Assembly: GCA_947085285.1 (NCBI GenBank)
Contig: CAMTVZ010000138.1
Span: forward strand, 330 to 64,329
DNA length: 64,000 nt
From: an uncultured Ignavibacteriota bacterium
Lineage (GTDB): Bacteria > Bacteroidota > Ignavibacteria > UBA10030 > BY39
Reading direction: 5' to 3'
Shown: piece after piece, positions 1 to 64,000 of the stretch
Numbering within the stretch: position 1 is the stretch's first letter
How the letters are laid out: each line of letters starts with the position of its first letter
The notes under the pieces: model-generated
What the model was told of the DNA's origin: nothing
Database searches by the model: none
The model's input: only the letters and a program-made list of their open reading frames with translations
Program-made: the position numbers and the translations under genes

Positions 1-630
1 TTGTTCGATGAGCCGCTAAGCAATCTCGATGCAAACCTGCGTGTTCAAATGCGAACCGAAATTTCGCGACTGCATCACCAAATTGAAACCACGATGATTT
101 ACGTAACGCACGACCAAGTGGAAGCAATGTCGATGGGCGACAGGATTGTTGTAATGAAAGACGGCTATATACATCAGGTTGATACACCACTAAACATATA
201 CAATAATCCCGTAAATAAATTTGTTGCTTCGTTTATCGGAAGTCCGACGATGAATTTTGTTGAAGGCACAATTCAAATTGATGATCAATTGAAGTTCACC
301 TCCCCCAGTAAAACTTTTACGTGTAATTTACCCGATGAATACAGAAACAAATTAGCTCCATATAAAAGTGAGAAAATTATATTAGGAATCCGACCTGAGC
401 ACATACACACTCAAATGAATTCGTCAACGTTGCAGGAGATAAAGGGGTTTATCGAAGTTATAGAAACGGTAGGTAACGAGATGTTTGTTTATTTCGCAAC
501 TGGAGAGAGGGAAAAGTTAGTGGCTCGTGTGCCCCCCGATAACCGGTTAAAAGTAAACGAAAACTTTCCGCTTTATATCGACACAACTAAATTACATTTT
601 TTTGATAAGGTAACAGAAAAAGCTGTATAA
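1..630 (+). CDS. Sugar ABC transporter ATP-binding protein (MalK/UgpC family), C-terminal part. The 5' end is truncated by the window edge.
   Basis: Walker B/D-loop [11 protein letters not shown] and H-loop YVTHDQ are present. The C-terminal TOBE-like regulatory domain follows. The frame is open at position 1. Confidence 0.75.
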
Positions 631-639
631 CAAGAACGA

Positions 640-1845
640 TCAAACTTCTGAAATTTTACGACAGATGTAAATATTATTTATTATTGGGTCGAAATGATGA
701 TGTGTTAGAATTTTTTCAATAGTCGAAAGAGTAACAATAAAACCAGCTTGTAAAAGTTTAATGCCGCTACCAGTACATAGATCGTTTGCTAATACCATAC
801 CCTCCCTGAGTTCATAGACGCTAATTTGTTGTTTATTATCCAGCCAAAAAGGATCGTTTGTAATGTGTAAATATTCTTCAAGCAATTGCATTACTCGCGG
901 GTCGAGTATCGTGCCTCGTGCTTTACGGACAGTTTCTATCAAATGATCGAGTTTGAAATCTGGTTTTGAGGTTTCTTGCTCAACAAGATTTACTGCTCTT
1001 AAAATTCTTGCCTCAATTGGAATATGCTGAGCTTGGAGCCTGTCGGGGTAACCTGTTCCGTCATAATTTTCTAACTGATGACGGATAACCAGACCCACAT
1101 TTTTTAATCTGCTAATCTTACCTATCAATAATTGCCCTAAAACCGGGAACTGGAACAACTTAGTTTTTTCGTCTTCCGACAAATCATAAAAATTCTTTTT
1201 TAGTATTTCATCGGAGAGTGTAATTTTTCCGATTTCTCGAAGTTGAATAGCCAATTCGATCGTCTTTTTTGTTTGAGCATCTAAACTTAATCTTTCAGTC
1301 ATCCAGCCAACCAATTCTTGTGCTTTCGAAGCTCTGACAGAAGCATTAGGGACGCGAAGTCCGATTAGCTGATTTAATAAATTTACCAATGCCAGCAATC
1401 CATCGTCTAATTCTTTGTTCAGTTGTTCTAATATTTTTTTATCATTTTTTAAAGTTTCTTGGAGTGATTTTATTCTTAAAAGTGCTTTTATTTTGGAATG
1501 AAGTTCTTCGGGGTTGAAAGGTTTCGTGATGAAATCATCGGCACCGACTTCTAAGCCTTTTATTTTAGTTTCGACTTCGGAAGCAACTGAAAGGATTACA
1601 AACATAGTATCGTACAGAAGGGGGTGTGATTTAATTTTTTTGCAAAAAGAGAAGCCATCTTCGTATGGCATGTAGTAATCTGAGAGGATAATGTCGGGTT
1701 GATTCTCCTCGGAAATTTTGAACGCTTGGATTGTATCGGTAGCTGTAAAAATTTTATAATGCGAGTTAACCTCCAATGCTCTTGAAATTTCATTTAAAAA
1801 CAGAGGTTCATCATCAATTATTAGTATTTTGAATTTTTTTTCCAT
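640..1845 (-). CDS. Response regulator with a receiver domain and a degenerate HD-GYP domain (GYP motif kept, HD dyad replaced).
   Basis: The N-terminus reads KILIIDDEP...ILSDYYMPYEDG, a REC domain. The C-terminus reads RHQLENYDGTGYPDRL, so the GYP motif is present. The expected LHDIGKI segment reads LREIGKI, so the HD dyad is absent. It sits 4 nt downstream of motB. Confidence 0.7.
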   Translation of the reverse strand: MEKKFKILIIDDEPLFLNEISRALEVNSHYKIFTATDTIQAFKISEENQPDIILSDYYMPYEDGFSFCKKIKSHPLLYDTMFVILSVASEVETKIKGLEVGADDFITKPFNPEELHSKIKALLRIKSLQETLKNDKKILEQLNKELDDGLLALVNLLNQLIGLRVPNASVRASKAQELVGWMTERLSLDAQTKKTIELAIQLREIGKITLSDEILKKNFYDLSEDEKTKLFQFPVLGQLLIGKISRLKNVGLVIRHQLENYDGTGYPDRLQAQHIPIEARILRAVNLVEQETSKPDFKLDHLIETVRKARGTILDPRVMQLLEEYLHITNDPFWLDNKQQISVYELREGMVLANDLCTGSGIKLLQAGFIVTLSTIEKILTHHHFDPIINNIYICRKISEV

Positions 1846-1849
1846 AAAC

Positions 1850-2617
1850 TTATCTCACATCAAATTTAATAATTATACTTATTCTGCGGTTGGATACATC
1901 GTTTGGGTTTTCAGCGTTACGAAGTTTTCTGTCGGCATAACCGCGTACTTCATCTATTTGAGAATCCTTAATTCCATTAGCAACCAAAACCCGACGAGCG
2001 CTATTCGATCGATCGGCGCTCAACTCAAAATTCGAATATCCGTCGCTTCTTTGATAAGGTCTACTGTCGGTATGTCCTTCAATAATAATGTGATTTGGTA
2101 GCTTGCCTACTTCTTTTGCGATGGCAGATAATATTTTTATAGCTTCAGGTTTTAGCTGAGCGTTTCCAATATCAAAAAAGAAGGATTCCGAGCCTTCGAG
2201 GAGTTCGATTCTCATTCCTTCTTTTACAATCTCTATTTTAATTTGCTCTAATAATTTTTTTAGGTTTGGTTCTTTAGTAAGTTCTCTCATAATAGCATTT
2301 GCCATCTCTTCTAATTTTTTTTCTTCACGTTTCAACATTTCGTCCTGAATTCTTTCTTTCACTATAGGAGAATCGCCCGAAAAAGTTCCAGTCCCTTTTG
2401 TGTTTTCAAAGAAAGCACCTGGGTCTTTAAAGTAGTTGGCTACATATTCTTTTATCTGCTTGCTTTGACCGACTATCCATAGCACAATAAACAAAGCCAT
2501 CATAGCTGTTACAAAATCGGCATAAGCCACTTTCCAGGCTCCGCCGTGATGAGCGGCGTGGTGCTTTTTATTTTTTCGTACAATTCGTACTGGTAAATCA
2601 TTATTCAAAGATTTCAT
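1850..2617 (-). CDS. motB: Flagellar stator protein MotB.
   Basis: A single transmembrane segment follows KVAYADFVTAMMALFIVLW. The C-terminus is OmpA-like (IIEGHTDSRPY). It follows motA directly. Confidence 0.85.
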   Translation of the reverse strand: MKSLNNDLPVRIVRKNKKHHAAHHGGAWKVAYADFVTAMMALFIVLWIVGQSKQIKEYVANYFKDPGAFFENTKGTGTFSGDSPIVKERIQDEMLKREEKKLEEMANAIMRELTKEPNLKKLLEQIKIEIVKEGMRIELLEGSESFFFDIGNAQLKPEAIKILSAIAKEVGKLPNHIIIEGHTDSRPYQRSDGYSNFELSADRSNSARRVLVANGIKDSQIDEVRGYADRKLRNAENPNDVSNRRISIIIKFDVR

Positions 2618-2629
2618 TTTAGATAATTC

Positions 2630-3505
2630 CTATTGTGTTGCTTTCTGTGTTGCTTTCAAAGATTTTACAGCTTCTTCTAATTCACTAAACGACGGACGCA
2701 CGTCATCAAAAATCACTCTACGGGCGAATTCAACTACGATAATTGGTGCGTTCCCTTTTGTATAAGCCACTACACCAGCTTTAATGCTTTCTAAATATCT
2801 ATGTTCTATTTGATTTAACAGTTCAAGATGAGTTGCAATCGGTTGAACAAATCCATACGATAAAAGGACCCCTAAGAAAGTACCTACAAGAGCGGCTGCA
2901 ACTTTTTGGCCGATTATTTCGGGCGGTCCGTCGATTGCCTGCATTGTAATAACAATTCCTAACACTGCCGCAACTATACCCAAGCCTGGCAGTGCATCTC
3001 CGATTTTTTGAATGATATTCGGTGCCGCTGAGCTTTCCTGGTGTTTAGTTTCGAGATCTGCCTCAAGTAATGCCTCTAGGTCGTGAGGAGGAACTCCGCC
3101 GCCGAGGAGTAATTTCATAGAATCACAAAAAAAGCTGATTGCATGATGTTGTTTTAACAGGAATGGATTTTTCGAAAAAATGGAGCTCTTCTCGGGCGAT
3201 TCAATATGCTGTTCAATATTAATAAGTCCATCGCGAGTGGCAAGGTTAAACAATTCGAACATACTCTTTAGCAAATTTAAATACTCCTGCTTAGTATATG
3301 GGTTGCCTTTAAAGATAAACCCAATACTCTTTGAAATTTTTTTTAAAATATGTAGAGGAGTTGATACTAATAGCGAGCCAATAGCAGCACCACCAATTAT
3401 CATAAATTCGCTCCACTGTAATAATACAAGTAATGGTCCTCCGTGCAGCAAATAGCCGCCCAGCACACCAATTATTACAACTGCTAAACCGATTATTACC
3501 AACAT
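2630..3505 (-). CDS. motA: Flagellar stator protein MotA.
   Basis: The membrane topology and C-terminal region match the MotA/TolQ/ExbB family. It is adjacent to motB. Confidence 0.85.
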   Translation of the reverse strand: MLVIIGLAVVIIGVLGGYLLHGGPLLVLLQWSEFMIIGGAAIGSLLVSTPLHILKKISKSIGFIFKGNPYTKQEYLNLLKSMFELFNLATRDGLINIEQHIESPEKSSIFSKNPFLLKQHHAISFFCDSMKLLLGGGVPPHDLEALLEADLETKHQESSAAPNIIQKIGDALPGLGIVAAVLGIVITMQAIDGPPEIIGQKVAAALVGTFLGVLLSYGFVQPIATHLELLNQIEHRYLESIKAGVVAYTKGNAPIIVVEFARRVIFDDVRPSFSELEEAVKSLKATQKATQ

Positions 3506-3514
3506 ATATCTACC

Positions 3515-3766
3515 TCATCTTTTAACATTTTTATTTGAATTTTCTTTGAGCATCCGGGCTGCTTGTATTACTGTACTCTTCAGAGTTTTCGCGGCTTCGG
3601 TATTATATCTCTCTATTTGGTCATATACTTCCGATCGAAATATTTTCACGTCATCGGGAGCTTCGAATCCTAACTTTACCTGTCCATCGGATATTTCTAA
3701 AATTTTGAGCTTAATATTTTTACTTATCACAATCGATTCGCTTATTTTTCTTGTCAATATTAACAT
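3515..3766 (-). CDS. csrA: Carbon storage regulator CsrA.
   Basis: MLILTRKISESIVIS...VKLGFEAPDDVKIFRSEVY is the canonical CsrA sequence. It lies immediately downstream of fliW. Confidence 0.9.
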   Translation of the reverse strand: MLILTRKISESIVISKNIKLKILEISDGQVKLGFEAPDDVKIFRSEVYDQIERYNTEAAKTLKSTVIQAARMLKENSNKNVKR

Positions 3767-3777
3767 AATATCCTCAT

Positions 3778-4182
3778 CTATTCAGGAATGGTTTCAAGTT
3801 TCAGCGAAAAATCATATCGTAGCTTTTCGTCCTCAAGAATTATTTGAACCCCCACCTGAGTATCGTTATCTATAATAATCGGGCTTCTCAAATTTAATGT
3901 CGAATCCTCAAATGGTTCGCGGAGTGTTGCAACAACAAACACACTTTTTTTACCTGGCATTTTGGGTATATAGTAATCAGGAATTATTAGGTTTGGTTCG
4001 ATTAGAGGAAGACTAAAATTCGAATCCTCAATTGAAACAAGCCAACGGAAGGGTTGAGAATCTTCGTCGTCAACAACTATAAATTTTTTTAAGTTTTCAA
4101 AACCGATAATCCCTTCAGGAAAATCTACTATGTGTTTTTCTTCGAACTCAAATTCGCCAAAATGATGGTTAAAATATTTCAT
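3778..4182 (-). CDS. fliW: Flagellar assembly factor FliW.
   Basis: The N-terminus IVDFPEGIIGFENLKKFIV and the RWLVSIED segment match the FliW family. It pairs with csrA as in Bacillus. Confidence 0.85.
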   Translation of the reverse strand: MKYFNHHFGEFEFEEKHIVDFPEGIIGFENLKKFIVVDDEDSQPFRWLVSIEDSNFSLPLIEPNLIIPDYYIPKMPGKKSVFVVATLREPFEDSTLNLRSPIIIDNDTQVGVQIILEDEKLRYDFSLKLETIPE

Positions 4183-4904
4183 TATAATTTCTCCTTTAAA
4201 TTATTTTCTTGAATTAAGTTTGTAACTATTACGATATCAACTCTTCTGTTACGGGCTCGATTTTCGGGTGTAGTATTAGGAACTATAGGATGATACTCGG
4301 AATAACCTGTAACAGAAATTTTTTCGGCTGTTAGCTTGTGTTTAGTAATAAGATAATATGCAGCTACTACCGCACGTTCAACCGATAAGTGCCAGTTCGA
4401 TGGAAATCGAGGTGTATTTATTGGAACATTGTCGGTATGCCCTTCGATTCTTATTTCGTTAGGCAAAGTCTGCAAAATTTTTGCCAGTGAATCGAGAACA
4501 GTTAACGAGTTGTTTTTTAATTCTGCCTTTCCGGTTTCGAATAATAATTCTTCCATCAAATGGACTGTAACACCTCGTTCGTTGTCGGTAACCGAAACTA
4601 ATCCTGAATTCACACTTGGTGCTAATGCATTTTTTATTTCGTCCTGGATTAATTTTTTTTCAATTTGGATTTCCGACAAGATAGGTTCGCGAACATCGAA
4701 TTTGCTTGACGGTAATATTTTTTCGGAGCTGCCGAAAATGCCCCCAAGGGCTGTAACAATTTTCGAATATCTATCACTATCTATCTTCGACATTGCATAC
4801 AATATCACAAATAAACCCAGTAATAATGTTATTAGGTCGGCATAGGTTAGAAGCCAGCGTTCGGTATTGTGAGTTTCATCTTTATTTATTTTTCTCTTAA
4901 TCAC
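4182..4904 (-). CDS. Second stator B subunit (MotB/MotS/PomB-like).
   Basis: The transmembrane segment reads RWLLTYADLITLLLGLFVIL. The OmpA C-terminus reads RIEGHTDNVPI. It is translationally coupled to the upstream MotA paralog. Confidence 0.75.
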   Translation of the reverse strand: MIKRKINKDETHNTERWLLTYADLITLLLGLFVILYAMSKIDSDRYSKIVTALGGIFGSSEKILPSSKFDVREPILSEIQIEKKLIQDEIKNALAPSVNSGLVSVTDNERGVTVHLMEELLFETGKAELKNNSLTVLDSLAKILQTLPNEIRIEGHTDNVPINTPRFPSNWHLSVERAVVAAYYLITKHKLTAEKISVTGYSEYHPIVPNTTPENRARNRRVDIVIVTNLIQENNLKEKL

Positions 4905-5680
4905 AGATTATGCCCCTTTTGACTTGAAGGGATCATACTTTCGAGTTTGGAACGAATAACTGAAGGCGACTCCCCCTGTTGGATAGCTATTACACTAACA
5001 ATATACATTTCTAACATTAATTGTTCTTCTGAATGAATTTGTTTCAACTTGTCGGCAATTGGCAACCAAACCAAATTTGCCATCAACACACCCCAAAGAG
5101 TTGCAACAAAAGCTGTTGCTATGTGTCGAATCAGTTCGTTCGGATCTTCGCCAGCAGCTGCTAATGTAGCAATCAAACCCATAACCGTACCAATAATTCC
5201 CATAGTTGGCGAATATCCCCCCATCCGTTGAAACAAACCAGAACCCTGGGCATGCCTTTCGGACAGGTAGTGGACCTCCATTTCAGCAATAGAGCGTAGA
5301 TCATCGGACTCGGTTCCGTCGATTGCTAATTGTAACATTTTTTTTAAGAATGGACTTTTTATATTTTCTATCTCTTTTTCGAGAACAAGTAAGCCTTCGC
5401 GGCGAGCAATAATTGCATAACTTACTAGTTCATCAATGGTTTGCTGAGTATCAAACCTCAGCGGGCGTATTACAAGAAGAATCAACTTGCCGAACATTAT
5501 AAATTTTTGAAAAGATGTGCCTATCAAAGCTGCGGCAAATGTGCCGCCGAATACTATGATCATTGCGGGCAAAAGAATTAATGCCCCAGTGCTACCACCT
5601 TCCAACATAAAGGATCCGAATATTGAACCGAATCCCAACAACAATCCACCTATTGTCCCTATGTCGTATGTTTTTTTCAT
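4901..5680 (-). CDS. Second stator A subunit (MotA/MotP/PomA-like).
   Basis: The four-TM MotA architecture is present. The conserved C-terminal region reads GIIGTVMGLI...ATLWGVLMANL. Confidence 0.75.
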   Translation of the reverse strand: MKKTYDIGTIGGLLLGFGSIFGSFMLEGGSTGALILLPAMIIVFGGTFAAALIGTSFQKFIMFGKLILLVIRPLRFDTQQTIDELVSYAIIARREGLLVLEKEIENIKSPFLKKMLQLAIDGTESDDLRSIAEMEVHYLSERHAQGSGLFQRMGGYSPTMGIIGTVMGLIATLAAAGEDPNELIRHIATAFVATLWGVLMANLVWLPIADKLKQIHSEEQLMLEMYIVSVIAIQQGESPSVIRSKLESMIPSSQKGHNL

Positions 5681-5681
5681 G

Positions 5682-6572
5682 TTATCTCAAATAGTCTAAT
5701 AATGTTTTGGGAATGATTCGCGCACCAACATTCATTGCTGCTTCAAGTGTCATTTCTTCCTGTTTCAATTTCACGATCGATTCGGCAATATCAGCATCCT
5801 GAAAATCAGAGAGTAATTTCAACAGGTTTACTTTGTTACTTTCAATTTGCTTTTCAAAATTATCGATTGTTTGATTTATTGAACCTAACTTACCCCCGAT
5901 ATCTGTTACATATTTGAAATGCTCTGAAATTGCTTGTATTTCCAGAGCTGTAGGGAGTTGACCGTTAAGCATGTTGTCTCTAATTTGAATCAGGTCGGTG
6001 AATATTTGATTTCCTCGGAAGGCTTCTTGACCGTTGATGTTTACAGTTTGAGATACACCTTCGCCAAAAGCAAATTTAATAGCACCCGATATACCGCTCG
6101 GGTTTACAGAAACGCTCGAACGATCAGCCGCCAAAACAAAAGGTGGTTGCAGGTTTTGTGTACCCCCGAAAATATATTTACCATTAAACTGTGTGTTGGC
6201 AATATGTACCGATTCGTCTAAAAGTTGATCGATTTTTTTGGCATAAATACTTAGTTCGTTCGACTGGGTACCATTCTTGGCGCGAACTAAAAGTTCTTTT
6301 ACTTCAGAAAGGATATTGGTAAAGTTATCGATTGCCAAACTTGTTGCATCGACGAAACTTTTCCCCTCTGAAATATTTTTCATATACTGTTCGGTCCTAT
6401 CGAGGGCACTCTGGAACAAAATTATTTTGTTTGCTGCTTCGGGATCGTCGGAAGGTTTGTTTACCCGTTTCGAGGTAGCAATTTGGGTTTGTAGCATTAC
6501 CAAACGATCGCGGCTACGATTTATGTTAGATAAAAAGTTTGATATAAATTTGTTTTCAGTTATACGCATCAT
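5682..6572 (-). CDS. flgL: Flagellar hook-associated protein 3, FlgL.
   Basis: The N-terminus MRITENKF...TQIATSKRVNKPSDDPEAA is a flagellin-like N domain. It follows flgK. Confidence 0.8.
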   Translation of the reverse strand: MMRITENKFISNFLSNINRSRDRLVMLQTQIATSKRVNKPSDDPEAANKIILFQSALDRTEQYMKNISEGKSFVDATSLAIDNFTNILSEVKELLVRAKNGTQSNELSIYAKKIDQLLDESVHIANTQFNGKYIFGGTQNLQPPFVLAADRSSVSVNPSGISGAIKFAFGEGVSQTVNINGQEAFRGNQIFTDLIQIRDNMLNGQLPTALEIQAISEHFKYVTDIGGKLGSINQTIDNFEKQIESNKVNLLKLLSDFQDADIAESIVKLKQEEMTLEAAMNVGARIIPKTLLDYLR

Positions 6573-7939
6573 TACACCATATTTAATATTGTTTGATATA
6601 ATTCATTAACACTGTTTACAACTTTTGCTGCTGCGTCGAATGACCTTTGATATTTAATCATATTAGTCATTTCTTCGTCGATTGAAACACCCGATACCGC
6701 CTGCCTCTGGTTTTCCAATTGACTAATGACTAAATCGCTCATCTTTAAATTATTCCCTACAATGTTTATCTGTGAACCCAATCCGCTAACAAGTGAAGCA
6801 TAAAATTGTTTTAACGAAGTTGTACCGCCGTTTAGAATTTTTTCGTTTTCAATTCCGGCTATCGCCAAAGCTATTGCGTTATCACCAGGTGCACCGTCGG
6901 ATGAAGCCGTTATGTTGTTTAGATTATTAAGAATACTGGCTGCAATATCTATATCTGACGAACCGGTCCCGGTAAAGAAATTATTTCCTGTTGATGGAGG
7001 ATTGCCCAATCCATACCCGGAAGAGTGGATTGAATTAACTCTGTTAATTAAATTTGATGCAATCTGGTCGAGTTTGGTCAGAAAATCAGGGACGGTGGTA
7101 TTACGAACTTTTAAAATTCCGCTCAACTCCCCCGAATTAATGTTAACAGAGTTCCCCGTTAAACTGGAAACGATATTCAAACTGTTACCGACACGCTCTG
7201 TGCGAAGTTCAACTGCACCTGCTCGCGAGGCAATTACAACTCCACCAACCGAAACCATAGTTGACCCACGTCCATCCTCAGTAACTTTAATATTTACAAG
7301 CTTGGAGAGCTCCTCAATTTTCAAATCTCTTTGGTCTTTAGCATCGTTTGGCGAAATGTTATCTACCAGTTTGCTTGTAATTTGCAGATCGAGTTGACTG
7401 ATTTCTTTTGTGAGCTGATTAATCCGGCCGAGTTTATGTTCTATTTCGATGTCAGTATCGCTTATCAATTTTTTTAAGCCTTGATCTAATCTTTTGAACG
7501 ACCCTGTTAAATTTACACCTTGTTGAAGCACAATGTTCCTTATGCCAGTGCTGTCGGGATTTTTCGCAAGTTCGTTGAAACTACCAAAGAACTTACTCAT
7601 AGCTGAACTTAAACCAACATCTGTTGGTTCGTTTATAAGAGCTTCGATTTGCGAAAGATACTGCTGCTGTGCTACTAAATCGCCATTAAGCTGGTTATTA
7701 GTTCTGACCTGCTGGTCAATAAATTGATTACGGAGTCTGCCGATATAATCGACGGTAACACCTGTCCCGATTAGGCCGGCTTTTCGTTTTAGGGGCTGCG
7801 ATGCTACTAAATCGGCTCGTTGGCGAGTGTAGCCTGGTGTGTTTACATTAGCAATGTTGTGGCTTGTTACACTCATCGCAAGCCGCTGAGTTATTAACGC
7901 TCGACGAGCGCTCTCGAGTATGTCGGTTAATCCAGCCAT
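6572..7939 (-). CDS. flgK: Flagellar hook-associated protein 1, FlgK.
   Basis: The N-terminus reads LAMSVTSHNIANVNTPGYTRQRADL. Length is 455 aa. A conserved C-terminal helix is present. Confidence 0.85.
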   Translation of the reverse strand: MAGLTDILESARRALITQRLAMSVTSHNIANVNTPGYTRQRADLVASQPLKRKAGLIGTGVTVDYIGRLRNQFIDQQVRTNNQLNGDLVAQQQYLSQIEALINEPTDVGLSSAMSKFFGSFNELAKNPDSTGIRNIVLQQGVNLTGSFKRLDQGLKKLISDTDIEIEHKLGRINQLTKEISQLDLQITSKLVDNISPNDAKDQRDLKIEELSKLVNIKVTEDGRGSTMVSVGGVVIASRAGAVELRTERVGNSLNIVSSLTGNSVNINSGELSGILKVRNTTVPDFLTKLDQIASNLINRVNSIHSSGYGLGNPPSTGNNFFTGTGSSDIDIAASILNNLNNITASSDGAPGDNAIALAIAGIENEKILNGGTTSLKQFYASLVSGLGSQINIVGNNLKMSDLVISQLENQRQAVSGVSIDEEMTNMIKYQRSFDAAAKVVNSVNELYQTILNMV

Positions 7940-7948
7940 ATTTTTTTC

Positions 7949-8404
7949 CTAAACTCTACAATCAATAAGTTGTTTGGTGTGATTTTCAGTTATTAACTTA
8001 ACATTTTCGCGTACAAAGTTTAAAGCGTTCTCGATCAATAATTTATTTTCCTGATTAACAGCTTGTAGATTTTTAATTATATTAGAAAGCCGATTACCCA
8101 CTTTCATAAGCCTTTCGGCATCGTTCGGATGCAACTGGTTTGTGATATGCGATAGATGAATATCCGATTTGGTTTCAGAATTTGCATCGTTACCTGCAAT
8201 TTCTAAACAAAGCATTAAACGTGCAGCTTCAAGGTTCTCTAATGGCAACATCAGGTCATAGAATTGATTAATTAAATTGCTTAAGGCGGTAATATCATTA
8301 TAAATAATCGCAAGTTGTTGCATTCGTAAGTTGGGAGCAATTAATTCTGCAAGTTCGGCTTCCATCGTCATTACAGTTTCAAGTTCTTCAATCTTTTTTT
8401 TCAT
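7949..8404 (-). CDS. Putative flagellar export chaperone (FlgN-like).
   Basis: A 151 aa helical protein immediately upstream of flgK-flgL. This matches the position of flgN/yvyG in Bacillus. Confidence 0.45.
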   Translation of the reverse strand: MKKKIEELETVMTMEAELAELIAPNLRMQQLAIIYNDITALSNLINQFYDLMLPLENLEAARLMLCLEIAGNDANSETKSDIHLSHITNQLHPNDAERLMKVGNRLSNIIKNLQAVNQENKLLIENALNFVRENVKLITENHTKQLIDCRV

Positions 8405-9203
8405 TTATATTCTCCTGTTCTTTGAAATAATTGATAAAATTCATCACTTTTTCTATATAAAGTTTAGTTTCTTTATATGGGGGAACGCCCGAGTGTTTTT
8501 CAACCGCGCCCGGTCCGGCGTTGTAAGCAGCTAAAGCTAACTCAACATCGTTTTGGAATTCTTTTAGCATCTTTGCCAAATATTTGGTGCCTCCGTTTAT
8601 ATTTTCGACTGGATTCCAGACATCCTTGACCCCCATATCCGAAGCTGTGGAATCGATCATCTGCATCAGCCCCTTTGCATTTTTCGGCGACTTTGCATTT
8701 ACTTTACCCGCCGATTCGGTTGCAATAACTGCTTTTATTAATGTGCTATCAACATTGTGTTTAGCAGCTGCTTCGTTTATTAATTTTTCATAATTCTGAA
8801 TTCGATTTTTAATTGTATCGGCTGGAGTAATAAAGTTGGTCGGTTTATTAATTTCTGATTCCTTCGCATTTTCGTTTTTTACAACTCTATTTAAAGTTTC
8901 TGGTTTGGGCAATACCTCGCCAGTAAGTTGCCGATACAGCATCTCGCCGATACCGAAGCTGTTATTTTGTGAAATATGTTTAGCAAGTTCACTATCAAAT
9001 ACACTTTCTAATATATCGCCGCCGTAATTTTCGCCAAAGCCATCTGAATCTACCTGACTGGAACGCATACTCTTTAATAAATATCCAACCATAATCGCCT
9101 CAAAATCTTTTACAACTTTTTGCAATTTTAATTTTGATTGCTCGTCCAATTTATTTTGAGCCGACGACTGTGTATGATTAATATGTGTTGTTAGTATGTT
9201 CAC
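8388..9203 (-). CDS. flgJ: FlgJ-like protein with a rod-binding domain fused to an SLT lytic transglycosylase domain.
   Basis: The N-terminus reads FEAIMVGYLLKSMRSS...NSFGIGEMLYRQL, a rod-binding domain. The C-terminus reads ESAGKVNAKSPKNAKGLMQM...AAYNAGPGAV, an SLT motif. Confidence 0.7.
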   Translation of the reverse strand: MNILTTHINHTQSSAQNKLDEQSKLKLQKVVKDFEAIMVGYLLKSMRSSQVDSDGFGENYGGDILESVFDSELAKHISQNNSFGIGEMLYRQLTGEVLPKPETLNRVVKNENAKESEINKPTNFITPADTIKNRIQNYEKLINEAAAKHNVDSTLIKAVIATESAGKVNAKSPKNAKGLMQMIDSTASDMGVKDVWNPVENINGGTKYLAKMLKEFQNDVELALAAYNAGPGAVEKHSGVPPYKETKLYIEKVMNFINYFKEQENINEKKD

Positions 9204-9214
9204 TTTATTAAAGT

Positions 9215-10327
9215 TTAAATAATTATTAATTCAGCTTTAAGAGCACCGGCTTCTTTAAGTGCCTGGAATATGGCAATAATATCGCGCGGTGTAACTTTAA
9301 GTGCATTCAGAGTTTTTGCAACATCCTGAACTGTGGCAGCACCATCGAAAGCCAAAATTCGTGATGTATCGGCTTGTGCCGATAGTGTAGTTATCTGAGT
9401 TACTACAGTTTCGCCCTGTGAGAATGGTTGAGGTTGAGAAATTACCGGAACTGATTGTATCTCGATATTCAACTGACCGTGTGTAATTGCAACAGGTAAT
9501 ATCGTAACCCGTTCACCAATCACAACGGTGCCGGTTCGTTCGTTCAATACCACTTTTGCAGTAACATCAGGGGTAACTTCGAGTAATTCTATCGACGAAA
9601 TAAACTCAACAATTTTTCCATCTTCACGTTTGTCTGGCGGAATCGTTATAGTTACGTTCGAAGCATCACGTGCAATAGCTAAATTAGATGAAAATTGTTT
9701 GTTGACAGCTTCGGCAATCCTCATTGCAGAAGTAAAATCGGCTTGCGTCAAGACGATTGTAATGGAGGTATCTTTTGAGACATTGTTTACAAACGAACGT
9801 TCCATTATAGCTCCCCCGGGAATACGTCCTGCCGCTGTATGATTGCGGCGAATTTCGTTTCCACTTTGCCTTACACTAGTACCTCCAGTTGATACCGAAC
9901 CTTGAGCTATAGCATAAACTAAACCATCGGTACCAGAAAGTGGCGTCATTAGCAAAGTCCCCCCCTGTAAACTTGTTGCATCGCCGATCGACGATACCAC
10001 AACATCTATTAAGCCTCCTTCTTTTGCAAAATTTGGTACCGAGGCGGTAACCATAACAGCAGCAGCATTACGCAACCGTAAATCGTCGTGCGAAACAGTT
10101 ATACCGAACCGTTTTAACATCGATGAGATCGATTGAACTGTAAATGTCGACCTGTGAGTATCGCCTGTTCCGTTCAAGCCTACAACGACTCCGTAACCGA
10201 TTAATTGCTGATTCCTGACACCGTGAATGTAAGCCATATCTTTCAGACGCACTGCTGAAGTGGTTGAACTTATAAACACAATGTTCAATAGAAGGAATAC
10301 TAAAATGTTATTTGTCAGTTTGTTCAT
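9215..10327 (-). CDS. flgI: Flagellar P-ring protein FlgI. I moved the start to the Met that opens the signal peptide (MNKLTNNILVFLLLNIVFISS). The ORF track extends it to 10465.
   Basis: The C-terminus reads IAIFQALKEAGALKAELIII. The signal peptide begins at the ATG at 10327. The longer ORF would overlap flgH by 122 nt. Confidence 0.85.
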   Translation of the reverse strand: MNKLTNNILVFLLLNIVFISSTTSAVRLKDMAYIHGVRNQQLIGYGVVVGLNGTGDTHRSTFTVQSISSMLKRFGITVSHDDLRLRNAAAVMVTASVPNFAKEGGLIDVVVSSIGDATSLQGGTLLMTPLSGTDGLVYAIAQGSVSTGGTSVRQSGNEIRRNHTAAGRIPGGAIMERSFVNNVSKDTSITIVLTQADFTSAMRIAEAVNKQFSSNLAIARDASNVTITIPPDKREDGKIVEFISSIELLEVTPDVTAKVVLNERTGTVVIGERVTILPVAITHGQLNIEIQSVPVISQPQPFSQGETVVTQITTLSAQADTSRILAFDGAATVQDVAKTLNALKVTPRDIIAIFQALKEAGALKAELIII

Positions 10328-10343
10328 ATTATCTCCATTCATA

Positions 10344-10901
10344 TTAAAACAGAAAGTGAAAAAGTTTTGTAATCCAACCTGGACCTTGCGAACGTGATAC
10401 AAGCCCGCTTCCTTCGATAACAATTGAAGCATCAGCGATGTTGTAAGAATAGATACTATTATCAACCTGAATATCTGCTGGACGCACTATGCCAGAAATT
10501 TGTATTTTTTGTTCTTCGCCATTAATAGAAGATGTTTTAGCTCCTTTAATTATTAGATTGCCGTTTGGCATAACAGAATCGACGCGGGCACTCATTTTTG
10601 CACGGATGAAACCGCGGCTCAATGTTCCACCTTCTCCTTTAAACTGGTTTCCTGTGCCGATGCTTTGTTCTGGAATCGGGATATAAACGTTACCGCCAAC
10701 AGATATATCGCTCGACCTGCTTGCTGAAGTTCGAGCATCGTTCGAGGCTGTAGTAGCCTCGACAATCAAAATTGTTACCAAATCGCCTACACGCGATGCT
10801 TTCTGGTCGGCAACTAACGATCGGTTAACACTCTCGCGAAAATCTTGCGCACTCACGACCGATGCAAATAGAGTTATCATTATAATAATTTTATTTTTCA
10901 T
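10344..10901 (-). CDS. flgH: Flagellar L-ring lipoprotein FlgH.
   Basis: A signal peptide is present. LVADQKASRVGDLVTILIVE matches FlgH. It lies between flgA and flgI. Confidence 0.85.
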   Translation of the reverse strand: MKNKIIIMITLFASVVSAQDFRESVNRSLVADQKASRVGDLVTILIVEATTASNDARTSASRSSDISVGGNVYIPIPEQSIGTGNQFKGEGGTLSRGFIRAKMSARVDSVMPNGNLIIKGAKTSSINGEEQKIQISGIVRPADIQVDNSIYSYNIADASIVIEGSGLVSRSQGPGWITKLFHFLF

Positions 10902-10916
10902 ATTCGTATCCTTCGA

Positions 10917-11609
10917 TTAATCCAATTTAATTTCTACTGTTTTGTTATTTAAGACAACAGCTTTAAGTTTTTTACGCGATCCGATTTCTTCGACAGAGAT
11001 TATTTCGTTTATATCAGCATCTTCTTTTGCAATTACTTTAGTGGTGATTTTTACATATCTTGTGTTCACAACTAAATCGAGAATATTATGCCGTTTAACT
11101 GCCGGTTGATTTTCGAGCGAGCTTCCGAATAATATACTTCCCTCATTAATTATACGACGCGTTCGCTTTCCGTTTAATTCAGAACTTTCTTTTATCACAT
11201 CATTCGGAAGTGTGGTTGTTTCGATTTTTTTAAATGTTATTTTATCGTTTAGAACAGTTTCGTTTCGATTTATAAAGGTGGATGCAACTAAAACATTTTC
11301 AAAAGTTCTTATTTTAACTGATACAATTAACCTACGATAAAGATTTCGGCCACATATAATTTCGATAGGTAAACTAATGTTACCTTTAAATGCACTTCCG
11401 ATTTCGTCAACAATTCGCAAGCTATACTCATCGCAGGGGACTGTAATTCTCGAAGGAATATTTCGAAACTCCACCAAAATTTCTTTTGTGGTATCGGTGA
11501 TGTTGTTTCTGATATATTTTTCGACGAAACGCTCGATTTGCAATGATTGAATTTCAGTTTCGCCCAAGCAAACCGAAGTAAATAATATGATAAACGAAAA
11601 TACTTTCAT
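10917..11609 (-). CDS. flgA: P-ring assembly chaperone FlgA.
   Basis: A signal peptide is present. The C-terminus is SAF-like. It sits between flgG and flgH. Confidence 0.55.
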   Translation of the reverse strand: MKVFSFIILFTSVCLGETEIQSLQIERFVEKYIRNNITDTTKEILVEFRNIPSRITVPCDEYSLRIVDEIGSAFKGNISLPIEIICGRNLYRRLIVSVKIRTFENVLVASTFINRNETVLNDKITFKKIETTTLPNDVIKESSELNGKRTRRIINEGSILFGSSLENQPAVKRHNILDLVVNTRYVKITTKVIAKEDADINEIISVEEIGSRKKLKAVVLNNKTVEIKLD

Positions 11610-11614
11610 TAGAA

Positions 11615-12403
11615 TTAGCGTTTAATATTGTTAGCCATACCCATCATATCTTCTACAGTTTTGATGGTTTTAGAATTTATTTCGTACGCACGTTGAGCAG
11701 TTATCATGTTCACCATTTCGGCGACTATATCCACGTTCGATGATTCGAGGCTGCCTTGCATCAACTCGCCGAATCCTTCGCTTCCTGGAAGCTGAATTAT
11801 AGGCTGGCCTGAAGCCGGTGTTTCGACATAGAGGTTGTCGCCAATTGAACGCAGTCCTGCGTTATTCACAAATTTTGCTAACTCGATTTGTCCGAGCTTA
11901 ACTGGGGCTTTATCGCCAGCAACCTGAGCTTCGACAACACCGTCGCGCGATATGTTAATGCTCACAGTGCCGGCTGGGAGAGCTAACCCCGGTTCGATAA
12001 TATAGCCCTGCGATGTAACGAGCATTCCGTCGCCCGAAATTTTTAATGACCCGTCGCGCGTATAACCGATTGTATTATCGGGCCTACGTACTTGGAAAAA
12101 TCCTTCCCCCTGAATAGCAACGTCAAGCGGATTGTTAGTCGGTTGTATGTCCCCCTGCTCAAAACTTTTCAGAGTTGCAACCGGAACTGTTCCGTTACCA
12201 ATTTCAATCTCGGTTGCCGGTTTAACATTTGGCGATTGCGAATTTCCACTAACCTGCAAAGTCTGATACATCAAATCCTGAAATTCTGCCCTGCTCTTTT
12301 TGAATCCGGTAGTATTTACGTTTGCTAAATTATGGGCAATGATTTCCACATTCATTTGCTGGGCTGCCATTCCAGTAGTGGCCGATCTTAATGCTCTATT
12401 CAT
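11615..12403 (-). CDS. flgG: Distal rod protein FlgG.
   Basis: The N-terminus reads MNRALRSATTGMAAQQMNVEIIAHNLANVNTTGFK. The C-terminus reads VNMITAQRAYEINSK. Confidence 0.9.
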   Translation of the reverse strand: MNRALRSATTGMAAQQMNVEIIAHNLANVNTTGFKKSRAEFQDLMYQTLQVSGNSQSPNVKPATEIEIGNGTVPVATLKSFEQGDIQPTNNPLDVAIQGEGFFQVRRPDNTIGYTRDGSLKISGDGMLVTSQGYIIEPGLALPAGTVSINISRDGVVEAQVAGDKAPVKLGQIELAKFVNNAGLRSIGDNLYVETPASGQPIIQLPGSEGFGELMQGSLESSNVDIVAEMVNMITAQRAYEINSKTIKTVEDMMGMANNIKR

Positions 12404-12430
12404 ATATTTTATCCTTTCGTTTAATTATTA

Positions 12431-13174
12431 TTATAATTTTCCAACTTCAATTGCTTTTTGTAAAGTCTCGTCCTGTGTTTGAATTGCTTTTTGATTCGAT
12501 TCGAAACTTCGGGTCATCTCAATCATCGCTACCATTTCGGCAATTCCATCCACATTCGAGGCTTCGAGATAACCTTGCCTTACAACACTCAGATTCTCAA
12601 GCGGCTCGATTGTATGTGGGATAAGATTCGAGTTAAAAAGGGATTTCCCTTCTTTCGATAATTTTGATAAGTCTGCGAAATCAACGATACGAAGTTTGGC
12701 TACAGTTTTATCGTCCAAGATTATCTCCCCCGATTCGTCGATCAATAATTTTGCTCGTTTGAGATTTTCTTTTTCTGGCAATTGAATTTTTCCTTCTTTG
12801 CCTATTACAGGATATCCTTCAGCAGTAACAAGCAAGCCAGTCGAAGTTAAATCGAAATGCCCATCGCGTGTGTATCTCAACCCGTTTGGAGTTTCAACTA
12901 CAAAAAAACCTCTCCCTTGGATCGCTACATCTAACTGATTATTAGTGTTATTTAAGCTCCCTTCACTAAAATCGACATACTGCCGGGTAACCATACCTGA
13001 GGTATCGGGTTGTCCATTCAGTTGTTCGACTCCGGTTTCCTTAAGTATTTCTGTAAAAGCCGCATCTCGTTTATAACCGGTTGAATTAATATTGGCAAGG
13101 TTATTAGCAACAATTTCCATATTCACCATTTTCGAACGCATCCCCGCACTCGAATTATAGATACTTTTTATCAT
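12431..13174 (-). CDS. flgF: Proximal rod protein FlgF.
   Basis: Rod N and C domains are present (SSAGMRSKMVNMEIVANNLANINSTGYK; MIEMTRSFESNQK). Confidence 0.8.
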   Translation of the reverse strand: MIKSIYNSSAGMRSKMVNMEIVANNLANINSTGYKRDAAFTEILKETGVEQLNGQPDTSGMVTRQYVDFSEGSLNNTNNQLDVAIQGRGFFVVETPNGLRYTRDGHFDLTSTGLLVTAEGYPVIGKEGKIQLPEKENLKRAKLLIDESGEIILDDKTVAKLRIVDFADLSKLSKEGKSLFNSNLIPHTIEPLENLSVVRQGYLEASNVDGIAEMVAMIEMTRSFESNQKAIQTQDETLQKAIEVGKL

Positions 13175-13812
13175 ATTCTTTCCTTTACTAATTTTTTGTT
13201 CCCATATTCATTAAGTTTTAGAGCTAAAATTATTTCACCATTACCGATGCCAAATTTTTTTGCTGCGTTGATTATTTGTTGCTTGCTTTTACCTTTGACC
13301 GAAATAATAATGTTGTTATAATAATTTTTTTTCGGTTGTGCTGATTGAATTTTTTGAATTATGGATAATTCACCATAACCGCGGCCCATCTGTTGAGCAA
13401 AGCGGACACCTTCATCTACAGATTCTACATCAATGGCGTTCGTGGCTACGATTGGTTCTGATGGAGGTGTTTCGACTTTTTGTTTAGTTATTGACTGAGC
13501 TTTAGTTTTCTTTTTGAAATATTTCATAACGCCGAGTAGCATAATTCCATTCAAACCCAAGACTATTAAGATTGAAATGGTAAGTAAAACGATAAAGTTG
13601 TTTGGGTTTTCGATTATATTTTGATTAGATGATTTGTCAGAAACTTTTACTGTAGAATAAGGGACAGAATATTTTTCGGCAAAAATATATTTTTTAACTG
13701 CATCCGAACCGCAGGTAGATGCAGCAAAACAAATATTGCTGATTATAAACAGAATCGTAATTACAAGCAATGGTGAAGAAAATATTTTTATGTAATTTGT
13801 TTTATTAACCAT
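13171..13812 (-). CDS. Hypothetical membrane protein with a signal/TM segment, a second TM segment, and two C-terminal helix-extension-helix-like repeats.
   Basis: The repeats are VDEGVRFAQQMGRGYGELSIIQKIQ and QIINAAKKFGIGNGEIILALKL. It is translationally coupled between the GAF kinase and flgF. I do not recognise a family. Confidence 0.4.
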   Translation of the reverse strand: MVNKTNYIKIFSSPLLVITILFIISNICFAASTCGSDAVKKYIFAEKYSVPYSTVKVSDKSSNQNIIENPNNFIVLLTISILIVLGLNGIMLLGVMKYFKKKTKAQSITKQKVETPPSEPIVATNAIDVESVDEGVRFAQQMGRGYGELSIIQKIQSAQPKKNYYNNIIISVKGKSKQQIINAAKKFGIGNGEIILALKLNEYGNKKLVKERI

Positions 13813-15181
13813 TGTTTTTCCTTGTTGGTAGAGTAATTATAAAAGTAGTTCCTTTATCAATTTCGCTATATACTTGAATGTTTCCTTTGTGTTGATTGAT
13901 AATTCTTCTTGATATAGACAAGCCTAATCCGGTACCTTGATCTTTTGTTTTTGTAGTAAAAAATGGTAAAAATACTTTTTCCAAATTCTCCACAGAAATC
14001 CCTTTACCATTATCAGAAAATTTTATTACGACAAAATTGTTAACTAATTCAGAAGAAATACAAATCAAGCCCCCCTGAGGCATTGCGTCGCGGGCATTAA
14101 TCAACAGGTTCATGAACACTAGCTGAAGGTAAGTCGACTTACCAAAAATTGCCGGAATGTTTTGAGCCAAATTTAATTCAATCTTGATATTTAAGTAGGT
14201 AAAATCTTTTCTTACTGTATCTACTGCATTGCAAATAACATCATTTATTTTGACTATTTCAAAATCATTACCATACGAATCATCGCGGCAAAAATCTAAC
14301 AAGCGTTTCGAAATTAAAACGAGTTGTTCAATTTTTTGAGAGAATAAATCGATCCAATTTTCAGGTAGCAAGCCCCGTTTAGCCAAATCGAGTTGGAACA
14401 TCAAGTATTGAACGGGGGTTCGCATTTCGTGCATGATGCTGGCGGCTAACTCGCCCACGGCGGCAAGCTTCGATACTTGAATCATTCTTTCCTGCGACGA
14501 TTTAATTTCCTCGTTTGCCGAAATTAATTCTTGGTAAGTTCTCCAATTTTCGATTCCTACGGCAGCAAAATTTGTGAGCACCGATAAAAGTTGTATATCG
14601 AAATGTGAGAAACCTTGTTGTGGTTTTTCGGTATGAATTACATAAATACCGATTGGTTCGTTACGAATAATCAATGGAACAATAACAAAATTCCTTGTAG
14701 TATTTATATTGGTCAGATGATTTAAATCTGGAATAATTACAGTCTTTTTCTCAGATAAAACCCAATCCACAATTCCCGATTCGAGCTGCAGGTTTGCTTG
14801 TTTTTCTAAACCATTCATTTCTCTTTTTAAAAATGGTTCTAATTTATTCGTTTTTCGAGTGAATAAAAAAATATTTGAATCGACAACTGGAATAACCTGC
14901 TTAGTGAGTTCAATTAATGTATCGATTAACTTTCCAGGTTCAACCGAAGTGCTGATAACGTTCGAGAGACGTTGTAGAGCAATTATTTCTTCAAACGATT
15001 GCTTCAACTCGATGTTGCTTTCAGTGCGGCGATTAATTTCGAGTTTTAAAACCTCTATAGTTTTTTCAAGTCCTTTTATGTAAGTTTCTCGACTCTCAAC
15101 AAACTGTTCGAAATTTTCAAGCACTTCGTTCGTTAAAGCATTCGGTGTTATATTTTGAAATATTTGTGTTGGATTGTTCAT
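13805..15181 (-). CDS. Cytoplasmic sensor histidine kinase with a GAF domain, HisKA and HATPase_c.
   Basis: The H-box reads ELAASIMHEMRTP. The G-boxes read DNGKGIS and GTGLGLSISRRI. There is no N-terminal TM segment. Confidence 0.8.
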   Translation of the reverse strand: MNNPTQIFQNITPNALTNEVLENFEQFVESRETYIKGLEKTIEVLKLEINRRTESNIELKQSFEEIIALQRLSNVISTSVEPGKLIDTLIELTKQVIPVVDSNIFLFTRKTNKLEPFLKREMNGLEKQANLQLESGIVDWVLSEKKTVIIPDLNHLTNINTTRNFVIVPLIIRNEPIGIYVIHTEKPQQGFSHFDIQLLSVLTNFAAVGIENWRTYQELISANEEIKSSQERMIQVSKLAAVGELAASIMHEMRTPVQYLMFQLDLAKRGLLPENWIDLFSQKIEQLVLISKRLLDFCRDDSYGNDFEIVKINDVICNAVDTVRKDFTYLNIKIELNLAQNIPAIFGKSTYLQLVFMNLLINARDAMPQGGLICISSELVNNFVVIKFSDNGKGISVENLEKVFLPFFTTKTKDQGTGLGLSISRRIINQHKGNIQVYSEIDKGTTFIITLPTRKNNG

Positions 15182-16062
15182 TGAACACTCTCTTGAACTT
15201 GCACTGTATTGTTCTTTAAATTTTCTAAGTCGGTCTTAAAAATGTTTGTATATTTTTGAATAAACAAGTCTTGCTGTTCTTGAGTCTGCAAACCAAGAAC
15301 CTGAAGAGCCTCTCTATTAAAGTCGAGTTTTCCATCAAAGATAATCCCATCACATCCAACCTCTGATGCAAAAACGTCAGCAACATGTAGTAGCACAGTC
15401 ATTTCCTGATTTCGCTCCATCTTTGTTGGGTTATGATGATTTTTAATAGCATCAACTAAAGAATCGGGGAGGTTCCACCTTTCGGCAAGCCAACCTCCAA
15501 CTTGGGCATGCGATACGCCCAAAATTTTTTCTTCGGCTTCTAAGTAAGATACATTATATTTTTTTGCCAGCTTGATTATAGCTCTGAATTCATCTGGAAA
15601 ATATTTATGCAGCACCGAGATCCCCATATCGTGCAGCAGCCCTGCAACAAATAACTCCCCCGATACTCGATAGCCCACATCGCGGGCTAAACGGCGTGCA
15701 ATAACCGCGCTCGAAATCGAATGGTCCCAATAATTTTTTGCATCAAAATACTCGTCCGATTCCTGTTGTAGTGCATTCACCATAGCCACACTCATCACAA
15801 TTTCGCGTAAAGTTTCGAACCCAAGTATTATAATTGCAAATTCGATAGTAGAAATTTTTTTTGGAAAACCATAAAAGGGAGAATTACTTATCTTCAGCAC
15901 CTTTGCTGTTAATGATTGATCGGTAGATATAACTGCGCCAAGCTGAGCGGCACTCGTCTTGGGATTGTCCAAAAGTTGGGCTATCTCCAATGCAACAGAG
16001 GACAATGCGGGCAAATGAATAATTTTTTTAACTCTCTCACGTATTTGTAAAGGGCTTAGCAT
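15178..16062 (-). CDS. HDOD domain protein.
   Basis: LPALSSVALEIAQLLDNP...VISTDQSLTAKVLKISNSPFYGF is an HDOD signature. It lies directly downstream of fliA. Confidence 0.8.
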   Translation of the reverse strand: MLSPLQIRERVKKIIHLPALSSVALEIAQLLDNPKTSAAQLGAVISTDQSLTAKVLKISNSPFYGFPKKISTIEFAIIILGFETLREIVMSVAMVNALQQESDEYFDAKNYWDHSISSAVIARRLARDVGYRVSGELFVAGLLHDMGISVLHKYFPDEFRAIIKLAKKYNVSYLEAEEKILGVSHAQVGGWLAERWNLPDSLVDAIKNHHNPTKMERNQEMTVLLHVADVFASEVGCDGIIFDGKLDFNREALQVLGLQTQEQQDLFIQKYTNIFKTDLENLKNNTVQVQESVQ

Positions 16063-16064
16063 TT

Positions 16065-16784
16065 TTAATTACTCTCCATAGTTTTTCGTAGTTCTGATAT
16101 AATTCTTGAATGGATTTGAGCTACACGCCCTTCCGATATTTTCATAATTTTTCCGATCTCTGAATATGTCAATTCTTCATAATAGTATAGCGTAATAACA
16201 TCACGGTCGCGTTGCGGAAGTTGAGCTATTGCATCGATTAAACGATCTTTCTCTTCTTCAATGCGTAGCTTTTCGTATGGATCTGTTTCAATCTCGTCCG
16301 AGACAATATTCACACCTTCCTCTTCATCATCATGTAGTTTGATTTTTTCCATATTAACTAATCTCAATGTTGAGTTCTGAAAATTTTCATCAATTTCTTC
16401 TGAATATTCTCCACAATTGAACTTCTGTTCATTTCTTTCGATAGCTAGTTGTGCTTCGCGTTCTTTTTTTCTGACTGACCGTGGAACCCAGTCTAATTTC
16501 CTAAGTTCGTCTCGTATAGTTCCCCGTATTCTGATAATGGCATAAGTTTCGAACTTCACCCCTTTCGAAGCATCAAACTTTTCGAAAGCATCCAGTAAAC
16601 CAATCATTCCAAATTGGATTAAATCATTTTCTTCTAATATCGAAGTACCAGTTGTGATAGGTAAATTATATTTCCACACAGCATAGTTTACAAGCTTGCT
16701 GTATTCTTTAACTAATTCATCTCTCACTTCAATTGATTTTGTTTCTGAATACAATTCGATTATTTTGTAGTTATCCTTTTCCAT
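16065..16784 (-). CDS. fliA: Flagellar sigma factor FliA (sigma-28).
   Basis: The region 2 motif reads LIQFGMIGLLDAFEKFD. The region 4 HTH reads LTYSEIGKIMKISEGRVAQIHSRII. Confidence 0.85.
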   Translation of the reverse strand: MEKDNYKIIELYSETKSIEVRDELVKEYSKLVNYAVWKYNLPITTGTSILEENDLIQFGMIGLLDAFEKFDASKGVKFETYAIIRIRGTIRDELRKLDWVPRSVRKKEREAQLAIERNEQKFNCGEYSEEIDENFQNSTLRLVNMEKIKLHDDEEEGVNIVSDEIETDPYEKLRIEEEKDRLIDAIAQLPQRDRDVITLYYYEELTYSEIGKIMKISEGRVAQIHSRIISELRKTMESN

Positions 16785-16791
16785 TTTTGAA

Positions 16792-17025
16792 TTATTTTAT
16801 TTTGGTCTCGCTTTTATTTGCTTGATTTTGAGTACCATTTATACTCCCTCGATCGTTCACCAACAATCTAACTGTGAGCACAACTAATACCCCTGCAGCT
16901 ATAACACCCACAAAAATTATGAATGAACGCGAAAGGAGTTCAACAATCGAAATTTCCTGTAATCCAAAATAGACTATCGAAATGCAAAATGTGAGAATGC
17001 CTATTTGAAATATAACTTTATTCAT
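16792..17025 (-). CDS. Small two-TM membrane protein, function unknown.
   Basis: A 77 aa ORF with two hydrophobic spans. It fills the flhG-fliA gap exactly. Confidence 0.4.
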   Translation of the reverse strand: MNKVIFQIGILTFCISIVYFGLQEISIVELLSRSFIIFVGVIAAGVLVVLTVRLLVNDRGSINGTQNQANKSETKIK

Positions 17026-17026
17026 A

Positions 17027-17878
17027 TTATTTTACTGCCCATAAATTTGATTTAATTGATGAATTTAAAAATTTGTCTGCTATCCGTCCGGCTGATAATG
17101 AAAAAGCAGAATTAGGATATTCCTTAACAACCATCTTTTGGTTCAGCACTGTTTTTTGAACGTGGTAGTCGGCGGGAATAATTCCTATATACGGAATGTT
17201 TAAATTGAGAAATTTTTTCAGGGCAAGCTGAAGGTTTGAAACAGCCCTCTCGGCATCGGACTGGTTAATAACGTTGTTAACTAAAATTTTTATTTCAGAA
17301 TTTTTATTTGTTAGTGCTATTACTTTAATCAATGCATAAGCATCTACAATAGATGTAGGCTCTGAATTAGTAACTATAATTGTGTAATCCGAATGAGTTG
17401 CGTAGGCAACAATTTCTTTAGAGATACCCGCTGAAGTATCTATAAAGATATAATCGAATCTATTTTTTAAAAATTTAATTTTTTCGATTAAACGTAGCTG
17501 CATTTTTTCGTCAAATTGTGGGAAATCTAATTCACCTGAACTACCTGGAATAAGGAATAAATTAGGTGAGGGGGAAACCATTATATCTTCCAATTCTAAA
17601 TCGCCTCTTAACACCGAACTAATTTTAAATTTTGTTGATATCCCGAACAAGACATCGAGGTTTGCTAAATTTGAATCGGCATCGAAGAGACATACCGACT
17701 TACCCGCCTCGGCGAGTTTGGATGCAAGGTTTGCCGAAATTGTGCTTTTACCTACACCCCCTTTACCACTGGTAATTGTTACCATCTGTGAAGTAGTTGT
17801 TTTACTAGAAATTTGATATTTGTCGACTATGCGGCGCAAATTTTCAGCTTGGTCGTATGTAGCTACCGAGTTATGCAT
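17027..17878 (-). CDS. flhG: MinD-like ATPase FlhG (FleN/YlxH).
   Basis: The deviant Walker A reads ITSGKGGVGKSTISANLA. It follows flhF. Confidence 0.85.
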   Translation of the reverse strand: MHNSVATYDQAENLRRIVDKYQISSKTTTSQMVTITSGKGGVGKSTISANLASKLAEAGKSVCLFDADSNLANLDVLFGISTKFKISSVLRGDLELEDIMVSPSPNLFLIPGSSGELDFPQFDEKMQLRLIEKIKFLKNRFDYIFIDTSAGISKEIVAYATHSDYTIIVTNSEPTSIVDAYALIKVIALTNKNSEIKILVNNVINQSDAERAVSNLQLALKKFLNLNIPYIGIIPADYHVQKTVLNQKMVVKEYPNSAFSLSAGRIADKFLNSSIKSNLWAVK

Positions 17879-19148
17879 TTTCTAAAACACTTTTTAAAAT
17901 TAAATTTGCAATATGACTAGCCTCAGCTTTCATGATATCATCTGGAACGGATTGTCCGGTTGTTAAGTATGAAATCGGCAAACTATTGGATTGAGTAATA
18001 TTTAAGATTGACCCCATACCTGCAACCTCGTCGAGCTTTGAGAGAATTAATAAGTTGGGATTCAGCGTTTTATAATTTGCTATTATTTGATTGACCGCCA
18101 TTCTGTCGGTAACTGCACTCACTACAAGGTGAATTTCGTCGGGATTAGCTGCACTTACTAATTTTGCAAGCTCGTTTATTTCTTTTGTGTTCTTCTGATT
18201 TCTACCGACTGTATCAATGAATACAATATCTTTGTCTTTAAATTTTCGTAGTACCTTCGAAATTTCTGACGCACGATAAATGATTTCGATTGGAATATCG
18301 GCAATAGCGGCAAAGGTTTTAAGTTGTTCGATTGCTCCTATCCGATAAGTATCTACGGAAATGAGAGCAACATTTTGCCCGTCTAATATTTTATAGTTTG
18401 CTGCCAATTTTGCAATCGTAGTGGTTTTGCCAACACCGGTTGGACCTACAAGAGCAACGACTTTCGGTTTGCCAATAGTTTTATTAAAAGAAGTTCGAGT
18501 GTAAATATTTGTTGTAATGTTCTTCAACAATGCATCTTCAACGGCTTTCTCGTTTAACAAATCTTCGCCGCTTAAGCGGGCATAAACATTTTGAACCAAA
18601 TCGGCAGCTAATTTTTCGTCAACTCCTTGTTCGACAAGTCCTGCGTGAATGCTTTTCAAATTTTCTGGAAGCACTGGCATATTGGAATATTTCATTTGCT
18701 TCACTATTTCAGCAAGGGTCAATTTAATTTCATCGAACTCATCCTTCAATTTTATCATGTCGAAATAATTCCCCCCTTGTATAATATTAGGTTTAGGTCC
18801 ATTGGTATTTTGTAGTTTTTGTTGAAATAGTTCGGCTACGTTTTTTATACCTTCTACAGTATTGTTTACCATCCTCCCCTCCATATTATACATATTCACA
18901 TCATTACCTCTCAAAAGTTGTTTAGAATTTTTATCTAAATTGCTCGACGTGTAGGAATTATATTTTGGGCAAACGTCGTCATCAACAGCAGCAGTAATAA
19001 CATATTCTTCGCTATTTAGAAAATTTAATATTCCCCCACGTTTTATTTTGTTAGTTTCCAAAATAATAGCATCCGAACCGAATTCTTTTTTCATAAGATC
19101 GATTGCTTGTTTAATAGAATTTCCTTTAAATTTTCTAATATTCATCAT
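17871..19148 (-). CDS. flhF: SRP-type GTPase FlhF.
   Basis: VALVGPTGVGKTTTIAKLAA and DTYRIGAIEQL match the FlhF family. Confidence 0.85.
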   Translation of the reverse strand: MMNIRKFKGNSIKQAIDLMKKEFGSDAIILETNKIKRGGILNFLNSEEYVITAAVDDDVCPKYNSYTSSNLDKNSKQLLRGNDVNMYNMEGRMVNNTVEGIKNVAELFQQKLQNTNGPKPNIIQGGNYFDMIKLKDEFDEIKLTLAEIVKQMKYSNMPVLPENLKSIHAGLVEQGVDEKLAADLVQNVYARLSGEDLLNEKAVEDALLKNITTNIYTRTSFNKTIGKPKVVALVGPTGVGKTTTIAKLAANYKILDGQNVALISVDTYRIGAIEQLKTFAAIADIPIEIIYRASEISKVLRKFKDKDIVFIDTVGRNQKNTKEINELAKLVSAANPDEIHLVVSAVTDRMAVNQIIANYKTLNPNLLILSKLDEVAGMGSILNITQSNSLPISYLTTGQSVPDDIMKAEASHIANLILKSVLENA

Positions 19149-21231
19149 TTATCTCCAATTTTCCAATGAATTCTACTCCTGTTTCAGCTGGCAATTCAGT
19201 GAACGATAATACTGTTATATTCGGGAATGCCGTATGAATTAAACGATAAAAATATGGCCGCACAGTCGCAGGACACAAGATGATTGGCTGATAACCCGAT
19301 GTTATAGCATGTTCAATGTTATCTGAAATGCTGTTCTGAATTTCCTGAATAAGACGGGGAGATAGTCCCAAGCTTGGACTGCTTTCTCTTTGATTCTGAA
19401 GTGCGTTTGTAATTAACTTTTCTAATTTCGGGTCCATTGCAATTGCGTGAACAACTCCTTTATCATCTTGAAACAAGCGAGCTATAGTTTCAGACAAAGA
19501 ATGTCGGACGTATTCTGTTAAAACATCTACATTTTTTGTAACCCTTGCATAATCGACTAGCGATTCTAAAATCGTAGCAAGGTCGCGTATTGGAATTCCT
19601 TCCTTCAAGAGGTTTTGCAATACTTTTTGAACTACGCCTGTTGGGAGAAGTTCAGGTGTTAACTCTTCGACTACAGCTGGATATTCTTTTTTAAGATTTT
19701 CAACAAGCCTTTTTGTATCTTGGCGTCCAAGAATTTTATGTGCATTGCGTCGAAGAATTTCTTGCAGATGTGTGGATAAAACAGAAGGAGGTTCGACTAC
19801 AGTATAACCAAGCAATTCGGCCTGATCGCGTTGGTTAGATGTTATCCAAACTGCCGGTAAACCAAATGCCGGTTCTTTTACTTGAATTCCCTCCAGTTTA
19901 TTGTCGGATGAACCTGCATTAATAGCCAGGAAACGATCCATATAAAGAAAATCGGAATTTACAACATTGCCCCGAATTTTGACTATGTATTGGTTAGGAC
20001 TTAATTGAAGGTTATCGCGAACGCGCAAAGGCGGAATTATTATGCCGAGTTCAATTGCAATTTGCTTCCGTATATTTGTAATGCGGTTGAACAAGTCGCC
20101 CCCTTGCGATTCATCGACTAATGAGATAAGCCCAAAACCAATCTCAAGTTCGATAGGGTCAACCTGCAAATAATCTTCAATTTTTTCCTGAACTTCTGTA
20201 ACGGGGGTCTTATTTTCATCAATTGCCAATGCTTCAGCTTTAGTATTTTTCATTTTCACAAAACCTAGTACGCCGGTTGCACCGGAGAGCAATAAAAACG
20301 GAACGGTTGGGAGTCCTGGTATAATTGCAAACAGAAATAATGCACCTGCCGAAATCAACAAAGCTTTTGGGCTACCAATAATTTGCTCGTTTAGTTCATT
20401 ATCAAGTTGTTTTCCCGACGCACTACGTGTAACAACTATACCGGCAGAGGTTCCAACAATTAATGCCGGAATTTGAGTAACGAGCCCGTCGCCGATAGTT
20501 AAGAGGGAATAAGTTTGCAGGGCTGTTGAAAAATCCATTCCCTTTTGAGCCACGCCGATAATAAAGCCCCCCACAATATTAATCATAGTAATCAAGAGGC
20601 CTGCAATGGCGTCGCCTTTTACAAATTTACTTGCACCGTCCATGGCTCCATAAAATTCAGCCTCGCGCGCTATTTCGGCACGGCGTTCACGAGCGTCTTG
20701 TTCAGTAATTAAGCCAGCATTCATATCGGCATCAATCGCCATTTGTTTACCGGGCATAGCATCTAAAGTAAAACGAGCCGAAACCTCAGCTATACGCCCA
20801 GCCCCTTTTACAATAACGATGAATTGAATAATTAAAAGTATAAGGAAGATAATGAAGCCAACTACATAATTTCCCTTTACAACAAAATTACCGAATGCGT
20901 TAATAACTTCGCCAGCGTAAGCTTCCCCCAAAATTAAACGTGTGGAAGATATATTTAATGCCAGCCTGAAAATTGTAACAATCAGCAATAAACCGGGAAA
21001 AACTGACAATTCGAGAGGGTGCTTAATATAAAGAGCAACCATCAGAATCAGAATCGCAAAAGTGATATTCAAGGTAAGCAGAATATCCAGCACAATCGAA
21101 GGCATCGGCAAAATCATCAATGCGAGTATAACGATAACTCCAGCCGCAAGAATTATATGCGAAAACATACCAAATAATTTACTACCGTTGCCAGTTAAAT
21201 TGTTTGTGCTATTTGTTGATTTATTTTTCAC
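19135..21231 (-). CDS. flhA: Flagellar export gate protein FlhA.
   Basis: At 698 aa it has an N-terminal 8-TM domain and a C-terminal cytoplasmic domain. Confidence 0.95.
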   Translation of the reverse strand: MKNKSTNSTNNLTGNGSKLFGMFSHIILAAGVIVILALMILPMPSIVLDILLTLNITFAILILMVALYIKHPLELSVFPGLLLIVTIFRLALNISSTRLILGEAYAGEVINAFGNFVVKGNYVVGFIIFLILLIIQFIVIVKGAGRIAEVSARFTLDAMPGKQMAIDADMNAGLITEQDARERRAEIAREAEFYGAMDGASKFVKGDAIAGLLITMINIVGGFIIGVAQKGMDFSTALQTYSLLTIGDGLVTQIPALIVGTSAGIVVTRSASGKQLDNELNEQIIGSPKALLISAGALFLFAIIPGLPTVPFLLLSGATGVLGFVKMKNTKAEALAIDENKTPVTEVQEKIEDYLQVDPIELEIGFGLISLVDESQGGDLFNRITNIRKQIAIELGIIIPPLRVRDNLQLSPNQYIVKIRGNVVNSDFLYMDRFLAINAGSSDNKLEGIQVKEPAFGLPAVWITSNQRDQAELLGYTVVEPPSVLSTHLQEILRRNAHKILGRQDTKRLVENLKKEYPAVVEELTPELLPTGVVQKVLQNLLKEGIPIRDLATILESLVDYARVTKNVDVLTEYVRHSLSETIARLFQDDKGVVHAIAMDPKLEKLITNALQNQRESSPSLGLSPRLIQEIQNSISDNIEHAITSGYQPIILCPATVRPYFYRLIHTAFPNITVLSFTELPAETGVEFIGKLEINDEY

Positions 21232-21232
21232 T

Positions 21233-22309
21233 TTAGTTATTATTTTTCATTCGATAAACTAATGCTAACAATTGTGCTACAGCTTGGAACAGCTTTTCAG
21301 GAATTTGTTCCCCCACATCAACTGATTGATAAAGTAAGCGTGCTAATGGTTTATCTTCGATAACCGGCACATTATTTTCATTTGCTAAGTCTCGGATTTT
21401 TTGGGCTATAAGTTCGCCCCCCTTTGCCACTACTTTTGGCGCAGCCATTTTTTCAACATCATATTTTAAGGCTATAGCAATGTGAGTTGGGTTGGTTACA
21501 ACCACGTCGGCTTTGGGAACCTCCTGCATCATTCGTTTGTAAGCAATCTGACGCTGAATAGTTCGGATGCGACTCTTGATTAACGGATCGCCTTCGTTTT
21601 GTTTGTTCTCATCTTTTATTTCCTGCTTCGTCATCCTAAGTTCACGCTCATAATCATACCTTTGATATAAAAAATCTGCTAATGCTATAACGACGTAAGC
21701 AACACCAATCGTCATACTTATACCTAAGGTAGTTCGCCCGATGAAACCGACTATCGAATTTATATCGGCATCGGCTAATCCCATTGCTTCTTTCATTGCA
21801 TCACTCAGTGCAAAAAAAGCTATAATTCCCAAAAGCGAAATTTTGATTAAGCCCTTTAATAACTCAACCAGAGCTCTACTTGAGAACACAACTTTTTTGA
21901 TTCCATTAATCGGATTTAGTTTTTGCCAATTTGGCTTTAATGCTTCACTCGAAATTACAAAACCAACTTGAGTAAAGCTTGTGGTTAAACCTATTATCAC
22001 CAGACCTAACGATAAGGGGGCGAGAGAAAGAAGAACGCTACTTATGCTTTCGACAAACAACTTGTGAAAATTATTCGCCGTTAAATTGATACTTCCAGCG
22101 GTTGCAAATAATGCCCGCGAAGTTGAGGCGATTTGTTCGACAATTCCCGATCCGCTGAAATACAGAATGAACAGTCCAAAAAGCAGGATTACCGCCGAGT
22201 TCAAATCGATGCTCTTGGCAACTTTACCTTTTTTCCGCGAGTCTTCCTTTTTTTTCGGAGTTGCCGGTTCGGTTTTTTCTTGAAATTGACTGCCTTGTTC
22301 TTCTGCCAT
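21233..22309 (-). CDS. flhB: Flagellar export protein FlhB.
   Basis: The autocleavage motif appears as VVTNPTHIAIALKY. Length is 358 aa. Confidence 0.9.
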   Translation of the reverse strand: MAEEQGSQFQEKTEPATPKKKEDSRKKGKVAKSIDLNSAVILLFGLFILYFSGSGIVEQIASTSRALFATAGSINLTANNFHKLFVESISSVLLSLAPLSLGLVIIGLTTSFTQVGFVISSEALKPNWQKLNPINGIKKVVFSSRALVELLKGLIKISLLGIIAFFALSDAMKEAMGLADADINSIVGFIGRTTLGISMTIGVAYVVIALADFLYQRYDYERELRMTKQEIKDENKQNEGDPLIKSRIRTIQRQIAYKRMMQEVPKADVVVTNPTHIAIALKYDVEKMAAPKVVAKGGELIAQKIRDLANENNVPVIEDKPLARLLYQSVDVGEQIPEKLFQAVAQLLALVYRMKNNN

Positions 22310-22311
22310 CT

Positions 22312-23079
22312 TTACATTAATTCGATTAATTGAATGATATTGTTTTCGAAGACGCTCAACAATTTTTTAAAAGTATATATCAGTAACGGCGAGGTAACCA
22401 TGAGGGCAACTATACCTACACCGATTTTCAGGGGAAAACTTAAACTGAAGATGTGAAGCTGCGGCATCATACGAGAGAGGATACCCAGAACTATGTTAAC
22501 CAAAAAACCTGCTACAATTACTGGAGCCGCAATTTTAACAGCAATAACAAATACCAACCCAACCATTTCTATCATCTTGAACTGAACCGCTGTACTAATA
22601 ACGTATGACCCCAGCGGAACTGCCTGATAGCTTAATTGTAGGGCTTGAATTACAAAATGGTGCCCATTTATAGCAAGAAATATCAGCATCATAAAGAGAT
22701 ATAGAAACTCGCCAATTAATGGAAAGTTTTGATTTTCATTAGCATTGAAAACATTGGCAAATGAAAACCCCAGGTCGAATCCTATTAAATCACCTGCATA
22801 TCGAACTGCGGCAAAAATAAGCCCGGTTGCAAAGCCGATTATCAACCCAACTATAACTTCTTGTAAAATTAAAATTACGAGGGGAAATAATTGTAGATTT
22901 GTAATCACATCAGCATTTTGTGAAATCGGAAACATTACGAATGCTAAAAATATTCCGAGTCCGACTTTTAATTGCAGCGGAACCGTCTGATGACCGAACA
23001 ATGGCGCCAGAACTATCAACGAAGTAATTCGTGCGAACAAAAGGAGAAACGTGATAAATTGTGTGATGTATATTTCCAT
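22312..23079 (-). CDS. fliR: FliR.
   Basis: A polytopic membrane protein placed between fliQ and flhB. Confidence 0.85.
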   Translation of the reverse strand: MEIYITQFITFLLLFARITSLIVLAPLFGHQTVPLQLKVGLGIFLAFVMFPISQNADVITNLQLFPLVILILQEVIVGLIIGFATGLIFAAVRYAGDLIGFDLGFSFANVFNANENQNFPLIGEFLYLFMMLIFLAINGHHFVIQALQLSYQAVPLGSYVISTAVQFKMIEMVGLVFVIAVKIAAPVIVAGFLVNIVLGILSRMMPQLHIFSLSFPLKIGVGIVALMVTSPLLIYTFKKLLSVFENNIIQLIELM

Positions 23080-23348
23080 TAATTTATTAAAGTTGGAATT
23101 TGATTAAAAAGATTTTTTGTAAACGACACCATAATATCAATCATCCATGGAAACAATAATACTATAATTAGACCGGTAATAACTATTTTCGGAATAAATG
23201 TAAGTGTAAACTCTTGAATTGAAGTAGCCGCCTGAAAGATAGAGATTACCAAGCCGACAATAAGCGACATTATTAAAATTGGAGCTGACACTAACAACAT
23301 TGTATAAAGTGCTTCACGAAAAAGATGTATTATAAATTCTTCTGTCAT
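23079..23348 (-). CDS. fliQ: FliQ.
   Basis: An 89 aa two-TM protein. Size and position match FliQ. Confidence 0.9.
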   Translation of the reverse strand: MTEEFIIHLFREALYTMLLVSAPILIMSLIVGLVISIFQAATSIQEFTLTFIPKIVITGLIIVLLFPWMIDIMVSFTKNLFNQIPTLIN

Positions 23349-23366
23349 ACTTGCATTCCTAAAATT

Positions 23367-24116
23367 TTATTTAAAACTATTCATTAAAGAACCGACTAAT
23401 AAATTCCAACCGTCAACAAGAATAAAGAGGAGAACTTTGAACGGGAGCGAAATCATAATAGGGGGTAACATCATCATCCCCATCGACATCAGCACGCTTG
23501 CCACCACCAGATCAATTATCAGAAAGGGAATAAAAATTATAAAGCCGATTTGAAAACCTGTTCTAAGTTCGCTAATCGCATAGGCTGGAACGAGCACATA
23601 AGTTGGAATATCATTCCGGTTTTCCGGTTTTTCAAGCTTTGCCATTTTTACAAACAATGCCAGATCTTCTTCGCGTGTGTGTTTGAACATAAACTCACGT
23701 AACGGTTCAACACCCTTGTCGTACGCTTGCTGAAGATTTATTTTATTATTAAGATACGGTTGTAATGCTACTTCGTTGATTTTGTTCCAAGTAGGTGCCA
23801 TGATAAAGAATGTCAGAAACAGAGCCAAGCCTATCATTATTTGGGCAGGCGGCATTTGCGGAGTTCCTAATGCTTGTTTGGTAAAGTGAAAAACTATTAT
23901 AATGCGTGTAAAGGCTGTGGTTAAAATTAAGATTGCCGGAGCCAACGAAAGAATAGTCATTAAAAAAAGGATTTGCAAGGTAAGCGAAACATCTTGGGGA
24001 TTAGCAGCCTTGCCTACTTCGACCGACAATTTTGGGAACGGCATTGTTTCGGGTTGGGCTGCTGCACTTCCAACGAGAACAATAGTAAAAAATAATATAT
24101 GTAAAAATCTATTCAT
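23367..24116 (-). CDS. fliP: FliP.
   Basis: A signal peptide is followed by conserved FliP TM regions (FTRIIIVF...GLALFLTFFIM). Confidence 0.9.
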   Translation of the reverse strand: MNRFLHILFFTIVLVGSAAAQPETMPFPKLSVEVGKAANPQDVSLTLQILFLMTILSLAPAILILTTAFTRIIIVFHFTKQALGTPQMPPAQIMIGLALFLTFFIMAPTWNKINEVALQPYLNNKINLQQAYDKGVEPLREFMFKHTREEDLALFVKMAKLEKPENRNDIPTYVLVPAYAISELRTGFQIGFIIFIPFLIIDLVVASVLMSMGMMMLPPIMISLPFKVLLFILVDGWNLLVGSLMNSFK

Positions 24117-24517
24117 TATTTACCGTCCTTAAGCTTTGATACTGCCGAACTTAGATATTTGCTGAACACAGAAATAAGCCCCGAGTTTTCCGATGCGAAC
24201 CCTTCTTGCTTTTCAGCAAGAAGCCCCGCTTCGTTACCTTGACCCATCTTATCAACGTTTTCCTTATCGCTAATTTCAGTTAAATTAAAAATTCCTTTTT
24301 CGGTTACTCCGACTACAAATATTTTATTCAACACTTTTAACACATATATAGTATGCCGTGGCTGCAGCGATTGTCTTCCTAATACTTCGATATTTATGGA
24401 GTTTTTTACTGATATCTTTCCGTTAAGAGAATAATTTTTAAAACCCCAGGCAATAGCGAGCATTAAACCGAGCACGGCTAAAAGGGAAAATAGAGTTTTT
24501 ATTAATACCGATTCCAT
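24116..24517 (-). CDS. fliO: FliO (FliZ-like).
   Basis: A single TM segment is followed by the LGRQSLQPRHTIYVLKVLNKIFVVGVTEKGI motif. Confidence 0.6.
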   Translation of the reverse strand: MESVLIKTLFSLLAVLGLMLAIAWGFKNYSLNGKISVKNSINIEVLGRQSLQPRHTIYVLKVLNKIFVVGVTEKGIFNLTEISDKENVDKMGQGNEAGLLAEKQEGFASENSGLISVFSKYLSSAVSKLKDGK

Positions 24518-24519
24518 TC

Positions 24520-24837
24520 TTATTGCCCAAAATTCTTTATGCGTTCCTTAGCATCTGCAATATCCGTAACGCGAATACCAAATTGTTTATCAATCACTAC
24601 AACTTCACCTTCAGCCATCTTCTTTCCGTTCACAATTATGTCGAGTGCTTCCCCAACTCTTTTATCCAGCTCGATAACTGTACCACGCTGAAGCTCGAGA
24701 ACTTCTTTTATCTTCAACGAAGTTCTGCCTAATTCGATTGATACAGGAAGTTGAAGGTCCATGAGTAAATCGAGTTTAATTTCCCCTTCACCATTAGTAG
24801 GCTTCGATTCGAGTTGTTGAAATTCCATATCTTGCAT
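24520..24837 (-). CDS. fliN: Switch protein FliN.
   Basis: SpoA-type C-terminus: GTVIELDKRVGEALDIIVNGKKMAEGEVVVID. Confidence 0.85.
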   Translation of the reverse strand: MQDMEFQQLESKPTNGEGEIKLDLLMDLQLPVSIELGRTSLKIKEVLELQRGTVIELDKRVGEALDIIVNGKKMAEGEVVVIDKQFGIRVTDIADAKERIKNFGQ

Positions 24838-24853
24838 AATAAATTTCCTTTCC

Positions 24854-25831
24854 TTATTCTGTAGATGTATTTGTTATACTGACTGCCAAGTGTCCATTCG
24901 ATACGCCCGGTTTTCCTTTTAATTTTAGTTTATTTCCTATCATAATGGTTACTTCGCCATTTACAGGAATTTTCGTACGTATAATATCCCCCAGCTTTAA
25001 CTCAAGTAGTTCTCGAATCGACACTGTGGATGTGGCAAGCACAACTACACTCTCTAATGTAGTTTGATACAATTGTTGTTTTACATATTCACTATGAGGT
25101 TTATTTGCTTTTTTGGCTTTCTGTTTATCTTCTATATCGCTGTTTAAATTAGAAAGCATTTTATTTATAGCTGCAATCGGATAAACGATATTCAAATTGA
25201 AATTATGTTTCTCGAAAATTATTTCGAAGGATGTAATAAGCATTACTTCGGTTGGAAGCGATATCTGAAGATATTCGGAGTCGGTTTCAAATCGATTCAT
25301 CGAGAAAGTGCTGATACTGTGTTTTTCCCAAGCGCACTGAAGTTCGTTAAGAATTTTTTCGGCAACTTTTTTGAAAACCATTTGTTCGAGAAGTGTTAAT
25401 GTGCGGGATTTAAAGTTAGCCTCCTGTCGACCGCCTAAGAGACTTGCGACAATAAATAGAGCAAAACTTGAGTTAAACTCAATAATTGCGGAAGCATCAA
25501 ATTGGTTGATTGTAAAAACATAAGCAGCAACCGGGTTAGGAACGGTGAGGAGGTATTCAGAAAGATAAAGCGAATTTGTTCCGAGTGGATTTATTGAAAT
25601 CTGTTTTTCTAAATTTGAAAAGAAATATTTTTCGACATTGACCGCAAATTTTTTATTAACAGTCTGTAATACTCGAAGCTGATTTTCAGGAAGTTGCTGC
25701 GGACTTTGGAAATCGAATTTCTTCGCTTCTATATTTTTACCTTGCTTATCAATATTACTGCTTACTACGCTAACAGATGCCGCCTCAGTAAGCAAAACAT
25801 CTATTTCCTGTTGTGTTAATAATTTCGACAT
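24854..25831 (-). CDS. fliM: Switch protein FliM.
   Basis: The N-terminus reads LTQQEIDVLL. Length is 325 aa. The C-terminal FliN-like domain is present. Confidence 0.85.
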   Translation of the reverse strand: MSKLLTQQEIDVLLTEAASVSVVSSNIDKQGKNIEAKKFDFQSPQQLPENQLRVLQTVNKKFAVNVEKYFFSNLEKQISINPLGTNSLYLSEYLLTVPNPVAAYVFTINQFDASAIIEFNSSFALFIVASLLGGRQEANFKSRTLTLLEQMVFKKVAEKILNELQCAWEKHSISTFSMNRFETDSEYLQISLPTEVMLITSFEIIFEKHNFNLNIVYPIAAINKMLSNLNSDIEDKQKAKKANKPHSEYVKQQLYQTTLESVVVLATSTVSIRELLELKLGDIIRTKIPVNGEVTIMIGNKLKLKGKPGVSNGHLAVSITNTSTE

Positions 25832-25842
25832 TTGAAAAGTAA

Positions 25843-26358
25843 TTACTGAATTATGAATTTGCTGAAATACACATTCGTTGGTTTCCCGAGTTTCAATATC
25901 TTTGCTATCTCTGCTGATATTTCTTTTCGTATCGCATCACGTTTCGACATATCTGCTAATTCCTCTAAATGTTTGCTTCCTAAAACTGTGTTCAAAATAT
26001 CTCTCACAACAATTTCTTTATTTTGAATTTCACGCAACACTTCGGTCGAAGGGACTTCAACACCAATTGTTGTCAAAAGAAATTTCGCTCCACCTGACGA
26101 AGCGGGGTTAATGATTAAATCTTTTAATACAAACATTTGTAGATCCACAGGTGGGGCATGCTCAGTTTCTAAAGGCAATGTCTCTGTCTTTTGCGATACT
26201 ACTGCGGGAGCAATTAATTTTGCCACTAAAAAATAGACGACCACTATCTGCACAATCAAAATAGGGAGGCCAATAATTAATATTTTTTTGAACAAATCTG
26301 CTTTTTTAGGAGATTCGTTTGTTGGGTTTGATTCAATTGTTGCTGTTTCGTTTTCCAT
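25843..26358 (-). CDS. fliL: FliL.
   Basis: A single-TM basal-body protein. It is the first gene after a 202-nt intergenic region. Confidence 0.75.
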   Translation of the reverse strand: MENETATIESNPTNESPKKADLFKKILIIGLPILIVQIVVVYFLVAKLIAPAVVSQKTETLPLETEHAPPVDLQMFVLKDLIINPASSGGAKFLLTTIGVEVPSTEVLREIQNKEIVVRDILNTVLGSKHLEELADMSKRDAIRKEISAEIAKILKLGKPTNVYFSKFIIQ

Positions 26359-26380
26359 AATATTTTTTTTTCACTATTAA

Positions 26381-26396
26381 TTCAATTCTTGTGCCA
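26381..26396 (-). promoter_or_regulatory. Putative sigma-54 promoter of the fliL-fliM-...-flhA operon (TGGCAC-N5-TTGAA).
   Basis: The minus strand reads TGGCACAAGAATTGAA, about 22 nt upstream of the fliL ATG. It has the same box and the same -12 variant as upstream of flgB. The leader would be very short. Confidence 0.4.
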
Positions 26397-26461
26397 AGCC
26401 ATTTTCTTACGTATTCATTGAAAAAATAGATTTTTAGATGGTAATAACTGTTCTGTGGCGA

Positions 26462-26489
26462 ATATCGGGCAGGTGTTGGATAAAATATA
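26462..26489 (-). promoter_or_regulatory. Sigma-28-like promoter upstream of fliL that parallels the flagellin promoter.
   Basis: The minus strand reads TATA-N15/16-(G)CCCGATAT and contains the CCGATA core. The plus-strand layout mirrors the flagellin region. The same G-tract motif sits immediately 5' of it. Confidence 0.3.
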
Positions 26490-26503
26490 GGGGGATAAAG
26501 AAT
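26490..26503 (-). promoter_or_regulatory. G-tract motif copy 3 (plus strand GGGGGATAAAGAAT), upstream of fliL.
   Basis: It abuts the sigma-28-like -35 and lies about 100 nt upstream of the sigma-54-like box. Confidence 0.4.
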
Positions 26504-26560
26504 TTATGATATAATTGAGTGTAGAATATTAGCCAAGTTAACTCTGCCGGATTGTGTATG

Positions 26561-27787
26561 TTATGGAATGGAATATTTTACACGTATAGGCTCTTTGATC
26601 GAGTCGCTCTTTTGCCATTGAAGAATCATTTTAATAAAAGTCTCGGTTAATATCGAGTATGAGCGAATTAGACACAGCCCATTTCTTGTTACGATATCCT
26701 GCATTAAAATCATTCCTGCCTGTAGCTCTTCAACGGTAACGTATTTTTCAACTTCATTCTTTTGTTGTTGGCTTTGCTCTGTTCCGAAAAATAAGTTCAA
26801 TAATTCTGGGTCATAAATATCGTTAGTGCTTACTAATTTTTTGTATAAATCACTCCCCTTATTATTCAAAGATATAAGTTTATCCATATCAATTAAGATA
26901 CGAAGCAACCGTGAGCCAAGAGGTAATTCGTTTCGACATACTTTTTCGAGTACCGGTTCCCCCTTTCCACTGTAATCTTTTTTACTAAAACGAATAATTC
27001 GTGCTACATTTTTAAATTTTGGTATGTTCTCAATCAGAGCCGCACCAAGAAGCTGGTGATTTTTTGCTTCAGCAAACCTTTCGATAGCCGATAGTCCCTC
27101 TTTGTTAAGTATAACTTGTATCCATGCTGGCAAAACAGCCACGCCAATATTGAATAAATCGAAAGCACTTTCAATCTCCCAACGTTCTAATTCACTTAAG
27201 GGGGGCAATTTTTTCAAAAAAACATTCCCTAATTGTCGTACTCGCATTGTTTGAGCATTTGCCTCGGGATTGATATAGACAATTAAGTCGCTCAGCAAGC
27301 GAACAGTACCACCAACTGTTCCACTGAGAAGCTCGTTAAGTTGAGAGTTTTTCGACTTAAGTACATTCAGTAAATATTTGTTTTCTTGTAATAGATTGTA
27401 TTTTTCAAGAGAATCTCTGAGTAGTTTTTTTAGGTCGTTATCATTCCATGGTTTATTTATATAATGACTGATTTTACCGATATTGATTGCCCGCAGTGTG
27501 TCGTCGAAATCGGCATACCCTGTAATCATTATTCGGATTGTTTCAGGGGAATATTCTGACACGGTTTGTAGTACTTTAACTCCATCTACTACCGGCATTC
27601 TCTGGTCTGAAAATACTACTGCGAAAGGGCCATGTAGATTGAGATAATCCTCTATTCTCTCAGATTTATCAAGAAGATGAATGTCGCAGTTTTCGTTGCG
27701 CATAAGGGAGCGAAAAGCCGAAAGAAGATTAGGTTCGTCATCAACATATAGAATTTTTCGATTTTGAGTATAAGTATCAGTTAGCAT
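26561..27787 (-). CDS. Response regulator with a receiver domain and a highly degenerate HD-GYP-like C-terminal domain.
   Basis: The REC domain reads ILYVDDEPN...FSDQRMPVVDG. The C-terminus reads DYSGKGEP where DGSGYP would be expected. No HD dyad is present. Confidence 0.6.
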   Translation of the reverse strand: MLTDTYTQNRKILYVDDEPNLLSAFRSLMRNENCDIHLLDKSERIEDYLNLHGPFAVVFSDQRMPVVDGVKVLQTVSEYSPETIRIMITGYADFDDTLRAINIGKISHYINKPWNDNDLKKLLRDSLEKYNLLQENKYLLNVLKSKNSQLNELLSGTVGGTVRLLSDLIVYINPEANAQTMRVRQLGNVFLKKLPPLSELERWEIESAFDLFNIGVAVLPAWIQVILNKEGLSAIERFAEAKNHQLLGAALIENIPKFKNVARIIRFSKKDYSGKGEPVLEKVCRNELPLGSRLLRILIDMDKLISLNNKGSDLYKKLVSTNDIYDPELLNLFFGTEQSQQQKNEVEKYVTVEELQAGMILMQDIVTRNGLCLIRSYSILTETFIKMILQWQKSDSIKEPIRVKYSIP

Positions 27788-27790
27788 AAA

Positions 27791-28984
27791 TTAAACCTTG
27801 ATTTTATTTAGCCATTTTTCTATAACATCCTGATTTTCGGCAGCATCGTTCAATTCTAACATTTCAGCGATCTGCATAATTTTAGAAATTTCGTTTCCAT
27901 TTTGATTAATATGATGGGATACTACAGCATCGATAATTTCTTCAGGATAATTCCATAGACGTAAAAGCTCGGCACTTATTTGTTCATGAGAAATTGGAAA
28001 AATTTTTTTGTCGGCTTCTGACAGTTTTATTTTTTCAGATTTTTGGATTGAAAGCATTTTTTCGTACTTCTCAAAATCTGAACAGATTCTGACTAACAAC
28101 CCAATATCTTGTAGCATCGATGCCACGTAAACTGTTTGTGAATCAACGGGGGTGCTCCAATGGGCCGATACCTCTTTCGCAAACAATGCACGTTTTAAAG
28201 CATTATCCCAAAATATTTCGACCTGTTTTTGAACTTCATCTGGTAAATCTTTCATCAAATTCTGATACATATCGATCGCTAAGGCGAGAATTTGTACGTA
28301 CGAGGTCCCTATAAAAATGATAGCATCCCTAATGCTTGAAATATGTTTATAAGAAGCGTAATAAACAGAATTAGCAATTTGTAATACTTTAGCTATAAGT
28401 ACCGGGTTTTGCCTGACCTCTTCGACAAGTTCGTTGAGGGAGCTTTCTTTTTTATTTAAAAAAGAATGGAATCGTTCGTTAAACTTTTTTGAGGGGGGTA
28501 AATTATTGAACTTCAATAAAACATCCGACAACTTTTCGCTACGTAGTTCGTTTTGCAGTTTTATCGTTTTCGAAATGTAGTTCTTTAGCGTTGCATCGTC
28601 CCACGGTTTTAAAAAGTATTGATTAGCCAATCCATTACTCAACGCATCTAAAATTATTTCTTTTTCTTCATAACCACTTACTATTACACGAATAGCATCG
28701 GGGCAAATTTCTTTTGCCACTCTTAACAAATCAAGCCCCCCTATTTCAGGCATTCGCATGTCGGTTAGAATTATATCCACATTATAATTTTCGAACTGAG
28801 AAATTGCTTCTTTGGCAGAAGTAAATTGTAAAATGTTATAACCCTCATGTCGAAACAACCGACTTAATGCCGAAAGTATGGCTTGCTCGTCATCTATAAA
28901 AAATAATGTTGTTTGAACATTAAACGATAATTTTTGAATTTCTTTTTTTTCAGAATTAAACATTTTTATTCTATAGGCTCCCAT
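27791..28984 (-). CDS. Response regulator with a receiver domain and an HDOD domain.
   Basis: The REC domain reads LFFIDDEQAI...LTDMRMPEIGG. The HDOD domain reads NELVEEVRQNPVLIAKVLQIANSVYYAS. Confidence 0.75.
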   Translation of the reverse strand: MGAYRIKMFNSEKKEIQKLSFNVQTTLFFIDDEQAILSALSRLFRHEGYNILQFTSAKEAISQFENYNVDIILTDMRMPEIGGLDLLRVAKEICPDAIRVIVSGYEEKEIILDALSNGLANQYFLKPWDDATLKNYISKTIKLQNELRSEKLSDVLLKFNNLPPSKKFNERFHSFLNKKESSLNELVEEVRQNPVLIAKVLQIANSVYYASYKHISSIRDAIIFIGTSYVQILALAIDMYQNLMKDLPDEVQKQVEIFWDNALKRALFAKEVSAHWSTPVDSQTVYVASMLQDIGLLVRICSDFEKYEKMLSIQKSEKIKLSEADKKIFPISHEQISAELLRLWNYPEEIIDAVVSHHINQNGNEISKIMQIAEMLELNDAAENQDVIEKWLNKIKV

Positions 28985-31760
28985 TTGTGTGTGGGAGGGT
29001 TATTCGGAATTTTGTCCCTTTATTTACTTCACTTTCAACAGTGAGTGTGCCTTTATGTTTTTGTATAATTGTCTTTGATATCCATAACCCGAGCCCTGTA
29101 CCTTTGCCAACAGCTTTAGTAGTAAAAAATGGATCGAAAATTTTATTCAAATGTTCGATAGCAATCCCACTTCCGTTATCGGAAATTTCAATAATAGCGT
29201 TCTTATCTTCAGCAAAAGTTTTGATTTTAATAAATCCTTTTTCGGGTATAGCTTGAGCAGCATTCACTAATAAATTAGTAAAGACTTGCTTAAGTTCGCC
29301 CGGATTGCACTTTATGAGAGGAAGAGAACTATATTCTTTTTTGATGTCAGCTTTATATTTTATTTCATTCCATACTAATGTTAAAGTATCCTCAATAGCA
29401 TCATGAATATTACTATCAATAAATTTATCGTCACCTTTATGCGAAAACACCCGTAGCTTATCGACTATAGTCTTAATTCTTTGTGTTCCTTCTCTTGTCT
29501 CTGCAATAAGTTTATTAAAATCTTGCACAATAAAAGTAATATCAACTCGGCGTTCCAAGTCTCGTAGATCTTGCAAGAGTGCCTGTACTTCTGGTCCCTC
29601 ATTCACAAACATACCAAGAATTTGCCATTTCCTTAAAACATTCGTCAGATCTTCGATATATTCCCCAAAACGATTCAGATTGCTCGAAACAAATGCGAGG
29701 GGGTTGTTAATCTCGTGAGCAATTCCGGCTGTTAACTGTCCGATTGACGCCATTTTTTCTGATTGTATTAGGTGTTCCTGCATCTCTTTAATATTCTCGA
29801 TCATACTTTCTAATTCTTGGTTTCGCTTTAGTAGTTCCAATTCGAGAGCTTTTCGTTTCGAGATATCTCGAACAACTGCCTGGATTATTTTTTTCCCATC
29901 TAATTCCATCGCAGTTAGGAGGACTTCTGAAGGGAAATCGGTTCCATCTTTACGCCGATGTACCCATTCAAAACAGTTATTTCCTTTTTCGAGAGCGTAA
30001 TTAATTTGCTGATTTGCAAGTTGTTTTGAGTCGATATTTCCAAATTGCATCGGAGGCGAAACTTCTGCAAGATTTTGTTTACAAAATTCTTCTTTCGAGG
30101 TATAACCAAACATAGTCAGAGTTGCGTTGTTGCAATCAAAAAAACCATTTTCATCCAGAAGCATTACTGCGTTGCCGGTCGATTCATAAAGAGTACGGAA
30201 TTTTATTTCAGAATTTCTTATTGCTTCTTCTGCCATCATCTGCTCAGTTATATTTTCTATTATTCCCTCAAAAAATAATATTTCACCCGTGTCGTTCAGC
30301 TGAACCCGTTCATTCAAATTAACATATATAACGCTCCCATCTTTTTTCTTTAATTTGATTTTAAGATTCTCAGTTTTTTTTCTTTCTTTAGTTCTTTCAA
30401 GTACACTCTTCCGATCGGCTGGGTCGTAATATAGTTGCGTTGGAATATCAATACTCATTAAATCTTCTGCCGATTTATATCCTAACATTTTAACAAGTGC
30501 CCGATTTACTTTTATAAACTTACCATCTTGACTCGTTCGGAATATCCCATGGACAGCGTTTTCAAATATCGACCTGTAATCTTCTTCCGATTGTTTAAGT
30601 GCCTCTTCAATTTTCTTTCTTTCAGTAATATCTTCCCACAAACTCTCAAAAAACAGGATGTTGCCAGCCTCGTCTTCTACAATTCTTTTATCTAATTTCA
30701 CGTTTATAAGACTGCCATCTTTTTTTTTCAACACTAGTTCATAATTTTTTATACTTTTCTTCTCTATTAATTGGGAATGTAGATTAGCTTGGTCTGATGG
30801 ATTTAAATATATTTGAGTAGTAATATCGAGACTCATCAACTCTTCTTCCGACTCATATCCTAACATTTTAACCAAGGCTGGATTTACTTTGATGAACTTA
30901 CCATCTGCACTTGTTCGAGCAATTCCTTGAATAGCATTTTCAAAAATTGTTCTATAATCTCGTTCCGATTGTTTTAACTCCTCTTCGATTTTTTTTCGAG
31001 CTGTAATATCTTGCATAATACAAACAAAACCTACAAATTCTTTTTTTGAGTTACGTCTTGAAGAAATCGAGGTTTCGAAAAAACGAGTTCCATTCAACGA
31101 TTTTAGATTCCATTCGAACATTACATTCGGTTCGATCTTAGCCCGTTCCGAGGCAATCTCGAAAAGGTCGCCATTCTTTTCGCCTAATACTTCATATACA
31201 GTTTTGTTTTTATAACGGTTAAAATCTATTCCGTATATGTGTGTCATTTGTCCGTATGCTTCTTTAAAACGTAAATCTTCGTCAAGTGTAAAAACTATGC
31301 CGCTGATGGAGTCGAGGATGGTTCGCATTAATTCCTCGTTTTCGCGCAAAGTAATTTCAGCTTTTTCCTTTTGATCGATGAAGTTTTTATTTGAGATGGC
31401 TTGTTCGATAGCAGGAATGAAACGAGTAAAATTAGTTTTCATGATGTAATCGGTGGCACCGGCTTTGATCAATCCAACTGCCAGTTCTTCGTCCAAAGCC
31501 CCGGTAACAAAGATAAACGGAACAGAAGGGGCGTGCTGTTTAGCAAGTTGAAGTGCGAGCATCCCATCGAAATCGGGAATCGAATAATCCGAAAGAATAA
31601 CATCGGGTTTAAAATTTTCGAGTGCATCTAAAAAACTGTCACGCGTAGAAACTAACTTAGAAGTAAATTGCAAATGGTTAGTTTCGAAAAATTCATTATA
31701 AAGATTGAAGAATTCTTCATCATCTTCTATAATTAAAATGTGTATTTTTTCTTTCGACAC
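28971..31760 (-). CDS. Hybrid sensor kinase: N-terminal receiver, three or four PAS domains, HisKA, HATPase_c. It appears to start at a GTG codon.
   Basis: The REC domain reads ILIIEDDEE...LSDYSIPDFDG. PAS blocks repeat as QDITARKKIEE and EDITERKKIEE. The H-box reads AHEINNPLAF. The G-box reads GTGLGLWISKTI. Confidence 0.85.
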   Translation of the reverse strand: MSKEKIHILIIEDDEEFFNLYNEFFETNHLQFTSKLVSTRDSFLDALENFKPDVILSDYSIPDFDGMLALQLAKQHAPSVPFIFVTGALDEELAVGLIKAGATDYIMKTNFTRFIPAIEQAISNKNFIDQKEKAEITLRENEELMRTILDSISGIVFTLDEDLRFKEAYGQMTHIYGIDFNRYKNKTVYEVLGEKNGDLFEIASERAKIEPNVMFEWNLKSLNGTRFFETSISSRRNSKKEFVGFVCIMQDITARKKIEEELKQSERDYRTIFENAIQGIARTSADGKFIKVNPALVKMLGYESEEELMSLDITTQIYLNPSDQANLHSQLIEKKSIKNYELVLKKKDGSLINVKLDKRIVEDEAGNILFFESLWEDITERKKIEEALKQSEEDYRSIFENAVHGIFRTSQDGKFIKVNRALVKMLGYKSAEDLMSIDIPTQLYYDPADRKSVLERTKERKKTENLKIKLKKKDGSVIYVNLNERVQLNDTGEILFFEGIIENITEQMMAEEAIRNSEIKFRTLYESTGNAVMLLDENGFFDCNNATLTMFGYTSKEEFCKQNLAEVSPPMQFGNIDSKQLANQQINYALEKGNNCFEWVHRRKDGTDFPSEVLLTAMELDGKKIIQAVVRDISKRKALELELLKRNQELESMIENIKEMQEHLIQSEKMASIGQLTAGIAHEINNPLAFVSSNLNRFGEYIEDLTNVLRKWQILGMFVNEGPEVQALLQDLRDLERRVDITFIVQDFNKLIAETREGTQRIKTIVDKLRVFSHKGDDKFIDSNIHDAIEDTLTLVWNEIKYKADIKKEYSSLPLIKCNPGELKQVFTNLLVNAAQAIPEKGFIKIKTFAEDKNAIIEISDNGSGIAIEHLNKIFDPFFTTKAVGKGTGLGLWISKTIIQKHKGTLTVESEVNKGTKFRITLPHTNGSL

Positions 31761-31814
31761 TTTGCGACTTTCATTATTATTCGTCTAATTAATTTTATTT
31801 TCGCCGATTGTTTA

Positions 31815-31846
31815 TTGCTGCGAATTCTTTTCAGAATCCGCAGCAA
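31815..31846 (-). other. Long perfect stem-loop immediately 3' of flgE.
   Basis: The sequence is ttgctgcgaattct-tttc-agaatccgcagcaa, about 13 bp with one mismatch. No adjacent U-tract is present. Confidence 0.5.
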
Positions 31847-31864
31847 CAAAACACATCAACAATT

Positions 31865-33130
31865 TTAACGTTTAATATTTACAACCTCAGTTAAAAATTC
31901 ATCACTCGTAGTAATAACTCGTGCGTTAGCCTGAAAACCTCGTTGAGCAGTAATCATCTTTGTAAATTCATCTGCTAAATCTACGTTCGATTGTTCGAGC
32001 CCGCCTGAGACTAAAATTGAATTTGAAGCGCCCCCTGGATTAAAAATTACCGGCATACCGGCATTACTTCCAATTTCGTACATATTATCCCCGATTCGGA
32101 GTAATCCTGATGGATTGTTGAATTCAGCCAGCATAATTTGACCTAAAGCTTGAACAGTGCCGTTTGAGAATGAGCCAAGAATTTTTCCGTTCTGATCAAT
32201 TGAAATATCGTTCAACGATCCTGCAGCATAACCATCCTGTTCCGTTGGCGACACGTTGGATAGTCCGTTGGTTTGAGTTATACCTGAAAAAATTCCTGGC
32301 GTACCAGCATTAAGAGAAATCGCTAAAGGTGAAGCACCGTTATTAGGATTAAGATTCAAGGCCGAAGCACCTCCAGCGTATGTAAATGTTTGTAAAGTTC
32401 CATCCGAATTGAAAGTAGCAACACCACTTCCGCCGGATGTAATAGTAACAGGAGCTTGGCTATTGGCAGTCCAGGTCCATTCGTTTGCGTTCACAGTCTT
32501 TGTGAAAGTTACTGTAACTGCATGTCTGTTTCCTAATGAATCGAAAACAGTTAACGAAGTGTTAACCGAAGTGCCGGTTTGGGCTGCCGAATCTAGGTTT
32601 CCAGATAGTTTGATATTGCTCGTAGCGCGGGCTGGGGACTTGGTATCGAAAGCAATCACTAAGTTTTCCAACCTGTTGCCGGTGGGAATGTTACCTGTTG
32701 CATCGGCTAACTTACCTTGAAGTATAGCACCTGTGCCGGGAGATACTATTCTACCCATTGCATCAATTTTGAAACCGCCGTCGCGGGTATAATAATTTTT
32801 TCCGTTTTTATTAACTACAAAAAAACCGGTCCCTTGAATTGCAAGGTCGGTTGCCTGATCGGTCGATTCGATATTGCCTTGATGGAAGAGGGTATCGACA
32901 CGAAGGGTAGCCATGCCTAAACCGACTTGAATTGGGTTCGAGCCACCGTTTTCGTTAGTAGGGAGCGAGCCAGCCCTTAAAGTTTGTGCAAACATTTCGC
33001 CGAAGGTTGCCCTCCCCGCTTTAAAACCGATTGTATTAATATTCGCAATATTATTACCTATAACATCCATCATTAATTGATGATTACGAAGTCCTGAGAC
33101 TCCAGCTGATAGTGATCTTAAAAATGCCAT
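31865..33130 (-). CDS. flgE: Flagellar hook protein FlgE.
   Basis: The N-terminus reads MAFLRSLSAGVSGLRNHQLMMDVIGNNIANINTIGFK. The C-terminus reads TKMITAQRGFQANARVI. Confidence 0.9.
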   Translation of the reverse strand: MAFLRSLSAGVSGLRNHQLMMDVIGNNIANINTIGFKAGRATFGEMFAQTLRAGSLPTNENGGSNPIQVGLGMATLRVDTLFHQGNIESTDQATDLAIQGTGFFVVNKNGKNYYTRDGGFKIDAMGRIVSPGTGAILQGKLADATGNIPTGNRLENLVIAFDTKSPARATSNIKLSGNLDSAAQTGTSVNTSLTVFDSLGNRHAVTVTFTKTVNANEWTWTANSQAPVTITSGGSGVATFNSDGTLQTFTYAGGASALNLNPNNGASPLAISLNAGTPGIFSGITQTNGLSNVSPTEQDGYAAGSLNDISIDQNGKILGSFSNGTVQALGQIMLAEFNNPSGLLRIGDNMYEIGSNAGMPVIFNPGGASNSILVSGGLEQSNVDLADEFTKMITAQRGFQANARVITTSDEFLTEVVNIKR

Positions 33131-33245
33131 AATTATGGTTCCTTTATTTTTTTATTGTTGATTAATTACCAAGCTTCTGTCGTTCGGCTCGGTAAGGGCT
33201 TCCATAAATGGACCAGCCCAATTGTTGTTTAGTTAATTATAAAAT

Positions 33246-33635
33246 TCATGATGCAATTACTGCACTGTCGATATTCGTGAATACATTTTGTTTCAACGAC
33301 TCGTTATCTATTGTCGTTATTATTGTTCTGTTTTTTACACTTACTATAAATGCCATATCGCGCAGTATCACCAGCGATTCTTGCGCACCTTTTAATTCAG
33401 CTTTATCGACTGCGGCTTCTAATTTTAAAAAATCGATGCTGCTTAATTCTATTTGTCTCGACTCGAGCCGTTCTTTGGCGTGCTTCGAAAACTTTAACTT
33501 GTTAAGCTCTTTCTGAAATATGTTTTCGAATGACCGCTCATTCGGTATTTCGATGGTTTTGTTGTTAGGTAAACCATTTACTCCGCCTATCGGAACAAAC
33601 GGAACATTCACACCATTTATTGTTGTATCCGTCAT
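33246..33635 (-). CDS. Small flagellar-operon protein between flgD and flgE, probably the family I recall as TIGR02530.
   Basis: A 129 aa protein with the motif FSKHAKERLESRQI. Its position matches the flgD-orf-flgE arrangement I recall from Clostridia and Spirochaetes. Confidence 0.45.
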   Translation of the reverse strand: MTDTTINGVNVPFVPIGGVNGLPNNKTIEIPNERSFENIFQKELNKLKFSKHAKERLESRQIELSSIDFLKLEAAVDKAELKGAQESLVILRDMAFIVSVKNRTIITTIDNESLKQNVFTNIDSAVIAS

Positions 33636-33639
33636 AATT

Positions 33640-34311
33640 TTATCCTTGCATAATTTCTAATATTGAAGATAATCGTACTTCGATTCCATTCACCAAAAAC
33701 ACAGCACCTTCAGCTTTATATCGTACCGATGTTACAGTACCAAAAATGTATGGCGATGCATTAATTTTTTTTCCGTTTATGTCTTTACTTTCCACTTCGA
33801 ATCTGTACCTACCATTCGCAGCATTCTCGCCTTGTTCGTTCTTTCCGTTCCAAACAATCTGGTTATCGCCTTTCGCAACAGGTCCGCTGATTGTTCTCAC
33901 AAGGTTCCCTTTTTCATCAAATATCTTGATGGTTGACGAAGCTGCGGCTTCAGGAAGCGAAAATCCAAGCTTAACTTCGTTTCCTGTGAAGTTTATTTCG
34001 TTCACACTCGAACGAACCTGCTTGCCCACAAACGCAGCTGCGAGTGCATTATTTATAGATTGAGCAATAACCGCGTTAGTATCCAAGCTTTGCATTAAAC
34101 TCGATTTAATATTGTGCAATTGCTCAACCGAACTAAACTGGGCTAACTGGGCTGCGAACTCGGTTCCTTTCATCGGATTCATAGGGTCCTGATGCCTTAG
34201 CTGCATTATGAGCATTTTGAGAAAATCATCTTTTCCCAAAGTAGTTGTACGATTTGTTGCTTGAGTGTTTTTAGTAAAATTTGTTGTCGTATTTGTTATT
34301 GCATTTGACAT
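33640..34311 (-). CDS. flgD: Hook capping protein FlgD.
   Basis: LGKDDFLKMLIMQLRHQDPMNPM matches the FlgD family. Confidence 0.85.
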   Translation of the reverse strand: MSNAITNTTTNFTKNTQATNRTTTLGKDDFLKMLIMQLRHQDPMNPMKGTEFAAQLAQFSSVEQLHNIKSSLMQSLDTNAVIAQSINNALAAAFVGKQVRSSVNEINFTGNEVKLGFSLPEAAASSTIKIFDEKGNLVRTISGPVAKGDNQIVWNGKNEQGENAANGRYRFEVESKDINGKKINASPYIFGTVTSVRYKAEGAVFLVNGIEVRLSSILEIMQG

Positions 34312-34324
34312 TGATTCTCCTTCA

Positions 34325-35578
34325 CTAAATTAAATATTCGATAGTGTTGTAGCCCAGCATCTTAATTGATTCCTCTGCTTCCTCAACTAGTTCATTATAT
34401 GCTGCCGCATTATTTGGGTTATCGTTTTGCTTTTTATGATTATTAAATGATGCTGAATTACCACTCGTAAATATATCGATTTGTTGAACATCAATTCCGC
34501 GAGCTAACAGTGAATCGCGTAACTGCGGCATGTGCGATTCAATAATTGTTTTTACGGCTGTATGAGGTACTTCAATCTTTACGGTTGCCTTACTCTCTTC
34601 CATTCTGACTTTTAAATTAAGCTCTCCCAAGTTTTCGGGATGGAGTTTCATTTTCATTTCCGATATTTCGTTTTTTAAATTAAGCACAATAGTTTTAATT
34701 ATGTTATCAGCGTCGCTTTGTGTAATTGCTGATACAGGAACTTGGAGAACACTATCCGGATGTTTTGTTCCAACTGGTTGATTGTCGAATAAAGATTGAA
34801 AATTTCCCAAATTGAATAAATTCGTTTTCGGTGTAACCGTCGTTGTTGCTATGCCTTCGCTTTGCGAAATCACAGTTTTATCTCGTGCTACTTCGTTATT
34901 TATCGATTTATCTTTAATCTCTGTTTTTGCTGTAACTGGTTCTTGTTGTTGCTTCTCGATTTTTTTTATTTGCGATAAAGGGATATTAGCATCATCGAAA
35001 GACGTTTCTGCTTGAATTTCAGATTTAGATTTTTCAATTTGAATTACCGGTTTTATAGCTGTTGCAACCATTTGTGTAGTCGTTAATAATTCAGGAGAGT
35101 TGAGTCCTTTTAATGCTTGTGTAATATTCTGTTGATAAACAGATGCACTAAACTTTGAGATCAGCTCCGTTTCGATACCAATGTTTTCGTTGTGCATTTT
35201 TAGATTTTCGATTACACCGATTTCTACAGTAGATTGTTTGTTAGTGTTCAATATATTTTTTTCGGTTGGTAAGTTTTTTTCGTTCGTCATAATCGTTTGT
35301 TTATCGGGGAGATCAACCCATAATGTTGAGGGAACAATTTTGTTCCCCTGGTCGGCTTTCAGGCTCGAAATATTTTCATTCGTCGCTGTTAATTGTTGAG
35401 TGTTTAATTCATTCAATACAGTTGGTGTAACGAGTTTGCGTGTTTGGTCGGTAACCCCAGCCGACAACTCCATTAACAATGCCGAGAAAGTGGGGTTTGA
35501 TTCTGTAATATTTACGGGCGGCTCAATTTCTAATATCTCAGCATTAGGTTTGATAATATTGATAGTTGGCATATTCAT
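34325..35578 (-). CDS. fliK: Hook-length control protein FliK.
   Basis: The C-terminal Flg_hook domain reads LHPENLGELNLKVRMEESKATVKIEV. The N-terminus is long and low-complexity. Confidence 0.75.
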   Translation of the reverse strand: MNMPTINIIKPNAEILEIEPPVNITESNPTFSALLMELSAGVTDQTRKLVTPTVLNELNTQQLTATNENISSLKADQGNKIVPSTLWVDLPDKQTIMTNEKNLPTEKNILNTNKQSTVEIGVIENLKMHNENIGIETELISKFSASVYQQNITQALKGLNSPELLTTTQMVATAIKPVIQIEKSKSEIQAETSFDDANIPLSQIKKIEKQQQEPVTAKTEIKDKSINNEVARDKTVISQSEGIATTTVTPKTNLFNLGNFQSLFDNQPVGTKHPDSVLQVPVSAITQSDADNIIKTIVLNLKNEISEMKMKLHPENLGELNLKVRMEESKATVKIEVPHTAVKTIIESHMPQLRDSLLARGIDVQQIDIFTSGNSASFNNHKKQNDNPNNAAAYNELVEEAEESIKMLGYNTIEYLI

Positions 35579-36114
35579 TTCATTAATTCGATTGCTTTTT
35601 CAGGTTCAAGCAAGCTTAATATCTTTGCAGCTTGCCGTTTTTTCATGTTTTTTAGAATTATTTTAGCCTCCTCGATTTCCATTTGTTGTATAATACGCGA
35701 AGCATTATCAGCACTCATCGCTTCCAATAGCTTTACCGTTGCTATGTTATTTGCATTTTTAGTGCTGTCGGATATTTTCGCAATATCAGCAGACTGGCGA
35801 ATTAATTCATCAAATTTTTTCTGTTGATTTTCCAGTTCCAATTTTAACAAATGTTTGCTATCGACTTTTTGCATAATAGGGGATGTGTCGGGTTTAGTTT
35901 GTTGGGCTAATGAATCGGCATTTTGTGCAATGAGACTATCGGTTTGAACTTTTTGAACTGTCGACACTGTATCGGTAACACTAATATTATTAGTACTTGT
36001 GAATAATTCCGGCTTCACAGCAACTAATAAAAGTGCAATCTGTAGAATAAAAAAGAGAGATAAAAATGATACCAAAATGTAAATTCCTATACTTTTCATA
36101 ATTTTAGAATACAA
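35575..36114 (-). CDS. Flagellar protein with a C-terminal MgtE-N-like domain (YlxF/FlbB-like).
   Basis: The C-terminus reads AKIILKNMKKRQAAKILSLLEPEKAIELMK. Its position between fliJ and fliK matches ylxF in B. subtilis. Confidence 0.5.
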   Translation of the reverse strand: MYSKIMKSIGIYILVSFLSLFFILQIALLLVAVKPELFTSTNNISVTDTVSTVQKVQTDSLIAQNADSLAQQTKPDTSPIMQKVDSKHLLKLELENQQKKFDELIRQSADIAKISDSTKNANNIATVKLLEAMSADNASRIIQQMEIEEAKIILKNMKKRQAAKILSLLEPEKAIELMK

Positions 36115-36547
36115 TCTTTATTCGTTGAGCCAATACATCAATTTGGTTCTGTAAAATTTTTTCATTTTCGTTAGCAATTTCTTCAGAATGTTTTTCATTT
36201 AATTTTTCAATTATCTTTTTAGATTTTGTTTTTTCTGTCAGCTCTACTCGTTTATCATCTTCTTGGTCTATGATATTTTCTATAACTTCTTCTTGTTCTT
36301 GTATCTGATGAGAAAGCGACCTTAAATATGCTTGATGGTATTGTAAATCGCGAGCGTTCGCAGAGATAGTTTGACGAGTTTCTGCAATAGCGGCATCGTT
36401 TACTTTTATTAGATTGTTTAAGTTTTCAGTTTCCACTTCCCGTTTATTCTGAATTGCTACAAGTTCACGATGCGCCTTTTCTTCGAGATACTTTTTTATT
36501 TTAGATACACATTTTAATTGAGCTTGGTTTTTTGTCATCTTTAACAA
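36104..36547 (-). CDS. fliJ: Export chaperone FliJ.
   Basis: A 147 aa coiled-coil protein immediately after fliI. Confidence 0.65.
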   Translation of the reverse strand: MLKMTKNQAQLKCVSKIKKYLEEKAHRELVAIQNKREVETENLNNLIKVNDAAIAETRQTISANARDLQYHQAYLRSLSHQIQEQEEVIENIIDQEDDKRVELTEKTKSKKIIEKLNEKHSEEIANENEKILQNQIDVLAQRIKIVF

Positions 36548-36552
36548 TCCAT

Positions 36553-37911
36553 TTATAATAATTTTAAGATACGATTTATACTTTCGTTGTAGTCGGCATA
36601 TTCTTCAGAGCTTTGTTGAAGAAATGCTTTTATCTTCGGCATATTAAGAAGAGCTTCATCAATTTTCGGGTTGCTGCCTTTAACATAGGCACCAATATTT
36701 ATCAAGTCTTCGGCTTCACGATAAGCAGCCATTAATTCAAAAACCCTCTGTACAGCTTGCCTGTGTTCGACTGAAGTAATAGAAGGCATAACACGACTAA
36801 TGCTTTCGAGAACATCGATAGCAGGATAGTGACCGGCAGAAGCCAATCGACGGGATAAAACAATATGCCCGTCGAGAATTGAGCGCACTGTATCTGCAAT
36901 CGGGTCGCGCATATCATCTCCTTCAACTAAAACAGTGTACATCCCTGTGATACTTCCCTTTTTAGCATTACCTGCCCGTTCGAGTAATTTGGGGAGTAGA
37001 GCAAACACCGATGGGGTATATCCTTTTGTTGTAGGGGGTTCGCCAATTGCAAGTCCAACTTCGCGTTGCGCCATAGCTAAGCGGGTAACCGAATCCATCA
37101 TCAGCATAACATCCGATCCTTTATCTCTAAAATATTCGGCAATAGCGGTAGCCATAAATCCAGCTTTTATACGCAGAAGTGCGGCTTGGTCGCTTGTAGC
37201 AACTACCACTACCGAACGTTGTAAACCTTCCTTTCCAAGTTCGCGTTCTAAAAATTCCCCCACCTCGCGTCCTCTTTCGCCAACAAGGGCTATAACATTT
37301 ACATCTGCTTGGGTATTGCGAGCAATCATACCGAGAGTTACACTTTTTCCAACTCCGCTCCCAGCAAAAATACCGATTCGCTGCCCCTTACCGCAAGTCA
37401 ACATTGCATCAATTGATCTGATACCAGTAGCTATCGAGCTTGTTATTCGCTGGCGATCGAGAGGGTTGGGAGGAAGAGAATAAACAGACCTGATTTCGTC
37501 TGCATCGATTGGACCTTTTCCGTCGATCGGATGCCCCAATCCGTCAATCACTCTTCCGAGTAATGCATCGCCGACCGGAACCGAAAGAGGATGCCCAGTA
37601 GCAACAATCTCGCTTCCGGGGCTTACTTTTCCGACTTCCCCTAAAGCCATTGAAAGAACGCGGTTATCCCGAAATCCCACCACTTCGGAACGACAAACAA
37701 CTTCCCCCTCTTTTGATTTGATTTCGCAGACTTCGCCAAGAGATGAATTTGGGCCAACAGACTCGATTACCAAACCAATAACTTGAGTTACTCTGCCATT
37801 TACCTTGAGTAAATCGATCCTTCCGAGCTGAGAAAGACTGGCATCCAGAAAATCATACTGACCGATATCGGTAATAGCAATTTGGTCGTCGTTTATTTCG
37901 TATGCAAACAT
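36553..37911 (-). CDS. fliI: Flagellum-specific ATPase FliI.
   Basis: Walker A reads GIFAGSGVGKSVTLGMIARN. Walker B reads VMLMMDSVTRLAMAQRE. Confidence 0.95.
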   Translation of the reverse strand: MFAYEINDDQIAITDIGQYDFLDASLSQLGRIDLLKVNGRVTQVIGLVIESVGPNSSLGEVCEIKSKEGEVVCRSEVVGFRDNRVLSMALGEVGKVSPGSEIVATGHPLSVPVGDALLGRVIDGLGHPIDGKGPIDADEIRSVYSLPPNPLDRQRITSSIATGIRSIDAMLTCGKGQRIGIFAGSGVGKSVTLGMIARNTQADVNVIALVGERGREVGEFLERELGKEGLQRSVVVVATSDQAALLRIKAGFMATAIAEYFRDKGSDVMLMMDSVTRLAMAQREVGLAIGEPPTTKGYTPSVFALLPKLLERAGNAKKGSITGMYTVLVEGDDMRDPIADTVRSILDGHIVLSRRLASAGHYPAIDVLESISRVMPSITSVEHRQAVQRVFELMAAYREAEDLINIGAYVKGSNPKIDEALLNMPKIKAFLQQSSEEYADYNESINRILKLL

Positions 37912-37915
37912 AAAT

Positions 37916-38608
37916 CTATTGTAATGAGATATTGTTTATCAATACATCTTCGAGTTTTGTCAGTTGCGATGTTATTCTCGCATCAACATTTCCTGATTCA
38001 CTTTCTATGATGCAACTTCCTCGTTCAATCTTTTCATCAGTTTCTATTGCAATCTCACGTATCGAATCGGAACTACCTTGGAGAATTGATTTTTGAGACC
38101 GCACAAGTTCGGCATCATCCGGATTAATTCGTATCTTTACTTGTTCAACTCCAACAATTCTGCTGAGTGCATCTTTAATTTGGCTCAACACAATTTCAGA
38201 CCCCAACATTATAGCTCGTTTAACAATTTTTTCTGCAACAGCGATTGCAAACTTTAATACAATGTATTCTGATTTTCTATGCAGATGCACAAATTGGTCG
38301 TGCATGCTTGAAATTAATTTCTGCATTCTGTTCTTTTCGTTTTCAAGTAATGCTTCGTATGTTTGGCGCATTACTTCTTCAGCTTTGATAATCCCTTCTT
38401 CGTAACCCCTCCGGTAATCTTCGTCTGCCCTTGCTGAGACTGGCTCTGACAATTCAGATTGGTTTTCATTCGAAACATTATCTTGTTCAACTTCAGTATT
38501 GTCCCACGGCACAAACTTGCCCTCATAATTTTCGACAAGTAAGATCTCGAGACCGTTAATGCTGTTTGACTTTAAAATATTAGACAAGAATTTCCTCCTT
38601 TCCGCCAC
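37916..38608 (-). CDS. fliH: FliH.
   Basis: A 230 aa acidic, coiled-coil protein between fliG and fliI. Confidence 0.7.
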   Translation of the reverse strand: MAERRKFLSNILKSNSINGLEILLVENYEGKFVPWDNTEVEQDNVSNENQSELSEPVSARADEDYRRGYEEGIIKAEEVMRQTYEALLENEKNRMQKLISSMHDQFVHLHRKSEYIVLKFAIAVAEKIVKRAIMLGSEIVLSQIKDALSRIVGVEQVKIRINPDDAELVRSQKSILQGSSDSIREIAIETDEKIERGSCIIESESGNVDARITSQLTKLEDVLINNISLQ

Positions 38609-39605
38609 GTCCTGATACGACTATTTCCCCCTGTTCTTCGAGGTTTTTAACAATTTCGATAATTCTTTGTTGCGCTGCTTCAACATCCTTCAATCGAACA
38701 GGTGCCATGTATTGCAACTCTTCTTTTACAAGTTCTTGGGCTCGTTCCGACATATTAGAAAAAATCTTCTGCTTCATCGTTTCGTCGGCAACCTTTAACG
38801 ATATTGCCAAATCTTTTTTATCAATTTCCCGCAATATTCTCTGGATGCCGCGACTGTCAATTTTTATGAGGTCTTCAAATTGGAACATCATTTTCTTTAC
38901 ATCGCCCGACAGAATTTCATCTTTCTGGTCGAGGTGTTCCAAAATAGATTTAGAAGTAAGGTTATCGCAGTTGTTTAATATTTGAGCCACCAATTTTTTC
39001 CCCACGATAGACTGTTTTTCGGTCCCATGTTCGGAAGAAATCAGATTGTTTACGATACTTTCGATTTCGTGGAGAATATTTTTAGGAACTTTCTCTATGG
39101 AAGCCATTCGGTAACTTACATCGTTTCGTGTATCGGTGGGAAAGAACTCGATAACTTCCCCCGCTTTTTCAGCCTCCAGATGTAAAAGTATAATTGCTGC
39201 TGTTTGAGGATGCTCCTCCATTAAAAGTTTGGCAATCTTCTCGCTTTCGATGGCATTTAATTTCTCGAACGATTTAGAGCTCCCTTTAAATTTTACCTTT
39301 TCGATAATTTCTCCTGCTTTTGATTTGCCTAAGGATTGCTCGAGAAATTTTTTAGCCCCCAACTCCCCCCCCTGAATGAAAATTTTATTGGTAGCAGCTA
39401 ATTGAAAAAATTCCTTATAAACTTGATCGACATGGTTGTCTGAAACATTTTTTAAACCGGTAATTTCGCGTGTAATCTCTTCGATTTCTTTTTGCGAAAA
39501 GTATTTCATTAATTTTGCTACGGTTTCTACATCAAGCGAGAGCAAAAATAAAGCTGCTTTTTGCTTTTTAGTTAATTTTTCAGATGTCTCTTTTTTATCA
39601 GGCAT
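38580..39605 (-). CDS. fliG: Rotor protein FliG.
   Basis: The N-terminus reads LTKKQKAALFLLSLDVETVAKLMKYFSQKEIEEI. The C-terminal torque helix region is present. Confidence 0.9.
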   Translation of the reverse strand: MPDKKETSEKLTKKQKAALFLLSLDVETVAKLMKYFSQKEIEEITREITGLKNVSDNHVDQVYKEFFQLAATNKIFIQGGELGAKKFLEQSLGKSKAGEIIEKVKFKGSSKSFEKLNAIESEKIAKLLMEEHPQTAAIILLHLEAEKAGEVIEFFPTDTRNDVSYRMASIEKVPKNILHEIESIVNNLISSEHGTEKQSIVGKKLVAQILNNCDNLTSKSILEHLDQKDEILSGDVKKMMFQFEDLIKIDSRGIQRILREIDKKDLAISLKVADETMKQKIFSNMSERAQELVKEELQYMAPVRLKDVEAAQQRIIEIVKNLEEQGEIVVSGRGGKEEILV

Positions 39606-41101
39606 TATTCCTCATCAGCTAACCAAGCTTTTAATAAGCGCGAAGCTTCTTCCGGATTATTATTCAATAACTCGGCAACTACTTCGCGCCGGTTCCCTTG
39701 ATTTAAAATAGCATCGTATTTTCCTTGCAACGCAGATGGTGCTAATGCAGCAATACCCTCAATAGAATTATCAGTGTTCTTAAATCTTTTTAAAAGCGAC
39801 AATAAAATAACAACCGCGGCCCCCATTGCTATTGCAATAATTAGTAATTTAATCCAATCATCATATTTTGTTACAGGGTCGATCTGATATTGAAAATCAT
39901 CATTTATATTTTCAACTGCAAAAGGAAGATTTACAACTGATATTTCGTCGCCTCGCTGAACATTATAACCGACCGCTCTTTTTACAACTTCCGATATTTT
40001 CATTAATTCATCTTCAGTTCGAGGTTCATTCTCGGTAACAGTCTCGTTGCCTTTTGTTACAACTTTTTGTTTTCCGTTCACAGTAACCGCAATAGATATG
40101 CGTTTGATACTCCCTTGATTTTCAATTATTCTTTCAATTTCTTTATTTATTTCATAATTAGTAACAGTATTGGTACGAATCGATGAAGGGGACGAATCTT
40201 TGGAAGTTGTTTTATCTTCACTTAGCTGCTCGCTTCGTATTGCAGTATTTTCAGGGTCGTATTTTTCCATCGTTCTTTCAACTTGTCTGAAATCGAGTTC
40301 GGCATTCACCTGAACAATTGCATTGTTTGCACCTAACACTCCGTCGAGCAGTGATTGTGCTTTGCTTGTAAGAGATGCTTCAACCTGATGTTGGAGTTCG
40401 TATTGCGCAGCGGTGAGCGAGGCAAAATTATTTTGCTTGTTGTTATTAGATAATAACATCCCACGCGAATCGACTACCGTTACATTTTCCGGATCCAAGC
40501 CTTCGACGCTACTCGAAATTAAATGAACAATCCCTTGAATTGTTTCGGGGCTCGGAGCTTTTCCTGTTCGTAATTTTAAAATCACTGAAGCAGTGGGTGG
40601 CTTTTCGTCTTCCTTAAATAATTTTCTTTCGGGCAATACTATATGCACACGAGCCCCTTCCACTTCGCCAATTTGAAGAATCGTTCGAGCTAATTCTCCT
40701 TCTAAAGCTCGTCGATAATTTACTTTTTGAACAAAATCTGAAATTCCTAAATTCGTTTTGTCGAATATTTCGTAGCCAACAATACTCGACTGTGGAAGCC
40801 CCTCGCCGGCAAGCGATAACCTTAAATCGTATATAATTTCCTTTGGAACTAATATAGTTGAGCCGTTTCCTTCGAGTTTATAAGCTATCGATTTCTCTTT
40901 TAATTTTTCAACTATTTTTGAGGCATCCTGCGGTGCTAAATTACTGAAGAGAGTTCCATAATCGGGACTATTTACAAACATCACCAACGATATTACTGCA
41001 ATAAGGGTTACAACTAAAACTCCTGCAATAATCAGCTTTTGCGAAGTAGAAAGTTTTTTAAAAAACTCAAACGATTGATTTAAATTTAGTTCCTTATCCA
41101 T
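39605..41101 (-). CDS. fliF: MS-ring protein FliF.
   Basis: At 498 aa it has an N-terminal TM segment, a YscJ-like periplasmic domain and a C-terminal TM segment. Confidence 0.9.
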   Translation of the reverse strand: MDKELNLNQSFEFFKKLSTSQKLIIAGVLVVTLIAVISLVMFVNSPDYGTLFSNLAPQDASKIVEKLKEKSIAYKLEGNGSTILVPKEIIYDLRLSLAGEGLPQSSIVGYEIFDKTNLGISDFVQKVNYRRALEGELARTILQIGEVEGARVHIVLPERKLFKEDEKPPTASVILKLRTGKAPSPETIQGIVHLISSSVEGLDPENVTVVDSRGMLLSNNNKQNNFASLTAAQYELQHQVEASLTSKAQSLLDGVLGANNAIVQVNAELDFRQVERTMEKYDPENTAIRSEQLSEDKTTSKDSSPSSIRTNTVTNYEINKEIERIIENQGSIKRISIAVTVNGKQKVVTKGNETVTENEPRTEDELMKISEVVKRAVGYNVQRGDEISVVNLPFAVENINDDFQYQIDPVTKYDDWIKLLIIAIAMGAAVVILLSLLKRFKNTDNSIEGIAALAPSALQGKYDAILNQGNRREVVAELLNNNPEEASRLLKAWLADEE

Positions 41102-41106
41102 AATTA

Positions 41107-41412
41107 TTATACCTGCATCCTCATTATTTCACGGTATGCATCTATTGCTTTGTTGCGCACTTCCATCAATAACTCGAAACTAGTTTTTGCTTTTTCTGCG
41201 GCAATCATTACCTCGTGTAAATCAATTGGATCGCCTTTTACCAATTTTTCTACAGCTTCTCCGGCTTGAGCTTGCAAATTATTTACAGCCGCCGTTGCTT
41301 CTTTTAAAGTTTCGCCAAACGATTTGTTGGTTTCTTGAATCGCTTCGTTTATTTTCTGTTTCTTTTGCATAGCATCGTTCGGTAACAATGTTAATCTGTT
41401 GCTGATTTTCAT
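41107..41412 (-). CDS. fliE: FliE.
   Basis: The 101 aa protein ends in DLHEVMIAAEKAKTSFELLMEVRNKAIDAYREIM. Confidence 0.8.
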   Translation of the reverse strand: MKISNRLTLLPNDAMQKKQKINEAIQETNKSFGETLKEATAAVNNLQAQAGEAVEKLVKGDPIDLHEVMIAAEKAKTSFELLMEVRNKAIDAYREIMRMQV

Positions 41413-41414
41413 AT

Positions 41415-41663
41415 CTATCCTTTCCTGTCGATTACTGTTCCAACCTGCATTTTTTTTGGAGTTCCTGATTTGCTGTAAAAATATTCTTCCCGAATTTCCT
41501 TCGAAGCTTCGGGAAAAACCTTTTCAAAAAATTTTGTTTCGGCCTTTGATAAAATTTCGTTCTTAATGTTCTCTGTAATTTGAAAATTAGCCTTGTCGGC
41601 TTTCTTATATTTATTTACCAAAAGCGATTGGGTGATTGATGATTTTATTTCGTTAACATTCAT
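41415..41663 (-). CDS. Hypothetical 82 aa lysine-rich protein inserted between flgC and fliE.
   Basis: A tightly packed ORF with 3-nt gaps on both sides. I recognise no family. The canonical flgB-flgC-fliE triplet is interrupted here. Confidence 0.4.
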   Translation of the reverse strand: MNVNEIKSSITQSLLVNKYKKADKANFQITENIKNEILSKAETKFFEKVFPEASKEIREEYFYSKSGTPKKMQVGTVIDRKG

Positions 41664-41666
41664 TAA

Positions 41667-42164
41667 TCAAATCTCCAGACTGTCTTTAGCTATACTTTTT
41701 TCAGCATTAATAACAGTTACGTTGGCTTCGTAAGCTCGTGAGGCTGAAATCATATTCACCATTTCAGCCACTATGTTTACATTTGGGAGGCGAACATAAC
41801 CGTCTTGGTTCGCATCGGGGTGAGTGGGGTCGTAAACCATTTTTAAATGCGAATCGTCCTCTTCAACCTCTATTTCGATCGATTTTACAGGGTTTTGAGA
41901 AACTGGTGTTTCGATTTCCGCCACTGATATATGATTAGGATTTGTTGTACTTAGCGAAGCGCTATGTTCGCGAATTGTGCTTAGAAACGACTGCTTCGAT
42001 GTTTGTTTTACTTGAACTACTTTTCGTTTGTAAGGCAAACCCTCTTCGGTTCGTGTCGTTTCAGTATTTGCAATATTTTCAGCGATTGCATCCATACGTT
42101 TGCGTTGCACTTTCAAACCGAATGCTGCAACATTTAGCCCGGAAAAAATTTTTTCTAGTTTCAT
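41667..42164 (-). CDS. flgC: Proximal rod protein FlgC.
   Basis: The N-terminus reads FSGLNVAAFGLKVQRKRMDAIAENIANTETTRT. The C-terminus reads VNMISASRAYEANVTVI. Confidence 0.9.
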   Translation of the reverse strand: MKLEKIFSGLNVAAFGLKVQRKRMDAIAENIANTETTRTEEGLPYKRKVVQVKQTSKQSFLSTIREHSASLSTTNPNHISVAEIETPVSQNPVKSIEIEVEEDDSHLKMVYDPTHPDANQDGYVRLPNVNIVAEMVNMISASRAYEANVTVINAEKSIAKDSLEI

Positions 42165-42583
42165 GAATATCCTTTTATACTTTTTTGAATACCTTTAAAA
42201 CTATCGGCAATAATTCGTGCAGCAAACTTAAACCTGATTTGATTTTTTGCTAACTCAGCCATTTCTAAATCGATGTCCACATCGTTAATACCGCTTTTTA
42301 GTTCATTGTCGCTATTCCCCTCCACAGAATTTTCAACTACTTTTGGATTTAGATCCGTAAACTTTGAAGAGTTTATAGGAATATGATCAGGATGAGTGCA
42401 GCCATCTATGTTGGAATTTTTCGACATCGCTAAGTTTAGTTCTTCCTCAAATCTTACACTTTTACTTTTGTATCCTTCTGTAGTAATGTTTGCAATATTC
42501 AATGCGATTGTTTTTTGACGGAGCGAATAAGCATCGAGGGCTTTGCTCAACAACGGTATTTTTGTCTTGTTGAAAATATTCAT
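42161..42583 (-). CDS. flgB: Proximal rod protein FlgB.
   Basis: The N-terminus reads LDAYSLRQKTIALNIANITTEGYK. The C-terminus reads MAELAKNQIRFKFAARI. Confidence 0.85.
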   Translation of the reverse strand: MNIFNKTKIPLLSKALDAYSLRQKTIALNIANITTEGYKSKSVRFEEELNLAMSKNSNIDGCTHPDHIPINSSKFTDLNPKVVENSVEGNSDNELKSGINDVDIDLEMAELAKNQIRFKFAARIIADSFKGIQKSIKGYS

Positions 42584-42804
42584 TTGCTATCCTTAAATAA
42601 CGAAGCTGGAATCGCCAGCGATGTTCCACAGCAATCTATTTGATGTGTAAATATCAACAACCCTTCCGGTCGCAAACCCAAATGTATTTTTTTTCTGTCT
42701 ATCATGTGTCCATTAAAATCGATATCCTGGTCATTCAAAAAGGTTTCTTTCGATTCCCAGCTTTTTCCACATAAAGTACAGTTTTTAAAAACTTTATTTC
42801 GCAT
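42580..42804 (-). CDS. Small Cys-containing protein with CxxC and a CC pair, possibly a zinc ribbon. It is the first ORF of the flgB operon.
   Basis: The 74 aa protein starts MRNKVFKNCTLCGKSW and ends QIDCCGTSLAIP. It overlaps the flgB start by 4 nt. Its ATG lies about 20 nt downstream of the putative sigma-54 box. Confidence 0.4.
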   Translation of the reverse strand: MRNKVFKNCTLCGKSWESKETFLNDQDIDFNGHMIDRKKIHLGLRPEGLLIFTHQIDCCGTSLAIPASLFKDSK

Positions 42805-42831
42805 ATATTCTTTTTGTTTTTAAAACATATG

Positions 42832-42847
42832 TTCAAACGATGTGCCA
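42832..42847 (-). promoter_or_regulatory. Putative sigma-54 promoter of the flgB operon (TGGCAC-N5-TTGAA).
   Basis: The minus strand reads TGGCACATCGTTTGAA, about 28 nt upstream of the first ATG (42804). The -12 element reads TTGA, not TTGC. A sigma-54 activator is encoded immediately upstream. Confidence 0.5.
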
Positions 42848-42999
42848 CGAAGAAATTTTATTGAAATAGGCAATTAATTAGAAAAATAGAACAGTATTTG
42901 GAGACTATTAGACAAACTGTTAACTATTAGCCAACGGATGTAAATTAGATAGTGAGGTGTACAAAAGAATAAGCAGCTACAGAAATAATATTGTTTTTT

Positions 43000-43015
43000 G
43001 GGGGGGATAATGAAC
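43000..43015 (-). promoter_or_regulatory. G-tract motif copy 2 (plus strand GGGGGGGATAATGAAC), about 155 nt upstream of the flgB sigma-54 box.
   Basis: A G7 homopolymer inside the same motif. Confidence 0.4.
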
Positions 43016-43192
43016 AGGCAAGGAGTTTTTTTGCTAGTGAGAGGTATCGTCAAGCTAACACGGTGGTTGGGCAAGCTTAATATCCACAATTAGAGACCTC
43101 TTAAAAAAAATTAAATCTCTAATGAATTAATCATTTGGGTAGAACACGTGCGAAGTATCACATCGGTAGATAAACACCGATTATTATCAGTG

Positions 43193-44608
43193 TTAATTTA
43201 ACGATTGTATTTTAGCTGTTTTATCTGTGTCGATCCCTAATTGTTCCATTCTATAACGAAGTTTCGACCTCGATATACCTAAAATTTTAGCTGCTTGAAC
43301 TTGATTACCATTAGTTAGGATCAAAGTTTTTAGGATTAGATCTTTAACCACCTTCTCCATTTTGATTCCAGTGGGCGGAATATCAAGGTTATATTCGCTG
43401 TTTGTCGATCTTTTTTCTTCGTGTTTATGTACAACGGGGTCTAAAAAATAAAAATGGTCAACCTCGATAATAGGGCAATCGTTAAGAAGATTTACTCGCT
43501 CGATCGCATTTCGTAATTCACGAACATTACCTTTCCAGCGGTATGCTTGCAGATACTCGATAGCTTCCTTGCTAATTTTGATAGCCGGTTTACCAAAACG
43601 TTTACTAAATTCTTCTTGGAATGCAGCGGTAATGGGAGGTATATCTTCGGGGCGCTCACGTAGTGGTGGAATATGAATACTTGCAACGTTAATGCGGTAA
43701 TAGAGGTCTTCGCGAAATCTGCCAGCTGCAACTTCCTTGGCAAGGTTGCGATTAGTAGCGGCAATAATTCGTACATCTACTTTTATTTCAGTATTCCCTC
43801 CAAGTCGGTAAAATTTCTTCTCCTCGAGGACACGTAACAGTTTGACTTGCATCTCAAGTGAGAGTTCTCCAATTTCATCTAACAAAATAGTACCACCGTC
43901 AGCAAGTTCAAATTTTCCAAGTTTCATTTTCTCCGAAGCTCCAGTAAAAGCTCCTTTCTCGTATCCAAATAATTCGCTTTCAGCCAAATCTTTTGGAATG
44001 GCACCACAATTTATTGTGATAAAGAGATTATCAGCACGATTGCTTTTTTCATAAATATAACGGGCAATTAGCTCTTTTCCCGTACCGCTCTCGCCTTCAA
44101 GTAAAACAGTTGTGTTGCTTTTGGCTAACTTGTTTGCAACCTGCAGAACTTTGTGCATTTTATCGCTTTTATAAATTATGCCTAAGTGTGAGCGAGTTTC
44201 TTCTAGCTCCTCTTTGAGTAAACTTACCTGATTTATCAACCGGTGTTGCAACAAAGCTTTTTCAATTATGATTTTTAGTCTATTCAAATCTATCGGCTTT
44301 TCAATAAAATCTTCGGCCCCTTCTTTCATTGCCTCGACCGCAAGATTAACATTAGCTTGTCCGGTAATCATAACAACAGGTATTTTCCAACCCTCCTTAT
44401 TAATTTTCTTTAAAAGCTGAATTCCGTTTAATTCTCCTAAATATACATCCAATAAAATAATATCGGGGTGTGTTTGTGCCAGAACTGAAAACAAATTTTT
44501 TCCGGCAAAACAGCTACTTACATCGTAGCCCCAAGTAGTGAGGATTTTTTCAAACGTTTGGACGATCATTGGTTCGTCGTCGACAACTAAAATTTTTTTC
44601 TTACTCAT
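43193..44608 (-). CDS. Sigma-54-dependent response regulator (NtrC family: REC, AAA+ sigma-54 activation domain, Fis HTH), FleR/FlgR/FlrC-like.
   Basis: The REC domain reads ILVVDDEPM...LLDVYLGELNG. Walker A reads LLEGESGTGKELIARYIY. The GAFTGA motif appears as EKGAFTGAS. The HTH reads AAKILGISRSKLRYRMEQLGI. Confidence 0.9.
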   Translation of the reverse strand: MSKKKILVVDDEPMIVQTFEKILTTWGYDVSSCFAGKNLFSVLAQTHPDIILLDVYLGELNGIQLLKKINKEGWKIPVVMITGQANVNLAVEAMKEGAEDFIEKPIDLNRLKIIIEKALLQHRLINQVSLLKEELEETRSHLGIIYKSDKMHKVLQVANKLAKSNTTVLLEGESGTGKELIARYIYEKSNRADNLFITINCGAIPKDLAESELFGYEKGAFTGASEKMKLGKFELADGGTILLDEIGELSLEMQVKLLRVLEEKKFYRLGGNTEIKVDVRIIAATNRNLAKEVAAGRFREDLYYRINVASIHIPPLRERPEDIPPITAAFQEEFSKRFGKPAIKISKEAIEYLQAYRWKGNVRELRNAIERVNLLNDCPIIEVDHFYFLDPVVHKHEEKRSTNSEYNLDIPPTGIKMEKVVKDLILKTLILTNGNQVQAAKILGISRSKLRYRMEQLGIDTDKTAKIQSLN

Positions 44609-45645
44609 ATATTATTCTTTTGTGAAAAAATTATACGTGTTATTAAGCCACCGTCGGGCGATTTTTCGACTTGCATTTTTGCATTATTGCACATCAGAAA
44701 ATCGGTAGTAAAGGGTTTGGTAGCTTCGCTTGATTTTATGAAATAGCCAACACTCATATTAAAATTTGCATTAAATTCTTCTATCGAAACGCCAGAATTT
44801 GAATCTTTAATAACAACAAAAATACTGTACGGTGGTAAGGCAGGTTTGGCGAATGATAATTCTAAAATTCCGCTCGTTACTGTAATTCGCGAATTTTCAG
44901 GGGAATAGTAAATTACTGTTTTCAATATATTTTTGAAAGCTTCTGTAATTTGTTTGGAATTAATTTTAATCGCTGGTAAATCTTCGTCTAAATGTAAATC
45001 AAGTTGTAGGTTCTTCTCTTTTATTGGAATAAGAATTGCTTGTATTGCTTCCATCATTAAACTATTTACATCATGGTCGGTTTGTGTATTATCGCCAAGG
45101 TGTATAAGGGATGCTATCCGTTCCAGAATGTTAGTAATTCTGTTGCTCGCCTTTATAGCAAAATTGATTTCGGCCCGATCTTTATCGTGTCCGGTTTGTT
45201 GAAGAAATTGCAAATTCATTATAATAATACCTAAGGGGTTGCGAATTTCGTGTACTATGCGAGCAGTAAAATTTGATAAATTAGAAAAAAATTGTTGAAA
45301 CGAATTTATCTTTTTTTTAAAATTTTCAGAAGATATTTCCTGAATGAATAACGCAACCTCGTTGTTGGCTAAACCACCGATGTGACTGACGATAATGTAA
45401 ATATCGAAAATGTTGTTATTTTTAGTTTTTAAATAATACTCGCCCGATTTAAAAGTTTTTGTGTCTACAGCCTTGCTGGCATCGGCATCTTCATAAATTG
45501 GAAATGTTTGTAAATTAAGAATCTCGATTTCCGAAAAACCAAATAATTGAAGAGCCGATTCGTTAATATCAACCACCCTTGCCTCATTCGTGTTAACTAT
45601 AATAACTGGATTTTTTATAGTTTTTATAAAATCAACTATGTTCAT
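44605..45645 (-). CDS. Cytoplasmic PAS-type sensor histidine kinase paired with the sigma-54 activator (FleS/FlgS-like).
   Basis: The H-box reads ARIVHEIRNPLGII. The HATPase D-box reads VIKDSNSGVS. There is no TM segment. It overlaps the regulator start by 4 nt. Confidence 0.8.
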   Translation of the reverse strand: MNIVDFIKTIKNPVIIVNTNEARVVDINESALQLFGFSEIEILNLQTFPIYEDADASKAVDTKTFKSGEYYLKTKNNNIFDIYIIVSHIGGLANNEVALFIQEISSENFKKKINSFQQFFSNLSNFTARIVHEIRNPLGIIIMNLQFLQQTGHDKDRAEINFAIKASNRITNILERIASLIHLGDNTQTDHDVNSLMMEAIQAILIPIKEKNLQLDLHLDEDLPAIKINSKQITEAFKNILKTVIYYSPENSRITVTSGILELSFAKPALPPYSIFVVIKDSNSGVSIEEFNANFNMSVGYFIKSSEATKPFTTDFLMCNNAKMQVEKSPDGGLITRIIFSQKNNI

Positions 45646-45683
45646 TAAATTATTAACAGGAAAATTTTAAATTATAATGATGG

Positions 45684-45712
45684 TTATTATATAAAAAATT
45701 TGGGTAATAAAC
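45684..45712 (-). promoter_or_regulatory. Possible sigma-70-type promoter for the kinase/sigma-54-activator operon.
   Basis: The minus strand reads TTGTTT-N17-TATAAT, about 40 nt upstream of the kinase ATG. A G-tract motif lies just 5' of the -35. Confidence 0.25.
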
Positions 45713-45716
45713 AACA

Positions 45717-45730
45717 GAGGGGGAAAATGA
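45717..45730 (-). promoter_or_regulatory. G-tract motif copy 4 (plus strand GGGGGAAAATGAAG), upstream of the kinase/sigma-54-activator operon.
   Basis: It lies 4 nt 5' of the putative -35. Confidence 0.35.
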
Positions 45731-45781
45731 AGCCCTTTTCGCTGAGAGCGAAATTTATTGATATAACTATGCCGTAGCGAA

Positions 45782-46045
45782 CTAAGAAGGTTCGTTTTTT
45801 AAATCTTTTAAAACCTTCTCTGCAATTTTTTCTAAAACTTCGTACTGATCATAAAACCCTTCTTTAAGTTTTTTTTCGATCTCTTCTAATTGTTTTACTT
45901 TTTGATCTTTTGCGAGAGCACGAGCTGCTTCCGATATGTTCACCTTGTCGGTGTCCGACGGCTTGGTATTTTCGGTCGGCTTCGTTTTCTTTAATTTCGG
46001 TATCTCGACCGGATATCCACTTTTATTTATTTTATTAATAGTCAT
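45782..46045 (-). CDS. flgM: Anti-sigma-28 factor FlgM.
   Basis: The 87 aa protein ends in ISEAARALAKDQ...KLKEGFYDQYEVLEKIAEKVLKD, which resembles the sigma-28-binding helices. Confidence 0.7.
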   Translation of the reverse strand: MTINKINKSGYPVEIPKLKKTKPTENTKPSDTDKVNISEAARALAKDQKVKQLEEIEKKLKEGFYDQYEVLEKIAEKVLKDLKNEPS

Positions 46046-46057
46046 AATAATCTCTTT

Positions 46058-46462
46058 TTATTTGTACGATGCAATTGCTTTTTGAATTGTAGCTTTTTTA
46101 ATTAATTCGATCAATTCGTTTTTTTTTGTGTCGAGCGTGTAAGATAACAATTCGTTACTGTTACGTAATTCTTCAAATAGGGGTAAAAATATTTCATTCA
46201 GTTTGTCTTTTACTTCTATGCTTGTAGTAAAATAATAAATTTTCTCTTTTAATAAAACTGCCCGATTTAATAACACTTCTCGTTTTTCTATCAGCTCGGT
46301 TGCTTTATCGTATTCCTCATTCGCAATACATTGTGTGAGGAAAGAAGTAATTGAGTTGATATTTTCGCAAATCTGCCTTTGTTCAACGATAAATTTTTCG
46401 ATGTTGCTGATCGCAGTTTTATATTCAAATGTATAACTCGTATTTATGTTACGATTTTTCAT
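46058..46462 (-). CDS. Putative flagellar chaperone (FlgN/FliT-like), all-helical, 134 aa.
   Basis: It sits between flaG and flgM. It has helical heptad character. No motif is decisive. Confidence 0.3.
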   Translation of the reverse strand: MKNRNINTSYTFEYKTAISNIEKFIVEQRQICENINSITSFLTQCIANEEYDKATELIEKREVLLNRAVLLKEKIYYFTTSIEVKDKLNEIFLPLFEELRNSNELLSYTLDTKKNELIELIKKATIQKAIASYK

Positions 46463-46784
46463 CGACCAGCAGTCCTATAAATTTTGCAATATTTTCAGAA
46501 ATCTTCCTCAATTCCTTGGGAGGGATTTCTTTTATTACTTCATTAGTTTCAGAATCTATCAATCTGATTATTACTTTTTTAGTTTTTTCGTCTATCGAGA
46601 AAGTTAAATTAATTTTATACTGACTGATTTTTTCGTTTATTATTTTTGTCAGTTCAATAATTTTTTCGACAGATAAATTATCTTCAGCTTTTTGTATTAT
46701 TCTACTTTTACGGCTAAGCCCCTTATCGTTCGTATCGACCACGCCCGATTTATTAATTTGCGATATGTTTTCGATAGATTTCAT
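46449..46784 (-). CDS. flaG: FlaG family protein.
   Basis: The C-terminus reads TFSIDEKTKKVIIRLIDSETNEVIKEIPPKELRKI. It is next to fliD. Confidence 0.6.
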   Translation of the reverse strand: MKSIENISQINKSGVVDTNDKGLSRKSRIIQKAEDNLSVEKIIELTKIINEKISQYKINLTFSIDEKTKKVIIRLIDSETNEVIKEIPPKELRKISENIAKFIGLLVDEKS

Positions 46785-46790
46785 AAAATA

Positions 46791-48218
46791 TTACCAACCT
46801 GCCATAATGTTTCGCACAAGTTGCTGTTGTTGAGTAATCATAGATAAAATATTTTGAATCTTATTTAGGTCGTTCCGAAAATTATTTACTTTTTTGTTAA
46901 TCTGTACTTCTGTCAATTTAATCCGGTTGTCGAGATTTTTGATTTGTGTATTAATACCATCGTTTGATTTATCGACAACGCCACCCGAACTTATAAAATT
47001 CTGCAATAAATCTTTCAACCGAACCGCAATTCCATTTGAAGAGTTAAAAAGATCAGTTACCTTATTGGGGTTATTTGTCAGAGCCTCATCTAAAGCTGAG
47101 CTATTGCTTATACTTAAAGTTCCATCTTTAGCAGCGGTTATTCCAATCTGTGATAGAGATCCGGGGTTTTCGGGGTTTAAATTAGTTACAAAACCCTCAA
47201 CAGTTGTTCTGAGTTTTAGTCGAAGATTAATAAAAACAGAATCGCCAGACAATATTTGTCGAACGCCAGTACTACCATCGACTGCAGTTTTAGCTTTAAT
47301 AAACTTTATTACACTGTTATATTCTTCTATAAATTTTTGAATTTTCAATTTTAGCTTTTCTGTGTCACGCATAACACTCAGGGTAATTGGAAGTTCGTTT
47401 TCGCTTTGAACACTTTTCAATTCAAACGTTAGCCCCGAAATTACGTCGTTTACCATATTTGAACTGCGAACTATATCAATACCATTTAATTTAAAACGTG
47501 CATCAAGTTCCGAGACTTGATTGTATAAATAGCCGCCGGCATTTCCGGAGGTTACCGTTCGTGAATTTAGTACCGACTGGCTCAATCCGATGCTACTTAA
47601 TAAACCTTCTCCCGTTTCATATAATGATATTGCATTTGTCGAACCTGTTTCTGTACTGTTCAATACTAGACGGCTCGTCGTGGATGTTACTGCAATAACC
47701 GAAGCTTTCAACTTTAAACCTAACCCATTAACAGCGGTAGAAATTTTTGTCAATACAGAATTATTGGCTTCTCCTTCAGACAAATTAACTGATATTTCTT
47801 TTTCTTGACCGTTAATTGAAACACTAAACAAGTGCGTGCCGGCGCCGGCAGTATCTACGATCGAATTACTGTCCCTTTCTATCGCTCCTGAAATTAGAGA
47901 ATCAGATTTTGCCAAACTGCTTACTGATAAACTATAACTTCCTAAAGCGTCGGCAGATGAAGCAGTAGCCGAAACTACATTAGTGTTTGAAGACGATACT
48001 TTATAGCCGATAAGATTCGTCGACGCTCCATCTACACTCATATCTTTAACCTGGTTAAAGAAGGAATTTAGCTTCATTTTCATTTCAGAAAGTACATTAA
48101 GGCGTACTTTCAATGTGGTCTTTCTATTTTCCAATGAAGTGATAGGTTTACGTAAGCTTAAGCGATACTTTTGAACTAATCCATCGATCGATGCCGACAA
48201 TGATGATACATCAGTCAT
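46791..48218 (-). CDS. fliD: Filament cap protein FliD.
   Basis: The N-terminus reads ASIDGLVQKYRLSLRKPITSLENRKTTLKVRLNVLSEMKMKLNSF. Length is 475 aa. The C-terminal helix is present. Confidence 0.85.
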   Translation of the reverse strand: MTDVSSLSASIDGLVQKYRLSLRKPITSLENRKTTLKVRLNVLSEMKMKLNSFFNQVKDMSVDGASTNLIGYKVSSSNTNVVSATASSADALGSYSLSVSSLAKSDSLISGAIERDSNSIVDTAGAGTHLFSVSINGQEKEISVNLSEGEANNSVLTKISTAVNGLGLKLKASVIAVTSTTSRLVLNSTETGSTNAISLYETGEGLLSSIGLSQSVLNSRTVTSGNAGGYLYNQVSELDARFKLNGIDIVRSSNMVNDVISGLTFELKSVQSENELPITLSVMRDTEKLKLKIQKFIEEYNSVIKFIKAKTAVDGSTGVRQILSGDSVFINLRLKLRTTVEGFVTNLNPENPGSLSQIGITAAKDGTLSISNSSALDEALTNNPNKVTDLFNSSNGIAVRLKDLLQNFISSGGVVDKSNDGINTQIKNLDNRIKLTEVQINKKVNNFRNDLNKIQNILSMITQQQQLVRNIMAGW

Positions 48219-48226
48219 AACTTATC

Positions 48227-48586
48227 TCATCTATTTAATTTAAAAGCATCAACCCAACTTGAGCGGAGTTCTTCAAAAACTAACTCAACTTCCTCGAAAT
48301 TACCTTTACGCAGGCAACGTTTGCAATAATCGTATAATTGGAAAAGTTGAACAGCAATTTCGTTATTATCGAAATTCAGCGAGCTGATAAGTTCGGTTAA
48401 TACACGTTGTGCGAGCCGGAGGTCATGTTTTTTACATGCAACTATTTCGGTGTCGTATAATTTTCTGATCACTTCAACTGGCGAAAGGTTCAGGAGTTGT
48501 TCCTTTTGATAGGTTTTAACTGCCGCTGCAACAATTCCATTTTTCACATTTGATTCGGTGTTATTTATAGTTTCCTGACGATACAT
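48227..48586 (-). CDS. fliS: Flagellin chaperone FliS.
   Basis: YQKEQLL...ELISSLNFD...LFQLYDYCKRCL...SSWVDAF aligns with the FliS family. Confidence 0.8.
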   Translation of the reverse strand: MYRQETINNTESNVKNGIVAAAVKTYQKEQLLNLSPVEVIRKLYDTEIVACKKHDLRLAQRVLTELISSLNFDNNEIAVQLFQLYDYCKRCLRKGNFEEVELVFEELRSSWVDAFKLNR

Positions 48587-48629
48587 TTTATCATTTTATT
48601 AAAGTTAGTTATTGAGTTTAATAAAGAAG

Positions 48630-48671
48630 AAACCCGTCCGATAAAAATCAAATCGGACAGGTTTCTTTTTA
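48630..48671 (-). terminator. Hairpin terminator or attenuator between flagellin and fliS.
   Basis: A 13-bp stem (AAACCCGTCCGAT/ATCGGACAGGTTT, one mismatch) is flanked by T-rich sequence on both strands. It starts 8 nt after the flagellin stop. Confidence 0.5.
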
Positions 48672-48678
48672 CGCATGA

Positions 48679-49503
48679 TTAACGGAACAATGATAAGAAT
48701 ACTTGTGGTGAACTGTTTGCTTGAGCTAATTGAGCTGTAGCAGTCTGTTGTAAGAACTGTAATTTTACTGCAGCGATTTGCTCTTTTGCAACGTCGGCAT
48801 CAAGTATACGGCTTTTTGCAGCTTCCGTATTGGTGATCGCGGTTGTCAGGTTTGTTTCTTTTATCGACAAACGATTAACTGCGGCACCGATTTTTCCGAT
48901 TTCCGCATTAACAGTTTGCAATGCTGTATCAACTGTTAAACCTGCAACGTTAGACCTAGTAATTGAACCACCGGCGGTACCCAACAAAGCAGATGAACCT
49001 ACAGAAGCACCGAAGGCAACTGTGAATATTTCGGTTGAAGCTTCGCCAACCTGGAAATCTACGGAATAACTTCCGTTTAAGAGAGTTGTACCGTTGAATT
49101 TGGTTTGCGCCACGATATCGTCAATTTCTGTTGCTAATTGGTCGATTTCTGAAGCTATTGCGTCTTGCTCGTCGTTGCCCATAGCACCATTGTTAAAGCG
49201 GGCTTGTTTTTCTTTTATTTGAACGAGAATATCGGCAATTGTTTGATAACCACCTTCGGCGACACCATAAACGCTCTGTGCATCTCCAACGTTATCCAAA
49301 GCCATGCTCATAGCACGAACGCGGCCCTCCATTTTCTTGGAAATGACATAACCCGACGCATCGTCGGCTGCTGTGTTGATTCGCTTACCGCTGGCAAGTC
49401 GAAGTTGATGAATTCCCATCTCACGATTTACAGTGTTTAAAGCATTGAGTGCGTTAAATGCAGAGATGTTAGTATTGATTCTTGAACCTGATGAAAATGA
49501 CAT
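48679..49503 (-). CDS. fliC: Flagellin. It is short (274 aa, mainly the D0/D1 domains).
   Basis: The N-terminus reads RINTNISAFNALNALN...LASGKRINTAADDASGYVISKKM. The C-terminus reads AQANSSPQVFLSLFR. A sigma-28 promoter lies upstream. Confidence 0.9.
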   Translation of the reverse strand: MSFSSGSRINTNISAFNALNALNTVNREMGIHQLRLASGKRINTAADDASGYVISKKMEGRVRAMSMALDNVGDAQSVYGVAEGGYQTIADILVQIKEKQARFNNGAMGNDEQDAIASEIDQLATEIDDIVAQTKFNGTTLLNGSYSVDFQVGEASTEIFTVAFGASVGSSALLGTAGGSITRSNVAGLTVDTALQTVNAEIGKIGAAVNRLSIKETNLTTAITNTEAAKSRILDADVAKEQIAAVKLQFLQQTATAQLAQANSSPQVFLSLFR

Positions 49504-49509
49504 AAATAA

Positions 49510-49552
49510 CCTCCATGTTATTTGTTATTGTTAGTTTTGGGCATCCATGCCC
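49510..49552 (-). promoter_or_regulatory. Flagellin 5' leader with two GGA motifs, one in a hairpin loop and one over the Shine-Dalgarno. These are candidate CsrA binding sites.
   Basis: The leader reads GGGCATGGATGCCC (stem GGGCA/TGCCC, loop TGGA) and CATGGAGG, which overlaps the RBS GGAGG 6 nt before the ATG. csrA and fliW are present in the locus. Confidence 0.45.
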
Positions 49553-49602
49553 GTTGTTTAGTTGTTTATTATTTAAAGGAGCTACTTAACTCCTCTACTT
49601 AT

Positions 49603-49629
49603 ATTATCGGCAGGATTTTAAAAATCTTT
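49603..49629 (-). promoter_or_regulatory. Sigma-28 (FliA) promoter of the flagellin gene: TAAA-N15-GCCGATAA.
   Basis: The minus strand reads TAAAGATTTTTAAAATCCTGCCGATAA. This is a perfect consensus with a 15-nt spacer, about 100 nt upstream of the flagellin ATG. fliA is encoded in the window. Confidence 0.75.
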
Positions 49630-49643
49630 AGGGGGGATATGAA
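49630..49643 (-). promoter_or_regulatory. G-tract motif copy 1 (plus strand GGGGGGATATGAAT), abutting the -35 of the flagellin sigma-28 promoter.
   Basis: One of four intergenic copies of GGGGG(G)AWAWWGAA in this AT-rich window. Confidence 0.4.
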
Positions 49644-49646
49644 TAA

Positions 49647-49676
49647 AATAAAAAAGCCCCAACATTAAGATGGGGC
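49647..49676 (-). terminator. Rho-independent terminator of the lipoprotein transcript.
   Basis: The stem AGCCCCA/TGGGGCT (7 bp, 9-nt loop) is followed on the minus strand by TTTTTTATTTTATT. It ends just before the sigma-28 promoter. Confidence 0.6.
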
Positions 49677-49904
49677 TTTGTAATAATGCCCGCTCGCTTT
49701 CAGACTTCGGGCGGGGAGTATTACTATTTGATTAATAACATCCGTTTTGCTTGAACAAAGCGGTCGTTGGAATATTGTCAGTTCATCACAGAAAACTGAT
49801 AAATGTAAATTCCGCTCGCTACTTTAGAGTCTGATGCGTTAGTACCATTCCACTCAACCGAACGATTTCCCCGGAAGCATTTGCGATGTATTTCCGAATT
49901 CAAC

Positions 49905-51188
49905 TTACGGTTTAGTGGTAAAAGTAAATGTTTGTGAATATGTATAACCCAAATCGGAGGTCATCTCACGCATCCACTTAATGAACGTATTCGATGCAGC
50001 ATAATCAGTAGAAGGAATTGGTAAATACCGGTAAACCGACCAAGAATAAAGTGTATTTACGGGTAACCCCAATCCGTGTACTGAAAAATCGGGTATCTTT
50101 AAGTTTGAAGCTCTTGTGAAGATATAATATCTTGGGCTGTTAGCAACTGAAGAATACATTTGAACAATATTTACACCTTCGCCTGTACCTTGACTCCACG
50201 TAAATTCAGAATTATAATCTATATTGGAAGAACTATGAGGAGGTAACGCTAAACGTGGTGCGGACTCGAGCGTAACATTTACATTTGTTGACCCGGCGCT
50301 TATTCCTAATTTTGTGAAAGAAGTACCTATGGTGTTAGGTGTGCTGCTCATCGAAGCATCTGCCCGAATTCCGAATTGAACACCCGATATATTGGGAACA
50401 GCAAAATTAAAATTATTCGAAACGATTGGGGCATACTCGCTCCGCAAACCAATCTTGGCATTTTCGAATATAATAAAAAGGAAGCGTGAAGAAATCGAAT
50501 AACCTGCAGGAATATTTACAACACCAGTAATCGTTACATCGGGTGGGTCAACCACTTCAGTCGTTGAGAAATTTTGATTGCTATAACTTGCACCGTTTTG
50601 AACTGTAAGCGATTTTGAGGCATATCCGTCGAAGGTGGTTGGGTTACCCGTAATGTCAGTAGAAAACCTCAATAAGATTAATTTACCAATTAAAGTATTG
50701 GATGTATCAAACCAGCGGGCATTCAAAGTGTAAGCACCAGTTGTCGGGTCAGCTGTTGCTAAAGAATAGTTAGCGCCACTTACAAAGTAAATCCTGGTTG
50801 TTCTGCCCGATGCAGCAGGGGCTGTGCCAGTGATGGTTGCACTTTTCGATATAGACGGGAAAGAGAGATAGAGGAGTTTGGGGTCGGGACGATTCAAACC
50901 CTGATATATCATAGCAACTTTCCCCGTACTTACTACCACCGATATATCATACGGAACAGTTACGTTCGGTATTGAGAAAGTTCCGGCGGCGCTAGTAGTT
51001 ACAGCAGACTTACCGGGAATGATTACAGCAGCTCCGCTCACTGGTGATCCAAAGTAATCTTTTACAAAACCACTTACCGTGATCGGTCCAAGGGCTCCTT
51101 CTTCTTTTTCGCATCCAAAAAACATAAAACCAAGCAACAATGTTGCAATAAAAATAATAAATATATTTTTCATAATTATACTCCACAT
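49905..51188 (-). CDS. Secreted lipoprotein with carboxypeptidase-regulatory-like beta domains. Function unknown.
   Basis: A signal peptide with lipobox (LLLGFMFFGC) is present. The segment ITVSGFVKDYFGSPVSGAAVIIPG resembles a carboxypeptidase-regulatory-like beta domain. Confidence 0.6.
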   Translation of the reverse strand: MWSIIMKNIFIIFIATLLLGFMFFGCEKEEGALGPITVSGFVKDYFGSPVSGAAVIIPGKSAVTTSAAGTFSIPNVTVPYDISVVVSTGKVAMIYQGLNRPDPKLLYLSFPSISKSATITGTAPAASGRTTRIYFVSGANYSLATADPTTGAYTLNARWFDTSNTLIGKLILLRFSTDITGNPTTFDGYASKSLTVQNGASYSNQNFSTTEVVDPPDVTITGVVNIPAGYSISSRFLFIIFENAKIGLRSEYAPIVSNNFNFAVPNISGVQFGIRADASMSSTPNTIGTSFTKLGISAGSTNVNVTLESAPRLALPPHSSSNIDYNSEFTWSQGTGEGVNIVQMYSSVANSPRYYIFTRASNLKIPDFSVHGLGLPVNTLYSWSVYRYLPIPSTDYAASNTFIKWMREMTSDLGYTYSQTFTFTTKP

Positions 51189-51259
51189 AAAAATTTTTTA
51201 AATTGCTAATTAATTTCTGTTGGCATTTTATTGTGCCTTTCAAACTAAACCAGGATATT

Positions 51260-51829
51260 TTAATCTGGATAAACTATTGGAGGTGGTTGTTTCTTCTCCT
51301 CTTTTTTAGTGAGAAGAAGTACTGCAACCACAGCCCCAACCACTGCAACACCGGCACCTACTATAACCCAGGTGTTCTCATACCACGCAGTATCTTTTTT
51401 TTGTTCATCGGCAGCTTGTGGTTCTTCTGGCTGTTGACTTCGTATTTTTTCTACTAAAGCTACATAAGTCGGTGTGTCTTTATCAGGGTTAGGTGTATAG
51501 GTGGGAACTAACTCTAATAGCTTTCTTATTGCATTTTCAGCCTGTTCCTGATAGTCTTTTCCAAGATATACTTTTGCAAGCAATTCGTGAGCACGTGCTC
51601 GTTCTTGCTTGGTTATGCTGCTCTCTTTCAAACAATTGTTCAGAATTGTTATCGCATCATCAAATAGTCCCTCGTAAAACTTTTGCTCAGCTTGCTTTAT
51701 TTTCTCATCACAACTACTCTGCGTTTGTGCCATTATCGGAGTGAGAGTCGGTAGCACAAAAGCAAATATAATAACTCCGATTATTCCAGCAGTAACTTTT
51801 CGATACCTGTACAACAACTTACCAATCAT
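51260..51829 (-). CDS. TPR-like membrane protein.
   Basis: An N-terminal TM segment and a C-terminal TM segment (WVIVGAGVAVVGAVVAVLLL) flank TPR-like helices (ELLAKVYLGKDYQEQAENAIRKLLELVP). Confidence 0.55.
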   Translation of the reverse strand: MIGKLLYRYRKVTAGIIGVIIFAFVLPTLTPIMAQTQSSCDEKIKQAEQKFYEGLFDDAITILNNCLKESSITKQERARAHELLAKVYLGKDYQEQAENAIRKLLELVPTYTPNPDKDTPTYVALVEKIRSQQPEEPQAADEQKKDTAWYENTWVIVGAGVAVVGAVVAVLLLTKKEEKKQPPPIVYPD

Positions 51830-51860
51830 ACATCCTCCAATTTAATTTTAGTATTTTACT

Positions 51861-54374
51861 TTACTTTTTCTTTAGTGAAAATTTTAAGGGTTGATCTAAA
51901 TCTTTTTCAAAATTTATATTCTTTACACCATCAACGAGTGTGTAACCATCCAAGCGAACTTCAATTTTGTGCAAACCACTCCTCACTTTAATTTGAGCCG
52001 GTGTTTGTTTGCCCTCGGATTTATCGTCCACAAATATTTCTGCACGTAGCGGGCTTCCTGCATCATCGAAAGCAGTAATTGTTAAGGCACACATTTTATC
52101 AAAGTCGGCTAATATTTCGAGTGATTCTTCGGCTTTAATATTTATTGATTTTTCCCAAGTTCCGTATTTTGGGTGGGTAATTTTTATTTTACGTGTTCCG
52201 GAAGGAACATCTACATTAACCGGAACATCTGTATCTGATTTTTTTAACTGGTCGTCTACGTAAATCGAACCGTAAGGTTTGGCACGGAGTTTCAACTTAC
52301 CTATCATCGGTACTAAATTCTTACTGATAGTATATGTTTGCTTTTGTAATATGTTGAGAGTTGTGTCGAAATCCTTAAATCCATCCTTTTGCATTTTAAA
52401 TCTATGTCTGCCCGATGCAACCTTTTGGTTCATAAGCGGTGTAACACCAATCTCTTTTCCATCCATAATTATGGGAACACCCACTGGCTGCGAAGTTATA
52501 TTAATAAATCCGGCTGGAGATAATTTGACATCGATGGTTACCGGTTTATTGCCGATTATTCGAACAACCTGTTCGTAATCTTCAAAGTCGGGTCCAGCAA
52601 TGATTTTAATTTTGTGATAACCAGGCTGAATGAGACTATCTCTGTATGGGGTTTGCCCAATTTCCATTTCACCAATAAATACTTTAGCCCCCGGCGGCTC
52701 CGAATTGATTATCAATCTTTCAACCATAGCAGCTGCGCCAGTAGGTGCAAGATTATATCGGAGGTTTTTATTTTCTCCCTGCTTTAAATCAATCTCTTCT
52801 GTTTTTTCTCCATAAATTGGATGGATTACAAGAATGCGATGTTTACCTATTGAACGTTCGATGCTCGCAAGTTGAAAAGGTGGAATTGTATCTTTATCAA
52901 TAACCACGATAGCATCTGGAGGCATTACTGAAATAGACAATATCCCTGATGGTATTAAATTAAAATTTAATTGATAGTGCTGCCCATTGGTGGTAACGAT
53001 AGAAGTTTCGGCTGCGAAGAAATCTTTCTTGTGAACTTTTATTAATAATTTACCCACATCAACGGTGAATTCTTCTAAGGGGGTGTTTTTTCCAGTTGGT
53101 GCGTCGTTTACTGTAACTACGGCTCCGGGGGGTTGGGTGAAAATTGAAATTGTAGTTTTATCGGGTGAAAAAACAAAATACCACAGACCGATTAATAAGG
53201 CTGCAATTCCGAATACTGCAACCCTAATAAACTTTTTAGGGCTTGATAAGAGGGATTCGATTTTTTTACCAAACCAAAAAATAATTGCAGTTGCTAATCC
53301 GGTAAGCAACGAACTTGCAACTTTTTCTTTAGTCTGCTTGGACATTTGGATCCCAACTCCTCGTTTAGGGGCTGACCTTGCAACTGTTTCTTGCCCTGAT
53401 GCTTTTACTCTTATTGTTGTACGTTTTTTTAGAATTTGTGGAATAACAACATTCCATCGAACATCTTTAACATTCGATTTAAAAGTAAGGATTGAAATAA
53501 TTGATTTTAAAAAGTTCTCAATTGAAGAGGGACGTTTGTGAGGGTCAGTCATCAGAGCATTTTCGAGGACTGAGGAAATTCCTGACCACGGCTCGCCTTC
53601 GTTGCGGAAGGAGAGGTCGTATCCTTCTAATAATCTGAATGTTAATGCAGCAATCGAGTAAATATCGGATTGTTCGTTAACCGAATCGCCGCGTTTGTCC
53701 TCGGGCGAATAGTAGCCTTGCTTGATTTGTATGGCTTCGTCGGAAGGTAGATTTTTAAACGGCACTCCAATGTTGGCAAGAGTAACTAATAAATTTCCCT
53801 CATCGTCTAAACTTAGTATGATGTTGCCGGGGGCTAAATCTCTGATCCAAATTCTTTGACTATGAGCGGCTGAAACTGCCTTTGCAACTTGGTTAATTAT
53901 TTTGATTGTGTCGTTGGGCGAGAGGCGGTTTTGTTTATCGAGCACTTCGGCTAATGAAACACCTTGTATTAAATCGGTAACAATATACGGGCGGGGCTCA
54001 TCGTCAACATATGTGGTACCGAAACGAATATTTTGAAGAAATAGATGTCCGGGAAAACGTTCTGACAGGTATTTTAACATTTCAGCTTTAAACTGAAATT
54101 GTTGTGAAACGTTCTCGTTGTAAATTAGCTTTTTGTGTAATACACGGATTGCTACTAATTTATTTTTTTCGGTATCGAATGCCTCGTATGTAGTGTTAAA
54201 ATCGCCCCTGACGAAAAACGAACGCAATTCGTAATTTCCGAAGTATCGCCGAGTTAAAAGATTGAATTCGTCGGTAGAAAGTTTAACCGTAACTTTTCGA
54301 CGTTTATAAAAAATTATTCCTGCCACTAAAACGATTAAAATTCCGAATATTAATATAACTATCCAGATATCCAA
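51861..54374 (-). CDS. Transmembrane Ser/Thr-kinase-like protein with four or five C-terminal PEGA repeats. It is probably a pseudokinase.
   Basis: The N-terminal TM segment precedes a kinase fold in which the catalytic motifs are altered: VAIK reads VAIRVL, HRDLKPxN reads IRDLAPGN, DFG reads NIG. PEGA-like repeats include PPGAVVTVNDAPTG, PPGAKVFIGEMEIGQTPY and SQPVGVPIIMDGKEIGVTPL. Confidence 0.75.
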   Translation of the reverse strand: MDIWIVILIFGILIVLVAGIIFYKRRKVTVKLSTDEFNLLTRRYFGNYELRSFFVRGDFNTTYEAFDTEKNKLVAIRVLHKKLIYNENVSQQFQFKAEMLKYLSERFPGHLFLQNIRFGTTYVDDEPRPYIVTDLIQGVSLAEVLDKQNRLSPNDTIKIINQVAKAVSAAHSQRIWIRDLAPGNIILSLDDEGNLLVTLANIGVPFKNLPSDEAIQIKQGYYSPEDKRGDSVNEQSDIYSIAALTFRLLEGYDLSFRNEGEPWSGISSVLENALMTDPHKRPSSIENFLKSIISILTFKSNVKDVRWNVVIPQILKKRTTIRVKASGQETVARSAPKRGVGIQMSKQTKEKVASSLLTGLATAIIFWFGKKIESLLSSPKKFIRVAVFGIAALLIGLWYFVFSPDKTTISIFTQPPGAVVTVNDAPTGKNTPLEEFTVDVGKLLIKVHKKDFFAAETSIVTTNGQHYQLNFNLIPSGILSISVMPPDAIVVIDKDTIPPFQLASIERSIGKHRILVIHPIYGEKTEEIDLKQGENKNLRYNLAPTGAAAMVERLIINSEPPGAKVFIGEMEIGQTPYRDSLIQPGYHKIKIIAGPDFEDYEQVVRIIGNKPVTIDVKLSPAGFINITSQPVGVPIIMDGKEIGVTPLMNQKVASGRHRFKMQKDGFKDFDTTLNILQKQTYTISKNLVPMIGKLKLRAKPYGSIYVDDQLKKSDTDVPVNVDVPSGTRKIKITHPKYGTWEKSINIKAEESLEILADFDKMCALTITAFDDAGSPLRAEIFVDDKSEGKQTPAQIKVRSGLHKIEVRLDGYTLVDGVKNINFEKDLDQPLKFSLKKK

Positions 54375-54449
54375 GATTTAAATTCTTTCTAATATTTTTT
54401 GAAAAGTTACATTGTAATTTAACATTTTTTAAGGTATTGTCAAATAAAA

Positions 54450-54884
54450 TTAGTACGACTTAGGACTCGATGATAAAGGTTCGATACAGGGTAAATTATC
54501 AACGATCCCCTCGAGGCTATGACTTTGCTGTCTTGCAACACAGTTATCGTAGTCGAACCATTCTAACCGAGAGCGGATTTCAGGATCTTTACCAGCTTCA
54601 ATCGCTTCTTCTATATCTTCCTTCAATTCTCTTACAAGGCGGCGGAAGTCTTCAAAATGCCGTCTTTCGTGGGCTACCACTTCTGCGGCTTCAGTATTGT
54701 TAAGCTCCTCACTGATTAAAATTCGTGTCAAAAATGAAACTGTCAGGATCTCATCCTGCAAACTAGCTTCCCACGTATAATCGAAACAACCTCTATCTTC
54801 ATCAGGCATTATGCTTTGAATCTCGCTTATGCTCACCTTTTCGGGTGAGGGGGCTGTTGTGTGTCCGCTAAAATGTACTTGCAT
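54450..54884 (-). CDS. Hypothetical acidic protein with an HExxH motif, possibly zincin-like (DUF4157-like).
   Basis: The sequence reads VVAHERRHFEDF. It lies downstream of the contractile-system genes. The family call is an inference only. Confidence 0.4.
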   Translation of the reverse strand: MQVHFSGHTTAPSPEKVSISEIQSIMPDEDRGCFDYTWEASLQDEILTVSFLTRILISEELNNTEAAEVVAHERRHFEDFRRLVRELKEDIEEAIEAGKDPEIRSRLEWFDYDNCVARQQSHSLEGIVDNLPCIEPLSSSPKSY

Positions 54885-55082
54885 GAATATAAGTTCTCAA
54901 TTTATTTTATAACAGGTCGACTTTCTTTTAGCGTATGTAGAATCGGCTGCGGTGTAAGCCATTCTTTAACTGGGAATTCTCCTTTGTCCTCGATGTTGAA
55001 TAACATTGATTATTGATGAGAATAGAACTGCACAAAATTTGCAAAAAGAAAATCGAGAATTTAAAAATATTTATTTTATGTT

Positions 55083-56681
55083 TTAACATGCCGGTGAGCG
55101 ACCATAGTGATCAGGATTGGTTATATTTGGAACAACTAAATTACCATTAGCATCCCGCAACTCCCGGCGTACTTCAATTCTCTTTCTTCGTCCTGTAAAA
55201 AGTTTTCTGTATCTTCGACCAGTGAAACTTTGGCGATAAATTACACTCCCATCACGCTGTCGCATCCGTTGTATTTCTCCAGCAGACCATGACCAATTAT
55301 CAAAATCAGTTCCACTAGCGTCTTCTTCATTTCCCCAACCTTCTCTATTCCAAGCCTCTTCAAGCTCTGGGAAAATGTTTCCGTCTTCATCAGGTCTTTC
55401 TTCATAATCAATATACCTATGTATAGAAAAGGTTTGTAAATTGCCGAGGGACCAATTCCATTCATCATAACGAGTTCGAAAAGTGTCATCAGAGTTTTCC
55501 CATCCTTCATCGTCCCAAGCATTCTGCAAATCTTGTAGAAAATTATGATTACGCTCTGGTCTATCGGCGTATCCTATATACATAGGAAGTGATTCAGTGT
55601 CATAACGCTTGCGATATTTTCTATCCCTTAACATTGTTCGCCATTGTTCATCTGTGGCAATATCTGGATATTTTTCTTGGAAACGTGCAATACAAGTTGC
55701 TTCATTCGGTTCAATTGTGCCGGGGACGTAGAAATAAAAGAATTCTATAAAATACTCTTGAGCAGTTACGTTCCCATTCCTACTCTCATATGAATACCAT
55801 TGAATATATTTAGGTGCATAAATAGTAGAACGACCCCCAAAAAGATTTCTTATTTCATCGAGTAATTCTTGGCTATTGCCGAGAGAGCATCCACGAATGA
55901 CTATAGTAGATTCATTATCGAGTTGTGTATCATCTGGTGCTACTAACCTTTCATCCTCAGCATTATCTCTAAGCATTTGAGGAGTTACATGGCGTGTTCT
56001 GGAATCTGCACGGAAGAGCTTAATTAACCACTCTGATTCATTACCATGACTTACAATATTCACTTGTCCCCATGTGCCGTATCCTAAACGAGCTGATTCA
56101 GTGTGAAGATATGTAAATATCTCTTCGACGCTTGAACGAGCAAATACCCCATCAGCGTTTATCCTCCAGTAATGGGAGGCGGCAGTAAAATAACCGCGAC
56201 TTCCGGTAATAAACGAAATAATGGGTCTATCTTGAACAAAATTACGCACAAAAGCGAGTGTCGCAGTACGAAAGCTTTTTCGACGCCCATCAATGCGTCC
56301 GTTTACTTCAAGTTGTATCTCAAAGATTCCCTGCTCTCGCTCATTACGAGCACCTGGAATTGGGAGTTCATAGACTGTATCTTCTGGTTCACCATCAATA
56401 TGTATACGTAATATTGGTGCACCTTCTGCGGCTCTTGCGCGACGTGAAATAGCACCAGTAAATTGCCCATCAACAATTTGACCTGTGAATTCTACAATAA
56501 AATCATCGCTACCTCCACCAGATTCGGTTACAGCTTCACTCCCTCTTCCCCAACGATCAACTTCTTTAAGAGTCAAAACAACATCACTTGCACTATCAGG
56601 TGAATCGAAAATAATTGAAAGAGTTTCCGATAAATTGTTGAGAACCCCGGGATAAAGTATAGCGTGAAATTCACTCATCAC
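55083..56681 (-). CDS. Hypothetical 532 aa protein with two tandem W/D/E-rich repeats and a basic C-terminal tail. It is a candidate injected cargo.
   Basis: The repeats are NAWDDEGWENSDDTFRTRYDEWNWSLGNLQ and EAWNREGWGNEEDASGTDFDNWSWSAGEIQ. Its composition is R/D/E/W-rich, unlike the K/I/N-rich neighbours. Its start overlaps the next gene. Confidence 0.5.
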   Translation of the reverse strand: MMSEFHAILYPGVLNNLSETLSIIFDSPDSASDVVLTLKEVDRWGRGSEAVTESGGGSDDFIVEFTGQIVDGQFTGAISRRARAAEGAPILRIHIDGEPEDTVYELPIPGARNEREQGIFEIQLEVNGRIDGRRKSFRTATLAFVRNFVQDRPIISFITGSRGYFTAASHYWRINADGVFARSSVEEIFTYLHTESARLGYGTWGQVNIVSHGNESEWLIKLFRADSRTRHVTPQMLRDNAEDERLVAPDDTQLDNESTIVIRGCSLGNSQELLDEIRNLFGGRSTIYAPKYIQWYSYESRNGNVTAQEYFIEFFYFYVPGTIEPNEATCIARFQEKYPDIATDEQWRTMLRDRKYRKRYDTESLPMYIGYADRPERNHNFLQDLQNAWDDEGWENSDDTFRTRYDEWNWSLGNLQTFSIHRYIDYEERPDEDGNIFPELEEAWNREGWGNEEDASGTDFDNWSWSAGEIQRMRQRDGSVIYRQSFTGRRYRKLFTGRRKRIEVRRELRDANGNLVVPNITNPDHYGRSPAC

Positions 56682-57123
56682 TTACATTCTCCCATCCTTT
56701 CTGATCAATGTCTCGAATCACTATTTCTTTGCCGCTTTCTTCATCGGTGCTAAGCTGGGTTACGTCTTCATAAGATTCTTCTTGAAATAGCAAATAGTCA
56801 GGTATTCTTATAAGACAACGTATAATATGGGTAGGCGTTGATGGGATAACAGTTGAAAAGCTTCCCTCAATATCAAGTCGATAGTCTCCTGGGGGAACAT
56901 TCTGACACTCGATTAAACCATCTCCATCAGTTCTTCCCTCCACAACACAATTGTTAGGGAGATGAATGCGATAAGATTTATTTGCAATGGGAACAGCCCC
57001 CGAATTACTCTTCAATAAAAGCGAAATATGACTTAACTTTGTCCTTAATATCAATGTATTATATGCATCGATATCATTAGTGCTGAGAGAAATATTTACT
57101 TCTGTATTCATACTAATACACAT
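56671..57123 (-). CDS. Hypothetical protein with a carboxypeptidase-regulatory-like (transthyretin-fold) domain.
   Basis: YRIHLPNNCVVEGRTDGDGLIECQNVPPGDYRLDIEG matches the domain. Confidence 0.45.
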   Translation of the reverse strand: MCISMNTEVNISLSTNDIDAYNTLILRTKLSHISLLLKSNSGAVPIANKSYRIHLPNNCVVEGRTDGDGLIECQNVPPGDYRLDIEGSFSTVIPSTPTHIIRCLIRIPDYLLFQEESYEDVTQLSTDEESGKEIVIRDIDQKGWENVSDE

Positions 57124-57132
57124 TTAAAATAA

Positions 57133-57795
57133 CTAACATCCATAAACTTCTTTTAATTTTGAACATGTTTTTTCATCCAATTGACCATTCGGCGTTAATC
57201 CGTTTTTTCTCTGAAATATCTTTATTGCTGCCTCTGTACGTGGACCTTTGATACCATCAATTGAACCACAGCGATATCCTAAATTTGTGAGTCTCGCTTG
57301 CACTCCTGTAATTTCTTCAATTGGATCAAGAGAGCTTATTTTTAATATCCATGTGTAATTATCACCTAACACATTTTGTTTATTCACGGTTAATTTACCT
57401 TCGGTGATATTCGAAGGAGCTTCGTTTTCAAGTAAGCCTTTATCATTTGTCGTACCATCGAAAGTTTCACTGCCTAACTGTAATTTGTACGACACATTTG
57501 CAAGTGGATTCCCATCTTCATCTTTAAGAATTATTCTCAAATATGTGTGTTGATTTTTAAATTTAATTTTTACTTTCTTCCCTGTATCGATGTTTTCGAC
57601 TTTTGATTTTTTATCTGGAATAACTACTTTGTCACCTGGGAAAATTATATTTGGATTTGGCCTCTTATTTTTTAAATCTTTATTATCTGGATGCTCATAA
57701 ATAGTTTTCCAATTTTTAAACTCATATTTTTTTGCAATACTCGCTAAACACTCCCCTTGTTTTACTATGTGTACTTTGCTCATGTATAGCTCCAA
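57133..57795 (-). CDS. LysM plus peptidoglycan-binding (PG_binding_1-like) protein, as found in phage-tail and contractile injection loci (gpX/Afp7-type).
   Basis: The N-terminal LysM reads HIVKQGECLASIAKKYEFKNWKTIYEHPDN...IFPGDKVVIP. The C-terminus reads ITGVQARLTNLGYRCGSIDGIKGPRTEAAIKIFQRKNGLTPNGQLD. Confidence 0.8.
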   Translation of the reverse strand: MELYMSKVHIVKQGECLASIAKKYEFKNWKTIYEHPDNKDLKNKRPNPNIIFPGDKVVIPDKKSKVENIDTGKKVKIKFKNQHTYLRIILKDEDGNPLANVSYKLQLGSETFDGTTNDKGLLENEAPSNITEGKLTVNKQNVLGDNYTWILKISSLDPIEEITGVQARLTNLGYRCGSIDGIKGPRTEAAIKIFQRKNGLTPNGQLDEKTCSKLKEVYGC

Positions 57796-58440
57796 TTATT
57801 TTATTTCCCATTCTCCGGAATCAATTTCCGGAAAAGTAATTTTACAAGTTCCAGGCTCAACACCTTCGAGTTTTATTTTACCTTTTGCATCAACAACACC
57901 TCTTTTTATAGACCCATCGGGCAATTCAATCTCGTACTTTTCACCTATCATCGGTTTTCCATCTTCATCTGTTACATCAACTTCAATCCAATCAGTTTTC
58001 TTTTTTTCTTCTTTCTTAGAAGATTTCTGTTCAGATTTTTTAGGAGGTGGAGATGAGGTTTTTTTCTCGCTTGATTTTATTTCCGGTTGAGGGGGAACAG
58101 CAAACGGCGGCATAATAACAGGTGGTGCACCCGGCATCACTTCACCTATCAAAACAGTTGGACATCCCACTACAATCGTCCCACCGTGTGCACAACTATC
58201 GCCCATTCGCGCAGCAGGTTTTCCACCAATCATCACACCAGTCGAACCTTTTACAATTACATCTGGCGGACCAACACACGTTGCCATATCGCCCATAACA
58301 GCGGCAGGCAAACCACCGATGAGTACATTAGGAACCCCAGGTCCAGTTATAGGACCACCAACATGTGGAATTGGTGGAACGCCCGGTGTTACCATCGGGC
58401 ATACGTGCATATCACTTATACGTGCGGCTGGTTGTCCCAT
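57796..58440 (-). CDS. PAAR-repeat spike-tip protein with a Pro/Lys-rich linker and a C-terminal domain of about 60 aa.
   Basis: Three PAAR-type repeats are present (GQPAARISD, GLPAAVMGD, GKPAARMGD) with the conserved Cys/His pattern. The C-terminal extension makes it 214 aa. Confidence 0.85.
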   Translation of the reverse strand: MGQPAARISDMHVCPMVTPGVPPIPHVGGPITGPGVPNVLIGGLPAAVMGDMATCVGPPDVIVKGSTGVMIGGKPAARMGDSCAHGGTIVVGCPTVLIGEVMPGAPPVIMPPFAVPPQPEIKSSEKKTSSPPPKKSEQKSSKKEEKKKTDWIEVDVTDEDGKPMIGEKYEIELPDGSIKRGVVDAKGKIKLEGVEPGTCKITFPEIDSGEWEIK

Positions 58441-58454
58441 ATTTAGATTTTAGA

Positions 58455-59315
58455 TTAATTTTTTTCACCAAAAAGTGTATCAACATATTCATCATATTCA
58501 CTCTCAACAATACCCAATCGGTCTTTACCTAAAGAAGCGCGTCCCAAAACAAACCCACTGGTTTCTAATAAAATTTGAATTCGTGCGTGAAAATAAAACG
58601 GCTCGGCAAATTCTACAAGCCGGTACAATTTTTTACTTACACCTGCTTCTTCAGCCCAACCTGCTTCTTGAAGTTTTTCGAGTGTTCTTACATTTATCGG
58701 TCCGATTGTGATGTTGTAAAACTTCGGACGCGACTTGAATTTTTTTCCAAGTACAAAATCTTTCCCGATTGTTGAATGATTATCCTTCTTACCTAATTTA
58801 GATTGAAGTTCGTCCGGGATTGGTCGCTCCTGATATTCTAAATCCTTAACAACGACGGGGACAGGAAGCTGAGTTGAACACTCTAACATCGTGCGAACAA
58901 GTGTAGCAATTCCATCGGTATGTCCCCAGGTTTCGTGTGCATGAACATAATTTTTTAAAAATACTTCAGCTTGATCGTCAGTGAGAGATGAGATGAAATC
59001 TATGTACCATTCGGGACATAACGCTGAGGTATATTGGCGAAGATAATCGGGAATATTTTCGTGCAACGTCTCGAAAGTCTGCGATTGCTCGTCTCTATCA
59101 GCAAACAGACGAGGAAAAGATTGCAAAAGCGCATAACGTGAATGCTCCATGCTGTTCAAGCCCGCATCTTGTATGAGCCGTTCAATTATACGCAAAGCCT
59201 TTACGGCATTTGAAGTTCCGACGGATTCATCCTTATCGAGTAGTCCGATTGGCAGAAGGTCTTCAAGCGAAGCAATCTGAAGTGGAATTTCTATTTTTTC
59301 TATCTCATCCATCAT
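58455..59315 (-). CDS. Putative baseplate protein (TssG/gpI/Afp12-like).
   Basis: It is translationally coupled (ATGA) downstream of the TssF/gpJ-like gene. Position and size fit. I have no motif proof. Confidence 0.35.
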   Translation of the reverse strand: MMDEIEKIEIPLQIASLEDLLPIGLLDKDESVGTSNAVKALRIIERLIQDAGLNSMEHSRYALLQSFPRLFADRDEQSQTFETLHENIPDYLRQYTSALCPEWYIDFISSLTDDQAEVFLKNYVHAHETWGHTDGIATLVRTMLECSTQLPVPVVVKDLEYQERPIPDELQSKLGKKDNHSTIGKDFVLGKKFKSRPKFYNITIGPINVRTLEKLQEAGWAEEAGVSKKLYRLVEFAEPFYFHARIQILLETSGFVLGRASLGKDRLGIVESEYDEYVDTLFGEKN

Positions 59316-60823
59316 TCTTCCGCAGAAACAAGTTTTATTCTAATAAAATTACCATTAACTGTTCTGCTCTTTAAATATAACCCAAGCAGTCTTTCAAAGT
59401 AGCTTTTATCGGGTTCAGATAAGAGTGCACCGTCGTTAACTGGGACTGAAATTTCGGTGAACGGAGTTAAAAATCCTTTAACACGCCCGACTTTTTCTTC
59501 GAATGCAATATTGTTTGATTTAACTAAATCGTTTCGATGGCTAAATGGAGGATAACCAACGATAGCAGCGCGTAAATCATCTTTAGTTAGCCAGCGATGG
59601 CGGCTTGCAAGAAGCGACCGGAAATAATTCCAGATGTGTTCTTTATTATTCAGTGCCTCAATCCGATGGGTTGGAGTTAATGACTGTGCACTTTTTACTC
59701 TTTCATCTATTCCTTGATACAGTCCGAAGCTTCTTCCCGATGCAATGTTGATACAATCATCTCCTATATCGTACTGGCAATAGTGTACTTTCACTGTGCC
59801 CGAAGGCGGTGGCGAAAAAGCAAAAACAACTTCGTCCTTATGAATATCGACTGATGTAGTATATTGAAACGGATAACCCGGATCCAGAACTGTAGCAGCA
59901 TTCAAATATTCAATCGGCGGGTCTGAACCGAGGTCTGTAACTGAAGTAATAATTGTTTCCTTTGACTTATGGGCAGTAATCGGAATGTTATACCGAAATT
60001 GATCAACGGGCAGGGCAAGTGCTTCCATCTCTACCATATTCCAGGCTAGGAATGAATTGAGGACAAGCTTCTTTTCCAAATCTTGTGCGAACTCACCGAG
60101 TCCCGGAAAAGGAATCCATATCAAATCATCTTTTGATTTGCTTGATGAAGCCGCGATGAAGATATCGAAAGGAATTTTTATGAAGCGGGAATCATAAGGA
60201 GTAAGAAAGAAATCATCGACGATGTTGTAGTTGCCCGGATATTTAGTTCTAATAACTGACTTTTTATTATTCTCGAGAACTTTAAAACCTGCAGCTTGCG
60301 TAATGCGACAGCGAAGTCGTTCCACTAACAACGGATCAACATCGCCTGTGAATATACTTATTTCACCGTTTTCTATCTCTTGAAGATTAGAAGTGAAAAT
60401 GTTAAAGCCAAGCATCAAGTCGTCGCCATAGCTGTCAACCCGAACATCGTTCGTATTGGCAGGAACAATCCAGGTCGGATACTGAGGAGCGAATAAAACT
60501 TTTGTTCCTTCTTTATCTTGAACATTAAAATAATGAGGTTGCTCCAACCACACAGGCTGTGCGGTTTTAACTTCACGTAAAGTAGATTGCAGAACAACAT
60601 AAGCCGGACCCGGAAACATCTGTCCAAACAAATGACGGCGAAGCACTTCAAACAATCCGTCGGAAACCTGATCGCTACGCTGTGCATAGGTTGATAAAAG
60701 GAGTTGATCCTGTACTTCCCCCTGATACGCTTCAAGAGTTTGTAAGATTGTAGTGAGTATAGGATCTTTTATATCGCCTTTATACTGACTAATAAAACGA
60801 GATTTAAAATCAGTAAACGTCAT
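59312..60823 (-). CDS. Putative baseplate protein (TssF/baseplate-J/gp6-like).
   Basis: A 503 aa protein between the gp25-like gene and the TssG-like gene. This is the conserved order gp25-gp6-gp7 (TssE-F-G). Confidence 0.4.
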   Translation of the reverse strand: MTFTDFKSRFISQYKGDIKDPILTTILQTLEAYQGEVQDQLLLSTYAQRSDQVSDGLFEVLRRHLFGQMFPGPAYVVLQSTLREVKTAQPVWLEQPHYFNVQDKEGTKVLFAPQYPTWIVPANTNDVRVDSYGDDLMLGFNIFTSNLQEIENGEISIFTGDVDPLLVERLRCRITQAAGFKVLENNKKSVIRTKYPGNYNIVDDFFLTPYDSRFIKIPFDIFIAASSSKSKDDLIWIPFPGLGEFAQDLEKKLVLNSFLAWNMVEMEALALPVDQFRYNIPITAHKSKETIITSVTDLGSDPPIEYLNAATVLDPGYPFQYTTSVDIHKDEVVFAFSPPPSGTVKVHYCQYDIGDDCINIASGRSFGLYQGIDERVKSAQSLTPTHRIEALNNKEHIWNYFRSLLASRHRWLTKDDLRAAIVGYPPFSHRNDLVKSNNIAFEEKVGRVKGFLTPFTEISVPVNDGALLSEPDKSYFERLLGLYLKSRTVNGNFIRIKLVSAEE

Positions 60824-61286
60824 GTGTTTCCTCGATAATATTCCAAGGACCTATTGTTCCTGCTTTCAGTCCTTTTTCGCTTCTTGATATTTTAAATTTG
60901 TAAACATATTCTTTATTCTCGGTTCGGAATTTAATTCCATTTTCTTCCCGCTCATCGCCAATCAAGTTCACATCATAGATTTCTGCAATATCTCCAAACC
61001 AGTTATTAACTTCGTTTTTAATAATTTGTTCGAGCGACCTGCGTTTGTCTTCTTCCATAATATCGCAGAATCGGGCGCTCATTCCCATATTGTAGAATTG
61101 AACCCACATAGCACGGATACCGGGAGATGGTAATTTGAGATATTCGCCAGCACCTGATAAAACAAATAATCTAAGTCGCGAGCCGACAATATTCTCTTCA
61201 GTACTTGCCCGTTGGAAAGTACCAATCGGCGATAATGTTAATGGAATATGTAAAACTGCCATGTTAATTAATTTGTACCATTGCAC
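60810..61286 (-). CDS. gp25/TssE-like baseplate wedge protein.
   Basis: TEENIVGSRLRLFVLSGAGEYLKLPSPGIRAMW fits the GPW_gp25 signature (eeNI..lL.T..GER...P.fG). It is 158 aa and directly follows VgrG. Confidence 0.55.
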   Translation of the reverse strand: MQWYKLINMAVLHIPLTLSPIGTFQRASTEENIVGSRLRLFVLSGAGEYLKLPSPGIRAMWVQFYNMGMSARFCDIMEEDKRRSLEQIIKNEVNNWFGDIAEIYDVNLIGDEREENGIKFRTENKEYVYKFKISRSEKGLKAGTIGPWNIIEETHDVY

Positions 61287-63021
61287 CTTTGATTACGTTT
61301 GTAGCTGCTGCCGACGATTCGACTTGAGTACCTTCTACCTTTACAGACATTGAAGATTTAAGTTCTGCTGAAGATGAGCCAGCAAGTGTAAGTTTATTGC
61401 CTGCTGTTGCTTCAATATCTTGTGCATTGACTTCAGTTTTGGAAGTTGCAGAAATTTCGATTTTGTCAGCTTTCATTTCAATTTTATCATCGGCATTTAT
61501 TTTTATCGTTTTTGCATGAACTTCCACTGTGCCGTCGCTCGATTCGATGAAGATTTTTGGACCTTTGTGTTCCATCCGTATAAGGTTCTCGCCGTTCGGC
61601 ATGGTGATCAAGATTTGCTCAGAACCTTTTTTTTCAATAACTCGAATTTCCGAGCCGGAAGATGTTTTTGCTATCAGCACTTCTTCAGTACCATTATCTG
61701 TTTTACAATCGGGTTTGTTTTCGCTGTGGTAGAGTGAGCCGATGACTACAGGAAGCGATGTGTTGCCGTGTTCGCATCCCACCAAAACCTGATCGTATAT
61801 GCGTGGAGTAAAGTGCGAGCCGTGGTCCGAACCGGCAAAAGGTGTTAACACACGAGCCCAAGCATGTGCACTCCCCTCTGTATCCCATAGATAACGAATT
61901 TGTACTCTGCCAATATTTGCTGGGTCTTTATTATCAATTACTTCAGCGGGTTGTAAAAGCCCCATATACTCGCGTTCGTCGGTGGCTAATTTGCGCATCA
62001 CAGAATCTTTGACCGCACCTTTGAATGAGGCGTTATAAACATTACCTTTGAATTCGGCTTCTAATTCCACCACCACAAATTTATCTTTCAAGATTGGATG
62101 TTCAGGAGCTTCGATCACACGACCTATCGTAACCATCGGATGATTTGTAGTCCCTGTTACATTTATATGCAAGCCATTATAAAATGCTTGTTGATGCTTC
62201 ACAAATTTTTCAAACTCACTTTTTTCAGTAATTGGTTCTTTGTAAATTTCGGTTGGCTCTTTGTGTAATTCATTCGATTTTTTGAAAATTTTTGAACCGA
62301 ACGGATGATTTGGGGCAGCATAGCTACCAGAGTTCACTACTAAGTCGGACGATTCAGAGTGTTTCTGATAATCATACGGAACTCCGTGGAACCTTGTATC
62401 GCCTAAAAAACAATTCAACCGAACATTAGAAATATTTTCCAACCCTAACTTTACTTCCGTTGTTCCACTCAATTTGGGTTCATATCGGAATGTTTCGCCG
62501 TCGTGGTAAAAAACACAGCCGTCGTAACGTGCAAGCCGCTTTAAGAATTCATAATCAGTTTCGTCGTACTGATGTAAAAATCGAAACTTTACCCCGTCAG
62601 ATGGTCCAGTTAATGAATTTGCAAATGATTTATTTTTGACGATTGTATTCACCACATCGAAGGCAGACATATTGACAAAGGATTTATGTTTTTCGACGAA
62701 GTTAAGAGAATGATCTTCCGACATCGCTTGAATGATAAGATTACCTGTCTCGAGATGAAGGTTGTGTATGATGCCGATGTATTTTTTGGAGATGCTGTTA
62801 TCCAATTGATCTAATACGGTGAGTTCTAATTTTTCGCCGAGCCATAAGGATACTGCTTTATCAAAAACAGAATTACACTCGGCTTCATCGAATCCGAGGG
62901 CAAGTCGTATTTTACAATGCGAAAAAAGTGATTGCCACATGTTGGCGCTAACGAAACGCAAACCGTGTGGCTTTCCGTTTATTGTAGCATTTACAATTAT
63001 ATTAGTTACTTTAGAAGCCAT
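61264..63021 (-). CDS. vgrG: VgrG-like spike protein (phage gpD/gp27 fused to a gp5 OB-fold), followed by a C-terminal beta-helix-like repeat.
   Basis: QYDETDYEFLKRLARYDGCVFYHDGE is the VgrG/gpD hallmark. AEVIDNKDPANIGRVQIRYLWDTEGSAHAWARVLTPFAGSDHGSHFTPRIYDQVLVGCEHGNTSLPVVIGSLY is the gp5 OB-fold. Confidence 0.9.
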   Translation of the reverse strand: MASKVTNIIVNATINGKPHGLRFVSANMWQSLFSHCKIRLALGFDEAECNSVFDKAVSLWLGEKLELTVLDQLDNSISKKYIGIIHNLHLETGNLIIQAMSEDHSLNFVEKHKSFVNMSAFDVVNTIVKNKSFANSLTGPSDGVKFRFLHQYDETDYEFLKRLARYDGCVFYHDGETFRYEPKLSGTTEVKLGLENISNVRLNCFLGDTRFHGVPYDYQKHSESSDLVVNSGSYAAPNHPFGSKIFKKSNELHKEPTEIYKEPITEKSEFEKFVKHQQAFYNGLHINVTGTTNHPMVTIGRVIEAPEHPILKDKFVVVELEAEFKGNVYNASFKGAVKDSVMRKLATDEREYMGLLQPAEVIDNKDPANIGRVQIRYLWDTEGSAHAWARVLTPFAGSDHGSHFTPRIYDQVLVGCEHGNTSLPVVIGSLYHSENKPDCKTDNGTEEVLIAKTSSGSEIRVIEKKGSEQILITMPNGENLIRMEHKGPKIFIESSDGTVEVHAKTIKINADDKIEMKADKIEISATSKTEVNAQDIEATAGNKLTLAGSSSAELKSSMSVKVEGTQVESSAAATNVIKGAMVQIN

Positions 63022-63319
63022 AAGTCACCTGATTATCTAATTACAAAAAAGTAAGATATTAAGGGGTTGTGTAAAAATTATATATAATGAACTCAACCCC
63101 GCATAGAAAAATCCAATTCCAAGGCTGACCAAAAAGTAAGCAACTTGTCATTGTGTGGAGTCCCGCGAAACGCGGGACGACGAAGCCTGCCCGGGCAGGC
63201 GGGCAATCTCTCAATTCAATTGAAAAACGACACGTTCAGATTGCTTCTCACGACAAAAGTCGGGATCACAATGACTTTTAGTCAGCCCGAACAAATAATT
63301 CAGTCAACAGCCAACCTTT

Positions 63320-63979
63320 TTACTTACTGCCTTCTTTCCAATGCTCAGAATCGGTAGAAACCAGATACATGTTCAATTGGCGAATCGCATTCTTGTATTT
63401 CACATTTATACGAATATCGATAGCCTGATTGTTCACGGAGCCGTCAGGATTGGTAACTACATCAACTCCTTCAACCTTTCCATATTCTAACATCTTAGAA
63501 GGACCGCCGGTATTGTGCATAAGGAATTTCTGAATTGCCGACTGAATCTGGTCACGACTTGACTGCTCGTTTGGAACGAATGTGCGTCCGTTCAGATAAT
63601 GCAGAACAACTTTTGCAATGTACTCATCGCATCGTTTTACGGTGTACTGATCCATTCCTTCATCTCCCTGACCGCTCGCTAAGTATAAAGTATCAACGCC
63701 CCAGAACACAAGACCTTCATAGAAAGCTACGGGGATAAGAGCTTTGTTGAACTTCATCTGTTGACCGCCACGAATATTCCACTTCATTTCTAATGGGGAT
63801 CCATCGGGAGTTGGTATTTTTATTTCGTGCGGTTTATTTGCCTGAGCGATATGGATACCTTCCTTTATATCACCTTTGTATATTTTCCCAGCAAGAATTC
63901 CGGCGGGGTTAATGTACAGGTCGCCAAGTTCCTTTTCGAAGCGATTTGCACGACGAATTCTGAGTGGATTAGCAACCAC
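63320..63979 (-). CDS. Partial gene immediately upstream of vgrG. It is possibly a tube-initiator or sheath-family component. Its 5' end lies beyond the window.
   Basis: The frame stays open to the window edge. The C-terminus reads GVDVVTNPDGSVNNQAIDIRINVKYKNAIRQLNMYL. The call rests on position only. Confidence 0.3.
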   Translation of the reverse strand: MVANPLRIRRANRFEKELGDLYINPAGILAGKIYKGDIKEGIHIAQANKPHEIKIPTPDGSPLEMKWNIRGGQQMKFNKALIPVAFYEGLVFWGVDTLYLASGQGDEGMDQYTVKRCDEYIAKVVLHYLNGRTFVPNEQSSRDQIQSAIQKFLMHNTGGPSKMLEYGKVEGVDVVTNPDGSVNNQAIDIRINVKYKNAIRQLNMYLVSTDSEHWKEGSK

Positions 63980-64000
63980 CGAAATATGTTGCTTTATTGG

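Follow-up and report, generated by a model that had tools for sequence, protein, structure and literature searches.

Within the window, the 64,000-nucleotide stretch from an uncultured Ignavibacteriota bacterium analysed here, three signalling genes stand between flgE and fliL. What are these regulators doing among flagellar genes, and how do they act? HDOD and degenerate HD-GYP domains are abundant and their mode of action is largely unknown. To our knowledge, the function of HDOD has remained so for about two decades, although the domain is recurrent in motility screens. The explanation favoured here, held with slightly more belief than doubt, is a self-contained two-component module with two outputs that are dead members of the HD superfamily, relocated once and acting by protein contacts, with a likely flagellar target.

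Layout of the locus

All three ORFs lie on the minus strand where the sequence-only reading had placed them, in the order flgE, kinase, REC-HDOD, REC-pseudoHD-GYP, fliL. The features of the locus are the following:

31865..33130, minus strand: flgE (hook protein), upstream boundary of the insertion
31815..31846, minus strand: hairpin with a 13-bp stem and no T tract, between the flgE stop (about 20 nt away) and the kinase start
28971..31760, minus strand: sensor histidine kinase gene, 929 aa, GTG start, cytoplasmic product
27791..28984, minus strand: REC-HDOD response regulator gene, 397 aa as called
26561..27787, minus strand: REC-pseudoHD-GYP response regulator gene, 408 aa, three domains
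26382..26396, minus strand: sigma-54-type -24/-12 motif TGGCACAAGAATTGA, starting 38 nt upstream of fliL, downstream of the cassette
25843..26358, minus strand: fliL, downstream boundary of the insertion and first gene of the fliL-fliR-flhBAFG unit

The genes are indeed an insertion relative to relatives, as had been proposed: in about 30 related metagenome loci only a gap of about 450–600 bp separates flgE from fliL. The accompanying claim that they sit inside the structural operon has to be abandoned. The cassette lies between a conserved flgE hairpin and a conserved sigma-54-type motif before fliL, and is thus found in the gap between two operons; in these Ignavibacteria one operon ends at flgE and the next, preceded by a conserved sigma-54-type promoter motif, begins at fliL. 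The hairpin folds at -35.7 kcal/mol in the window. Of 19 loci that were folded, some carrying the cassette and some not, all but locus L128 have a strong, G+C-rich hairpin after flgE (18 of 19). The hairpin of the window was not called by the terminator scan because it has no T run. The motif TGGCAY-N5-TTGM occurs 38–105 nt upstream of fliL in 32 of 33 loci, with a chance expectation, by our own estimate, of about 0.005 per locus. A second sigma-54-type motif is found upstream of flgB (42833–42847), a look-up of the sigma-54 activator protein returned no exact record, and a sigma-70 promoter scan gave 24 sites versus 24.0 expected.

Neither a GGDEF nor an EAL partner is encoded in the 64-kb window. 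The PADLOC matches were all weak and of receiver type, and thus give no link to defence systems. Note that the flagellar cluster of the window also contains a second REC-pseudoHD-GYP paralogue and a stand-alone HDOD protein.

Distribution and local history of the cassette

The three genes are a pre-existing, widespread cassette and not a local invention. The order kinase, REC-HDOD, REC-pseudoHD-GYP is found in 36 of 58 genome loci, and REC-HDOD is directly upstream in 43 of the 58. Phyla with this order are Ignavibacteriota, Alphaproteobacteria, Nitrospirota, Eisenbacteria and Armatimonadota. No description of the cassette was found in the literature searched. It is also present in the cultured Pelagibius litoralis DSM 21314 and several Roseibium strains, which makes the question approachable by experiment.

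The order flgE-cassette-fliL is limited to one Ignavibacteria subclade, where it is common to four independent assemblies, from different samples (SRR3731039, SRR22388165, SRR22387906) and including genome L002; the chimerism that the sequence-only reading had held up as a possible objection does not apply. At the same site, L087 keeps REC-HDOD alone and L123 has ordered, decayed gene remnants. All carriers of the flgE|fliL cassette group with these two loci in one FlgE clade, and a sensitive search for remnants in the flgE-fliL gaps of insert-free loci was positive in L123 only. Since the flagellar genes persist in close relatives whose cassette at this site has been lost or has decayed (L082, L083, L087 and L123), the cassette is dispensable for building the flagellum. 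A second flagellar association is seen in four other genomes, whose cassette lies between a sigma-54 activator gene and flgB.

The position may be incidental, which we consider possible though rather unlikely: the cassette would control a non-flagellar trait, such as biofilm or redox physiology, and would simply have landed where the space between two operons tolerates an insertion. Most cassettes form operons of their own in unrelated surroundings, no flagellar gene being found within 10 kb of most Ignavibacteria cassettes and of all cassettes of other phyla. The non-coding nature of the gap between the two transcription units and the loss of the cassette at flgE|fliL in sister lineages also fit such a landing. 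It accords poorly, however, with the occupation of two different flagellar gaps (flgE|fliL and activator|flgB) when the cluster makes up only about 1–2% of the genome, and with the additional REC-pseudoHD-GYP and HDOD proteins of the same cluster. Furthermore, the arrangement is kept under purifying selection across species that are 25–30% diverged in protein sequence. Cassette dN values of 0.16–0.26 (0.16–0.21 for the kinase) are comparable to that of fliM; dN/dS is mostly not computable because dS is saturated, and is below about 0.1 in the only three ratios that could be obtained.

The sensor kinase and its two catalytically degenerate regulators

The kinase features an amino-terminal receiver (residues 8–109), four PAS domains (~149–634), HisKA (674–737) and HATPase (820–925). 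Pfam detects Response_reg, four PAS stretches and HATPase_c (2e-26, 93 bits), while HisKA scores 26.2 bits, 0.7 short of the cut-off of 26.9, with a readable H-box, AGIAHEINNPL, that carries the phospho-accepting His. Profiles and H-box thus agree with the multi-PAS hybrid kinase of 929 aa described earlier, and of the “three or four” PAS domains then allowed the count of four is the one returned by Pfam. The GTG start likewise stands, orthologues being exactly 929 aa in two independent assemblies (L163 and L164). The sensor parts of cassette kinases vary between loci. The phospho-acceptor residues (DD, D, T/S, K) are readable in all three receivers of the cassette, and gene adjacency with conserved co-occurrence suggests that the kinase transfers phosphate to the two adjacent receivers.

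In the REC-HDOD protein the receiver (residues 29–137; Response_reg 1e-20, 74 bits) is fused to an HDOD domain (162–358; PF08668, 1.4e-40), an arrangement of the GsmR type. The HDOD score of 139.4 bits compares to a cut-off of 22.9 and covers 194 of 196 profile positions. The non-catalytic appearance noted earlier for this domain extends to its orthologues: QD occupies the HD dyad position in the window, HD is present in none of 47 cassette orthologues (QD, LD and others are found), and 39 of them retain the downstream HH. A lack of the catalytic His is also reported for GsmR. The true start is probably Met8, at 28963, because orthologues are 383–384 aa long and do not overlap the kinase gene.

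The REC-pseudoHD-GYP protein is composed of a receiver (residues 12–123; Response_reg 4e-17), a coiled-coil linker, a pseudo-HD-GYP domain (~150–340; HD_5 5e-14) and a carboxyl-terminal beta/alpha domain (~343–408). In its receiver, all 35 homologues share D16, D17, D61 and K112, and at least 90% also have T89. Its other two domains map as follows:

26870..27298, minus strand: degenerate HD-GYP-fold core (Pfam HD_5, residues 164–306), from profile and family alignments and fold matches
26564..26761, minus strand: carboxyl-terminal domain of ~65 aa, conserved, no Pfam family matching

Full-length queries were dominated by receivers (the PDB sequence search gave receivers only, the fold search receivers and PorX), and both searches were repeated with the carboxyl-terminal half. 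Foldseek with the model of this half assigned it to the HD-GYP fold, with DvhD, PmGH, PA4781, V-cGAP3 and Bd1817 as top matches (E 4e-5 to 1e-2, 163–204 alignment columns). The top ~11 PDB fold matches are all HD-GYP structures, with target-normalised TM-scores of at most 0.69 for this half.

The catalytic residues of that fold are gone. As read from the sequence, DYSGKGEP is found in place of a GYP-type motif, the HD dipeptide occurs nowhere in the protein, whose output half contains only one His; proper alignment confirms that the HD, HHE and GYP positions are all substituted. F212-N213 aligns to HD (SQ in 9rbz), which is present in 0 of 35 homologues. The first metal-binding His (H189 in PmGH) would match Q in AAxQTxRV, placed by motif order only. 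HHE is replaced by S-K-K, AHHEKLDGTGYP of 5z7c aligning to LqkkdfdGeGeP in the family and to F-S-K-K-D-Y-S-G-K-G-E-P in the window. GYP is GEP in the window and GEP, GSP, GRP, GAP, GVP, GIP or GDP in the family, never GYP. H244, K229-x-G231 (equivalent to KPG) and the D of ILIDMD are retained in the core. The loss of catalytic residues extends across the family, which counts at least 417 clusters at 50% identity (E<=1e-30).

The carboxyl-terminal domain was absent from the earlier reading. Its motif is L-x-x-G-M-x-L...D-I/V...G...L, with G358 invariant, and both the window's second REC-HD_5 protein and orthologues in other phyla carry the domain as well. Five isolated copies compared to Pfam at E<=5 gave no consistent family, with one weak match to Arc_PepC; a resemblance to the beta-part of DUF3391 was not confirmed. 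Separately, P0122 is an apparent natural fusion of both regulators (806 aa), a singleton on one 5.6-kb contig and as such weak evidence.

The sequence-only reading had left open whether the outputs act by protein interaction or by sensing c-di-GMP. The former is favoured by inference and the latter has lost ground. It appears doubtful that both outputs are cyclic-dinucleotide receptors, the pseudo-HD-GYP like DvhD and the HDOD like SadB, coupling c-di-GMP and phosphorylation to flagellar function. DvhD, which has SQ for HD and binds c-di-GMP without metals, is among the best fold matches (PMC13090378), SQ is frequent at the HD position in the wider family, the KPG-equivalent K-x-G is retained, and SadB, a YbaK-HDOD protein, is a reported c-di-GMP binder (PMC6543031). 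Nevertheless, the DvhD contacts Y621 (GYP Tyr) and K582 (post-HD Lys) align to Glu and to a hydrophobic residue (Val/Leu/Ile), respectively, and none of the 35 close homologues has a Tyr at the GYP position. The remaining contact of the canonical site, R-x-Y-[KR], is not visible after the ILIDLD helix in the family consensus, which was read without alignment to a solved structure. In PmGH too, the GYP Tyr and the post-HD Lys contact c-di-GMP, and both are missing from alignments of the cassette family.

That the locus is an assembly chimera or a set of decaying pseudogenes is highly improbable: the source is a metagenome-assembled contig and L123 carries remnants at the same site, but the ORFs are full-length with all receiver and kinase motifs intact, the order recurs in assemblies of different samples and in L002, selection is purifying as described above, and G+C content is uniform over the junctions.

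Proposed mechanism and known systems

The favoured explanation, a relocated two-component module acting by protein contacts, would operate as follows. A cytoplasmic PAS-rich kinase and two receiver proteins would form one module, in which both receiver-linked outputs are catalytically dead HD superfamily members. Several phyla have the three genes together, the sensor parts of the kinase being interchangeable, and in one Ignavibacteria subclade the module would have moved once into the space that separates the flgB-flgE and fliL units, followed by partial or complete decay in some descendants. An intracellular signal would be sensed via the PAS domains, and the kinase, possibly gated by its own amino-terminal receiver, would phosphorylate both receivers. 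We infer that the phosphorylated regulators would then work via protein-protein contacts, without hydrolysis or canonical binding of c-di-GMP, as proposed for HnoD and NosR. In the Ignavibacteria lineage the likely target would be flagellar assembly or rotation, which is plausible from gene position.

A narrower version, in which REC-HDOD and REC-pseudoHD-GYP act as a pair of regulators dedicated to the flagellum, gated by phosphorylation and binding the switch/stator, the sigma-54 activator, FlhF or FlhG, is speculative and improbable as a whole. If true, it would explain why the cassette was parked twice in gaps of the flagellar cluster and would give a first way into the mechanism of the HDOD domain. 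More generally, the cross-phylum occurrence of one HDOD and one degenerate HD-GYP under a single kinase suggests that both pseudo-enzymes work together, and the flagellar cluster, which has taken up the cassette repeatedly, is a place to look for its targets.

The combination of a sensor kinase and a receiver-HD-GYP regulator resembles RpfC/RpfG and other two-component systems of the RpfG family (REC-HD-GYP), which have a role in motility/biofilm decisions; catalytic members of the RpfG family keep HD, HHE and GYP, whereas the cassette protein keeps none. V-cGAP3 of V. cholerae (PDB 5Z7C) is its sole significant sequence-profile match in the PDB, the stronger aligned stretch being the degenerate amino-terminal pseudo-HD-GYP domain (HWNGQGRPE). 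That pseudo-domain controls an active HD-GYP domain of its own polypeptide, while the cassette protein has no active domain. Structurally, the best match is DvhD of D. vulgaris (PDB 9RBZ, 9RC0), which has other residues in place of the HD dyad and the double-His and binds no metal. It differs in being a membrane dCache-PAS protein and not a response regulator, and in keeping the GYP Tyr, post-HD Lys and R-x-Y-R that hold c-di-GMP; by alignment, the Tyr and the Lys are missing from the cassette family, in which no R-x-Y-R is visible either.

HDOD proteins that affect flagellar motility include GsmR, Cj0248, SadB, PFL_0554, PFL_5871 and PSPTO_4229 (PMC11004494, PMC11813219, PMC6543031). The cassette REC-HDOD shares with GsmR of X. 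campestris its two-domain architecture and an HDOD without the active-site His. GsmR is reported to lack phosphodiesterase activity and to influence the expression of genes for flagellum synthesis (cited in PMC4114195 and PMC11004494). Unlike the cassette protein it is not described in a kinase and two-regulator cassette or in a flagellar cluster, and the likeness is one of architecture.

The NCBIfam NosR model (NF053512) is the best match of the REC-pseudoHD-GYP protein (E 1.9e-70), with a score of 238 bits that is below the curated cut-off of 400 and identifies a relative rather than a member. The cassette protein departs from NosR and HnoD in being paired with a REC-HDOD, in having GEP and not GTP, in its conserved carboxyl-terminal domain and in having no known EAL partner. 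The NosR family is characterised by an operon with a NosP (FIST) sensor and a NosK kinase; no NosP/FIST or H-NOX sensor gene is present among the annotated neighbours of the cassette, and the adjacent kinase has its own PAS sensors. Nevertheless, NosR (B. pseudomallei BPSS1648) and HnoD (S. oneidensis SO_2541) show the same succession of a receiver and an HD-GYP fold whose metal ligands are lost, and their genes also adjoin a kinase gene. Both are phosphorylated by the adjacent kinases and are proposed or shown to act without c-di-GMP hydrolysis (PMC12570481; bioRxiv 10.1101/2021.11.05.467447).

Gene organization and output domains of the three proteins

All genes of the region are carried by the minus strand and follow the transcription order fliK, flgD, a TIGR02530-family gene, flgE, three ORFs, fliL, fliM, fliN, fliO, fliP, fliQ, fliR and flhB. 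The three ORFs code for a kinase, a REC-HDOD regulator and a REC-pseudoHD-GYP regulator termed protein 1:

31865-33130, minus strand: flgE, upstream neighbour of the cassette
28971-31760, minus strand: kinase ORF, 929 aa, GTG start; receiver, four PAS stretches, HisKA and HATPase (Pfam, NCBIfam)
27791-28984, minus strand: REC-HDOD ORF, 397 aa; receiver and HDOD, 139 bits (Pfam/NCBIfam)
26561-27787, minus strand: protein 1 ORF, 408 aa; receiver and HD_5 (Pfam/NCBIfam)
25843-26358, minus strand: fliL, downstream neighbour of the cassette

Pfam and NCBIfam match the domain content that the sequence-only reading had assigned to all three proteins. The translations show phospho-acceptor residues in all three receivers and the H-box histidine of the kinase (AHEINNPL); those of protein 1 are invariant or nearly so among 35 homologues. 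G+C content is constant over the cassette junctions. At 28963-28984 (minus strand) the REC-HDOD ORF as annotated shares 14 nt with the kinase gene; Met8 (28963) is more likely its true start, since orthologues have 383-384 aa and begin downstream of the kinase stop.

Single-sequence PDB and full-length fold searches with protein 1 returned receiver matches only, and its C-terminal half was therefore aligned with 18 homologues for a profile search. The profile matches V-cGAP3 (5Z7C), the stronger stretch being the degenerate N-terminal HD-GYP domain of that protein and the weaker one its active domain, where AHHEKLDGTGYP lies opposite LqkkdfdGeGeP of the family. The match to DvhD (9RBZ) is marginal (E about 1), with LSQVGK (HD-x-G-K position) opposite LFNLG. 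The degenerate HD-GYP-like domain without HD dyad proposed earlier is borne out by these two alignments, which assign to protein 1 FN for HD, S-K-K for HHE, GEP for GYP, a hydrophobic residue for the lysine after HD and Q for the first metal-binding histidine (position placed by motif order), leaving none of the HD and GYP catalytic residues intact; motif definitions follow Galperin and Chou (bioRxiv 10.1101/2021.11.05.467447). One histidine (H244), a K-x-G equivalent of KPG and the aspartate in ILIDMD are kept. Neither the HD dyad nor a tyrosine at the GYP position occurs in any of 35 close homologues. The leading fold matches of the AlphaFold model of the C-terminal half (pLDDT 86) are solved HD-GYP domains (DvhD, PmGH, PA4781, V-cGAP3, Bd1817). 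The output domain has the HD-GYP fold and is devoid of its catalytic apparatus. At the C-terminus the model also places about 65 residues in a beta/alpha domain of their own, overlooked previously, with an invariant glycine and a nearly invariant methionine, for which no Pfam family was recognised.

The REC-HDOD protein of the window has QD at the HD-dyad position, occupied by QD, LD, SD or other pairs, and never by HD, among 47 cassette orthologues, 39 of which retain the downstream HH. Both outputs had been described as non-catalytic in appearance, and catalytic residues are indeed absent from HDOD and pseudo-HD-GYP alike.

A widespread cassette and its placement at an operon junction

Full-length homologues of protein 1 number in the hundreds, most from Ignavibacteria. 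The genome scan returned 80 loci, 58 with enough upstream sequence for a gene-order count. When the window proteins were mapped onto them, the same-strand order kinase, REC-HDOD, REC-pseudoHD-GYP was found in 36/58, and REC-HDOD was immediately upstream of the pseudo-HD-GYP gene in 43/58. The three genes are a cassette that existed beforehand. The locus set extends beyond Ignavibacteriota to Eisenbacteria, Nitrospirota, Armatimonadota and Alphaproteobacteria (Pelagibius litoralis DSM 21314, Methyloligellaceae and Roseibium, the latter with the kinase downstream). Proteins from these phyla have the same three-domain architecture with a degeneracy of their own, e.g. HG, AA or SH for HD and GFP for GYP. 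Searched exhaustively, the profile of the C-terminal half gave 417 clusters at 50% identity (E<=1e-30), a number that rises to 3,721 at E<=1e-10; the majority are proteins of some 385 aa, which typically carry SQ where HD would be and YQEK in place of HHE. The kinase sensor part differs by genome: receiver and four PAS here, CHASE8 and PAS in one, many PAS in another, the latter two in stand-alone cassettes surrounded by unrelated housekeeping genes. One database protein (P0122, 806 aa) joins REC-HDOD and REC-pseudoHD-GYP-Cterm in one chain; it is a singleton from a 5.6-kb contig, and either a genuine fusion or a sequencing error may account for it.

FlgE as query against metagenomes gave 80 loci. 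Where both genes are visible, flgE adjoins fliL in about 30 of them, the two being separated by about 450-600 bp of non-coding DNA. The full cassette lies between flgE and fliL in four assemblies, namely the window, genome locus L002 and two further, independent assemblies of different samples, with proteins 70-75% identical to those of the window. Its presence at the same site in four assemblies excludes assembly chimerism, which the sequence-only reading had raised. At locus L087 the gap contains an intact REC-HDOD gene by itself (424 aa, 3767-5041), the kinase and pseudo-HD-GYP genes being missing. Locus L123 captures deletion of the cassette in progress: between flgE and fliL (11333-11977) it has short ordered remnants of the kinase PAS/HisKA junction, the HDOD C-terminus and the third gene's N-terminus. 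The four full-cassette loci, L087 and L123 group in a single clade of the FlgE neighbour-joining tree, built on this one protein, together with two loci without cassette trace. The simplest reading of these sequences is one insertion at flgE|fliL followed by decay. The intact cassette genes are under purifying selection (dN 0.16-0.26, dS saturated; fliM similar).

Four other genomes, including BMS3Abin03, carry the cassette at the other edge of the cluster, between a sigma-54 activator gene and flgB. In the more distant locus L155, whose FlgE is 46% identical, fliP and fliQ are directly followed by one gene for a receiver-kinase and one for a receiver, the latter running off the contig end (17903-20253); this pair could be a third case of linkage to flagellar genes.

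The first two of the following elements of the window delimit the insertion site:

31815-31846, minus strand: hairpin ahead of the kinase gene
26382-26396, minus strand: sigma-54-type motif before fliL, downstream of the cassette
42833-42847, minus strand: exact copy of the sigma-54-type motif, before flgB

A strong G+C-rich hairpin without T tract is found 3' of the flgE stop in 18/19 folded loci, cassette present or not, and may serve as terminator or attenuator or stabilise the mRNA. The -24/-12 motif TGGCAY-N5-TTGM lies 38-105 nt 5' of fliL in 32/33 Ignavibacteria-like loci (L002, L082-L164). The genes upstream of flgB include a FleS/FleR-like pair of kinase and sigma-54 activator. Motif conservation before fliL and the copy before flgB imply that the flagellar operons would be sigma-54-driven, with flgE|fliL a predicted operon boundary. 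Bracketed by hairpin and motif, the cassette is wedged between two transcription units and not, as had been proposed, inside the structural operon.

Possible flagellar target

Further genes of the cluster are:

640-1845, minus strand: second REC-degenerate-HD-GYP protein, 401 aa, at the flagellar cluster end after the second motAB pair
1850-3505 and 4182-5680, minus strand: two motA-motB pairs, on either side of fliW and csrA
13171-16062, minus strand: genes between fliA and flgF (HDOD protein, kinase, 213-aa protein)

A flagellar target is suggested by the two independent cassette placements in the flagellar cluster, by the additional HD-type signalling genes there, by the paralogue after the second motAB pair, and by the solitary HDOD protein encoded after fliA, along with literature tying HDOD proteins to motility. 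Against it, most cassettes have no linkage to flagellar genes and the cassette was lost at flgE|fliL in sister lineages. The 401-aa paralogue has RE for HD and QLE for HHE, keeps GYP intact and shares the C-terminal domain of protein 1. The fliA-flgF interval codes for the HDOD protein (294 aa, HD dyad intact), a GAF-HisKA-HATPase kinase (458 aa) and the 213-aa protein, which has no Pfam match. The two motA-motB pairs may provide a motor with two stator sets. The FliM protein (24854-25831, minus strand) has MSKLLTQQEIDVLL at its N-terminus, which resembles the peptide binding phosphorylated CheY; no CheA, CheW or CheY family member was found among the annotated window genes, several small ORFs lying outside the scan. 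Upstream of the flagellin genes, 51861-63021 (minus strand) codes for a Ser/Thr protein kinase that carries four PEGA domains and for VgrG-like and TssG-like proteins similar to components of type VI secretion systems or phage baseplates.

Mode of action and related systems

The cassette combines an intact kinase, three intact receivers, two outputs without catalytic residues and conserved gene co-occurrence. The kinase would phosphorylate both receivers, and both outputs would act via protein contacts. Alternatively, the outputs could be c-di-GMP receptors, for which DvhD is a precedent (PMC13090378), but its alignable contacts, the GYP tyrosine and the lysine after HD, are missing in the pseudo-HD-GYP family, whose sequences have no visible R-x-Y-R motif.

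The existence of the cassette is well supported. It is not a new class, since every component is of a known kind. The searched literature holds no description of a conserved REC-HDOD and REC-pseudoHD-GYP pair under one kinase, of the C-terminal domain of protein 1, or of cassette capture and decay in a flagellar locus. The cassette is a concrete lead for testing HDOD and pseudo-HD-GYP function. Output by protein contacts upon phosphorylation accords with the behaviour of the closest studied proteins, NosR and HnoD. NosR, which carries HG-GTP motifs, is a phosphorylation target of its neighbour NosK (PMC12570481), and HnoD, which shares the QLE substitution for HHE with the 401-aa paralogue, inhibits the EAL protein HnoB (bioRxiv 10.1101/2021.11.05.467447). 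The cassette REC-HDOD protein likewise resembles GsmR, a Xanthomonas REC-HDOD regulator described as devoid of the active-site histidine and of phosphodiesterase activity (PMC4114195), in that this histidine is missing.

Follow-up and report, generated by a model that had tools for sequence, protein, structure and literature searches.

A conserved gene inside the flgB-flgC-fliE string of Ignavibacteriota and related bacteria encodes a small basic protein with a FlaG-type C terminus

A small open reading frame (ORF) between flgC and fliE in the 64,000-nucleotide stretch of DNA analysed here (the window) is a genuine protein-coding gene under purifying selection. Its product, which we call X, belongs to a previously uncurated protein family that is fixed in the order flgB-flgC-X-fliE in Ignavibacteriota, Kapabacteria, Calditrichota and Chloroherpeton-type bacteria. 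The string flgB-flgC-fliE, usually regarded as invariant, is among the most conserved flagellar gene strings of bacteria; how rod assembly begins is still under study, and lineage-specific small flagellar accessory proteins are of a known kind. A selected fourth gene inside this string, in several lineages of phylum rank, indicates that the rod base of these bacteria is built or regulated with a component that is lacking in the Salmonella and Bacillus models. The reality of the gene and its distribution are solid; the mechanism that we propose for it would follow from a motif of nine residues and from analogy.

On the minus strand of the window, the genes run flgB-flgC-X-fliE-fliF-fliG in one long string (Table 1). 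The original prediction had described an ORF of 82 amino acids that interrupts flgB-flgC-fliE, and indeed, the translation is exactly the one quoted there and the neighbours were identified as such with Pfam and NCBIfam models. Gaps of 3 nt had been given for both sides, which is correct for the flgC/X junction (TGA-TTA-ATG, 3 nt) but not for the X/fliE junction (TAG-AT-ATG, 2 nt). GGAG is found 9 nt 5' of the start codon of X. The protein had also rightly been called lysine rich, with 14 lysines among 82 residues and a pI of 9.5. Elsewhere, the window holds an almost complete flagellar regulon: motAB (two pairs), csrA, fliW, flgL, flgK, flgN, flgJ, flgI, flgH, flgA, flgG, flgF, fliA, flhG, fliQ, fliP, fliO, fliL, flgE, a PF12611 protein, flgD, fliK, fliJ, fliC, fliS, fliD and flaG, together with fliR (by position) and fliI and fliH (assigned from the orthologous genes of a related locus, L001). 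Judged by position and size, flhF, flhA and flhB are probably present as well, and so, judged by position, are fliN and fliM.

Table 1. Positions of gene X, of its conserved segments and of other features of the window
Feature	Positions	Strand	Remarks
Gene X	41415..41663	-	ATG-to-TAG ORF, 82 codons; basic protein, predicted largely disordered, of a family without a name
X residues 1-8, MNVNEIKS	41640..41663	-	family consensus M-[KRN]-[IVL]-x-[AG]-[LI]; 150 members
X residues 42-51, ETKFFEKVFP	41511..41540	-	core motif E-x-x-F-F-x-x-x-[FY]-P, predicted helical
X residues 74-82, VGTVIDRKG-COOH	41418..41444	-	FlaG-type tail: G at -8, ΦΦ at -6/-5, D at -4, K/R at -2
flgB	42161..42583	-	TIGR01396, 4.3e-26
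flgC	41667..42164	-	directly upstream of X; TIGR01395, 1.2e-42
fliE	41107..41412	-	directly downstream of X; PF02049, 1.8e-28
fliF	39605..41101	-	Pfam and NCBIfam
fliG	38580..39605	-	Pfam and NCBIfam
σ54-type -24/-12 element, TGGCACATCGTTTGA	42833..42847	-	ahead of the operon; one mismatch to TGGCAC-N5-TTGC; pattern match only
FlaG, bona fide, same genome	46449..46784	-	PF03646, 1.9e-20; ends IGLLVDEKS-COOH; adjoins fliD and fliS
FlhA residues 402-410, LRVRDNLQL	20002..20028	-	counterpart of C. jejuni IRIRDNLRL, proposed docking site of the FlaG tail
FlgJ	8388..9203		Rod-binding and SLT domains
TIGR02530/PF12611 "flagellar operon protein"	33246..33635		flgD-flgE position
FlgM candidate, 87 aa	45782..46045		full-length PF04316 alignment, E = 0.14 (below threshold); DKVNISEEA...G.Y...IAEKVL

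A word-indexed protein search with X returned X itself, one protein of 73% identity and nothing else. The latter is an ortholog from another assembly (L001), where its gene has the same position, and the dN/dS between the two was 0.111 (0.046 to 0.079 for flgB, flgC, fliE, fliF and fliG). For ten other species pairs with resolvable dS, the dN/dS of X ranged from 0.03 to 0.29. To this were added 80 genome loci anchored on FliF relatives and translated in six frames, 71 of which hold both flgC and fliE. A phmmer search of the ORFs of all 80 loci with X gave 33 nonself matches, every one of them between flgC and fliE, and an iterated hidden Markov model (HMM) found an X homolog in 52 of the 71 loci, again with matches in the flgC-fliE gap only. 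Two more loci carry damaged copies; a real loss of X was rejected for both, since the damage is a masked stretch of N in one (L031) and a frameshift in a long-read assembly in the other (L049). The host records are labelled Ignavibacteriota/Ignavibacteria, Kapabacteria, Calditrichota, Chloroherpeton or, for some metagenome-assembled genomes (MAGs), "Bacteroidota." The median spacing is 19 nt between X and flgC and 20 nt between X and fliE, and in the closest relatives the genes overlap by 4 nt; X is probably translationally coupled to flgB-flgC-fliE.

With orthologs kept in the same place and a dN/dS of 0.03 to 0.29, X is more than a chance ORF. Its shortness, its lack of database annotation and its lack of a predicted fold are what one would expect of a chance frame in an intergenic spacer or of a decaying fragment, but this explanation is refuted by intact syntenic orthologs, 52 in all, from several phylum-level groups, by dN/dS values far under 1 in 11 pairs and by invariant residues at fixed positions, and its probability is close to nil. 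Two of the checks suggested along with the original prediction, conservation at the same position and dN/dS, therefore came out in favour of the gene, and instead of the lack of conservation or the broken frame that would have spoken against it, intact syntenic frames under purifying selection were found in relatives.

The original prediction was wrong, for this clade, in holding that insertions between flgC and fliE are rare: 65 of the 71 related loci with flgC and fliE have an ORF in the gap. Nine loci from Fibrobacterota, Raymondbacteria, Chitinivibrionales and unclassified bacteria contain an ORF of 79 to 142 aa in the same slot. When these Fibrobacterota-type ORFs were aligned with X by hhalign, only the last 5 to 6 residues matched (P ~0.1), so that homology was not demonstrable, and expansion of their family revealed no bridging sequences to X. 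The gap ORF of Cloacimonadales (Cloacimonadota) aligned with X over 50 columns (P = 0.002) and that of Zixibacteria over the core motif (P = 0.08); both look intermediate. The gap is empty in six loci, in which flgC and fliE are 6 to 31 nt apart; these belong to Spirochaetia, two Bryobacterales, Gemmatimonadales, one unclassified bacterium and an Ignavibacteriales MAG (L039). Thus, a filled flgC-fliE gap is the rule in the sampled part of the FCB group and is absent in the sampled outgroups. With L039, at least one related lineage has no gap gene, so X is dispensable or replaceable.

The claim that X has no recognisable family is correct as far as Pfam, NCBIfam and the sequences of the PDB are concerned, but an uncurated family exists. 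X had zero matches in Pfam and NCBIfam, and no model of either collection consistently matched 49 members of its family. A sequence profile search of the PDB with X produced noise only, with PBP3 at the top (E = 0.009, over low-complexity sequence). In contrast, a profile search of a database of 5.8 billion clusters retrieved 67 proteins, without a Pfam domain, and when 1.84 billion representatives were scanned exhaustively with HMMER, 255 were matched at an E value of ≤1e-3 and 109 at ≤1e-10. The 150 listed of these 255 representatives are 36 to 140 aa long, with a single matched stretch each. Where the source names members of the family at all, they are called "hypothetical protein" or are evidently misannotated, and no description was found in the literature searched on the flgC-fliE gene position or on flagellar genes of Ignavibacteria. 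The alignments made here (A2, A3 and A5) provide a ready-made definition of the family for annotation.

The proteins of the family (150 members) have 80 to 110 aa (median, 98) and a median pI of 9.4, and hydropathy analysis of the same members found no 15-residue window hydrophobic enough for a transmembrane segment or a signal peptide. Three parts are conserved. At the N terminus, 138 of 150 members have I, V or L at position 3, and A, G, I or L predominates at positions 5 and 6; this is followed by a polar linker that varies in length and sequence. The core motif was found in all members but one (149 of 150), its invariant F lying 44 to 72 residues from the N terminus; the invariant positions in X are E42, F46 and P51. 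The tail has the consensus K-G-x-[IL]-[VIF]-D-[GRA]-[RK]-x-COOH, and G(-8) and D(-4) are again found in 149 of 150 members. AlphaFold2 predicted no fold, with a pLDDT of 57 for X (65 sequences) and 60 for the canonical member P0052 (150 sequences), and the helices predicted in X (residues 40 to 49 and 51 to 59) are confined to the region of the core motif. A Foldseek comparison of the P0052 model with the PDB gave nothing below an E value of 4. We read these models as those of a protein that would be disordered alone and would bind partners through short motifs.

The company of X is more constant than the operon as a whole. Two loci (L086 and L087) have flgB-flgC-X-fliE followed by unrelated genes, without fliF, and two others (L089 and L090) have flgB-flgC-X followed by a tRNA modification gene, without fliE. 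Since X keeps flgB-flgC even where fliF or fliE is missing, flgB and flgC are its constant partners, and gene context gives good support to a role connected with the proximal rod and with export. The σ54-type element TGGCACATCGTTTGA is kept in L001 although the surrounding upstream region has diverged, and an NtrC-type σ54 activator and a histidine kinase are encoded directly upstream of the operon in the window. X might be a nonexported cytoplasmic adaptor or regulator that escorts FlgB, FlgC or FliE or that, like FliX, signals early assembly to the upstream σ54 activator, and a small, basic protein that would fold on binding could serve such a purpose. However, the activator was not found as a conserved neighbour in relatives: strong matches occurred in only three other loci (L053, L067 and L084), none of which was shown to pair the activator with X, whereas flgB-flgC are always neighbours of X. 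Moreover, rod subunits are described as unchaperoned (PMC8983047), and an adaptor of this kind would leave the conserved extreme N terminus and the C-terminal tail unexplained. We consider a cytoplasmic adaptor unlikely.

Several known flagellar proteins were tried as identities for X and rejected. It is not an axial rod protein (FlgB, FlgC, FlgF or FlgG), since neither X nor any scanned member contains Flg_bb_rod or Flg_bbr_C. PF10135, the rod-binding domain of FlgJ, was not matched, and a normal FlgJ is present. Alignment of X with FliE by hhalign was not significant, and the PF12611/TIGR02530 protein gave no match (hhalign P = 0.12). With rod motifs and a predicted fold both lacking, a structural role in the rod is not supported. 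The original suggestion of a small accessory protein of the rod or the export gate is thus borne out in part: conservation, purifying selection, the rod and export context and the FlaG-type tail agree with an accessory protein.

X could also be an anti-σ28 factor of the FlgM type, small, disordered and secreted on completion of the hook-basal body. X has the size, the disorder and an N terminus of the M-K-I-N type, and fliA is present in the window (16065-16784). However, 0 of 49 members of the family matched PF04316 or the NCBIfam FlgM models (TIGR03824), even at E values of ≤1 to 10, and hhalign of X with the FlgM candidate of the window (Table 1) covered only 7 N-terminal residues (P = 0.18). 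[quoted passage not shown] With a better candidate in the same window and no profile similarity, we rejected FlgM as the identity of X, and the chance that it is one is very small.

Early rod and hook substrates reportedly need two signals, one of which consists of small nonpolar residues at the extreme N terminus (PMC8983047). This feature, within the first ~7 residues, is present in the X family but is of low information. The general form of the second signal, the gate-recognition motif, is reportedly FxxxΦ, a description ascribed to Evans et al. in 2013. In the window, FxxxΦ was found at residues 30 to 47 of FliE, FlgB, FlgF, FlgG, FlgJ, FlgD, FlgE and FliK; the exception among the rod- and hook-type proteins is FlgC, with F at 15 and 60. 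Within the first 80 residues, FxxxΦ is missing from FlgK, FliC and the FlgM candidate of the window, and in FlgL and FliD it occurs either near the N terminus or not before residue 53. X has FFEKVF at residues 45 to 50, a short pattern of the FxxxΦ type, but FxxxΦ and a hydrophobic position 3 are patterns of low information, and about one protein in four is expected to have them by chance.

If X is exported, it might act outside the cytoplasm, as a cap, scaffold or spacer that serves the first axial layers (FliE, FlgB and FlgC) for a time, during initiation of the rod, and is then lost. Transient assembly roles of such a kind are filled at later stages by FlgD, the N-terminal domain of FlgJ and FliK. 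The tight linkage and probable translational coupling of X to flgB-flgC-fliE would fit, as would its N terminus and FxxxΦ pattern, which resemble those of early substrates, and a disorder like that of exported subunits before assembly. On the other hand, X lacks Flg_bb_rod, Flg_bbr_C, terminal helices of the heptad type and a predicted fold, and the window already encodes a FlgJ of the normal kind, with a Rod-binding domain. [quoted passage not shown] An assembly factor outside the cytoplasm is therefore improbable in our view.

The likeness of the tail to that of FlaG was found post hoc and is confined to the last 9 residues. When the ORFs of the window were scanned for the tail pattern of X, the FlaG of the window was retrieved. 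The tails of X (VGTVIDRKG) and FlaG (IGLLVDEKS) have an identical register (G at -8, ΦΦ at -6/-5, D at -4 and K at -2), which is also seen in 11 of 11 metagenomic FlaGs (alignment A7) and in YvyC of B. subtilis (2HC5, ...LGLFVDEK); the FlaG construct in 6JSX ends with ...IGIIFD. Among 1141 fetched ORFs of at least 120 aa, G-x-Φ-Φ-D-x-x-x-COOH occurred in 17, namely, 14 FlaGs, 2 Fibrobacterota gap ORFs and 1 other, which corresponds to a background of ~1 in 1124 other ORFs. When hhalign was run on the C-terminal halves of the X family and FlaG, the final 9 residues aligned from end to end (P = 0.0032). Beyond the tail, no relationship was seen. X did not match the Pfam FlaG model PF03646 even at an E value of ≤10, and FlaG was absent from the 25 most-matched families listed for 49 members of the X family (E ≤ 1). 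Alignment of the whole profiles (A5 versus FlaG alignment A7) covered 8 N-terminal columns only (P = 0.02), and alignment of the X family with the single FlaG of the window was not significant (P = 0.16). Since the tail is shared but whole-profile homology is absent, the link between X and FlaG is a short linear motif and not membership in one family.

What such a tail may do is suggested by Campylobacter jejuni. There, FlaG acts against the docking of FliS-flagellin on the FlhA torus and thereby limits the length of the filament; FlaG is also among the proteins that the fT3SS secretes (PMC11536152). In an AlphaFold 3 model, the last six residues of C. jejuni FlaG form a β-strand that pairs with FlhA residues 431 to 439, IRIRDNLRL; paired alanine substitutions in this segment gave filaments as long as those of the ΔflaG mutant, decreased FlaG secretion and weakened coimmunoprecipitation, so that the contact is described by a model and mutants rather than by a solved complex (PMC11536152). 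The probable FlhA of the window has a counterpart of this segment (Table 1).

Taken together, we tentatively propose that X is a disordered docking protein of the export gate that acts at the rod stage, tunes what the gate accepts and is then exported; this is the reading we prefer, although it falls well short of being probable, and it is drawn from motifs and from the FlaG analogy. X would be synthesised at the same time as the first axial subunits. As an additional β-strand, its C-terminal tail would join the cytoplasmic torus of FlhA, at the strand LRVRDNLQL, as proposed for Campylobacter FlaG, and its FFxxxF motif and N terminus would engage FlhB-C and the gate in the fashion of a rod or hook substrate. 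Docked in this way, X could tune gate acceptance during rod assembly, for example, by keeping late chaperone-substrate complexes off FlhA, and would finally be cleared by its own export. The probability that remains beside this and the other readings weighed above falls to something else.

It is also possible, but more doubtful than the docking of X itself, that G-x-Φ-Φ-D-x-[KR]-x directs otherwise unrelated small disordered proteins to the FlhA torus as a portable address tag, used by FlaG at the filament stage and by X and its Fibrobacterota-type counterparts at the rod stage. If so, X would be the first early-stage antagonist or timer of the gate, conserved across much of the FCB superphylum. 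If X binds FlhA-C and if secretion of X depends on the fT3SS, the FlaG-FlhA antagonism model of 2024 would extend from filament length to an earlier checkpoint.

Besides FlgM, X can be compared with four kinds of flagellar protein that share some of its features. The PF12611 protein of the same cluster is, like X, small, uncharacterised and embedded in an operon and has FxxxΦ near residues 36 to 40; unlike X, it occupies another operon position, and its C-terminal motif is in a different register; the C-terminal Flagellar_put motif of 24 residues was not matched by X. FlgD, FliK and the N-terminal domain of FlgJ resemble X in having a disordered N terminus, small hydrophobic residues near positions 3 to 6 and FxxxΦ at least 30 residues in, and they are coexpressed with rod genes. 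X is far smaller than these proteins, however, and its signals are not followed by a globular or axial domain; its export is a proposal. The Fibrobacterota-type gap ORFs (alignment A4, P0204-P0222) are found in the same slot as X and have a similar size, an M-x-[IV] start, an invariant F within FxxxΦ and a tail, LG-x-F-F-D-x-Y-A-COOH, in the same register. In contrast to X, the F motif lies only ~15 residues from the N terminus in many of them, contrary to the spacing rule for gate recognition. FlaG, finally, is like X a small protein of flagellar operons with a flexible N-terminal half and the tail G-x-Φ-Φ-D-x-[KR]-x-COOH, but X has neither the β-hairpin nor the EVIRQIPP core of FlaG. FlaG is encoded with fliC, fliD and fliS, whereas X is encoded with the earliest rod genes of a genome that has a separate, true FlaG; and where FlaG limits the length of the filament, X would have to act at the stage of the rod.

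Where the flgB-flgC-X-fliE module breaks up in related genomes, X, the lysine-rich ORF that lies between flgC and fliE, remains beside flgBC. In one locus, the module breaks after X, and flgB-flgC-X is followed by mnmA-like genes (L089:3001-3324); in another, it breaks after fliE, and no fliF is found behind fliE (L086:3001-3252). In both genomes, the rod genes are located apart from the MS-ring genes.

The stop codon of the Cys-rich leader ORF overlaps the start codon of flgB (ATGA). No match to this ORF was found in Pfam or NCBIfam. Homologs are encoded 5' of flgB in L001 (4e-30), the locus with the closely related X ortholog, and in L039 (2e-11), an Ignavibacteriales locus that lacks X. The σ54-type element in front of the operon is kept in L001, as is the block TGGCTAATA.TTAACAGTTTG...AATAGTCTCCAA further 5', which could be an activator site.

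The C-terminal tails of FlgN and FlgL read Φ-Φ-D-x-x-x-COOH, in the register seen in the tails of X and FlaG but without the G at position -8 from the free C-terminus. ORFs with Φ-Φ-D three residues before the end are mostly flagellar proteins in the window (four out of five).

Furthermore, the 87-aa ORF near flaG looks like FlgM from its sequence: the alignment to PF04316 is full-length, with an E value of 0.14, and since this is below the gathering score, routine annotation would overlook the ORF. Pfam gave no match for the 134-aa ORF or the 213-aa ORF, and no family match was obtained for the 77-aa ORF. The PF12611 protein, one more small uncharacterised protein embedded in the operon, has the low-information pattern FxxxΦ within residues 36 to 44. 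One of the three signalling genes inserted between flgE and fliL encodes a receiver-PAS-histidine kinase (929 aa), and the other two encode proteins of receiver-HDOD and receiver-HD_5 (HD-GYP-type) architecture.

Features in the window's flagellar clusters and loci of the second slot family
Feature	Position	Strand	Context or remark
motA-motB pairs (2, both complete)	1850-3505 and 4182-5680	-	on either side of fliW-csrA
FlgL	5682-6572	-	C-terminus ...TLLDYLR
FlgN	7949-8404	-	C-terminus ...QLIDCRV
213-aa ORF	13171-13812	-	5' of flgF, within flagellar operon
Further HDOD protein, and a GAF kinase	13805-16062		additional to flgE-fliL signalling genes
77-aa ORF, two hydrophobic segments	16792-17025	-	flhG-fliA gap
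σ54-type -24/-12 element TGGCACAAGAATTGA	26382-26396	-	immediately 5' of fliL; pattern match
Signalling genes (3)	26561-31760	-	between flgE and fliL
PF12611 'Putative flagellar' protein, 129 aa	33246-33635	-	flanked by flgD and flgE; 2e-10
Cys-rich ORF, 74 aa, CxxC ... CC	42580-42804	-	first gene of flgB operon
σ54-type -24/-12 element TGGCACATCGTTTGA	42833-42847	-	immediately 5' of flgB operon; pattern match
FlgM-like ORF, 87 aa	45782-46045	-	after flaG and 134-aa ORF
134-aa ORF	46058-46462	-	3' of flaG, within flagellar operon
Second slot family	L054, L055, L059, L062, L068-L070, L074, L077		flgC-fliE gap

In the Ignavibacteriales MAG locus L039, flgC and fliE are spaced by just 31 nt and X is absent (L039:3631-3663); the Cys-rich leader ORF is retained, and an additional 100-aa ORF is present 5' of flgB. 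In Fibrobacterota, Raymondbacteria and Chitinivibrionales, the flgC-fliE slot is held by a second unnamed family of small proteins (P0204-P0222), with a conserved N-terminal motif of the YNFVKLVDAARQRN type and the tail ILGNFFDAYA-COOH.

Follow-up and report, generated by a model that had tools for sequence, protein, structure and literature searches.

A conserved PEGA-repeat protein of Ignavibacteria with a predicted inactive kinase domain is linked to type VI secretion genes

The pseudokinase gene and its neighbors

The window, the whole 64,000-nucleotide stretch of DNA analysed here, comes from a member of the Ignavibacteria, which GTDB ranks as a class within Bacteroidota. It carries a gene for an 837-residue kinase-like PEGA protein between a series of type VI secretion system (T6SS) genes and two candidate partner genes (Table 1); an identical protein (P0001) was already among public data. 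Residues 56-293 match Pfam Pkinase (PF00069; E 1.1e-17, 64.8 bits against a cutoff of 31.7) and adopt a bilobal kinase fold in the AlphaFold model, with a pLDDT of 82.5 over the full length and 90.2 in the kinase-like domain. The Hanks-type kinase fold proposed in an earlier, sequence-only reading of this DNA is borne out by this match and this confident model. PEGA matches (PF08308) form six stretches above threshold (E 2.3e-52, 175.2 bits), and the model contains six beta-sandwich domains, with pLDDT of about 85-93, at residues 406-472, 475-541, 554-617, 620-686, 691-757 and 761-836; the PEGA-like repeats noted earlier, at least four by that count, are thus present and number six.

Table 1. 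Features at the pseudokinase locus, in window positions
Feature	Residues	Positions	Strand	Basis or remark
T9SS C-terminal sorting domain, decayed remnant		49727..49942	-	tblastn; in-frame stop codon
Partner gene 2, predicted lipoprotein (..FMFFGC), 427 aa		49905..51188	-	N-terminal CarboxypepD_reg-like beta-sandwich
Partner gene 1, TssQ-like, 189 aa		51260..51829	-	31-nt gap to pseudokinase gene
Pseudokinase-PEGA gene, 837 aa		51861..54374	-	TTG start; Pfam Pkinase and six PEGA stretches
Periplasmic array of six PEGA beta-sandwich domains (predicted location)		51867..53159	-	Pfam and AlphaFold
TM helix 2	383-403	53166..53228	-	Hydropathy 2.26; modelled helix 379-402
Basic linker and hydrophobic/amphipathic helix	346-372	53259..53339	-	Modelled helix 346-372, low confidence
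Hanks-type kinase-like (pseudokinase) domain	46-300	53475..54239	-	
DFG equivalent LANIGVP		53760..53780	-	Metal-binding Asp replaced by Asn201
Catalytic loop IWIRDLAPGN		53823..53852	-	His replaced by Ile177, Lys by Ala181; Asp179 and Asn184 kept
AlphaC segment QFQFKAEMLK		54072..54101	-	Salt-bridge Glu replaced by Lys96
Beta3 strand VAIRVL		54138..54155	-	ATP-anchoring Lys replaced by Arg77
Degenerate Gly-rich loop FVRGDFNTTY		54186..54215	-	G57 the sole glycine kept
Family-specific juxtamembrane segment, ..VKLSTDEFNLL..F	26-45	54240..54299	-	Conservation and model
TM helix 1, IWIVILIFGILIVLVAGIIFY	3-23	54306..54368	-	Hydropathy 3.31; modelled helix 3-25
orf144, orf532 and orf150		54450..57123	-	Between PG-binding and pseudokinase genes; no Pfam or NCBIfam matches
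LysM + PG_binding_1 protein, 220 aa		57133..57795	-	Pfam; adjoins PAAR gene
T6SS PAAR protein		57796..58440	-	Pfam PAAR_motif, E 1.1e-23
T6SS baseplate subunit TssG		58455..59315	-	Pfam T6SS_TssG, E 7.7e-9; TIGR03347, E 7e-10, below cutoff
Putative TssF (503 aa) and TssE (158 aa)		59312..61286	-	Position and size only; no family matches
T6SS spike protein VgrG		61264..63021	-	Pfam Phage_base_V, E 1.6e-19; Phage_GPD, E 4.2e-10
T6SS sheath protein TssC, 3' part		63320..64000	-	Pfam PF17541 TssC, E 1.1e-12; gene leaves window

The N-terminal transmembrane (TM) helix of the earlier reading is genuine: it is followed by a basic stretch (KRRK) and kept in every full-length family member, and it is missing from the catalytically active relatives described below. 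The predicted topology has the N-terminus outside and the kinase-like domain in the cytoplasm, and the second TM helix would therefore place the PEGA array in the periplasm. This second helix had been overlooked previously. Between TM helix 1 and the kinase-like domain, the juxtamembrane segment contains five residues that are invariant in alignment A2 (L32, D35, L39, L40 and F45) and is modelled as a strand (29-32) and a helix (34-42) packed against the N-lobe. On the far side of the domain, the linker region has the conserved motifs ..TGL.TA...W.GKKIES.L.SPKK, and its helix probably lies at the membrane interface. A promoter/terminator scan returned 26 sites against 26.3 in shuffled sequence, no excess; one predicted site falls within the 75 nt that precede the pseudokinase gene.

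The "injection-system module" previously noted beside this gene is a T6SS, newly recognized here, and the pseudokinase is linked to it; the adjacency to a flagellin locus, also part of that description, is seen only in this window. The T6SS is of a Bacteroidota-like type and not T6SS-i, as indicated by its PF17541 TssC and by the PF17642 Hcp of the related locus L016. Full-length TssC orthologs of 474-483 residues occur in four loci (L016, L025, L027 and L030), and the gene order VgrG, a protein of ~158 residues, a protein of ~505 residues, TssG is kept in all T6SS loci examined. A LysM + PG_binding_1 homolog occupies the equivalent position in L008 (57% identity) and L016 (43%). The three unassigned genes that follow are likely T6SS cargo and immunity genes. 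Close relatives keep orf144 immediately ahead of the pseudokinase gene (61-76% identical in L008-L011); orf532 and orf150 have no counterpart in those loci, and orf150 has one short match of 57 residues in L032.

Downstream, the product of partner gene 1 carries a TPR-like helical domain between a signal peptide or TM segment and a C-terminal TM anchor, and has two hydrophobic segments; the gene is present in every PEGA-type locus that reaches that far. Its best NCBIfam match in 8 of 8 orthologs is TssQ_fam (E 1e-6 to 1.6e-4), at 22-29 bits for NF038027, below the 65-bit cutoff, and this similarity could arise from generic TPR-like helices. Partner gene 2, which matches Pfam CarboxypepD_reg below cutoff (E 1.2e-5), has syntenic counterparts of 40-86% identity in L002-4, L008 and L010-13, and the lipobox cysteine is conserved in its orthologs. 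The pseudokinase, the TssQ-like TPR/TM protein and the lipoprotein thus form a conserved module. Beyond it, a tblastn search with the last 72 residues of a 608-aa protein from L035 located the T9SS remnant, which marks a deletion of the distal module genes (a second TPR/TM paralog, a 395-aa gene and the 608-aa gene).

Substituted catalytic motifs in a conserved domain

The register of the catalytic motifs was set by hhalign alignment of the family kinase domain to 97 canonical kinase domains together with PknB (probability 100%, E 3.4e-49). The glycine-rich loop, V55-R-G57-D-F-N-T-T, lies opposite G18-F-G-G-M-S-E-V of PknB, and across the family its R56, G57, D58, N60 and T62 are almost unchanged. 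PknB K40 corresponds to R77, a position that in alignment A1 is arginine in 21 of the 23 family sequences, glycine in P0015 and lysine only in the distant P0128. PknB E59 corresponds to K96, invariant in alignment A2; H136-R137-D138 to I177-R178-D179; K140 to A181; and N143 to N184. The position of the HRD aspartate, Asp179 here, is glutamate in many relatives and also alanine within the family. D156-F157-G158 of PknB aligns with N201-I202-G203, where position 201 alternates between asparagine and aspartate across the family and is alanine in the L025 member. An alternative placement of the DFG motif four residues upstream, at V197-T-L199, came from phmmer and MAFFT and was rejected, because the profile alignment, the end of the modelled strand beta8 at residue 199 and the N/D alternation at position 201 all identify NIG as the equivalent. 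The sequence-only reading had named an arginine for the VAIK lysine, an IRDLAPGN catalytic loop with isoleucine for histidine and alanine for lysine, an asparagine for the DFG aspartate and a degenerate glycine-rich loop; the profile alignment finds every one of these substitutions correctly registered, with a single glycine left in the loop.

The beta3 lysine, alphaC glutamate, HRDxKxxN loop, DFG aspartate and GxGxxG motif of a competent kinase are thus all missing or altered, and the protein retains D179, N184, an SPE motif and a strongly conserved non-glycine loop. Changes of lysine to arginine in beta3, lysine to alanine in the catalytic loop and aspartate to asparagine in DFG are classic kinase-dead mutations, and some so-called pseudokinases bind nucleotide or catalyse reactions by non-canonical routes. 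We predict loss of catalysis in this protein, which is conserved in Ignavibacteria, probably resides in the inner membrane and has a kinase domain without the residues for phosphate transfer.

The family is small: 1.84 billion representatives contain ~14 clusters of it at 50% identity. At 90% identity there are ~23 clusters, below which the score falls sharply to generic kinases. The sequences of the family, like those of the loci, all derive from metagenomic contigs. No member has the full catalytic set and none keeps the catalytic-loop lysine. The most divergent T6SS-linked member, from L025, has lost all three catalytic residues with its architecture and T6SS context unchanged, and the distant P0128 keeps both the beta3 lysine and the DFG aspartate. 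The kinase-like domain is the best-conserved part of the protein, with a dN/dS of 0.05-0.06 and an identity at depth of 56-67%, against 41-47% for the PEGA region. Since the substitutions are conserved in the family and fall in its best-conserved domain, the protein is a maintained pseudokinase and not a product of decay; a decaying pseudogene was rejected in view of the intact reading frame, the dN/dS of about 0.05 and the conserved family.

Linkage to T6SS genes and catalytically active relatives

T6SS genes are linked to the pseudokinase gene in 13 of 15 distinct loci, and two related loci (L002/L013 and L012) have no T6SS genes within 8-10 kb. The linkage holds from 85% down to 25% identity, over a GC range of 36-60%, in two architectures and with varied intervening cargo. 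In L007 the pseudokinase gene follows TssF, TssG, PAAR and cargo, in that order, and is followed in turn by a 130-aa gene, TssK and P726; it is thus placed between tssG and tssK and therefore inside the core gene set. Linkage was also recovered from the T6SS side: a protein search with the TssC fragment gave only three matches, on contigs of 3 kb or less, and a metagenome DNA scan used in its place yielded independent TssC-seeded loci (L016 joined to L005, and L025) that also have a pseudokinase gene downstream. The link is conserved and probably functional.

The conserved cluster comprises TssK, P726, ClpV, a 176-aa gene, Hcp, a 139-aa gene, TssC, VgrG, TssE, TssF and TssG, and contains no predicted TM proteins and no matches to TssJ/L/M or TssN/O/P/R. 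No homologs of FHA, PP2C, TssL or TssM were detected by tblastn in the available contig sequence of the window and every pseudokinase locus, nor any FHA or PP2C matches in the Pfam lists of the pseudokinase-locus neighbors; in L003/L004 a Response_reg-SpoIIE gene, presumably encoding a PP2C-type phosphatase, lies about 4 kb downstream on the opposite strand. Genes for FHA, PP2C or membrane-complex proteins could lie elsewhere in these genomes, off the contigs. The second architecture, without PEGA repeats in the pseudokinase, adds a PEGA+TPR protein and a TolB-like/outer-membrane beta-barrel protein. Its small downstream genes (lipoproteins of 130-158 aa) are unrelated to the 189-aa partner, hhalign found no match between the partner lipoprotein and its 530-, 647- and 479-aa proteins, and the TPR/TM partner matched the 530-aa PEGA+TPR protein weakly (probability 57%, E 1e-4); an argument from domain shuffling was dropped on these grounds.

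Two loci contain active relatives. P0024, in L033, is catalytically intact (AIKK, HRD, DFG) and has FHA, PP2C, DUF2169, DUF3540 and PAAR-like genes as neighbors. The TPR/TM partner also has a clear homolog there (hhalign probability 99.8% to partner gene 1). In L034, a 589-aa kinase-PEGA protein with canonical motifs is encoded beside FHA, TssK, TssL, TssM and TagF. Both resemble the pseudokinase in PEGA ectodomain (35% identity over residues 574-837), TPR/TM partner and T6SS context, but differ from it in their canonical GxGxxG, VAIK, HRD and DFG motifs, in the absence of the N-terminal TM helix and juxtamembrane motif, and in their adjacent FHA genes (plus PP2C in L033). These two active-kinase loci, the only basis for a descent scenario, suggest that the pseudokinase most likely derives from a PpkA-like T6SS sensor kinase; in its lineage the phosphorylation partners would have gone, the catalytic residues would have been replaced and the extra N-terminal TM helix would pin the N-lobe to the membrane. 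Active PEGA kinases with FHA and PP2C, and dead ones that lack these and have gained a second membrane tether, offer a natural before-and-after series, so that conversion of an enzyme into a scaffold is directly testable.

Candidate roles and known systems

Because the pseudokinase travels with T6SS genes, its most likely role, by analogy with the pseudokinase of the unrelated type VII system, is that of a T6SS sensor or assembly platform without catalytic activity. The fuller proposal, that it is a catalytically dead descendant of a PpkA-like kinase and now a trans-envelope T6SS scaffold, is one that we put at somewhat better than even. TM1 and TM2 would tether both ends of the cytoplasmic kinase fold to the inner membrane, with the six PEGA domains reaching into the periplasm; the fold, predicted to be dead, would be retained by selection and work through protein-protein contacts, in an envelope module that belongs to, or is accessory to, the T6SS gene cluster. 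The periplasmic array and the two partners may sense or bridge the envelope, and the membrane-apposed pseudokinase domain may act in the cytoplasm as a docking or allosteric platform, so as to promote or position the assembly of the T6SS, a role analogous to that of EssB/YukC in the type VII system. A signalling scaffold had been suggested from the sequence alone, and the suggestion is supported by substitutions conserved under strong purifying selection, with intact relatives available for contrast.

A bolder proposal, possible but in our estimate unlikely, is that the module makes up the membrane complex itself, or the hub of that complex in the cytoplasm, in a T6SS class without TssJLM or TssNOPQR, where it would replace TssN in baseplate docking and TssP as periplasmic beta-sandwich array, with the lipoprotein in place of TssR or TssJ. 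The pseudokinase and its downstream partners are the only conserved membrane proteins, set against a conserved cluster devoid of predicted TM proteins and of recognizable membrane-complex subunits; partner gene 1 is TssQ-like, albeit below cutoff; the non-PEGA architecture, with its PEGA+TPR and TolB-like/beta-barrel proteins, resembles a trans-envelope assembly; and the L007 gene occupies the place of tssN in Bacteroidota (PMC10781749). Against this, the kinase-PEGA and TPR/TM pair of L034 adjoins a complete TssK-TssL-TssM set, which suggests that the pair was ancestrally accessory; membrane-complex genes may be off-contig, since Bacteroidota T6SS genes are often split over several loci (PMC10781749); and the downstream partners are not alike between the two architectures. 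Extended to Ignavibacteria and several other uncultured lineages, with pseudokinase, TssQ-like protein and lipoprotein as an envelope-spanning anchor and baseplate-docking hub and the pseudokinase recruited from a T6SS phosphorylation-sensing pathway, the combined proposal is, in our estimate, equally unlikely. The pseudokinase may then be the T6SS anchor in lineages without a recognizable membrane complex, a question that bears on the origin of envelope complexes in contractile injection systems.

An atypical active enzyme, which still binds nucleotide and carries out non-canonical phosphorylation or other chemistry of the kind known from SelO and SidJ, is improbable. D179 and N184 are kept, and the near-invariant R56-G57-D58-x-N60-T-T62 loop and K96 suggest a conserved pocket; in addition, position 201 is aspartate in part of the family and P0128 has the beta3 lysine. 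However, the standard inactivating changes in beta3, DFG and the catalytic loop are accompanied by a charge reversal of the alphaC glutamate, the HRD aspartate varies between Asp, Glu and Ala, the L025 member keeps its architecture and T6SS context without any of the three catalytic residues, and the vicinity yielded no FHA or PP2C partner. That the protein is a general envelope or cell-wall sensor hitch-hiking beside the T6SS is very improbable: PEGA-bearing Ser/Thr kinases are common envelope sensors and two loci have no T6SS genes nearby, but the linkage persists across the ranges of identity, GC content, architecture and cargo given above and was recovered independently from TssC.

Among known systems, PpkA (TagE), the kinase of the T6SS threonine-phosphorylation pathway of Pseudomonas, Serratia and Agrobacterium, is likewise encoded in a T6SS cluster. 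In the pseudokinase the catalytic lysine, alphaC glutamate, catalytic-loop lysine, DFG aspartate and glycine-rich loop are replaced, an N-terminal TM helix is added and the ectodomain is PEGA rather than vWA-like; its locus lacks FHA and PP2C genes, and the host system is not T6SS-i. Among bacterial receptor Ser/Thr kinases of the PknB/Stk1 type, PknB differs in being active, in bearing PASTA instead of PEGA repeats, in lacking an N-terminal TM helix and in its role in cell-wall growth. The TssN/O/P/Q/R complex of T6SS-iii (PMC10781749) belongs to a related T6SS type in a related host group and has a comparable layout, in which an inner-membrane protein bears a hub in the cytoplasm and is joined by beta-sandwich domains in the periplasm and a lipoprotein; partner gene 1 resembles its TssQ, though below the curated cutoff. 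Its tssN gene lies between tssG and tssK, as does the L007 pseudokinase gene. TssN, with its bundle of five TM helices and its EccD-like cytoplasmic domain (PMC10781749), contrasts with the two TM helices and kinase fold of the pseudokinase, TssP has PKD-like and not PEGA domains, and we saw no sequence matches to TssN, O, P or R.

Bacterial pseudokinases are little studied. A 2025 review names seven families, none linked to T6SS, Bacteroidota or PEGA (PMC12599244); in a comparison based on its descriptions of ActPs1-3, DLHK, GLW, CP1 and DYD, the beta3 motif here is VAIR, unlike the LLLL/W of GLW. The only kinase in a 2026 catalogue of T6SS accessory factors is PpkA, which is active, the literature searched holds no T6SS-linked pseudokinase, and that on PEGA kinases and on T6SS in Ignavibacteria gave nothing relevant. 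EssB/YukC, a membrane pseudokinase that scaffolds T7SSb (PDB 6Z0F; PMC9600267, PMC12599244), is the one well-characterized structural example. Like the present protein it is membrane-anchored, combines a degenerate kinase fold in the cytoplasm with a TM helix and a domain outside the cytoplasm, and is encoded in a secretion-system cluster; the scaffold role suggested here is by analogy with it. The pseudokinase lies outside the YukC/EssB family, with Pfam matches only to Pkinase, PK_Tyr_Ser-Thr, PEGA and, weakly, TcaA, and has a T6SS instead of a T7SSb context. If it is indeed the anchor of a distinct T6SS class, the use of a pseudokinase as core membrane scaffold would be convergent in two unrelated secretion machines, T7SSb and this T6SS.

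Catalytic motifs and membrane topology of the pseudokinase

Residues 56-293 of the pseudokinase match the Pfam protein-kinase domain with an E-value of 1.1e-17 (64.8 bits against a cutoff of 31.7), and the best-matching solved structures are the kinase domains of M. tuberculosis PknB, PknA and PknE (E ~1e-16 to 1e-14). Residues 1-340 were modelled confidently by AlphaFold from the family alignment (pLDDT 90.2, pTM 0.86), and PknB is the closest solved fold to this model in a Foldseek search (E 1.7e-18), in agreement with the Hanks-type kinase fold proposed in the sequence-only reading. The register of the catalytic motifs was examined with hhalign, using one profile of the family kinase domains and another of PknB together with 97 canonical kinase domains; the two aligned with a probability of 100% (E 3.4e-49). 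The resulting correspondences show that the motifs had been assigned correctly from the sequence, with no mis-registration: the β3 Lys is an Arg, the catalytic loop reads IRDLAPGN, with Ile in place of His and Ala in place of Lys, the DFG Asp is an Asn and the glycine-rich loop is degenerate. A DFG position four residues upstream, given by pairwise methods, was rejected in favour of Asn201 on three grounds: the profile alignment places the motif there, strand β8 of the model ends at residue 199, and position 201 alternates between Asn and Asp across the family.

The protein is a bona fide Hanks-type fold joined to PEGA repeats, and its catalytic residues fail on five counts: the β3 Lys, αC Glu, catalytic-loop Lys and DFG Asp are replaced and the glycine-rich loop is degenerate, while the catalytic Asp and the catalytic-loop Asn are kept. 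Replacement of the β3 Lys, the catalytic-loop Lys or the DFG Asp is a classic kinase-dead substitution, and the protein is predicted to be catalytically dead.

Hydropathy and the model place two transmembrane (TM) helices at aa 3-23 (TM1), the N-terminal helix seen earlier, and aa 383-403 (TM2). TM1 is followed, and TM2 preceded, by basic residues (KRRK and KKIESLLSSPKKFIR, respectively); on the positive-inside rule, the N-terminus would lie outside, the kinase-like domain in the cytoplasm and the PEGA array in the periplasm. Orthologs share the start position and the hydrophobic N-terminus, and P0001, a protein in public data, is identical to the 837-aa pseudokinase. PEGA matches (Pfam, E 2.3e-52) fall in six separate stretches and the full-length AlphaFold model (pLDDT 82.5) contains six beta-sandwich domains; there are therefore six PEGA repeats, where the sequence-only reading had recognized the repeat type and counted at least four.

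Features of the pseudokinase, its locus and related loci (residues for protein features; window positions unless a locus is named)
Feature	Location	Strand	Details
Pseudokinase ORF	51861..54374	(-)	837 aa, TTG start
Gly-rich loop	V55-R-G57-D-F-N		PknB G18-F-G20-G-M-S (hhalign)
β3 Lys	R77		PknB K40 (hhalign)
αC Glu	K96		PknB E59 (hhalign)
HRD	I177-R178-D179		PknB H136-R137-D138 (hhalign)
Catalytic-loop Lys	A181		PknB K140 (hhalign)
Catalytic-loop Asn	N184		PknB N143 (hhalign)
DFG	N201-I202-G203		PknB D156-F157-G158 (hhalign)
Beta-sandwich (PEGA) domains	aa 406-472, 475-541, 554-617, 620-686, 691-757, 761-836		full-length model
Sigma-70-like site	54416-54443	(-)	TTGACA, 16 nt, TAAATT, TG ahead
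orf144	54450-54884	(-)	directly upstream of pseudokinase gene
LysM + PG_binding_1 protein	57133-57795	(-)	220 aa, directly after PAAR
T9SS C-terminal sorting-domain remnant (Por_Secre_tail-like)	49727-49942	(-)	decayed, 72 codons
Flagellar cluster genes	1-48218	(-)	FlgI, FlgK, FlhA, FlhF, FlgE, FliK, FliI, FliF, FliD, flagellin
Recurrent order	L008-L011, L035		81-86% identity
Recurrent order	L003/L004		45%; pseudokinase gene directly after TssG
Recurrent order	L032, L031, L030		46%, 52%, 44%
Recurrent order	L005/L006, L007		50% in kinase-like domain; 38%
Tandem TPR/TM paralogs	L002 12901-13470; L008 14688-15146; L010 14549-15103; L035 10001-10585
Conserved T6SS cluster	L016 1770-15218; L025 1757-15240; L007 10815-14389

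A small family under purifying selection

The family is small and sharply bounded. A word-indexed search recovered 23 relatives with 28-85% identity overall (247-1635 bits); the next score is that of P0024, a canonical kinase with PEGA repeats (187 bits), followed by generic kinases at 77 bits or less. An exhaustive search of 1.84 billion representatives returned only 24 proteins at E ≤1e-30, some 14 of which match end to end over residues 5-411. The β3 position is Arg in 21 of the 23 family sequences, Lys96 is invariant, and the catalytic-loop Lys occurs in no member, its position being occupied by Ala, Ser, Thr or Pro. The HRD Asp position holds Asp or Glu, and position 201 is Asn in the PEGA-bearing Ignavibacteria clade and Asp in several other members. 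The distant member P0128 retains the β3 Lys and the DFG Asp and is without the αC Glu, catalytic-loop Lys and glycine-rich loop; all three catalytic residues are gone from the most divergent member, found independently in locus L025 through its TssC neighbour.

The kinase-like domain is not decaying. Its dN/dS against close orthologs is 0.05-0.06 (PEGA region, 0.07-0.11), and in deeper comparisons it is the best conserved part of the protein, at 56-67% identity (PEGA region, 41-47%). Two features kept in the family are absent from its active relatives: TM1 and a juxtamembrane motif whose residues L32, D35, L39, L40 and F45 are invariant. In L031 (10001-13205) the P0017 copy is only 569 aa long and is followed by ~1.5 kb without a called gene where PEGA should continue, which is either a disrupted gene or an assembly or frameshift artefact.

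Linkage to T6SS genes and the downstream module

All sequences compared are metagenomic contigs. Upstream of the pseudokinase gene lie TssC, which runs off the window, VgrG, two genes whose sizes fit TssE and TssF, TssG and PAAR. The order VgrG, ~158 aa, ~505 aa, TssG, PAAR, variable cargo, pseudokinase recurs in the fetched loci; close relatives belong to Ignavibacteria. A DNA scan seeded with TssC, and so independent of the pseudokinase, yielded two loci reaching far enough downstream, both with the pseudokinase gene: L016, which is contiguous with L005, and L025, in which a 25%-identical pseudokinase gene stands right after PAAR. The order in L007 (TssF, TssG, PAAR, cargo, pseudokinase, 130-aa gene, TssK, 739-aa P-loop protein) puts the gene inside the core T6SS set. 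In total, T6SS linkage is seen in 13 of 15 distinct loci, spanning 36-60% GC and two ectodomain architectures; the two without it, L002/L013 and L012, are closely related to one another. Of the two neighbours noted earlier, a flagellin locus and an injection-system module, the injection system is a T6SS with conserved linkage; no fetched locus has a flagellin match, so adjacency to flagellin is seen only in the window. The remainder of the window is taken up by a single long flagellar cluster on the minus strand, interspersed with sensor histidine kinases and a sigma-54 activator.

orf144, which has no family match, is conserved in L008-L011 (61-76% identity), where it is again the gene next upstream of the pseudokinase, with a 142-aa gene at its position in L035; the genes separating it from PAAR vary, and it may belong to the pseudokinase module and not to the cargo. 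The LysM + PG_binding_1 protein, without signal peptide or TM helix, occupies the same position in L008 (57% identity) and L016 (43%); it may be a cargo or adaptor directed at peptidoglycan, or else an accessory for cell-wall anchoring.

Downstream, 31 nt separate the pseudokinase gene from that of a 189-aa partner, which combines a TPR-like helical domain with a signal peptide or TM and, at the C-terminus, a TM anchor; the next gene encodes a predicted lipoprotein of 427 aa that weakly matches CarboxypepD_reg. Both are syntenic in every PEGA-type locus of sufficient extent. The top NCBIfam match of the partner and seven orthologs is TssQ_fam, which belongs to the membrane complex of the Bacteroidota T6SS, with E-values of 1e-6 to 1.6e-4 (22-29 bits, all under the 65-bit cutoff), which is suggestive, though not proof, of a relationship to TssQ. 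In the second architecture a pseudokinase of ~735 aa without PEGA is followed by small lipoproteins, a PEGA+TPR protein and a TolB-like/OM-barrel protein. The sigma-70-like site falls within the 75-nt gap that precedes the pseudokinase gene and could serve the three genes of the module as an internal promoter; across the region, sites resembling promoters are not commoner than in shuffled sequence.

Most Ignavibacteria loci have two tandem TPR/TM paralogs, each followed by a lipoprotein or envelope-protein gene, and the extended module runs pseudokinase, TPR/TM partner, lipoprotein, second TPR/TM paralog, ~395-aa gene, ~608-aa gene. The window retains only the first partner and lipoprotein pair. 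Where relatives have the second paralog and the 395-aa and 608-aa genes, it holds a T9SS sorting-domain remnant that matches the final 72 residues of the 608-aa FlgD_ig/Por_Secre_tail protein and carries an in-frame stop (…ASGIYIYQFSVMN-stop-QYSNDRFVQAKRMLLIK-stop). The window strain appears to have deleted ~3 kb, bringing the flagellin gene beside the module.

Active relatives, proposed role and known systems

P0024, the closest protein outside the family, has canonical motifs (AIKK, HRDIKPSN, DFG) and PEGA repeats 35% identical to those of the window protein. Its locus, L033, contains the T6SS genes DUF2169, DUF3540 and PAAR-like, together with a second Ser/Thr kinase, an FHA protein and a PP2C phosphatase, and a clear homolog of the 189-aa partner lies directly downstream of P0024 (hhalign probability 99.8%, E 2e-30). 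Also downstream, at 15117-20231, are five tandem paralogs of 248-350 aa, each 36-43% identical over ~110 residues to the ~395-aa gene of the extended module. A second active locus, L034, was reached through P0290, a homolog of the partner; its kinase-PEGA protein is likewise canonical (GKGGMG, VALK, HRDVKPGN, DFG) and neighbours an FHA protein and the classical T6SS-i set TssK-TssL-TssM-TagF. TM1 is absent from both active kinases. The kinase-PEGA protein and its TPR/TM partner thus form an accessory unit of the T6SS that occurs with at least two T6SS types. With L033 and L034 queries, tblastn found no homolog of FHA, PP2C, TssL or TssM in the 64-kb window or any pseudokinase locus, and neither FHA nor PP2C is among the Pfam matches of pseudokinase-locus neighbours. 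Kinases whose loci include phospho-signalling partners are intact and those whose loci lack them are degenerate, in a small sample with only two active loci; on these two loci is based the scenario of descent from an active kinase, and we rate the pseudokinase as a probable derivative of a T6SS sensor kinase.

The anatomy, substitutions, purifying selection and synteny are established here; the most likely mechanism is inferred, as follows. The pseudokinase would no longer transfer phosphate, and its cytoplasmic domain, anchored at its two ends and lying against the inner leaflet, would offer a surface for docking or allosteric control. Together with the TPR/TM partner and lipoprotein, the PEGA array of ~430 residues would bridge or sense the envelope, and T6SS assembly would be promoted or positioned through protein contacts. 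Alternatively, the module might be the T6SS membrane anchor itself, because the conserved cluster, unusual in its composition (TssK, P726, ClpV, 176-aa gene, Hcp (PF17642), 139-aa gene, TssC (PF17541), VgrG, TssE, TssF, TssG), includes neither a TM protein nor a TssJLM or TssNOPQR match; however, in L034 the kinase-PEGA and TPR/TM unit is found alongside TssLM, and the T6SS genes of Bacteroidota are frequently scattered over several loci (PMC10781749). P726, a soluble P-loop protein of ~726 aa and no known family, always follows TssK.

In the literature on pseudokinases and T6SS, PEGA kinases and Ignavibacteria T6SS we found no description of a T6SS-linked pseudokinase, and the sole kinase in a 2026 catalogue of T6SS accessory factors is the active TagE/PpkA of Pseudomonadota. 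There is a modest chance that the family marks a new type of T6SS membrane complex. The window protein is not TssN-like, and it does not fit the published descriptions of the seven named bacterial pseudokinase families (PMC12599244). In layout, the proposed arrangement mirrors PpkA-TagR-TagQ. EssB/YukC, a pseudokinase that organizes the T7SSb at the membrane and is unable to bind ATP (PMC9600267; reviewed in PMC12599244), offers a parallel in principle to the proposed mechanism; by sequence (Pfam) the window pseudokinase is not a member of that family.
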